The notes under the pieces were generated by a model. The model saw only the letters and a list, made by a program, of their open reading frames with translations, did not search any database and was not told where the DNA came from. This document shows positions 1 to 30,079 of a DNA stretch of 30,079 nt, piece after piece. Within the stretch, counting starts at the first letter, position 1. Each line of letters starts with the position of its first letter. Origin of the DNA: Solobacterium sp. UBA1789 (lineage in GTDB: Bacteria > Bacillota_I > Bacilli_A > Erysipelotrichales > Erysipelotrichaceae); NCBI GenBank assembly GCA_002314515.1, contig DCGB01000045.1:9008-39086 (forward strand), given 5' to 3'. Position numbers and translations under genes: made by a program.

Positions 1-228
1 ATTATTTTCAATATTTTCATTACTTAGACGCTGGTTATAGGCATAGGCTTCACTTAGATATTCGATAAATTCGTTCTTATCAATTTCCTTGATCTCTTCT
101 TTATAGTTATCAATAATTGCTGAACTGTGTCTTTCGTTATAATAATTAGCCAAAGAGGGATAGGCAATAAAACCTATCCCCACAATCAGTAATAAAAGTA
201 TTAAACTGAACCTACTTATCTTTTTCAC
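1..228 (-). CDS. srtC: Class C (pilus-polymerising) sortase, 5' part only (runs off the window edge); absent from the ORF track
   Basis: Manual translation from GTG at 228 (GTGA overlap with the pilin stop) gives 76 open codons: MKKISRFSLILLLLIVGIGFIAYPSLANYYNERHSSAIIDNYKEEIKEIDKNEFIEYLSEAYAYNQRLSNENIENN. The N-terminal TM followed by YP..N...I..Y...A..YN..L is typical of class C sortases, and the gene sits directly after a major pilin. The catalytic TLxTC motif lies outside the window. Confidence 0.85.
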   Translation of the reverse strand, partial: MKKISRFSLILLLLIVGIGFIAYPSLANYYNERHSSAIIDNYKEEIKEIDKNEFIEYLSEAYAYNQRLSNENIENN

Positions 229-1619
229 TTTTCTTTTTTAGTGCTTCTGATTAAAACGATAGCTGCCAGAACAAAGATAACACCAGCTACAACCATAACA
301 GCCGTTCCACTGCCGCCGGTATTAGGCAAAATACCACCGGTTCTGTTAATTACCTGTATGCCCTGACCCTGGTAAATATTATCAATAACTGTTGCATCAT
401 TATTAGCATTATTGATGGTCACATTGACACTATAATCAATAGGTGTATAGCCAGCAGGGGCACTGACTTCAACCAGACCATAGGTACCATTACCCAAACC
501 CTGAATAGTGGCAATCGAAGCTTCAATAGTACTTGTTGCGCCCTGCTCATTTGGCATAGCCAAACGATAGTTATTGCCTTCTTTAATAAAGCTTAATAAA
601 GTTCCACCCTTATAGAGGTTGAAAGTTGCACCACTGATGACTTTTTCACTGGCATCAGTTTTAACAATCTGGAATTCATAAGTATAAGTCCTGGTAACAG
701 AATTCTCAGTCTTTGAATCAGTACCATATTGTAAATAGGCAGTATTACTGTTGCCACCATCACCAATGACAGCCTTTTCATTTAATTTGCCCTTATAGCG
801 AACAGTAATTTCTGTCTCACCTTCAATACCATCCAGGAATGACTGCTTGAATTCAATATGGAAATGCTGGGCATCATCCAAAGTATAAACATAATTGCTA
901 TTGAGGACATAAGTATCATCGATGGAAACGGAATCAAGGCTGTTTTCATCAAATGTAATACCTGCACTGGCCTCATCATACAAGATATAATTCTGAGCAC
1001 CGGCAAAAGCTGTAATAACGACAACAAAGTCTAACTCATCACCAATACTGGCTGTATTACTCTTCTCAGGTAAGCCATTATTCATGACCTGTTTTTCAAC
1101 ACTAGGTACAAAGTTCTTTTCATGAATGATTACATCAGGGTCAGTTGTATCCAAACCACATAAGGCACCAACAGAAGAATCAACAAGATAATAACCAAGT
1201 GGCAGATCTGTAAAACTGATTTCTGTACCATCAGAAACAACAGTCTTTAAAGCCTCGATTTTGTTATTCTTAATATAATTCTTAATAGCAGCTGTAAAAT
1301 CACTTACAGAAGCACCCTTTACCCAATTTATTACATGAATAGTCCTGGAATTTAGTTCATCCCAGCGATCTTCAACAGTCATATACTGTTTTCCCTCGCT
1401 GCCAGTTAAATAAGAATAAAATGGATTATCTTCTTCAATTGTATATAAATAAGCATCGCCATCATAACTATACAAGTCAGCTATTTTATACAACTTATAA
1501 GTCTCGTCTTTAACGGGATTATCAATTTTGATACTACCGGTATCAGCTGCAAAAACCCTATTAGGCAACATCATCACAAGCAACAAAACACTGAATAAAA
1601 TTAATTTAAATTTTTTCAT
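225..1619 (-). CDS. Major (backbone) pilin, SpaA/SpaH/EbpC-like, LPXTG-anchored
   Basis: Signal peptide (MKKFKLILF...VFAA), pilin motif VIIHEKNFVPSVEK (YPKN-like), D2-type domain (VGD..F...N.A.L.Y), E-box YGLVEVSAPAGY, C-terminal LPNTG + TM + basic tail; adjacent to a class C sortase. Confidence 0.9.
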   Translation of the reverse strand: MKKFKLILFSVLLLVMMLPNRVFAADTGSIKIDNPVKDETYKLYKIADLYSYDGDAYLYTIEEDNPFYSYLTGSEGKQYMTVEDRWDELNSRTIHVINWVKGASVSDFTAAIKNYIKNNKIEALKTVVSDGTEISFTDLPLGYYLVDSSVGALCGLDTTDPDVIIHEKNFVPSVEKQVMNNGLPEKSNTASIGDELDFVVVITAFAGAQNYILYDEASAGITFDENSLDSVSIDDTYVLNSNYVYTLDDAQHFHIEFKQSFLDGIEGETEITVRYKGKLNEKAVIGDGGNSNTAYLQYGTDSKTENSVTRTYTYEFQIVKTDASEKVISGATFNLYKGGTLLSFIKEGNNYRLAMPNEQGATSTIEASIATIQGLGNGTYGLVEVSAPAGYTPIDYSVNVTINNANNDATVIDNIYQGQGIQVINRTGGILPNTGGSGTAVMVVAGVIFVLAAIVLIRSTKKEK

Positions 1620-3357
1620 CTTTTCTCCTCAATTTATTGATTAATACAACAGCAACAAAAGCCAGACCAATACCGATATTCATCATTCTATTGCCACGAC
1701 CACCAGCATCAGGAAGTTCTATCCCATCTGATAATCGATGATTATTAAAGATAGCCTCTTCTCCACTGATTTTTACCCCCTTTGCACCCAAAAGAAGAGA
1801 ATCATCTTTAATAAACAGCATTAACTCATAATAATCAGGCAAACTTAGCTGTTCGACTGTTGTAATTAACGCACGATAATCACTACCCTCATCTCCACAG
1901 ACATATTTAACGATATTGTTTTTCTCACTTAGAGAATAATTGTCATCATCTAACTGCAGATAATAAAGGGTCTTTGTTATTATTTCCTTAAGCCTCTTAC
2001 CATATCGATTACTGTTTATATAAGTTTCCAGAACATCCTCACCGGGATCTTCAATAAGCTGATAAGGTTCGTCTTTTAAATCATTACTGATGTTATATAC
2101 CGGGAAATCCTTAGTATCCTTTACTGTCGAGACATAACACTTATCATCCATAGTGGCATAGTATTCATTGTCCACAGTATTAAATAAATCTTCTTCAAGC
2201 ACTTCAACCTCATACTGATAGATATGATCATCATATTTAATATTGATATCGCCACCATTTATTTCTTTAATCTTATAGTTATAAATACCAGCCTCAGATA
2301 TTTCAATGTCTGCGAATTTTATTAAACCCGAACTATCATTTTCTTTTGTCTGCAATACAGTATCGTTTTCATCCAGTAACTGAAACTGGAAGATCTGATT
2401 ATCTGGCGTGCTGCCATCTAACTTCTTTGTTGCCGACAGATTGAAACTGACTGGTGATTTTGTAATAGTCTTATTGGCAAAAGAAACTTTATCATAAGTA
2501 ACTTTTTTATCACCCACAAGATAACCGGTAATCAGGTTCTGCATACGGCTGTCATAAGTACCAGCCTTATTCTGGTCATAGCTGCTGCGATTGTTGCCAA
2601 AGGGCAGCAGAAGAACCAGTACAAAGTTATCAGGAACTGTTTCCTTTAAACAGGTATTTAACATCGCAGTCTGACTGCTGTTCAAGGTCGTGCCAGAAGA
2701 TAAGCTGGAAATAATTATTTCGACATTGTCCCAGTCTTTGGAAGTGGCCGGAGGATTAACTGTATAATGATAAATTACTTTCTTTATCTTATCTAAACTG
2801 GCACCTGAGTCCTGCGCATACGTACTAAGGCTGGTTACGGGGATAATAGCCTTATATTGGGTTTTATTATTCCAGAAGTCCTCCGGCGTCTGCTTCTGGT
2901 TATAAATACAATAGGCATAGACCTGTTTGGTCTGGTCCGCGTTTTTGACAATTATCGGACCCTTGATACCACCATAGGCAAAGTACAATTCGCCATTTTT
3001 CAGCCAGGAAGCACCCTCTGAAGAACTGCTGCCACTTAAGGTGATACTCATGATTCTTTCATCGAAAGTCATATTTGAATGACTGTCTTTTTGACTTTGA
3101 CTAGGATATTCTCTGATATAGTAAGTTCCATTTTCCAATTCCGAAACATTAAAACTGATTTTGCCATCAGCATCATTTTGAACAGTCTGATAGATCATTG
3201 AATCATCACACAAAATAAAATCAAAGATATTATCATTACCTGGTTTTTGATCATCAACCGTTAAATCAGTTTCAACTATCGTATCTTCATCAGCCAAAAC
3301 AGGCAAAGGCAGCATCAACATTACAAAGACCATTAATATTATTTTTCTGATATTCAT
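1606..3357 (-). CDS. Tip/ancillary pilin adhesin with two FctA(Spy0128)/CnaB-like domains, each carrying an inserted thioester-domain-like module; LPDAG sorting signal
   Basis: Start revised to ATG at 3357 (SD AGGAGG inside the 3' end of the upstream gene). Signal peptide MNIRKII...VLAD. FctA-like segment ATKKLDG..F.FQLLD...QTKENDSSG.I.F...Y.YKIKE...YD. YAYCIY motif and MQNLI. C-terminal LPDAG-TM-KLRRK. Confidence 0.8.
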   Translation of the reverse strand: MNIRKIILMVFVMLMLPLPVLADEDTIVETDLTVDDQKPGNDNIFDFILCDDSMIYQTVQNDADGKISFNVSELENGTYYIREYPSQSQKDSHSNMTFDERIMSITLSGSSSSEGASWLKNGELYFAYGGIKGPIIVKNADQTKQVYAYCIYNQKQTPEDFWNNKTQYKAIIPVTSLSTYAQDSGASLDKIKKVIYHYTVNPPATSKDWDNVEIIISSLSSGTTLNSSQTAMLNTCLKETVPDNFVLVLLLPFGNNRSSYDQNKAGTYDSRMQNLITGYLVGDKKVTYDKVSFANKTITKSPVSFNLSATKKLDGSTPDNQIFQFQLLDENDTVLQTKENDSSGLIKFADIEISEAGIYNYKIKEINGGDINIKYDDHIYQYEVEVLEEDLFNTVDNEYYATMDDKCYVSTVKDTKDFPVYNISNDLKDEPYQLIEDPGEDVLETYINSNRYGKRLKEIITKTLYYLQLDDDNYSLSEKNNIVKYVCGDEGSDYRALITTVEQLSLPDYYELMLFIKDDSLLLGAKGVKISGEEAIFNNHRLSDGIELPDAGGRGNRMMNIGIGLAFVAVVLINKLRRKDEKI

Positions 3358-3359
3358 AT

Positions 3360-3863
3360 TTACCTCCTTGGCCAAAGCTTAAGTAAGACTTTTGCATAAA
3401 GATCATCCTGTTTAACATTTCCCATCTGACTACTACGGGAATCAGCTAAATCGCTTCGTTTTGTATTTAAAACAAAATATTCCCGCTGTTTAATCAATAA
3501 AGGATAATCAACATCGCCAGCAACAGTATCCTTATCTGAATACTCACTTCTTGTTCCGTTGATATAGAGATCTCCATTATCATCAATGCTGACACTATCG
3601 CCTGCTGAAGCAACAACTTTCTTGATTTCCAGCTTGTTTCCCCAATAAAACAGAACATCGTCACCAGTTTCAACTTCTTTTGTCCGCAAACAAAGAAGAT
3701 AGTCACCAATTTCGTAGTCTGGAGACATACTAGCGGTTTCAACTTTGACAATCGGCAGAAAATGACTGGACAAAAGGTATGCAAAGGCCACAATTACCAC
3801 CAGAAAACCCAAAGTCTGATAAATCGTTTTTAATAAGTCGCCAATCTTCTTCAAAAGCCACAA
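3360..3863 (-). CDS. lepB: Pilus-associated signal peptidase I (S26 family)
   Basis: N-terminal TM, box B ASMSP (Ser), box D IKKVVA (Lys), GD..I motif, box E remnant YFVL...DSR. The exact start is uncertain: TTG 3863 or a TTG 9 nt further in that is better spaced from AAAGGA. Confidence 0.85.
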   Translation of the reverse strand: MWLLKKIGDLLKTIYQTLGFLVVIVAFAYLLSSHFLPIVKVETASMSPDYEIGDYLLCLRTKEVETGDDVLFYWGNKLEIKKVVASAGDSVSIDDNGDLYINGTRSEYSDKDTVAGDVDYPLLIKQREYFVLNTKRSDLADSRSSQMGNVKQDDLYAKVLLKLWPRR

Positions 3864-3890
3864 ATCCTTTCATATATCGCTTCATTTTTT

Positions 3891-3952
3891 ATTATAATTT
3901 TAGCTTGTTGCCACATCGTTCCCACAGCGTTCTCAAACGTTCTCCTGTCGTT
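3891..3952 (-). promoter_or_regulatory. Putative pilus operon promoter: perfect -10 TATAAT (3896-3891), no consensus -35, four phased CGTT(C) direct repeats upstream
   Basis: CGTT occurs at 3917, 3928, 3938 and 3949 (spacing 11/10/11). ATTATA at 3891-3896 reads TATAAT on the minus strand. Confidence 0.55.
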
Positions 3953-4033
3953 ATCAACAAAAATCTTTTTCCTGGATCATTACACAATGCAATAGTAAAA
4001 AGAATAACGCACAGGATATTTGCTATAAAAAGA

Positions 4034-4065
4034 TCAAACAAAAAGATATTGCCAAAGCAATATCT
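4034..4065 (-). terminator. Rho-independent terminator after the XRE-AbrB regulator
   Basis: Minus strand reads AGATATTGC-tttg-GCAATATCT followed by TTTTGTTTG (9-bp stem, 4044-4065). Confidence 0.75.
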
Positions 4066-4095
4066 CCTGTAACCAAAGTACTAAACTAATGTTAT

Positions 4096-4533
4096 TTAAA
4101 TGTCATTATTAATGGAGGCAAACTCCATTATTTTATTTATCTTTTCTTCGAATTTTTCTTTTGATATTAGCACAATACCCTCGTCGTCACTCAAGACAAC
4201 CAGATTATCACCAGCCATCAGTTTAAACTTGTCGCGAGCACCCTTGGGAATGACAACCTGACCACGGTCATTGACAGTCACAGTTCCCCAGATATTCTTA
4301 CCCTTGGGAGCTGGCGGAATAATGCCAATCCCTTCACTTTTTTCCGTTTTCAATAGACTATCAACAGTAATTTCATATAATTCAGCCAGTTTGCTGCAAT
4401 TAACTATATCCGGTAAAGAAGCGCCCTTTTCCCACTTGGAATATGCCTGGCGGGAAACATTGATTTTTGTTGCCACTTCTTCCTGTGAATAACCATAGAT
4501 ATTACGTAATATCAGTAAATTATCTTTAATCAT
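4096..4533 (-). CDS. Transcriptional regulator, N-terminal XRE HTH fused to a C-terminal AbrB/MazE/SpoVT domain
   Basis: LRNIYGYSQEEVATKINVSRQAYSKWEKGASLPD (XRE HTH) and GTVTVNDRGQVVIPKGARDKF (AbrB fold signature). SD AGGAG overlaps the permease stop. Confidence 0.9.
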   Translation of the reverse strand: MIKDNLLILRNIYGYSQEEVATKINVSRQAYSKWEKGASLPDIVNCSKLAELYEITVDSLLKTEKSEGIGIIPPAPKGKNIWGTVTVNDRGQVVIPKGARDKFKLMAGDNLVVLSDDEGIVLISKEKFEEKINKIMEFASINNDI

Positions 4534-4544
4534 TTTTGATTCTC

Positions 4545-5198
4545 CTACATATCTATTTTCGCAAATCTATCGCAGGATAATCTATAGGCTAAATAAGAAA
4601 TTAACAGATAAATGATTATTCCAATAGATAATGTCATGAGCTGAATAGGCAGATATTCACTGCCAAAGGCATTAAAAAAAGCCAGTCCAGGAAAATGATG
4701 CAGTGCCTCAGCTATTCCCAGTACCATAAAAACAGTAATCAGATAAACAAGGAAAGGTTTAGTCCTTTGATAAGAAGTCTTAAAAAATCCGGCAACAAAC
4801 AACAGATTAAATAAAGAAAACATAACAAAGGCAACACCTAAGGCAAAAGCATTGGCATTCATCAAAAAGTTCTGACGATAAACAGTTGAATCTACCAGGA
4901 ATGTATTTCTAATTAAACAGATAAGTCCCATAATAAATAAACTGATTGATTCAATGATACAGACAAAGAGAAACTTGCCCTTAATTATATCCTTTTTGCC
5001 AACAGGCAACAAAAAAGAAAAAACAAGGTCATTGGTCTCAACCATATTCTGAAAACTCTTAAAAATACCAAGAGTTACAAAGAAAACACCACACAATATT
5101 GGATAACCAGGAATAAAAAACATCAATGAAAACGCAATGAAAAAATAAGTTAACAATGAAGCGCTTAATTTAAATTCCTTATATAAAACATTACGCAT
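4545..5198 (-). CDS. ABC-2 type transporter permease
   Basis: Start revised from the track's 5342 to ATG 5198 (SD GAGGTG, overlaps the ATPase stop). MRNVLYKEFKL start, about 6 TM segments, LP....I.KGKF motif. Confidence 0.85.
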   Translation of the reverse strand: MRNVLYKEFKLSASLLTYFFIAFSLMFFIPGYPILCGVFFVTLGIFKSFQNMVETNDLVFSFLLPVGKKDIIKGKFLFVCIIESISLFIMGLICLIRNTFLVDSTVYRQNFLMNANAFALGVAFVMFSLFNLLFVAGFFKTSYQRTKPFLVYLITVFMVLGIAEALHHFPGLAFFNAFGSEYLPIQLMTLSIGIIIYLLISYLAYRLSCDRFAKIDM

Positions 5199-5913
5199 TA
5201 TCTTCACCTCTTTCCAGACGCAGAAAAATATCCTCCAGACTTTCATTAGACCTTTGATATTTTCTGATAAATCCTTCTTTGGTTTCAGCTGCAATAATCT
5301 GTCCTTTAGAAATATAAACAATATCATCGGCACACTTTTCAATATCTGAAATAATATGGGTTGAAAAGAAAATGGCTACCTTGTCTTTCTTTAATTCTTT
5401 TAACAACATCAGTAATTCATCCCTAGAAAAGGGATCAAGACCACTTGTTGGCTCATCAAGAATCAGGATCCTGGCCTCATGAGACAGGGCTATTAAAAGA
5501 TTGACTTTGACCTTCATGCCCTCTGATAACTCCAGGGGTGTCTTATTTTCATCCAGTTCAAATAATCTCAGATATTTCTGATAAGCTTCTTCATTCCAGC
5601 TGTCATAAAATCTTCTGACTACTTTTATGATATCTTTGATTTTTTTATGCGGATACCAGCTGATTGTGCCGCTTGAATAACCAATATAGGATTTTATTTC
5701 TCTTTCTTTGTCCTTCAGATTTTTACCAAAATATAATATTTCACCACTGTCAATACTGATAAGATTCAACATGGACTTTATTGTTGTAGTTTTTCCGGCA
5801 CCATTGCGGCCAATAAAGCCAGCAATATGTCCTTCTTCAACCGAAAAGGAAACATCCTTTAATTTAAAACTGTCATAGGTTTTATTTAATCCTTTAATTT
5901 CCAGAACGTTCAT
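5191..5913 (-). CDS. ABC transporter ATP-binding protein
   Basis: Walker A GRNGAGKTT, signature LSEGMK, Walker B LILDEPTSGLD, H-loop STH; SD AAGGAGG. Confidence 0.95.
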   Translation of the reverse strand: MNVLEIKGLNKTYDSFKLKDVSFSVEEGHIAGFIGRNGAGKTTTIKSMLNLISIDSGEILYFGKNLKDKEREIKSYIGYSSGTISWYPHKKIKDIIKVVRRFYDSWNEEAYQKYLRLFELDENKTPLELSEGMKVKVNLLIALSHEARILILDEPTSGLDPFSRDELLMLLKELKKDKVAIFFSTHIISDIEKCADDIVYISKGQIIAAETKEGFIRKYQRSNESLEDIFLRLERGEDNA

Positions 5914-5990
5914 AAATACCTCCTTAAAACATTGTAATTAGCAATATCAGCACCTAACAACCAACTGAAAATGACATCTTTATATGATAA

Positions 5991-6010
5991 ATGTAAATAT
6001 TAGTTGACAT
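5991..6010. promoter_or_regulatory. Imperfect palindrome (candidate operator) in the divergent intergenic region
   Basis: ATGTAAA-tattag-TTGACAT has 7-bp arms with one mismatch. An extended -10 TGTTATCAT lies at 6030-6038 on the plus strand. Confidence 0.45.
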
Positions 6011-6061
6011 AACAAAATAAGGTGAATTCTGTTATCATAAACACGAGGAAAAGATAAAAAT

Positions 6062-6745
6062 ATGGAATTATATAAACTGTGTGAAAACGTCTACTATACC
6101 GACTATGAACAAAGACGAGATCGCCCACGTCTGGGCTATATCAAAGGTAAAAATTTTTCATTAGCCATTGATGCCGGCCATTCAGACAGTCACGTTCAGG
6201 AATTCTATGAACTATTGAAAAAAAATGATCTGCCACTTCCACAATTGACGATTATCACCCATTGGCATCGGGATCATTCTTTTGGCATGCATGCAATCAA
6301 TGGACAAAGTATTGCCTGCAAAGAGACAAATGATCACTTAAGAGAATTTATTGCCCAGCAGAATCCTCAAAGTGACCAGGAAATGCTTAAAAATGATGAT
6401 CAGATGCGTTATGAATATGGTGATAAACCAATCATTGTCAAAACATCAGACCTCGAATATGAAAACAAACTAATTATAGATCTTGGCGACATTAATATTG
6501 AAATACTGAAAGCACCATCACCACATACCGATGATGCAAGCATTGTCTATCTTCCTCAACAGAAGGCTGTCTTTATTGGCGACGGCAGTTCTGGTCGCAT
6601 TCCCGACTGGTATGTTGATCCAATCAAGGGTCAGGAGATGATAGAATTTTTTAATAAACTTGATTTCAACTTTAGTGTAGGCTGTCATTGGGCTATTGAA
6701 AACAAGGAAGAACTTATTGAAACTCTAAAAAGAGAATATCATTAA
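6062..6745 (+). CDS. Metallo-beta-lactamase-fold hydrolase
   Basis: IDAG, THWHRDH (HxHxDH), PSPHTDD, FIGD and GCH motifs. Confidence 0.9.
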   Translation: MELYKLCENVYYTDYEQRRDRPRLGYIKGKNFSLAIDAGHSDSHVQEFYELLKKNDLPLPQLTIITHWHRDHSFGMHAINGQSIACKETNDHLREFIAQQNPQSDQEMLKNDDQMRYEYGDKPIIVKTSDLEYENKLIIDLGDINIEILKAPSPHTDDASIVYLPQQKAVFIGDGSSGRIPDWYVDPIKGQEMIEFFNKLDFNFSVGCHWAIENKEELIETLKREYH

Positions 6746-6762
6746 CATATGGAGGCAAAATT

Positions 6763-7854
6763 ATGCCATTAAAAAGTCTGGTTTCTGAAGATTTTGTAAA
6801 TACCGGAAGACAAAAGTCTATTGATTATATTAAGGCCTTTGGCATCCTATATATGGTTATCATCCACTGGTATGAAGAAATGAGTGTCTGCTATGCCGAT
6901 GGCACGACATCAGTTTTAGGCTATATTATCGAATTCCTGGGTGGACCTCTGGCAGCACCAGTATTCATGTATGCCATGGGACTGGGAATAGTTTATTCAA
7001 AACATCGTTCACCAAAAGAGCTGTTCATAAGGGGATTAAAACTCCTGGCTTTCAGCTATATTTTTAATTTAATCAGACTGAGTGCTTCATACCTGATAGT
7101 TGGCAAAATTGCCGGCTACTTTGATTTGGATACTTTCCTGTATTATACATTTAATGTTGATATTCTTTCTTTCTGTGGTGTCGCTTTCATGTTTACGGCC
7201 TTATTAAAAAAACTGAATATTCATGTCTGGGCCGTACCACAGGCTGCTATTATCATGTTGATAATCGGTTCCTTTATTAACTTTGAATCGACTACAATAT
7301 TTGGCAAATATATTCTTGCCCTATTTGTCAAAAGCAGTGAATTAAGTTATTTCCCACTATTCAACTGGTATATTTATCCAGCCATGGGCATGTTGTCGGC
7401 CAGATACCTAAAGCAGATTGTCAGCCAGGACCGCTGGCATAAGATAAGTCTGAGAATTTCTTTTGCCTTTACTATTGGCATAATTGCCGGAGCTATGTTC
7501 TATGGCATAAGTCCAATTCAGTTTTTTACCATTTATGATGATATTTATTATTTAGTCAACTTTATTAGTGCCCTATTCTGTTTTAATGTTGTTGTTTTGT
7601 GCGAATCTTTATTTTATTTTGCATTCAAGAAAATCAATAGTGAAAAACTGGATAAACTGGTATTTTTTATGAGTGACAATCTGAATACTATCTATATTAT
7701 TCAATGGATAATAATTGGTAATGTCCTGACAACACTCTTTGAAGGTGGCTGGCTTCAGCCTTTCCCCATCTGGGTATCAATTCCTTTGGGAATTATCGTG
7801 ACTCTTATTGCAACCTATCTTGCTAAATATGCAAACAAAATTCTAAAATTTTAA
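6763..7854 (+). CDS. Polytopic membrane acyltransferase (DUF1624/HGSNAT-catalytic-like, acyltransferase 3 clan)
   Basis: RQKSIDYIKAFGILYMVIIH and GGPLAAPVFM..MG motifs, YFPLFNW; about 9-10 TM segments; SD GGAGG. Confidence 0.7.
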   Translation: MPLKSLVSEDFVNTGRQKSIDYIKAFGILYMVIIHWYEEMSVCYADGTTSVLGYIIEFLGGPLAAPVFMYAMGLGIVYSKHRSPKELFIRGLKLLAFSYIFNLIRLSASYLIVGKIAGYFDLDTFLYYTFNVDILSFCGVAFMFTALLKKLNIHVWAVPQAAIIMLIIGSFINFESTTIFGKYILALFVKSSELSYFPLFNWYIYPAMGMLSARYLKQIVSQDRWHKISLRISFAFTIGIIAGAMFYGISPIQFFTIYDDIYYLVNFISALFCFNVVVLCESLFYFAFKKINSEKLDKLVFFMSDNLNTIYIIQWIIIGNVLTTLFEGGWLQPFPIWVSIPLGIIVTLIATYLAKYANKILKF

Positions 7855-7856
7855 TA

Positions 7857-9074
7857 ATGAAAACTGTTAATCAGTACAAAGGCTTGCAAAAAGAAGTATA
7901 TGTCATCTGTGCCTGTACAGTAATCGATGAACTTGGTTCGCTGATTGGGCCAATGTTTACTTTGATATTGTCAGTTATTATAGGACTTAATGCCACTCAG
8001 ATTGCAGCCTGGGCTTTGATATTTTCTATCTTTTCAATGCCCGCTGGCTTATTGGGTGGAAAGATGGCTGATAAATATAATAAAAAGCTCTTAATCAATA
8101 TCTGTGATATTACATCTTCAATAATCTTTATTGTCTGCGGTCTTTTTACATTAAGCAAAACCAGCATTATTTTTTATCTTTTTGGTACTTTATTACAGAA
8201 AATCGAATCACCATCATATAATGTCCTGATTGGCGATATTACAACCGTCAAAGACCGCGATAAGGCCTATTCTCTGAAATATCTCTGTAAGAATCTAGGC
8301 TGTATGATGGCACCTGTTATTGGCGGCTTCCTGTTAAAAAATAATGCCAATCTGATCTTTATCATCTCTGGCATTATGCAGTTACTATCAATTATTGTCT
8401 TTGATATCTGCATCAAAGAAACCAGAACAACAGCAGACAAAGACAATAAATATGAAGCAATTAAAGATGATACAAACTTCTTTAATGTCTTAAAAAACAA
8501 TAAGATAGTTTTCTATTTTATCCTTATTACTGCCTTTACCATCTTGTGCTATGGTCAGTTTACCTATATCCTGCCTTTGGAATTTTCTAAAGCTTATGGA
8601 GATACAGGTTCAATAATCTATGGCACAGTTTCCTCTGTCAACTGTATTACTGTATTGGTCATTACTTCCTTTGTTACCAACTTCATTTCCCGGTTTACAA
8701 CTCTGGATAAAATGGCCTTAGGTGAAGTATTTGAGCTGTTTGGCTTTATTGGCTTTGTCTTATTTATTAAATCACCCCTTATCTGTTATATAGCCTGCTT
8801 TGTCTTTACAATTGGCGAAATCATTGAAACCATAACTTCTTCAACCTTCTATATCAATCGTATTCCTGCCAATTACCGGGGACGTATATCGTCTTTCAGG
8901 GATGTTTCAATAACTATGGTTGCTGCCGTTGGCAATCTCTTATTTGGTAAATTATATGATAATTTTGGATCAGTAAGCTGGATTGTTATCTTATCAGTAA
9001 TTGTCCTATGTGTAATTGGTTTTAGAAAACTGGAAATTTCTGATAAAAATCAGTATCCAAACTTATATAAATGA
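7857..9074 (+). CDS. Major facilitator superfamily transporter
   Basis: Motif A GGKMADKYNKK, second-half P...RGR..S motif, about 12 TM segments, 405 aa. Confidence 0.9.
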   Translation: MKTVNQYKGLQKEVYVICACTVIDELGSLIGPMFTLILSVIIGLNATQIAAWALIFSIFSMPAGLLGGKMADKYNKKLLINICDITSSIIFIVCGLFTLSKTSIIFYLFGTLLQKIESPSYNVLIGDITTVKDRDKAYSLKYLCKNLGCMMAPVIGGFLLKNNANLIFIISGIMQLLSIIVFDICIKETRTTADKDNKYEAIKDDTNFFNVLKNNKIVFYFILITAFTILCYGQFTYILPLEFSKAYGDTGSIIYGTVSSVNCITVLVITSFVTNFISRFTTLDKMALGEVFELFGFIGFVLFIKSPLICYIACFVFTIGEIIETITSSTFYINRIPANYRGRISSFRDVSITMVAAVGNLLFGKLYDNFGSVSWIVILSVIVLCVIGFRKLEISDKNQYPNLYK

Positions 9075-9077
9075 CAA

Positions 9078-9110
9078 AAGTCATTGCCTGGGCAATGACT
9101 TCTTTATTTT
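9078..9110 (+). terminator. Rho-independent terminator after the MFS gene
   Basis: AAGTCATTGCC-tg-GGCAATGACTT inverted repeat followed by CTTTATTTT. Confidence 0.8.
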
Positions 9111-9190
9111 TCAACTCTAATAGTGAAAGTTTGTGATGTAACATTTAATGAACTGCCATCACTATATGTGAAATATACCGGGATATCTAC

Positions 9191-9219
9191 TGATTCATAA
9201 ACAGCTTTAAGATGAATCA
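9191..9219. promoter_or_regulatory. Inverted repeat upstream of the zinc-ribbon gene (candidate operator)
   Basis: TGATTCAT (9191-9198)-N13-ATGAATCA (9212-9219), just upstream of AT-rich -10-like hexamers (TATATT/TATTAT). Confidence 0.35.
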
Positions 9220-9258
9220 ACTATCGTATATTATTTAAATAGAATAGTGAGGTGTGCC

Positions 9259-10239
9259 ATGAATTTTGTTGATTTAAAAAAAGAAGATATTCTAAATAAT
9301 TTTAAAGAAATCTTTCGAAAAGAACCCTTTTATTCAGAATCATCAAAAAGCTGGATACAGGATGCTTATGGCAGCTGTTATGACTTATATATTTTAGACC
9401 GTAGATATTTTAATCAGGATCTGTATAAAAATAAAGATGACTATAATATCAGCTCCCATTTTTATCAGGATATAACTAATTCCTATAATTTTCATTTTTA
9501 TCAGGCCTATCAGCAAGGACTCATTAACAAAGAAATCTATGACCAGCATAAAGAAGAAAATGTCTACTATCACTGTCATAAGGATGATGACCTGCTTCAT
9601 TATCAGATGCATTGCCCAAAGTGTGGCCAGGAAATTAACATCTATTTAAACAGCAAAACCATGACCAATTCCGGTGGTGTTGTTCCTGTCTGCCCATACT
9701 GTGGTCAGTTTCAGTTATCATTAAATAGTCGAAATAACGAAAATACAAAAGAAGTTCGGATTTTAGAATTGATGCCAGGTGTTAACATCAAAGATCCCTA
9801 TAGTCTATATCCTGTAAGCGATTCTTCAATTGACCGTATTGAATATTTAAGCCAGATAATTCTCAAAGAATGCGAAAATCTTCCTTTCAACGATGAAGAA
9901 AAGCTAAACATTATCAGACAGGTATGTAAACAAAACGATACCATTCTTCATATCATACCTGCAATCCTCAAAGAATGTGCTAATAGTTATGGCTATGACA
10001 GAATTATAGAATTATTACAGGATATTAAAAAAACCGATGATGGAAATACTGTTCTCAGCCGCTATAATATCATAAGCAGACAGAATATTAATCATATCAT
10101 TCCCCCAATGCCTGTTTTAACAAACAACCAGGCTCCAGTAATCAAACAGGAAAACAGAAAGGCAAAAGGATTCTGTAAAAACTGTGGAGCTAAAGTCTAT
10201 GAAAAGTTCTGCCCAGAATGTGGTACACTTTTCGAATAA
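9259..10239 (+). CDS. Hypothetical protein with internal and C-terminal zinc-ribbon motifs
   Basis: CPKC...CPYC and C-terminal CKNC..(9)..CPECG. ATG 9259 follows SD GAGGTG; the track's GTG 9247 is the alternative start. Confidence 0.75.
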   Translation: MNFVDLKKEDILNNFKEIFRKEPFYSESSKSWIQDAYGSCYDLYILDRRYFNQDLYKNKDDYNISSHFYQDITNSYNFHFYQAYQQGLINKEIYDQHKEENVYYHCHKDDDLLHYQMHCPKCGQEINIYLNSKTMTNSGGVVPVCPYCGQFQLSLNSRNNENTKEVRILELMPGVNIKDPYSLYPVSDSSIDRIEYLSQIILKECENLPFNDEEKLNIIRQVCKQNDTILHIIPAILKECANSYGYDRIIELLQDIKKTDDGNTVLSRYNIISRQNINHIIPPMPVLTNNQAPVIKQENRKAKGFCKNCGAKVYEKFCPECGTLFE

Positions 10240-10262
10240 ATAAAGCGATACTTCTGTATCGC
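10235..10262 (-). terminator. Hairpin terminator between convergent transcription units (U-tract on the minus strand)
   Basis: GCGATAC-ttct-GTATCGC (10245-10262); the minus strand continues TTTATTTATT. Confidence 0.65.
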
Positions 10263-10438
10263 CTATTCAAACATCTCACCTGCCTGCATCAATCGCAATT
10301 TAGTTAAATTGTCTTTTTCATCAGTCTTTAAAAATAGATCATTACCAGTTTGATAAGTTTCTGAACTTTATCGACAGCTGAGTCTTTTACTGTTTTGCCA
10401 TCAAGGTATTTTTCTATTATTGGCGGATATTAATTCAC
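10263..10438 (-). pseudogene. Probable decayed N-terminal fragment of an aminoglycoside-phosphotransferase-like kinase
   Basis: GTG AAT TAA then YPPIIEKYLDGKTVKDSAVDK. Adding one A in the run at 10367-10369 continues the frame as SSETYQTGNDLFLKTDEKDNLTKLRLMQAGEMFE*, with TAG directly before the terminator. The resemblance to APH(3') N-termini is by eye only. Confidence 0.35.
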
Positions 10439-10443
10439 AACCG

Positions 10444-11274
10444 CTAAATCACCTTTCGATAACACTGGTAATTACCAACACAGACAAAACCACATTCCTT
10501 AACAAATTCTTCATATTCTTTTTCAGCAAAATAGGTTACGATCTTATATCCGTTATTTTTGGCATCAGCCAATGCACCAGTTAATAAATCACCATAGACA
10601 TTCTTGTCATCCATGATGTCAACACCATATATTTCTACCCACCTGTCATCATGTATTCTGTAATAGGCAGCTGCCTTATCTTTCATAAGAAGGATTACCC
10701 ATTCATCCAGACAATCATATATCCTGTCACTATTCCAATACATGCCATCTTCAATTGATTTATGGATGTTACGAAAGAGATCGAAATTGTTTTTATCAAT
10801 TCTGATTAAGTCTTTTTCTTCCAGATTCTGACAATTATCTAAAAAGGCTGTGTTATTATAGTCGTCTTCAATACATTCAAAACCCTGTTCTTTTAAACAG
10901 TTGACTGCATCCCTGTTTTCAGAAGGAAAACCAAACAGTAGTTCATAAGCCTGATATTTATTTTTAAGATAATCTATGAATTCTTCTAATGCTATCTTTG
11001 TTTCTCTATTGATATTAAAAGAACTGAGTTCAAGATATTTATCATTTTCATAATAGAAATAATGGATCATTCCTTCGATTCTGCCATCCATTTCGAATAT
11101 CATAATTTCTTCATTATCACGTTCAAACGCCTTTAATGACCTTTCGATGAAATCCTCTTTTGTTTTGATGCCATCACAATATGTTGGATAACAGGACTTA
11201 GTGATATCCGTTGCCAGCTGATAAAAGAAATCACAATTATCTATAAATTCATTTCTGTTACAAGTTCTAAGCAT
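10444..11274 (-). CDS. Hypothetical protein, probable tandem GNAT-fold acetyltransferase
   Basis: Start revised to ATG 11274 (SD GAGGGG); GTG 11322 is the alternative. Two alpha/beta halves, each ending in a GNAT-like motif B (L..QGFECIED; FVKECGFVCVG). Confidence 0.55.
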   Translation of the reverse strand: MLRTCNRNEFIDNCDFFYQLATDITKSCYPTYCDGIKTKEDFIERSLKAFERDNEEIMIFEMDGRIEGMIHYFYYENDKYLELSSFNINRETKIALEEFIDYLKNKYQAYELLFGFPSENRDAVNCLKEQGFECIEDDYNNTAFLDNCQNLEEKDLIRIDKNNFDLFRNIHKSIEDGMYWNSDRIYDCLDEWVILLMKDKAAAYYRIHDDRWVEIYGVDIMDDKNVYGDLLTGALADAKNNGYKIVTYFAEKEYEEFVKECGFVCVGNYQCYRKVI

Positions 11275-11314
11275 TCTATTCCCCTCTAAAAGACAAAAGA
11301 CTGCTATTGCAGTC

Positions 11315-12631
11315 TTATTCACTTACTTCCTCATTGCTGGTATCCAGTACTTTCAACAACTCAACGGCATTGGCATAAGTTTCAGTACCACTCTTCATCT
11401 CAACAACAGCTTCAAGATCTTTACGCAGATTATCCATATCACCAACCTGTGAATAACACAAAGCACGATTATAAAGACTATCTTCTGTCAAAGTATCATA
11501 TTCAATGGTTAAAGTGAAATCAGTAATAGCATCATCATATTTAGTTAAAGCAAAATTACACAAAGCTCTTAAATAAACAACCTCATAATGCGTATTATAA
11601 GTATTCAAGTAAACATTGAATGATTTTACTGCCGTCTTATAATAACCCAGCTGCATTTCAGCGATACCCTGCCATTTATAATAATCAATAGCCTGCTCAT
11701 CTTCGCCATAATGCTTAATAGCTAATTCAGCCAGTTTATACATAGTCTGATAATCATCTATCTGATAAGCACATTCAATGGCACTCTCTAGTAATTCATA
11801 TTCTTCGTTATCAATATGCGCAACATAAATATCCAAAGCTTTCTGATAAAAACCTAAGGCACTATAGAAAGAAGCACATAATATTTCCTCATTAAATTCA
11901 ATATCTGATAATTCTTTATATTCATGGGCATCTTCCATAGCTGCAGCCAAATCATCTTTCAATAAATTAGCCTGTAACCGGTATAAGATTAAATCTCCCT
12001 TCTTATCCGGATATTTTTCCATCGCAGCATTAACTGTATTGATAGCACCCTGATATTCATTGATATTGATATACATTGTCAATACTGTTTCATATTGTTC
12101 AAAAGTCAAATCATTGTTATCAGCGTATTTTTTAACATTGATCAGAGCCTGGGCATAATCACCCTGCTGCAGATAAGCTTCTGACAGATAAAGCAAGGCG
12201 TTGTTATTGGTGTCATCATATTCCAAAGACTTCTTTAAGTAGTCCACTGCATCCTTGTATTCACCAAGCTGACAATCAATAATACCAACCTTTCGATATA
12301 CCTGAGCAATCTTTTCGTTATCATCGGTATAATCCAAAGCCAAAAGATAATCCTCAATAGCCTTTTTATAATCTTCCTTATATTCATCCATAAAGGCATT
12401 AAGAAAACATTCTTCAAAAGTATCAATCTTCTCATTAGACTTTAAATACAGTTTAATTTCACTGATAACTTCATTAGTAATCTCTGCCTCATCATCTGTA
12501 ACGATGGCGATAAGTTCTTCCATCTTTAACTTGCGATAAAATTTGACCGAATAATTGACACATGTCGTCAACAAGGCAATAACGCAGATAACTATTAAGA
12601 CTTTTTTTAGGAATTTACCGATTTTATTCAT
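11315..12631 (-). CDS. Membrane-anchored tetratricopeptide repeat protein
   Basis: N-terminal basic stretch plus hydrophobic helix (MNKIGKFLKKVLIVICVIALLTTC). Multiple TPR consensus units, e.g. AQVYRKVGIIDCQLGEYKDAVDYLKKSLEYD and SLYNRALCYSQVGD. Start set to ATG 12631; the track uses 12652. Confidence 0.85.
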   Translation of the reverse strand: MNKIGKFLKKVLIVICVIALLTTCVNYSVKFYRKLKMEELIAIVTDDEAEITNEVISEIKLYLKSNEKIDTFEECFLNAFMDEYKEDYKKAIEDYLLALDYTDDNEKIAQVYRKVGIIDCQLGEYKDAVDYLKKSLEYDDTNNNALLYLSEAYLQQGDYAQALINVKKYADNNDLTFEQYETVLTMYININEYQGAINTVNAAMEKYPDKKGDLILYRLQANLLKDDLAAAMEDAHEYKELSDIEFNEEILCASFYSALGFYQKALDIYVAHIDNEEYELLESAIECAYQIDDYQTMYKLAELAIKHYGEDEQAIDYYKWQGIAEMQLGYYKTAVKSFNVYLNTYNTHYEVVYLRALCNFALTKYDDAITDFTLTIEYDTLTEDSLYNRALCYSQVGDMDNLRKDLEAVVEMKSGTETYANAVELLKVLDTSNEEVSE

Positions 12632-12648
12632 ATTTGAACCCCAATCAT

Positions 12649-12680
12649 ACAAACAGCTGAATTTTTATCCAGCTGTTTGT
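12649..12680 (-). terminator. 11-bp hairpin between the giant gene and the TPR gene (weak terminator, stabiliser or operator)
   Basis: ACAAACAGCTG-N10-CAGCTGTTTGT; no clear U-tract follows on the minus strand. Confidence 0.5.
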
Positions 12681-12703
12681 TTGTTTAATATTATTTTAAC
12701 TTA

Positions 12704-15700
12704 CTACTCGTCATTTTTCTTCTTCTTTTTTACAAGGAAGAAATAAATTGCAGCAGCAGCTAGACCGACACCGACAACAACAGGTAAGTAGTTAGGACTT
12801 TCAGCAGCAATCTCATCGACTACTTCTTCAACATCTTCAACTACTTCCTCCTGCTTAGGCTCTTCTTCTTTTTCCATCCGCTCTGGGATATGTTCGTCGA
12901 TATACTTCAATACAAGCTTACTGAAGTACTGACGGATAATACCCTTTTCAGTGATTCCCAGAGTATTGAGGATATCCAAACCTTCAAGGCCTTCTTCAGT
13001 GATAACAACATATGATACTGCTGTATCCTTCTTCAAGCCACGGGAATTGAATATTGCGTTGCCATCTCTTACGATACCCTCTGCTACATATACATGACCC
13101 TTAATTGAAGTCAATGCATAGACGGTTGTACCGTTTTCAAGCTCACAATCCTCAGGCAATCTAACGATTACGATAATACCGTATGTGTTATACTTAGCCT
13201 CAACATTCATACCAGCTAAGAAGTACTCACTATCAGCAGCCTTCTTCAGCAGATCGTAACCTTCAACTTCTGGATCAAGATCTAAGGCAGAGAATTCGAA
13301 CTTGGCACTTCTTGGCAAGAAACCAACAACTCCACCTAAGTCAGTTACTTCGTCCCATCTTGTTCTCAGACGATATCTGATAGGTTCACTAGCAACAGAA
13401 GCCTTATTCTTGAGAATTCTATAGTTCAGATGACCATAGATAGTATTTGTAACGACTTCTTTAGCACCGCGAATTCTTAATTCTTCAACTGGAGTACCGA
13501 TATTACCATTAGAGTTAATGTAAATTTCTTCGCCCTTAATGATGCCATCATCACCAGTTCTCAGATTACCTTCATCAGTAATGAAGATCTGCTTACCTTC
13601 CAGATTATCAATCTTCAATTCTTCTGAAGAATTAGAGATGTTGATATTATCACCACTCATATCCAATTCATCAGTAATCAGATTGATAGAACCAGGAAGC
13701 TTCTTAACACGACCATCTTCATTGCTCTGTTCAACATTTTCATTGAACTGATCCTTAGTTTCCTCAGTTACAACACCAATGTCGCCCTTAGCCTTTAATG
13801 TGACCTTATCAGCATTAATGATAGAATCATCATCCTCAGGAGTAGCACTACCATTTAAATTCAGATATACGTTGTTATTAGCAGTAATATCACCTAGTTC
13901 AGTATTTTCCTTATTACTGTTGTTCAATGCGATATCATCAGCAGTACCCTTAATGCCCTTAACATCAACATTTAATGGCTTATTTTCAGTACCAACAGAA
14001 TGAGTACCATCAGATTCTTCTTCAGAACCTGTAATAGCAACAGCTTCAAAGTCATTACCCTTAATTACTGGAGACTTAGCAGCAGCACTTGTAATATTGC
14101 CTAATGTTTCAAGTCTGACATCATCTTCAGCAACAACCTGAACAAGTCTCAAACTATCTTCGCTGGCAATATCAACACCACCATTAGCAACCAGATCCAA
14201 AGTACCCTTGATGTCAGTAGTAATCATCTGACTCTTAACACCATCTACATCTTCACCGGCATCACCGAAGCCACCACCAGTTCTGATTACAGCATTACCA
14301 TTAACTGTTAATGTTGCATCCTGAGCATCATCAAGGCTTCTACCAATCTTAGCTTCATCGCTTGTATCACCCTTTTCAACAGTGATTGTAGTATCATCAA
14401 CATTCAACTGATTAGCAGCACTATTTCTAATAATATCCTTATTAGAAGTACCGGAAATACCATTTTCAGCAGAGATGCTATTGAATTCTTCCTGCAATTC
14501 TTCGTTTTCTCTTATCAGAGAATACACACGATCATTCAGAACATCAAATTCTTCCTGGAGATCCTGCTCTTTTTCATATTCCTTAGCAAGATTATTCTGA
14601 GTTTCTCTGATCAAGGAGATCTGATCTTCAACTTCCTTACGAGTATCAAGAGGAAGCTTACTGTAATCAACATCATCTGGTCTGATATCAGTTGCAACAG
14701 TATTTTCTGTTAAAGACTGACCAATCAGATATTCATAGTCAACAGCATCCTTAACCAGATCCTTCAAACGATTAACCTGTTTCTCTAATTCTTTTTCAGC
14801 ATTATAGACAACAGTCTTCTGAGCATTCAGAGCACTTCTAGCCTTAGCCCAATCACCAGCAGGAGTAGTACCAGAAGCTAAACGAGTCAAGTCAGAAATC
14901 TCATCGTTATTTGAATTGATCTTGTTATCAATATGAATCAGTTCGTTAGTTACTTCTTCCTGATCAACAATGTCACGCAACTGACTAATCTGTTGTGCCT
15001 TTGTATTTAAGTCGTTGTTTGCGGCATCCAGTTCATCTTTAGCATCAGCCATAGCGTTTTCAGCATTGACATATGCTCTATATAGCTTCATGAATTCTGA
15101 ATCCTTCATCAGCTTATTCAGAATCTCATTATACTGTTCGCCATTAACCAGCGACTGATGTTTAACTCCTAATTTAGCAACGATTGTATCAAATGCTAAC
15201 TTAGCCTTGTTATATGCTTCTTCAGCATTCTTGTAAGCTACTGTCTTTTCATCAACAATTCTCTGAAGTGCAACGATTTCATCATATGACTTAATTAACT
15301 GCTTATAAGTATCAACAGTAATCTGAGCCTGACTTTCATTTCCGCTGCCCAGTTCTTCAAACTCGTCGATTGCATCAGTAATACCTAAGATAGTATTCTG
15401 ATAATCAACAACAGCCTTAATAATATCTTCCTTAGAAGATTCAACAGTTAAACCAAGAACCTCTAATAATGCGATATCATCAGCAGTCAGATTATTCAAA
15501 TCAGTAACAGTTAATCTTTCAGCATCGCTAACAAGCTTATCAACCAGTAATGCTTCATCAATTGCCTTCTGAATAGTAGCTATTACTGTACTATCCTTAT
15601 TAGCATCAACTGCCTGAACCATTGCGTTTGTTGCAGCATAGATATATCTCTTAGCTAATTCATTGTTTGCAGATAAATCACTACCCTCTGCTTCATTTCT

Positions 15701-18700
15701 ATGAATAGCCTCATCCAATGCCATCTGAGCTTCAACCATCTTCTTCAAAGCATCAAGTTCATCAGCACGCTCATTCAATGCAGCAGTAGCCTCATCGATA
15801 GTACCATTTACCTTTGTAAGTTCATCTAATGCTCTGATTGCCTTTCTGATATCTTTATCAAGAGCAAGAACATTATCTCTCAACTGAGAGCGCTCATCTT
15901 TTATAGCCTGAATAGCTACAGGATCAGTTTCTGTTAACAGCAATGCATCAAGTTCTTTGATTCTATCTTTATAAGCATTCCGTTCAGTAGTCTTTCTTGT
16001 GATATAATCAGGAACATTTGTGTTATAAGCTACAGCATCTTCATATTCCTTAGTTAATGCTTCAATTTCATCATTGATAGCGCTGTATTCAGCATTAGCA
16101 ACTCTGATTTCCTCTCTCTTAGCATTAACCAGACTTGTAGCATCAGCTAAAGCCTTTTCCTTAGCAACAAGTTCAGCTAAAGCCTTATGAATATCATCCT
16201 TAGTAGCATTTGGATCATTCTTCAATGCTACCAGATCAATCTTGTTGTAGTTATCAAGATCAGTCTGCTTAGCTTCCAGGTCTAGGAGCAATGCATCCAG
16301 TTCACCACATAATGAACCGATTTCATCATTCTTAGCGGTTGCTTCATCATTCTTATCAATGATAGCCTGCTCAAGATCTTTTACCTTTTGAGCACTATGA
16401 TTATTATCCAGACTAGCCTTATAAGCTAATGCTGACTCTAATTCATTCTTAGCCTCATTGTAGGCATACTGTCTATCAGCCAATTCGATTAATAGAGCAG
16501 ATAATGAATTATCATTACCATCAACCAGATAACCAGCTGCATTCAATACTAATTCACCATCCGCAACTGATCTGCCTAAGATAGCAGAACCGCTTACTTC
16601 AGCATCATTAGCACTATCTTCAAGAATATTCAGATAAACATTCTTACCATTGAAATCAACCTTACCAACCTGCTTTTCGCCTTCATAGTAGTAAGTTACC
16701 TTATCAGTGATTTCAAATGGCTTAGCCTTAGTACCGATATCACCAACTGTATTGATAGATACGGAACCCTTAGCATAGATATGACCACTTAATACCTTAG
16801 TGTCAGGATTCATGTCATTCAATACTACTGAACCATAATCAGAGATAACATCAATCTCGTAATGAGAATCAGCACAAGTAGCATTTAAGACCAGAATGTC
16901 CTTAACCTTCAGATTTACATCCTTATCCGTTGTACGTAATGTCAATCCACCGACTAACTTACCATCTTCATCGATTGTACCAACTGAAACAAGCAAAGGA
17001 TTTTCCTTAGTACCAAATACCGGATTTACATCATCTTCACCAGTAGTGAATGTTGCATTACCCTTAGCATAGATATTTGGAGTATTATCTGCCTTCTGCT
17101 GCTCAGTTCTACCATCATTGATATCTTCCGGAATGATGTAACTTAAGTCATTTTCAGCATGGATCTCACCGATATTGACACTACCGGTAGTCTCAACCAT
17201 GTATAAGTCACCACCCATAGCAACGGCATTTACTGTCATTGGCTTAGAGTAGTCATAAATTCTCAACCAGTAGTATTCTACTGCAAGCTCGATACCATAT
17301 GTTGACTTAACACCATCGGCATCTACCATCTCAGCAATGTAACGGTAACCTGCTGGAACAACATTGTTATCATCAGCAAATGTACCAACATTTTCTTCTA
17401 ATAAAGTAATCAGATTGCTAGCGCCAATTACCTTGTAACCATGTACATATTCCTTAGAAGTCGGATAGTAGAATTCGTTGTAATAAACATCATATGCAGC
17501 CTGCTTATCAGCAAAGTATTCTAAGTACTTCTGACCATAGAACTGATCAATCAGATCACCACGGTTATATGTACCGAAACCGTAAGGATCATTATTACCA
17601 GTTACATTTACTACCTTTTCATATGTGTAAGAACGAGTTTCAGTTAATAACGGACTGAATCTGCTACCAATAGAACCAGCAGCATACAACGTCAAGTTAC
17701 CACCGATAATATGTAATTTTTCGAAATTCTTAACTGAATCCTGGTCACATAAACCAACTCTTGGACCTAAATTCAGGAAGAAGTTCTGAGCAAACAGACT
17801 ATCAAGTTCAACTGGATTAGTCCATGCACCATTTACATAGGCATTTTCATAATCTAAGCCATCATTCCTATAAATCCATTCCTGCTTAGCGAAATCTTCA
17901 TTTGTAACCTCATCCAAGTCAGCAGCATAGATACTACCGCCCAGGTTCTTGATAGTTACATCGCCATATTCTGAACGAACATTAGTAAGAATAATATCAC
18001 TTATTCTCTTACCATCTTTATTGTGGTTAATAGCGACTTTACCAGCTGCAGCTCTAGCTAAGATCATTGGTCTTAATTCAGTATCAGCAGCATTAGGATC
18101 AACTGTGATAGTGATATCACCGGTGTTATAGATATGAGCAGAGCCATACATTTCACCGATAACCATCTCAAAGTCTCTACCATTAGCAACTACATGAGTA
18201 TTAATTAATGAATAGAGTTCATTGCGTAAATCAGCTAAAGCATTTCTAGCAGCAATAACATCAGCTACTGCAAGCATCATATCTTCTCTAGCTAACTTCA
18301 GATAATCAGCAGTTAAAGTCTTATCTAAAGAGAATGTTTCATAAGCACCCTGTTTAGCAGCCAAAGTCTTTTCAGCAGCCTCTAAAGCTTTAATAGCCTT
18401 AGTATAAGCAGAATCTTCACCCTGGTCAGGATCCCCGACCACAATCTCCTTAACTCTATCAACTATTTCTCTTGCCTGATCTTCATCAGCGAAAGAGTCA
18501 CATAATTCTTTATATCTCTGAGTTAATAACTGAATTCTAGCCTCAACCTGAGCAATAGTCAGATAAGTAGCCTCAGCTTCACTTACCTTGTTCTCATAAG
18601 AAACCTTTAAGTTAAAGATTGACTTAGTATTACTGATCTTAGTACTGAAATCAACACCACTATTAGTAGCCAACTGATTTAATTCATTCATCAGTTCTTC

Positions 18701-21700
18701 AGCATAAGTATTAACAAGAGCCTTCTTGTCATCATCTGTTGTTAACAGACTTAATTCATCAGCAAACTTAGCAACCTTGGCATTAACAGTCTTATAAGCC
18801 TCAGCCTTGAACTCTGCCAATACAGCCTCATCAGCAAACTTAGCAGCAGCAATCATCTTATTGACTGTATTATTCAAGTTATCTAATTCAGTCAACTGAG
18901 TACCATATGCCTTCTGATAAGCAGTCTGAGCAGCAGTCAAATCCTTATTAGCCTTATCTAATTCAGCCTTAACTTCACTCTTGGAACTATAAGTTGCACG
19001 TAAAGCAGCACTAAGGATATCAGCATATTCCTTATCCAGGTTAGCGCCATTGTAGAACAATTCGTTAACTAATTCTGTCTTATCTCTTTCACCAAAGATG
19101 TAAGAAGAATCATTGTTAGCAACATATTCATCATTGACATATAACAGATAAGTTACAATAGCAAGCTTGTCGCTATTAGTTAATTCTGTAGATTCAATAC
19201 CAGCCTTGAATGCCTTACGATATTCACCAGCTTCATCAAACATGAAGTCACCAAATACCAGACCTTCATTTAATGGATTAGCTTCAAATTCAGCCTTATC
19301 CAACTCATATTGAGCATACTGTTCATCATAAGCAGCCTGATATGCAGCCTTAATAGCCTTAGCCAAAGCGCTGGAATTCAGAACGCTTGAAGCCTTCAGT
19401 AAATCAGCAACATTTTCTGCTTCAAGAGCCTTATTGTTATTAGTTAAAGTAATCAGATCTTCATAATCTTTTACATAATTATAGAAGTTCTTCTTAGTAG
19501 CGGTATCAGCGGCATTATCACCAAGGTGATCAATCATCCACTGAGCCAGCTTTTCATTAGTATCCAGATCGAACAGACTAATGAAGTACTGTACATCGCT
19601 GTAACCCAGGAAATTCAGAGCAGTCTTGTTATTAAGAGCTAAATTAATACCCTCAATACCAACACCATTTGTATTGAAATACTGATAAATATCCCAAGGA
19701 ATCTGCTTCTGAGCATCGATATAGAAGCTGTTAACCAAAGTAACAACTGGCTTAACAGTATCAGGAACATCGATATACATCCACTTAGCAGTATTACCAA
19801 TATTGCGACCAGCTGTCAAAGTCAGAGTAGAAGTCTTAGCATTCTTCTTATCATATGTTGTCTCATCATAAGTGATAGCAGCATGTTGTTCCTTGCCCTC
19901 GACATCAGTCTGATGTAACAGATCGATATTATTGTTAGCAGCTAAAGTAACATTTGAAATACCAGAAACATTAACCTTATCAAACAATAAACTACCATCT
20001 AAGCTATCAAGAGTAATATCACTATGTTCAACATTAACCAGTGAAATCTCAATATTCTTAGAAGCAACTATCTTTAATGTTGAATCAGAAACATCAATTG
20101 TACGTAACTTGATTTCCTTAACCTTAGTATCCAAGCCTGAGCTTAAGAAACCACCATCATTAGAAGTCAGATTTACAACTGAACCCTTGTTAACGATTAA
20201 TGGAGTATTGAAGCGAACTTCTGGATCATAGTCAGCATAATCAACATTCTTGGCATTATCGATAACGATATCGCCAGCGATATTTGCATCAACGATAGAA
20301 TTAGTAATAATCCAATCGTAACTTAATAATTTACCTCTGATTGTAGCATCGCCATCAACCTTAGCATGAGTCTTCATAACCAACTTATTCTCAAGCTTCA
20401 AAGTTGGATTGCTTGTATTGCTCATGAACAGCTTGTCGATAGCAATATTACCCATAGCATCAACAACAACATCGTTACCCTTGCCTGTTGCCTCAGCACC
20501 TAAAGTAATACTTACATCAGGAATAATTACATTACCATTTGTAGAATATAGCTTAACAATATTACCAGTATCATTGTGGATTGACAGAGAATCCATTGTA
20601 ATATCATCTTCAACATTGATAATCAATGTAGAACCATTACCTACTTCAATTGAAGGTTTATCAGGATCGGTATTAATTACATTGAATCCACCATGGTAAG
20701 ACAGAATATTAGCCTCACCCTGATTAACAATCTGAAGAGTCTTAACTGTAATCTGACCATCAGAAGTGAATTCCAGATATGAACCTGGTTCAGCACTACC
20801 AGAAACTGGCTTACCATTAACGATAATATCATCGAATGTAATCAGACCCTGACCATCGCCAGTACCCAGAGCAAGAACTCTGAACTTGGCATCAGCCTGT
20901 AATGTAACATTCAAACCAGTAACACTACCATTCAAAGCAATGATATCGAAAGAACCGCCCTCTAAGATGACAATGTTCTTTTCGAACTGCATGTTAGTAT
21001 CCTTAACTTCGATAGACTGACTACCAGAATAGTATGAAGTATCATCATTAACAGTATTTCTGTTAACTAAATTACCAGTTCCACTAGTGAACTTATACTC
21101 GATACCATCAGTAGCGCCAGCACCATACTTATTAAGAATAGTTTCAAGAACTGTATTGTTCTTATCATCCTTAGAAGCAGTCAAAGTATCATATACGTTA
21201 TGCAATGAAATGATATTGTCGGTAATTCCATTAGTATCATTAGCATCACTTAACTCATAGTAACCGCCATCATACCAGAAGAATACTTCAGCCTTCTTAG
21301 ACTCCAGCTTATTGATATCATAACGATTCTGACTTTCTTCAGTTGACTTAACCTTAGCCATACTGAAAGTAGTACCTACAGCTTCAACCGGACTAATTTC
21401 TTCGTTTTCATAATTATACTTAGCAACACCATTTTCATATAAACGACAACCATTAGCTGTAATTTCATATAAAGTAGTGCCCTCAGCATTATTGATTAAT
21501 GTAGAAGTACCAGAAACCTGCTTAGTAGCCAAATTCCAGGTATTTACATAATTATTTGTAGTCAAGTAATAGTAATTACCAGCAGCATCCTTGGCAATTT
21601 CATCTAATACTTTTTCAAGCTTCAATGGTCTGTCAGTTAAAGTAACAGTTGTGCCATCGCCACTGACTGTACTTGAACCATTTGCACCATAATTAGTAGT

Positions 21701-24700
21701 AATATCACCATCAACAGTTTCAATATACTGAAGACCATTTAACTTAGTATAAACTTTGCCATCTTTGCCAACAGCAACAGTTTCAGTGACATTATAAATG
21801 TTATTAATAGCAGGTAAGTAAATTACTCTACTTACACGCTTAGAAGCAACAGCATCCTGAGCATCGTCTGGCAATTCAGCAATTGCAAAGACATCATCAC
21901 CATACTGGTTGAAATAGAAGTAACCATATGTTTCGTTGTTGTAAACAGTTACTGTCTGATCCTTACCCTTGATTGTTACATCTAATGAATAAGTACCATC
22001 ACCATTATCAACAGCCTCATCAGGAAGTTCAGCTAACTTTGTAATATTAGCATAGTAATCACCTGCATCAGTAACATCGATTCTGATCTTAACAGAAGTT
22101 TCCTTAACTGTAACAGAAGCACTATACTTATGATCTTCGCCTTCTACCTTTTCAGCATCTTCAGGTAATTCTTCAATATAGTGAATATTGCCATCTTCTG
22201 TTGTATAGTCATACTTCTTGATAACTTCCTTATAGATATCCTTCTCAAGATCTAAAGTTACTGTAGCGATATAGTAACAGCCATCTTCTTCAACAACATA
22301 TACAGCACCTTCAGGAAGTTCATCTAAGTAATTAGTTGTTCCTTCATGACCATCTCTTGGATCTGCAAATTTGAAGCGACCAGTTTCTTTGACAAATACA
22401 TCAACAGTGACATCTTCATCAGCTAATTTAGTTGTCTTTGTCCAGTAACCATTTTCTGTATCTTCTGTATAACCATCTAAAGAATCAACAGTGACATGGC
22501 TGACACCATCTTCACCCAACTTATAGTAAGCATCTGCATCTTTAGAAATTGTAATATTGACATCGACATTCTGAGTTTGCTTGATAGTATAAGTATTTTC
22601 TTCGCTACCCTCAACTGCATCCTCAGGAAGTTCATCTAATTCAACAAGCTTAGTACCTTCTTTATAGTAGAACTTGCCTTCAACTTCATAGATAGTAACA
22701 TCTACTTCCTGTTCAACAGTGATAGTTGCACTATACTGACCTTCACCAATTGACTGAGCATTAGCTGGAAGATCGATAGCAACCTTATCGTCACCATCCA
22801 TGTAGTAATAAGTATCAGCTTCCTTACGAACGATCTCAAGCTTAACTGGGCTAATAGTAACAGTGCCACTATAAGCCTTCTTCAGAGAATCATAAACAGC
22901 ATCAGTAGGAAGTTTAATTTCTACTTCTTCACCATCAGCATTGATATAGTAATATGAAGTCTTAGTGCTTTCGATAATTACTGAATGGTCTTTCTGACCT
23001 ACAACAACTTTCTCGGCAACTAAACCAGATTCATCATCTGTGTCATCAACAATACCTTCTGGTAAATCAATATACTTCTTGACAGTTTCTTCTTCGTCTT
23101 CGAAGTAGTAGTAATGATTTTCAATTTCTTCATTGATAGTTACATCTTCTTCTTCAGTGCTTACAACAACTGAACCAACATAATATGTAATTTCATTACT
23201 TAATGTATTTAATGTAACAAGACCACCAATGATTGTTGTAGTATCATTACCTTCAGCATCCTTGGCATATTCATAGAATACACGGTAGTCGCCATATTCA
23301 GTTACATCGCAGTTAGCAATACGATATACAGGAGTATCAACATACTTCTTATCATTATCAACATCCTGCATTACGCTCTTGATAACAGTTAATGCGTAGT
23401 ATGAAGTTGAACCACTGCCTTCAATATCCTGGTTCTTATGCTGACTTGGACCAACCTTAGTATATGAATGACCAACAGATTCTTCGTCAGAAGTACTTCC
23501 ATTAGTTAGTATATAATCTGTCTTTCTAGTACCTGCACTGGCAACATCAGCGCTGATATACCATTCTTCGTCATCGTCATCATAATAATAATGAACAGAA
23601 TATAATCCTAAGTATTCGATATCGTTATAAGCCATCAGAATAACATTCTGAGTATAGTGTTTATCAGAGTTGTAATTAACTGTTAACTTATAGAACTTAA
23701 CCTTAGAATCTAATAATGAAAGATCTGGAAGTTCTTCAGTATTGTTGTAATAATTTCCGAAGCCACCATTCTTCAGGTTATACTTAGCAGTACCATTCAT
23801 TAGGATGCTAAGAATAATTTCACAATCATTCTCGTTTTGTCTATCTAATTCAGATGCATATTCTAATGTACCCCAAGTGCCATTTTTACATACTTCAACT
23901 ACATAATTAACATAGTCATAGATATGATTAACATTAGTACCATCTGATAGACCCTTAGTCTTTAACAGCTTAATCTGTTCAGCAGTCAGATAAACAGTGA
24001 AGTCGCTAGAGAAGCCCTCTTCAACCTCAAGCTTACCCAATGTGTAATCAAATGAAGCATAATATGTATAACCATCAACTACATCAGTAGCCAGAATAAC
24101 TCTATTAGTAGTCTCCTCACCAAAGAGCATTCTCTGATACAATTCATAACCATTGAATGAAACAACCTTGTCATTTTCATCCAAAATCAGAATTGAATTA
24201 TCAGGCAATACATACATCTTATTGCCATCATCATCAACTTCCTTGAAGTAACGCTCTAAAGCAGCACCCTTCAAAGCAACACTATCATTACCAGTGCCAT
24301 CAACATATACTAGACCTGTCTCAGGTGTAGCAACACAGACACCACCAGCCTCAGGTGTGTAATTAATTCTTCTTGGATCAGACATATGGATATCAAGAAC
24401 ACCATCTGTAGAGATATCACCAAGAATAATTCTGCCATCAACAGCCTTATTTGAACTTGCAGCAGTTAAAGTATACATTCTATTTACTTCAACCAGAATT
24501 GGTTCAAAGAAGACATCACCACTAGCTGTAGCAGTAATACCAGGATTAACATTATTGTGCTTGCACATAAATACCTGGAAATAAGTATTATTCTTCTGCT
24601 CAGCCATCTTACCTAAGGCGATAGAATATTCATCTTCTGAATAATATTCATTAGTAGAAGTACCAATATTCTTGGCATTAGTAATATTTAACTTAACAGT

Positions 24701-27700
24701 CCATAATGGAGTAATCTTATTACCTTCAACAGTGATATAAGAAGCAAGTAAATTACCAGCACCATTGATCCAGTTGATATTAGTTGAACCATGTTCATTG
24801 GCAACAACATTACCGAATAATAAATCACCACCATTATAAGAATCAATCTTAATTGAACTTGGAAGTTCTGGAGAAATCTTATTAACTTTTCCAAATTTAG
24901 CAGCATACATCTTAGGCTCGCCATTAGCTGTGTTCATATCAATTGCACACAGAACAGTTGTACCAGGGAAGTATGTATCAATCTCTAACTTAGAACCATC
25001 ATAGTAGTTAACAACAGCCTTGCTTAAGTCAACGCCGGCAGCAGATAAAGTACCTGTTCCTCTTGGAATCATCTTGCCATTTAAGACAACCTTATCAGCA
25101 CTAACAGAAGAAGAAATCTTACCTAATAAACCAGTCTGATAGATCTTACCATTTTCATCGATACCAACCTTAGCACCAACAGCAGCACCACCGATTTCAA
25201 ATACAGAACCAGAATCAGCATTTACAGTATTGCCATTAACAACACCATAACGAGTATTAACATCCTTGACTGCAAAGATTGAAACCTTTGTACCCTTAGA
25301 AGACTGACTTACACCACCATTGAAAGCAGTAGAATTTAAGGAAACATTATAACCTCTAACAGTAGAATTAGAAATTAAAGATGTGCTATTTACTGTGCCA
25401 TCAACAGCAGCTGTAGATTCAATATAACCAGCAAGTGAAACCATTACAGCCTTAGCCTTAGTCTCAATATTCGTACCACCCTTAGATGGAGTTGAACTAG
25501 TTAAGATACTAGCATTGTTATAAGCTGTAACTTCTGACTTGTTAACAATATTGACCTGATTAATAAATGCTAAATTAAATCTTGCCTGAGCGAAACCAGC
25601 ACCACCAGCAGCAACTAACTTAGAATAAGCATTAGCATACAGATAAAGTTCCTTAATCTGAGAAGCAATATTAACATTTGTAGCTCTAACCTTAGAACCA
25701 CTAACAGTAACAACACCACTCAATACAGCAACATTATCATAAACATTGGCAGTAGGTGAACCACCTAAACCACCAGCTGAGAAGTCACCATTTACATATG
25801 AACCACTCTCAGAAACATTAGTCATCAGATTTAATGTACCGAAATCAGCATTTAACTGTGAACCCTCAACACTTAATTTACCAGAATTGACTAACTCAGT
25901 CTTAGCATGAGCACCACCAATACCAACTAAACCAACAGAAGAACCATCAGCTGCAGTATAGATACGATCTTTGCGACCAATTTCCAGAATGATATTCAAA
26001 TTACCAAAACGGGCATTAACAGTAGCATTGTTGATCTTCAGATTAACATTTCTACCAATAGTCTGAGTAGCAGTTAATGAACCACCAGAGAAGATACCAC
26101 CAGAATTAGCATTTGTATGAGCAGATGCATTTGCATTAACATCTGTAGAAATATTGATATTATCATGAGCCTTTACAACTGCATTCTTATCAACATATAC
26201 TTCACAATTCTGTGTAATATAGTTCAAAGCAGCCTTGAAATCAGCACTAACCAGGATACCACAGCCATCACCATTAACAAGTGAATTTGCATTAGCTGTA
26301 TTAATAGCCTTGATTGTTACGCTACCATTCTTAGACTCAACATAAGCATTAGCAGCTACATAAGCATCAGTACGATATGTACTTACAGTAGTTACATTAT
26401 TTGAGCTGATAGAAATACCAGAAATCTTGAAGCCAGCAGTTAACTTAGCCTCAATTGTACCGACATTTTCAGCAACGATTGAAATATCACCATTTGCGAT
26501 TAACTTGGCATTTGCAGCAACATATGCCTTAACAGTCTGAGCAGCAGCATCACCGATAAAGGCAATGACATCATTACCAGAACCAGAAACCAGTGAAACA
26601 CTGACACCAGAAGCACATTCTGTATAAGAAGTAGTCTTGCTCTGAGCCTTAACATCAGCTGAACCATTCAGATCCAAAGTGAAGGCATTACCATTACCAA
26701 CATGAGCATAAACCTGATCATAGCAATCTGATAATGCATATGAACCACAGACACTGGCAACAGAAACACTAACCGGCTTCAAAGCAATTGCATTAGCACT
26801 TGTATTAGACTTAGCCAAAACCTTAGCTTTCAATGCCTTAACAACTGCACCATTGTAACCAGCAATATAAGCATTGTTATAAGTAGCAGTAAAGGCCTTA
26901 GCAATATTAACACTACCCTCAACCAGTGATAAGCTGACACCCTCACTATTACCAACCTTGGCATAAGACTGACCATCTAATGTAGAAGTAACATCCAGGT
27001 TACCACCGATAACCATATCTTTACCGAAGTTAGTAAATGCCTGCTGAGAAGCCATACTGTATGTCAACAGATGATTAGCAGCAGCATCAACCAAGGAAAT
27101 GCTTACTGTATACTTCAGAACATCAGCTAAAGCAACAGAATCACCAACAGTCTTAACAACAACATTACCCTTGATATTACCAGAACCGGCATTGATCAGA
27201 TAAGAATTAGCAGCAGACTGTGTATAAGCTCTAGCAATATTGACACTGACAGAAGCGACACTTAAAGAAACGCCACCACCAATTGGACCAGTTACAGAAT
27301 AAGCCTTAGTTCTATAACCACTTCCAATATAAATGTTTCTAGCTTCAATATTTGAATTAGAATTTGTTGAATTAACACCAGCCTCATATGTGCCTCTTGC
27401 GAAAGCCTTAACATAAGTAACACCGGCATTAACAGCACTTACGCTAACAGTAGGCTGACAAACCTGAGTATCAGCATAAGAATTTGCGAATGTATTGATA
27501 TAGATATCTTCGCTGGTCTTAGGGCTTGCACCATATAATACAGCTCTAACAACAGAACTTGAATAAGCTAAACCAATATTAGCAGCAAGCTTGAATCCAC
27601 TGACAGAAACAAGAGGAGCACCAACTAAAGCGAAGGCACCATAGTTATTATTAGCTGAAGGAGTTGTAACATCAGCGCTTTCAGAATTGTTATTAACATT

Positions 27701-30079
27701 ATAGAAAGATAAGATTCTAACTTTCTTAGCATTAATTGCAACACCATCAGCACTTGAAATCTGATTAGCAGCTAATACAGCCATGACGAAGGAAGCATTT
27801 ACGCTAACTGCGCCAGCAGAAATTAATTTAGATTCGATTTCAGAAACAGCTCTGACCTTACCATTTGAAACAACAGAAACAGTATAGCCATCAGCATTGA
27901 TAGTACCTGAACCGATAATAACAGCATTAGCAACTGACTTAACCTTAGAAATAGCTGCATTGACATGAGCAGAAACTAAACCACCACCTGAACTTGGAGC
28001 CAGTTTAATAATACTCTCGGCATTGTAATCAACAGAAACCTTTACATCGCCAGCAGCGTTGATAACGCCATTATTTAAAACTTCAAGAATAGACTCAATA
28101 GTACCCTTTGCATAAGTATAAGCAGCAATAGTACCAACACCTACAGCAGAGATACCATATTCGAATACCTGAGCAACTGCCTTAGTATTAGCAACAGCAG
28201 CAACCTCGATACCACCAGCATAAGAACCTTCCTTGACAATAGTCAGGTTACTAGCAGCAACCTTAGCGCGACATGTTGCATTAGCAATAGCAGTAGTAGC
28301 ACTTACACCAACAGTAACTGGACCAGCCTGCATAGAAACCAGGAAAGTCTGAGCCATATCAGTGAACTTAATAGTAGTTGTGTCAGACTTCTTCAAACCA
28401 TACTGGACTTCTAAAGTCTTAACAGGAACACTTGTATTCTGAGTTGACTTAACTGTCAACTTTCTAATAATCATTTCCGCATTACTTGAAACTAAGGCTT
28501 CCTGAATACCCTTAGTAACAGCAATTGGAACTGAACAGCAAACTGTAAATGAGAAACCAACACTGGCACTGGCAATGATAGATCTGGCCATTGCATTACC
28601 ATTCATGACGATAGATACTTCATTAGCATCTAACAAGCCACTAGTTGTACCTCTTAAATCACTTAAGAAATGAGATTCATTTAAAGCAACAGCGATGTTA
28701 ATAGCAACTGAAGCACCACCAGCCTTACCAGACAGAATATTTACAAATGCTTCAGAAGAACTTGCAGATTCACCAACAACAAGCTTGTTGATATACATCT
28801 TACCATCAACGCCAACAACATTAGCACTGATAGCACCAATCTGAGAAATACCAACACAGGCACCAGCAGCAACGCCACCAACAACCAAACTTGTGATAGT
28901 TACACCAGCATCACCATTGATCTTAGAATCAACTAATACTTTATTAGTCTTAGTTGTACCACCATTAGAGATATTGAAACCATCGAGTAAAGCAACAGAT
29001 ACTACACGGTTAAAGTTCATTGCCACAATACCATTGACAGCAACTAAACCACCGGCAACACCGACACCTAAGACAGTTGAAATACCATGAATATTATTCT
29101 TAATAGAAATATCATCAGCAACGATTGTACCTAAGACATCTGACTTAACAGTACCAACACCACCATTATTTGTAATATAAGGAACAGAACCGACAAATGT
29201 CATAGCCTGAACATTATTTACAACAACAGCAACTGTAGCACCAATAGCAATTTCACCTAAAGAAACAGAGATAATGAAAGCCTTAGCTGTAGCATCAACA
29301 TCAGCCAATACATCCAAATCACCATTCTTAATAAATAACTGAGCACCACGGGCAATATAAGTATTTGCAACTGTTCTATTGAAGACCAGAGCAACACCTG
29401 CAGAAACAGCACCCAAACCACCAGCTAAAGAAGCAGCAGCACAACCAGCTAATGTATCAGCATCAGTAATAACTTCAACATGCTTAACAGACTCTTCTTC
29501 AGAACCAATAGTACTATGAGCACCAATACCAGTAGTAACCTGACCAGCAAAGTTTACATAACCAACAGAAGCAGCAACACCAGCAGTACCAGAAATAGCA
29601 ATACCGATAACAGCAGCCTGAACTTCACCAAAGTTCATAACGCCCTTAACCTGGACATTATCAGCCTTTGTAACGCTACCATCTAAAACAGCATGGATAT
29701 CACTGTAAACAAGCATTACAGCACAAGCAATACTGATACCAGCAGTACCACCACCAGCAACAGATAAAGAAATAACTCTAACTGTTGAAGCATTAGCATC
29801 CTGAGAAATCAGTTCAGCTTCTCTTAACTTGTCAGTAACCTTTTCCTTAGTCTTAGCAGCAACTCTTCTTAACTTAGAAGCTAAGTTCTTATCGCGGTTG
29901 CTTGCATTATCATCCATCTTCTCATCAGCGTCAGTTAAAGGAGCATCGCCACTCTTCATGAATGGATTATTGCTTAATGAACGAGGATCAGAACCAGTAG
30001 AAGCCTTAACAATGACATCTCCACCAGCAGATAATACAGCACCCTCCTGAACTTCAGCATTAACATTACTTGAAGCAAT
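12704..30079 (-). CDS. Giant filamentous surface protein (>5,790 aa, 5'-truncated by the window) with LktA/FHA-like beta-helical repeats, alpha-helical insertions and a C-terminal TM anchor
   Basis: The frame is open to 30079 (IASSNVNAEVQEGAVLSAGGDVIVKAS... precedes the track's Met), so the start is outside the window. A/V/S/G/N-rich repeats (e.g. GVAASVGYVN, GATVAVVVN, AVSVNAS), later IG(T/S)xxxP(L) repeats, then an acidic linker, TM (LPVVVGVGLAAAAIYFFLV) and KKKKK tail. Tandem stops TAG TAA. Confidence 0.9.
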   Translation of the reverse strand: MASSNVNAEVQEGAVLSAGGDVIVKASTGSDPRSLSNNPFMKSGDAPLTDADEKMDDNASNRDKNLASKLRRVAAKTKEKVTDKLREAELISQDANASTVRVISLSVAGGGTAGISIACAVMLVYSDIHAVLDGSVTKADNVQVKGVMNFGEVQAAVIGIAISGTAGVAASVGYVNFAGQVTTGIGAHSTIGSEEESVKHVEVITDADTLAGCAAASLAGGLGAVSAGVALVFNRTVANTYIARGAQLFIKNGDLDVLADVDATAKAFIISVSLGEIAIGATVAVVVNNVQAMTFVGSVPYITNNGGVGTVKSDVLGTIVADDISIKNNIHGISTVLGVGVAGGLVAVNGIVAMNFNRVVSVALLDGFNISNGGTTKTNKVLVDSKINGDAGVTITSLVVGGVAAGACVGISQIGAISANVVGVDGKMYINKLVVGESASSSEAFVNILSGKAGGASVAINIAVALNESHFLSDLRGTTSGLLDANEVSIVMNGNAMARSIIASASVGFSFTVCCSVPIAVTKGIQEALVSSNAEMIIRKLTVKSTQNTSVPVKTLEVQYGLKKSDTTTIKFTDMAQTFLVSMQAGPVTVGVSATTAIANATCRAKVAASNLTIVKEGSYAGGIEVAAVANTKAVAQVFEYGISAVGVGTIAAYTYAKGTIESILEVLNNGVINAAGDVKVSVDYNAESIIKLAPSSGGGLVSAHVNAAISKVKSVANAVIIGSGTINADGYTVSVVSNGKVRAVSEIESKLISAGAVSVNASFVMAVLAANQISSADGVAINAKKVRILSFYNVNNNSESADVTTPSANNNYGAFALVGAPLVSVSGFKLAANIGLAYSSSVVRAVLYGASPKTSEDIYINTFANSYADTQVCQPTVSVSAVNAGVTYVKAFARGTYEAGVNSTNSNSNIEARNIYIGSGYRTKAYSVTGPIGGGVSLSVASVSVNIARAYTQSAANSYLINAGSGNIKGNVVVKTVGDSVALADVLKYTVSISLVDAAANHLLTYSMASQQAFTNFGKDMVIGGNLDVTSTLDGQSYAKVGNSEGVSLSLVEGSVNIAKAFTATYNNAYIAGYNGAVVKALKAKVLAKSNTSANAIALKPVSVSVASVCGSYALSDCYDQVYAHVGNGNAFTLDLNGSADVKAQSKTTSYTECASGVSVSLVSGSGNDVIAFIGDAAAQTVKAYVAANAKLIANGDISIVAENVGTIEAKLTAGFKISGISISSNNVTTVSTYRTDAYVAANAYVESKNGSVTIKAINTANANSLVNGDGCGILVSADFKAALNYITQNCEVYVDKNAVVKAHDNINISTDVNANASAHTNANSGGIFSGGSLTATQTIGRNVNLKINNATVNARFGNLNIILEIGRKDRIYTAADGSSVGLVGIGGAHAKTELVNSGKLSVEGSQLNADFGTLNLMTNVSESGSYVNGDFSAGGLGGSPTANVYDNVAVLSGVVTVSGSKVRATNVNIASQIKELYLYANAYSKLVAAGGAGFAQARFNLAFINQVNIVNKSEVTAYNNASILTSSTPSKGGTNIETKAKAVMVSLAGYIESTAAVDGTVNSTSLISNSTVRGYNVSLNSTAFNGGVSQSSKGTKVSIFAVKDVNTRYGVVNGNTVNADSGSVFEIGGAAVGAKVGIDENGKIYQTGLLGKISSSVSADKVVLNGKMIPRGTGTLSAAGVDLSKAVVNYYDGSKLEIDTYFPGTTVLCAIDMNTANGEPKMYAAKFGKVNKISPELPSSIKIDSYNGGDLLFGNVVANEHGSTNINWINGAGNLLASYITVEGNKITPLWTVKLNITNAKNIGTSTNEYYSEDEYSIALGKMAEQKNNTYFQVFMCKHNNVNPGITATASGDVFFEPILVEVNRMYTLTAASSNKAVDGRIILGDISTDGVLDIHMSDPRRINYTPEAGGVCVATPETGLVYVDGTGNDSVALKGAALERYFKEVDDDGNKMYVLPDNSILILDENDKVVSFNGYELYQRMLFGEETTNRVILATDVVDGYTYYASFDYTLGKLEVEEGFSSDFTVYLTAEQIKLLKTKGLSDGTNVNHIYDYVNYVVEVCKNGTWGTLEYASELDRQNENDCEIILSILMNGTAKYNLKNGGFGNYYNNTEELPDLSLLDSKVKFYKLTVNYNSDKHYTQNVILMAYNDIEYLGLYSVHYYYDDDDEEWYISADVASAGTRKTDYILTNGSTSDEESVGHSYTKVGPSQHKNQDIEGSGSTSYYALTVIKSVMQDVDNDKKYVDTPVYRIANCDVTEYGDYRVFYEYAKDAEGNDTTTIIGGLVTLNTLSNEITYYVGSVVVSTEEEDVTINEEIENHYYYFEDEEETVKKYIDLPEGIVDDTDDESGLVAEKVVVGQKDHSVIIESTKTSYYYINADGEEVEIKLPTDAVYDSLKKAYSGTVTISPVKLEIVRKEADTYYYMDGDDKVAIDLPANAQSIGEGQYSATITVEQEVDVTIYEVEGKFYYKEGTKLVELDELPEDAVEGSEENTYTIKQTQNVDVNITISKDADAYYKLGEDGVSHVTVDSLDGYTEDTENGYWTKTTKLADEDVTVDVFVKETGRFKFADPRDGHEGTTNYLDELPEGAVYVVEEDGCYYIATVTLDLEKDIYKEVIKKYDYTTEDGNIHYIEELPEDAEKVEGEDHKYSASVTVKETSVKIRIDVTDAGDYYANITKLAELPDEAVDNGDGTYSLDVTIKGKDQTVTVYNNETYGYFYFNQYGDDVFAIAELPDDAQDAVASKRVSRVIYLPAINNIYNVTETVAVGKDGKVYTKLNGLQYIETVDGDITTNYGANGSSTVSGDGTTVTLTDRPLKLEKVLDEIAKDAAGNYYYLTTNNYVNTWNLATKQVSGTSTLINNAEGTTLYEITANGCRLYENGVAKYNYENEEISPVEAVGTTFSMAKVKSTEESQNRYDINKLESKKAEVFFWYDGGYYELSDANDTNGITDNIISLHNVYDTLTASKDDKNNTVLETILNKYGAGATDGIEYKFTSGTGNLVNRNTVNDDTSYYSGSQSIEVKDTNMQFEKNIVILEGGSFDIIALNGSVTGLNVTLQADAKFRVLALGTGDGQGLITFDDIIVNGKPVSGSAEPGSYLEFTSDGQITVKTLQIVNQGEANILSYHGGFNVINTDPDKPSIEVGNGSTLIINVEDDITMDSLSIHNDTGNIVKLYSTNGNVIIPDVSITLGAEATGKGNDVVVDAMGNIAIDKLFMSNTSNPTLKLENKLVMKTHAKVDGDATIRGKLLSYDWIITNSIVDANIAGDIVIDNAKNVDYADYDPEVRFNTPLIVNKGSVVNLTSNDGGFLSSGLDTKVKEIKLRTIDVSDSTLKIVASKNIEISLVNVEHSDITLDSLDGSLLFDKVNVSGISNVTLAANNNIDLLHQTDVEGKEQHAAITYDETTYDKKNAKTSTLTLTAGRNIGNTAKWMYIDVPDTVKPVVTLVNSFYIDAQKQIPWDIYQYFNTNGVGIEGINLALNNKTALNFLGYSDVQYFISLFDLDTNEKLAQWMIDHLGDNAADTATKKNFYNYVKDYEDLITLTNNNKALEAENVADLLKASSVLNSSALAKAIKAAYQAAYDEQYAQYELDKAEFEANPLNEGLVFGDFMFDEAGEYRKAFKAGIESTELTNSDKLAIVTYLLYVNDEYVANNDSSYIFGERDKTELVNELFYNGANLDKEYADILSAALRATYSSKSEVKAELDKANKDLTAAQTAYQKAYGTQLTELDNLNNTVNKMIAAAKFADEAVLAEFKAEAYKTVNAKVAKFADELSLLTTDDDKKALVNTYAEELMNELNQLATNSGVDFSTKISNTKSIFNLKVSYENKVSEAEATYLTIAQVEARIQLLTQRYKELCDSFADEDQAREIVDRVKEIVVGDPDQGEDSAYTKAIKALEAAEKTLAAKQGAYETFSLDKTLTADYLKLAREDMMLAVADVIAARNALADLRNELYSLINTHVVANGRDFEMVIGEMYGSAHIYNTGDITITVDPNAADTELRPMILARAAAGKVAINHNKDGKRISDIILTNVRSEYGDVTIKNLGGSIYAADLDEVTNEDFAKQEWIYRNDGLDYENAYVNGAWTNPVELDSLFAQNFFLNLGPRVGLCDQDSVKNFEKLHIIGGNLTLYAAGSIGSRFSPLLTETRSYTYEKVVNVTGNNDPYGFGTYNRGDLIDQFYGQKYLEYFADKQAAYDVYYNEFYYPTSKEYVHGYKVIGASNLITLLEENVGTFADDNNVVPAGYRYIAEMVDADGVKSTYGIELAVEYYWLRIYDYSKPMTVNAVAMGGDLYMVETTGSVNIGEIHAENDLSYIIPEDINDGRTEQQKADNTPNIYAKGNATFTTGEDDVNPVFGTKENPLLVSVGTIDEDGKLVGGLTLRTTDKDVNLKVKDILVLNATCADSHYEIDVISDYGSVVLNDMNPDTKVLSGHIYAKGSVSINTVGDIGTKAKPFEITDKVTYYYEGEKQVGKVDFNGKNVYLNILEDSANDAEVSGSAILGRSVADGELVLNAAGYLVDGNDNSLSALLIELADRQYAYNEAKNELESALAYKASLDNNHSAQKVKDLEQAIIDKNDEATAKNDEIGSLCGELDALLLDLEAKQTDLDNYNKIDLVALKNDPNATKDDIHKALAELVAKEKALADATSLVNAKREEIRVANAEYSAINDEIEALTKEYEDAVAYNTNVPDYITRKTTERNAYKDRIKELDALLLTETDPVAIQAIKDERSQLRDNVLALDKDIRKAIRALDELTKVNGTIDEATAALNERADELDALKKMVEAQMALDEAIHRNEAEGSDLSANNELAKRYIYAATNAMVQAVDANKDSTVIATIQKAIDEALLVDKLVSDAERLTVTDLNNLTADDIALLEVLGLTVESSKEDIIKAVVDYQNTILGITDAIDEFEELGSGNESQAQITVDTYKQLIKSYDEIVALQRIVDEKTVAYKNAEEAYNKAKLAFDTIVAKLGVKHQSLVNGEQYNEILNKLMKDSEFMKLYRAYVNAENAMADAKDELDAANNDLNTKAQQISQLRDIVDQEEVTNELIHIDNKINSNNDEISDLTRLASGTTPAGDWAKARSALNAQKTVVYNAEKELEKQVNRLKDLVKDAVDYEYLIGQSLTENTVATDIRPDDVDYSKLPLDTRKEVEDQISLIRETQNNLAKEYEKEQDLQEEFDVLNDRVYSLIRENEELQEEFNSISAENGISGTSNKDIIRNSAANQLNVDDTTITVEKGDTSDEAKIGRSLDDAQDATLTVNGNAVIRTGGGFGDAGEDVDGVKSQMITTDIKGTLDLVANGGVDIASEDSLRLVQVVAEDDVRLETLGNITSAAAKSPVIKGNDFEAVAITGSEEESDGTHSVGTENKPLNVDVKGIKGTADDIALNNSNKENTELGDITANNNVYLNLNGSATPEDDDSIINADKVTLKAKGDIGVVTEETKDQFNENVEQSNEDGRVKKLPGSINLITDELDMSGDNINISNSSEELKIDNLEGKQIFITDEGNLRTGDDGIIKGEEIYINSNGNIGTPVEELRIRGAKEVVTNTIYGHLNYRILKNKASVASEPIRYRLRTRWDEVTDLGGVVGFLPRSAKFEFSALDLDPEVEGYDLLKKAADSEYFLAGMNVEAKYNTYGIIVIVRLPEDCELENGTTVYALTSIKGHVYVAEGIVRDGNAIFNSRGLKKDTAVSYVVITEEGLEGLDILNTLGITEKGIIRQYFSKLVLKYIDEHIPERMEKEEEPKQEEVVEDVEEVVDEIAAESPNYLPVVVGVGLAAAAIYFFLVKKKKKNDE
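14470..16500 (-). other. ~680-aa alpha-helical/coiled-coil insertion in the giant protein
   Basis: A/E/L/K/D-rich heptad-like sequence nearly devoid of G/P, flanked on both sides by beta-helix-type repeats. Confidence 0.75.
18195..19710 (-). other. ~500-aa alpha-helical insertion (helical bundle plus coiled coil) in the giant protein
   Basis: Runs from QKQIPWDIYQYF to ADLRNELYSLINTH; heptads such as VKAELDKANKDLTAAQTAY and LEAAEKTLAAKQGAY. Confidence 0.7.
21812..23116 (-). repeat. Nine degenerate ~48-aa protein repeats (YY/F-x8-12-(E/D)LP(E/D)(D/G)A-x6-9-Y-xxx-V) inside the giant ORF
   Basis: Cores IDLPEG, IKLPTDA, IDLPANA, LDELPEDA, VDSLDG (degenerate), LDELPEGA, IEELPEDA, LAELPDEA and IAELPDDA, each preceded by an aromatic cluster. 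The repeats are diverged at DNA level. Confidence 0.8.

Follow-up and report, generated by a model that had tools for sequence, protein, structure and literature searches.

What is encoded by a minus-strand reading frame that runs without a stop from the right edge of the window (the whole stretch of DNA analyzed here, 30,079 nucleotides) for 5,791 codons to a stop at 12704–12706, and how would a chain of this size be exported and held at the surface of its cell? A preliminary description, made from the window alone, had taken the frame of more than 5,790 codons to be open at the edge and its product to be a filament of the LktA/FHA type. The frame is real, but it ends at the window edge because a 20-N assembly gap lies there (contig C46:39087–39106). 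To the right of this gap the frame resumes for 165 codons, is interrupted by a 16-N run (C46:39604–39619), and continues for 2,441 codons to an ATG at C46:46943 (L002:7944). This start lies 7 nt downstream of a GGGGG ribosome-binding site and opens a true N-terminus with a clear Sec signal peptide, so that the rightward extension of the contig, suggested earlier as the way to the start, supplied the evidence for the Sec export that had been proposed. The gene has ~8,399 codons, and the complete protein (~8,399 aa, 895 kDa, pI 4.55) has its last two thirds in the window, as the C-terminal 5,791 codons plus the stop (12704..30079, minus strand; this piece is P0001). As the Ns stand, the 165-codon middle piece is in a different frame. 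The three pieces nevertheless appear to form one gene, because two homologs, P0007 (7,816 aa) and P0006 (6,527 aa), are collinear with the giant protein across both gaps; this collinearity, and not a reading of the gap letters, is the basis for continuity.

The other end of the protein determines how it would be retained. The chain closes with LPVVVGVGLAAAAIYFFLV, its most hydrophobic 19-mer (Kyte-Doolittle mean 2.42), followed by KKKKKNDE and the stop; together these form a membrane anchor at 12707..12787 on the minus strand (transmembrane [TM] helix, 12731–12787; basic tail, 12707–12730). No other non-repeat segment of the protein is as hydrophobic as this helix and the signal peptide. The residues ahead of the helix (...AAESPNY) contain no LPXTG or variant, and TIGR01167 scores 13.8 bits, below its cut-off of 15.9, whereas the sortase substrates of the same genome, pilins encoded on the same contig, carry LPNTG or LPDAG. 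The C-terminal TM plus KKKKK anchor described earlier can therefore be read directly from the sequence, which indicates a plain stop-transfer type helix with a basic tail and not a sortase-anchored (LPXTG) wall protein. A TM helix with a basic end also terminates a paralog in the same genome and the homologs P0004, P0012, and P0076. P0007, the closest complete homolog, has no TM helix at its end, so not every family member is anchored. The pilin genes (225–3375) and a sortase gene (C46:8392–9027) are likewise real, but their suggested connection to the giant gene is one of proximity only, with a ~9-kb stretch of unrelated genes, in both orientations, lying between.

The host cell bears directly on export, given that a partner of the TpsB type would sit in an outer membrane. 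The host leucyl-tRNA synthetase is 74–81% identical to those of ruminant-gut Erysipelotrichaceae metagenome-assembled genomes (MAGs), and the host also has sortases and LPXTG pilins. A search for Omp85 (PF01103) in 31 genomes from the host's genus and order, including 18 high-quality ones, detected its positive controls but had a match in none of the 31; PF03865 had no match in the host's own genome, where the positive controls were silent too. None of five homolog loci carries a TpsB/Omp85-type gene. Judged by these genes, the host is a monoderm, uncultured gut Erysipelotrichaceae bacterium, and the earlier picture of an apparently monoderm genome, with no TpsB in the window, holds.

We examined the fold of the rod by modeling 1,200 aa of it with AlphaFold2 (P0001:150–1349; 26033..29632, minus strand); all structure models together cover 1,560 of the 8,399 residues. 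The rod model is all-beta (pLDDT 89.9, pTM 0.88), with one long strand run per 53–57 aa. Its best 50 VIA-align matches were all parallel beta-helix or solenoid proteins, led by the curli subunit CsgA (Z 12.6). TpsA secretion domains scored lower (HxuA, Z 8.2; EtpA, 7.3 and 6.2; HMW1, 5.6; FHA, 5.4), as did Gram-positive adhesins (tapirin, Z 7.2; SRRP, 6.7). These results uphold the beta-helical rod of the preliminary description: as modeled, the rod is a parallel beta-solenoid. Its rungs would be wide, roughly one per 53–55-aa repeat, as read from the VIA-align alignment spans and not from coordinates. Very long DSSP strands in the model had raised the idea of a tube-like, antiparallel beta-helix of the kind reported for Omnitrophota giants (10.1101/2023.11.21.568195); it was dropped, given that the best 50 VIA-align matches were parallel solenoids only. 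Foldseek found no significant match to the rod model in the PDB or AFDB clusters, comparisons with PDB sequences, by sequence or by profile, returned nothing, and ESM Atlas feature searches with the head, the middle domain, and the C-terminal 612 aa returned nothing usable (scores ≤0.80). A putative rung of ~53 residues is unmatched by solved or AFDB-cluster structures in the searches made, and the modeled rod has a beta-solenoid geometry with no close solved counterpart.

The rod is also periodic in sequence. The A/V/S/G-rich part begins P0001 and extends over ~1,790 aa in the window (beta-solenoid I; 24710..30079, minus strand), as defined by composition (A+V+S+G 0.40–0.54 per 200-aa block), periodicity, and a 53-aa repeat alignment. 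The entire solenoid spans ~4,000 aa, about residues 420–4400 of the full protein, so the ~1,600 aa first estimated was too short. BLOSUM autocorrelation gave a 53–56-aa period (z up to 4.5), with a peak at lag 53 over residues 1600–2800 (z 3.9–4.5) and lags of 53–56 and 111–113 further along; ten or eleven clean 53-mers align at residues 1852–2428. A second repeat class does follow, as had been noted: eight acidic units with the core (E/D)LP(E/D)(D/G)A, spaced 47–104 aa apart (P0001 2338–2735). This acidic, Tyr-rich "ELPEDA" zone (21800..23182, minus strand) belongs to a variable stretch not shared with the closest homologs, and residues 4800–5780 of the full protein align to neither P0006 nor P0007. 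Further along, a crude propensity map suggests a first helix-rich segment at about residues 6150–6500 (18404..19456, minus strand) and a second, coiled-coil-like one at about residues 7100–7800 (14504..16606, minus strand), for which a profile of the C-terminal 1,200 aa (alignment A3) gave just weak coiled-coil-type noise against PDB sequences. The final beta-rich segment of the rod and, at the C-terminus, a small beta domain (12860..14506, minus strand) are conserved in P0006, P0007, and P0004; behind them comes an acidic linker. Pfam and NCBIfam profiles recognized no adhesive or ligand-binding domain anywhere in the giant protein, nor did Pfam detect a repeat family of any kind.

Membership in the TpsA/FHA or LktA families, to which the protein had been likened, was not borne out. 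The TPS domain (Haemagg_act, PF05860) had no Pfam match at E ≤ 0.1 on the 2,441-aa N-terminal piece, and Fil_haemagg repeats (PF05594, PF13332) had none on any piece. The 53-position repeat model LktA_tand_53 (NF012206), with a curated whole-protein cut-off of 50 bits, scored 25.9 bits on the N-terminal piece (5 stretches), 28 bits on P0007 (6 stretches), and 20 bits on the paralog, and did not match P0001; single repeats reached 20–32 bits in a six-frame search. Homolog searches with the N-terminal 1,200 aa found none in the permitted length range, and those with the 53-mer zone found three unnamed proteins only, with no named LktA relative. By these profile and homology searches, the giant protein lies outside both families.

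Conservation is highest in the N-terminal head, with 39% identity between the paralogs versus 28% for the rod, which suggests a functional tip. An alignment of 14 sequences shows N25, A26, G52, Y54, G56, and D57, among others, to be invariant, and the conserved head is present in about 18 lineages, including human-gut bacteria. The AlphaFold2 model of the head (pLDDT 80.8) contains a cap helix and strands of 4–7 residues. Foldseek ranks RTX rolls (9cse, probability 1.00, 21% identity) highest for this model, together with beta-helix lyases, and places lipases of the RTX roll type at E 1.4e-3; TM-scores to RTX rolls are low (0.2–0.3), and the EtpA TPS domain is reached only at E 0.41. We read the modeled head as a cap helix, a beta-helix, and an RTX-like roll, not a TPS domain, with a weak to moderate structural likeness to RTX rolls. 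The head carries a few GxGxD-type motifs, and the protein may be calcium dependent. PF00353 (HemolysinCabind) had no Pfam match on the giant protein, which has no GGxGxD nonapeptide blocks and ends in a TM anchor in place of a type I secretion signal, features at odds with an RTX adhesin or toxin.

The family is rare and unstudied; a search for it yielded 79 matches in 1.84 billion representatives. A tblastn search against plasmids gave no match. P0007 is collinear with the giant protein over the head and residues 541–4768 and 5785–8311. The host genome holds a second giant gene, encoding the ~9,600-aa paralog; this paralog, the conserved head, and a conserved TM-tetratricopeptide repeat (TPR) neighbor are new here. 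The giant gene has a GC content of 37.6%, and the genome 36.4%. Recent horizontal transfer of the gene finds no support in these values; an older transfer would be compatible with the patchy distribution of the family.

The neighbor (11315..12652, minus strand) encodes 445 aa, with a TM helix at the N-terminus and with TPR repeats (Pfam TPR). It lies 51 nt downstream from the giant gene, and a scan of the interval detected no terminator-like site. Giant genes of the family usually have such a neighbor; TPR homologs directly adjoin them at L093, L122, L124/L125, the L106 group, L123/L128, and L133, and the TM-TPR protein is probably a partner of the giant protein. At L123/L128, the TPR homologs have strongly basic N-termini ahead of the TM helix, suggesting that the TPR domain faces outward. 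A complex prediction for the TPR ectodomain and the head scored 0.00, which speaks neither for nor against binding. A 292-aa open reading frame further downstream (10444–11322) has no counterpart in L093. On a broader reading, the giant solenoid and the membrane TPR protein would constitute a dedicated two-gene monoderm system, a functional counterpart of two-partner secretion in which the extracytoplasmic TPR domain receives the Sec-exported chain and nucleates or guards folding of the head and the wide solenoid; we offer this as a tentative possibility, on the unlikely side.

The reading that we favor, and consider reasonably likely, is that the giant protein is a single-chain surface fiber of a Gram-positive gut bacterium. 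The 8,399-aa precursor would be exported via Sec with its N-terminus leading, and the signal peptide would probably be cleaved after VSA. Outside the cell, the head would fold into its capping helix, short-stranded beta-helix, and RTX-like beta-roll with GxGxD motifs and may seed the ~4,000 aa of wide parallel beta-solenoid. The variable acidic repeat zone, more beta rod segments, and the two helix-rich segments would emerge behind it. The C-terminal TM helix would then halt export with the KKKKK tail remaining cytoplasmic, so that the protein would stand on the membrane and carry its head at the distal end. The most likely role is to attach the cell to other surfaces, or to hold it apart from them, whether these are host, food particles, or other cells, and the membrane TPR neighbor probably helps in export, folding, or anchoring.

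Other explanations share parts of this evidence. The protein could be an envelope scaffold or shield that spans the zone of the wall and organizes it (cell size, integrity of the envelope, steric masking of the other proteins at the surface) and binds no outside ligand, a role modeled on Ebh of Staphylococcus aureus, which likewise combines a signal peptide and repeats totaling about 1 MDa with a C-terminal TM helix and a basic tail (PMC4856396). The lack of any detected adhesive domain and the share of the assembled genome given to the two giant genes (4.3%) would suit such a scaffold. However, the repeat families of Ebh were not detected, the strong conservation of the head relative to the rod points to a tip with a function of its own, and the gene was not found in 24 same-genus or 16 same-order genomes, an absence more in keeping with an accessory function than with a core role in the envelope. 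We consider a pure scaffold unlikely.

Quite unlikely is a released LktA-like cytotoxin or exoprotein acting on other cells, its rod shed by proteolysis or made as anchor-less variants. The 53-aa period in common with LktA, the in-register matches to LktA_tand_53 in the giant protein, P0007, and the paralog, and the missing anchor of P0007 are what such a toxin would predict, yet every one of those scores is below the 50-bit cut-off, no toxin domain was found, and all recovered homologs are named hypothetical protein. The TM anchor recurs in the paralog and three other homologs, and neither an LktB/TpsB-type gene nor an outer membrane is present. An assembly chimera or pseudogene, in which the N gaps separate pieces that do not make up a single expressed gene, might be expected from a 57.6%-complete MAG in 137 contigs, with two N runs splitting the gene and a middle piece out of frame as written. 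All three pieces (2,441, 165, and 5,791 codons) are stop-free, though, P0007 and P0006 align collinearly over both junctions, the GC content matches that of the genome, and odd-length N runs also occur within the paralog repeats, as expected of scaffolding gaps; this explanation is very improbable.

Of all gene products of gut Firmicutes, giant surface proteins are some of the least understood. Assemblies usually break them, and annotation leaves them "hypothetical." For a rare family, this locus provides a full gene model that includes both the signal peptide and the membrane anchor, and the TPR neighbor could be that family's dedicated helper. No established principle is changed, since Gram-positives are already known to have both megadalton proteins with a C-terminal membrane anchor, such as Ebh, and adhesins of the beta-solenoid type. 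The earlier suggestion of a poorly described class of mega-adhesin or toxin is not supported as regards the anchor plan, which a giant, Sec-exported, C-terminally membrane-anchored protein already exhibits: the 1.1-MDa Ebh of S. aureus (PMC4856396). Both proteins have a monoderm host, a signal peptide, a single chain of about 1 MDa, and a C-terminal TM helix with a basic tail. In Ebh the chain consists of helical repeats of the FIVAR/GA type, whereas the giant protein is mostly beta-solenoid and has no Pfam match to FIVAR, GA, or DUF1542 repeats. CsgA of Pontibacter korlensis (8c50), with 314 residues aligned over model residues 436–1194, has the same stacked strand-arc-strand parallel solenoid, at 9% identity and with no Pfam curlin match. 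In diderms, CsgA serves as a small, secreted amyloid subunit and polymerizes, in contrast to one covalent chain here. The SRRP binding region (L. reuteri) and the tapirins (Caldicellulosiruptor) are monoderm surface proteins whose functional part is, like the giant rod, a parallel beta-helix; they are far smaller, with no sequence relation found, and SRRP is LPXTG-anchored and exported by an accessory Sec system. RTX beta-rolls (CyaA block V, family I.3 lipases, the Aeromonas RTX-like domain 9cse) share GxGxD motifs and a model match with the head, but the giant protein has only a few motifs, all N-terminal, and Sec export in place of type I secretion. With LktA it has in common a 53-residue tandem period and weak in-register model matches in three family members, a likeness judged via NF012206. 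LktA is encoded in the lktBAC operon of the diderm Fusobacterium necrophorum, with LktB carrying a POTRA domain (PMC11350119), and nothing comparable occurs here. TpsA proteins (FHA, HMW1, HxuA, EtpA, HpmA) share a long parallel beta-helical rod, N-terminus-first export, and a conserved N-terminal domain; the structural likeness is one of fold class only (VIA-align Z 5.4–8.2). The giant protein differs in having a C-terminal TM anchor and, probably, rungs of about 53 aa in place of about 20, and in dispensing with the TPS domain, Fil_haemagg repeats, TpsB, and an outer membrane. If the TPR pairing is functional, this locus would illustrate a monoderm route to a TpsA-like rod that needs no outer-membrane partner.

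The giant gene fills window 12704-30079 on the minus strand as a single open frame of 5,791 codons, running from base 30079 down to a stop at 12704-12706. The window corresponds to contig C46:9008-39086, and its right edge abuts a 20-N run (C46:39087-39106). Beyond it lie 165 stop-free codons in a different frame, a 16-N run (C46:39604-39619), and 2,441 further codons without stops that reach an ATG at C46:46943, with GGGGG at -7 and a 240-nt intergenic region upstream. The preliminary description had proposed extending the contig rightward; doing so yielded this start codon, a standard Sec signal peptide at the N-terminus (MTNLKNILSRTSKVLFAVMFSVLLTLTLSVRVSA/DE, residues 1-34), and a kinase gene upstream, in keeping with the Sec export that it had postulated. 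We infer that the gene is continuous across both gaps because every piece is stop-free, because two distant homologs, P0007 (7,816 aa) and P0006 (6,527 aa), are collinear through both junctions, and because repeats of a paralog contain similar odd-length N runs, as scaffolding gaps would. N runs of 13-164 bases with frame-breaking lengths occur on this contig (C46:6721-6733, 8991-9007, 39087-39106, and 39604-39619) and on C65, and both window ends fall at such runs; they resemble gaps of estimated length introduced within repeats by scaffolding. The assembly comprises 1.27 Mb in 137 contigs and is 57.6% complete. The giant gene is real, and the initial observation is both confirmed and enlarged: placing X at each gap gives a protein of 8,399 residues with a mass of 895 kDa and a pI of 4.55.

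No Pfam or NCBIfam family scored above threshold anywhere in the protein, and its anatomy is given here in full-protein numbering (the in-window piece, P0001, is numbered 2608 lower). A conserved head (residues ~85-380) follows the signal peptide and precedes an A/V/S/G-rich beta region (residues ~420-4400). The repeat period is 53 aa at residues 1600-2800 (z up to 4.5), including ten or eleven clean 53-mers at residues 1852-2428; farther along, periods of 53-56 and 111-113 aa appear. Next come an aromatic-rich segment conserved in P0006 and P0007 as well (residues 4400-4800), a variable acidic zone in which eight "ELPEDA" cores occur (residues 4800-5780), and helix-rich stretches (residues ~6150-6500 and ~7100-7800) separated by more beta-rich segments. 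Toward the C-terminal end, a small beta domain and an acidic linker lead into a TM helix (residues 8373-8391) that is more hydrophobic than any other 19-residue stretch of the protein, and then into KKKKKNDE. The protein has no sortase motif. The type-I anchor initially suggested holds.

The beta-helical rod was likewise upheld by modeling. Using an alignment with 44 homologous pieces, AlphaFold2 modeled P0001:150-1349 with a mean pLDDT of 89.9 and a pTM of 0.88; the model has zero helices and one long strand run every 53-57 residues. Foldseek found nothing significant among PDB structures or AFDB clusters, and its weak PDB matches were mostly beta-helix proteins (EtpA, HpmA, HxuA, VacA, FapC, and SRRP). 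In an exhaustive VIA-align search, all 50 listed matches were parallel beta-helices or solenoids, led by Pontibacter curli CsgA (Z 12.6; 314 residues, spanning model residues 436-1194) and HxuA (Z 8.2), then EtpA, tapirin, SRRP, an antifreeze beta-helix, HMW1, FHA, pectate lyases, and tailspikes. Since the aligned model span holds two to three times as many residues as the chains matched to it, we infer a predicted rung of about 50-55 residues, with each sequence repeat forming a single rung. Solenoid I would then comprise ~75 rungs and measure roughly 35 nm; if each repeat instead made up two or three coils, its length would increase in proportion.

The conserved head was modeled separately (residues 61-420; pLDDT 80.8, pTM 0.79) from a 14-sequence alignment, giving a capping helix with an NAIQxA motif followed by strands of 4-7 residues. 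Its best structural matches are to RTX beta-rolls (9cse at probability 1.00 and 21% identity; family I.3 lipases at E 1.4e-3), with lyases and tailspikes next; the EtpA TPS domain reached only E 0.41. GxGxD motifs in the head alignment are consistent with the RTX beta-roll matches. Scanning metagenome contigs with this alignment retrieved 32 loci, which fall into about 18 clusters at 70% identity. In the ten loci inspected, the head lies 160-230 residues beyond a signal peptide at the beginning of an ORF, and the ORFs (>2,300-3,677 codons) extend past the examined DNA. One cluster consists of twelve near-identical head-gene loci (L106-L116, L121, and L126) on metagenome contigs 37-323 kb long, of which at least two are named as human gut metagenome assemblies. 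The giant gene in this group exceeds 2,493 codons within the examined DNA and has a TPR gene upstream. The group points to a family member carried by a gut species that is common and at least partly associated with humans.

Relatives of the rod are few. A complete HMMER search of 1.84 billion representatives, for which a 1,200-aa piece of the rod served as query, retrieved no more than 79 proteins (E<=1e-3), many of them fragmentary, and word-indexed searches added six more. Where source names are given, all are "hypothetical protein" (Clostridiaceae, Clostridia, Ca. Limivicinus, Bacillota, and Coriobacteriales MAGs). The rod was not found in 24 same-genus or 16 same-order genomes, and 399 Clostridia species genomes gave one weak match. 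The genome itself encodes a paralog (C65:20435-49374, plus strand; about 9,620 codons, 1.01 MDa, three internal N runs) that is 39% identical in the head and 28% in the rod and ends in a TM helix and RRKK. Together, the two genes account for 4.3% of assembled bases, with GC equal to that of the genome. Homologs P0004, P0012, and P0076 also end in a TM helix and basic tail. In P0026, the C-terminal hydrophobic segment and basic tail are preceded by a VPTTGG-like motif, and some family members may therefore be anchored by sortase rather than in the membrane; P0007, which is complete, has no C-terminal anchor.

Genomic context adds a recurrent neighbor. A TM-TPR gene adjoins family giant genes in at least six independent lineages. 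At homolog loci (the L106 group, L123/L128, L124/L125, L122, L133, and L093), it lies immediately upstream on the same strand and encodes 350-460 aa with a single N-terminal TM helix and TPR repeats (L093:6770-8014, L125:3999-5381, L106:4318-5475, L123:4304-5350, and L122:3433-4815). In the window, it lies downstream: P0087, the sole copy in the genome, is encoded at 11315-12652 (minus strand), 51 nt after the giant gene; no terminator-like site was found in between. The homologs match P0087 by BLAST at E 1e-5 to 2e-18 and match Pfam TPR models; a pairwise comparison gave E 3e-21. In the L123/L128 proteins the N-termini are strongly basic, suggesting an N-in/C-out topology, which would place the TPR domain outside the membrane. 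Signaling genes also recur near family members: the giant gene has a hybrid sensor kinase gene directly upstream (PAS-HisKA-HATPase-2xREC; L002:8187-11006 = C46:47186-50005, minus strand), the paralog is followed by a GGDEF gene (C65:49584-50675), and homolog P0017 is followed by a PAS-HD-REC-GGDEF gene (L095:14759-19216). Their recurrence is only a hint of regulation.

The host is a monoderm, as first supposed. Its LeuRS (contig C65) is 74-81% identical to those of Erysipelotrichaceae MAGs from sheep, goat, and roe-deer gut; Omp85 (PF01103) was not found in its genome or in the 30 same-genus or same-order genomes searched (18 high-quality genomes among those searched; 7 of 14 control genomes positive); and the genome has three sortases alongside LPNTG and LPDAG pilins. 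The pilus locus (window 225-3375, minus strand) encodes a backbone pilin ending in LPNTG and a larger pilin of the FctA/SpaA type, which ends in LPDAG, with an S26 signal peptidase gene at 3360-3863 and a sortase gene just left of the window (C46:8392-9027, minus strand). The reported proximity of these genes to the giant gene stands, and nothing else links them; about 9 kb of unrelated genes intervene.

The preliminary description had cast the protein as a version of the TpsA architecture akin to LktA. Like TpsA proteins, it combines a parallel beta-helix rod, N-terminus-first export, and a conserved N-terminal module; it lacks their defining features, having neither a TPS domain nor Fil_haemagg repeats, while searches found no TpsB and its host has no outer membrane, and its predicted rungs of ~50-55 residues would make a solenoid much wider than one built from TpsA's ~20-residue rungs. 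LktA is encoded in an lktBAC operon whose LktB has a POTRA domain (PMC11350119). The shared 53-residue period, together with in-register but sub-threshold matches to the LktA repeat model NF012206 in three family members, points to a distant kinship with the LktA repeat unit rather than to family membership; NF012206 found zero matches when 300 good-quality genomes from the host's phylum were searched. The TpsA/LktA assignment falls, and we rate the protein as a giant C-terminally anchored Gram-positive surface fiber, distinguished by a solenoid of 53-residue repeats that is predicted to be wide and has no close structural counterpart, an RTX-like conserved head, and a conserved TM-TPR neighbor. 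Its layout matches the general pattern of Gram-positive fibrillar adhesins, in which the functional part is N-terminal and the anchor C-terminal (PMC8286594). The nearest precedent in overall plan is Ebh, a ~1.1-MDa protein anchored in the membrane via its C-terminus (PMC4856396).
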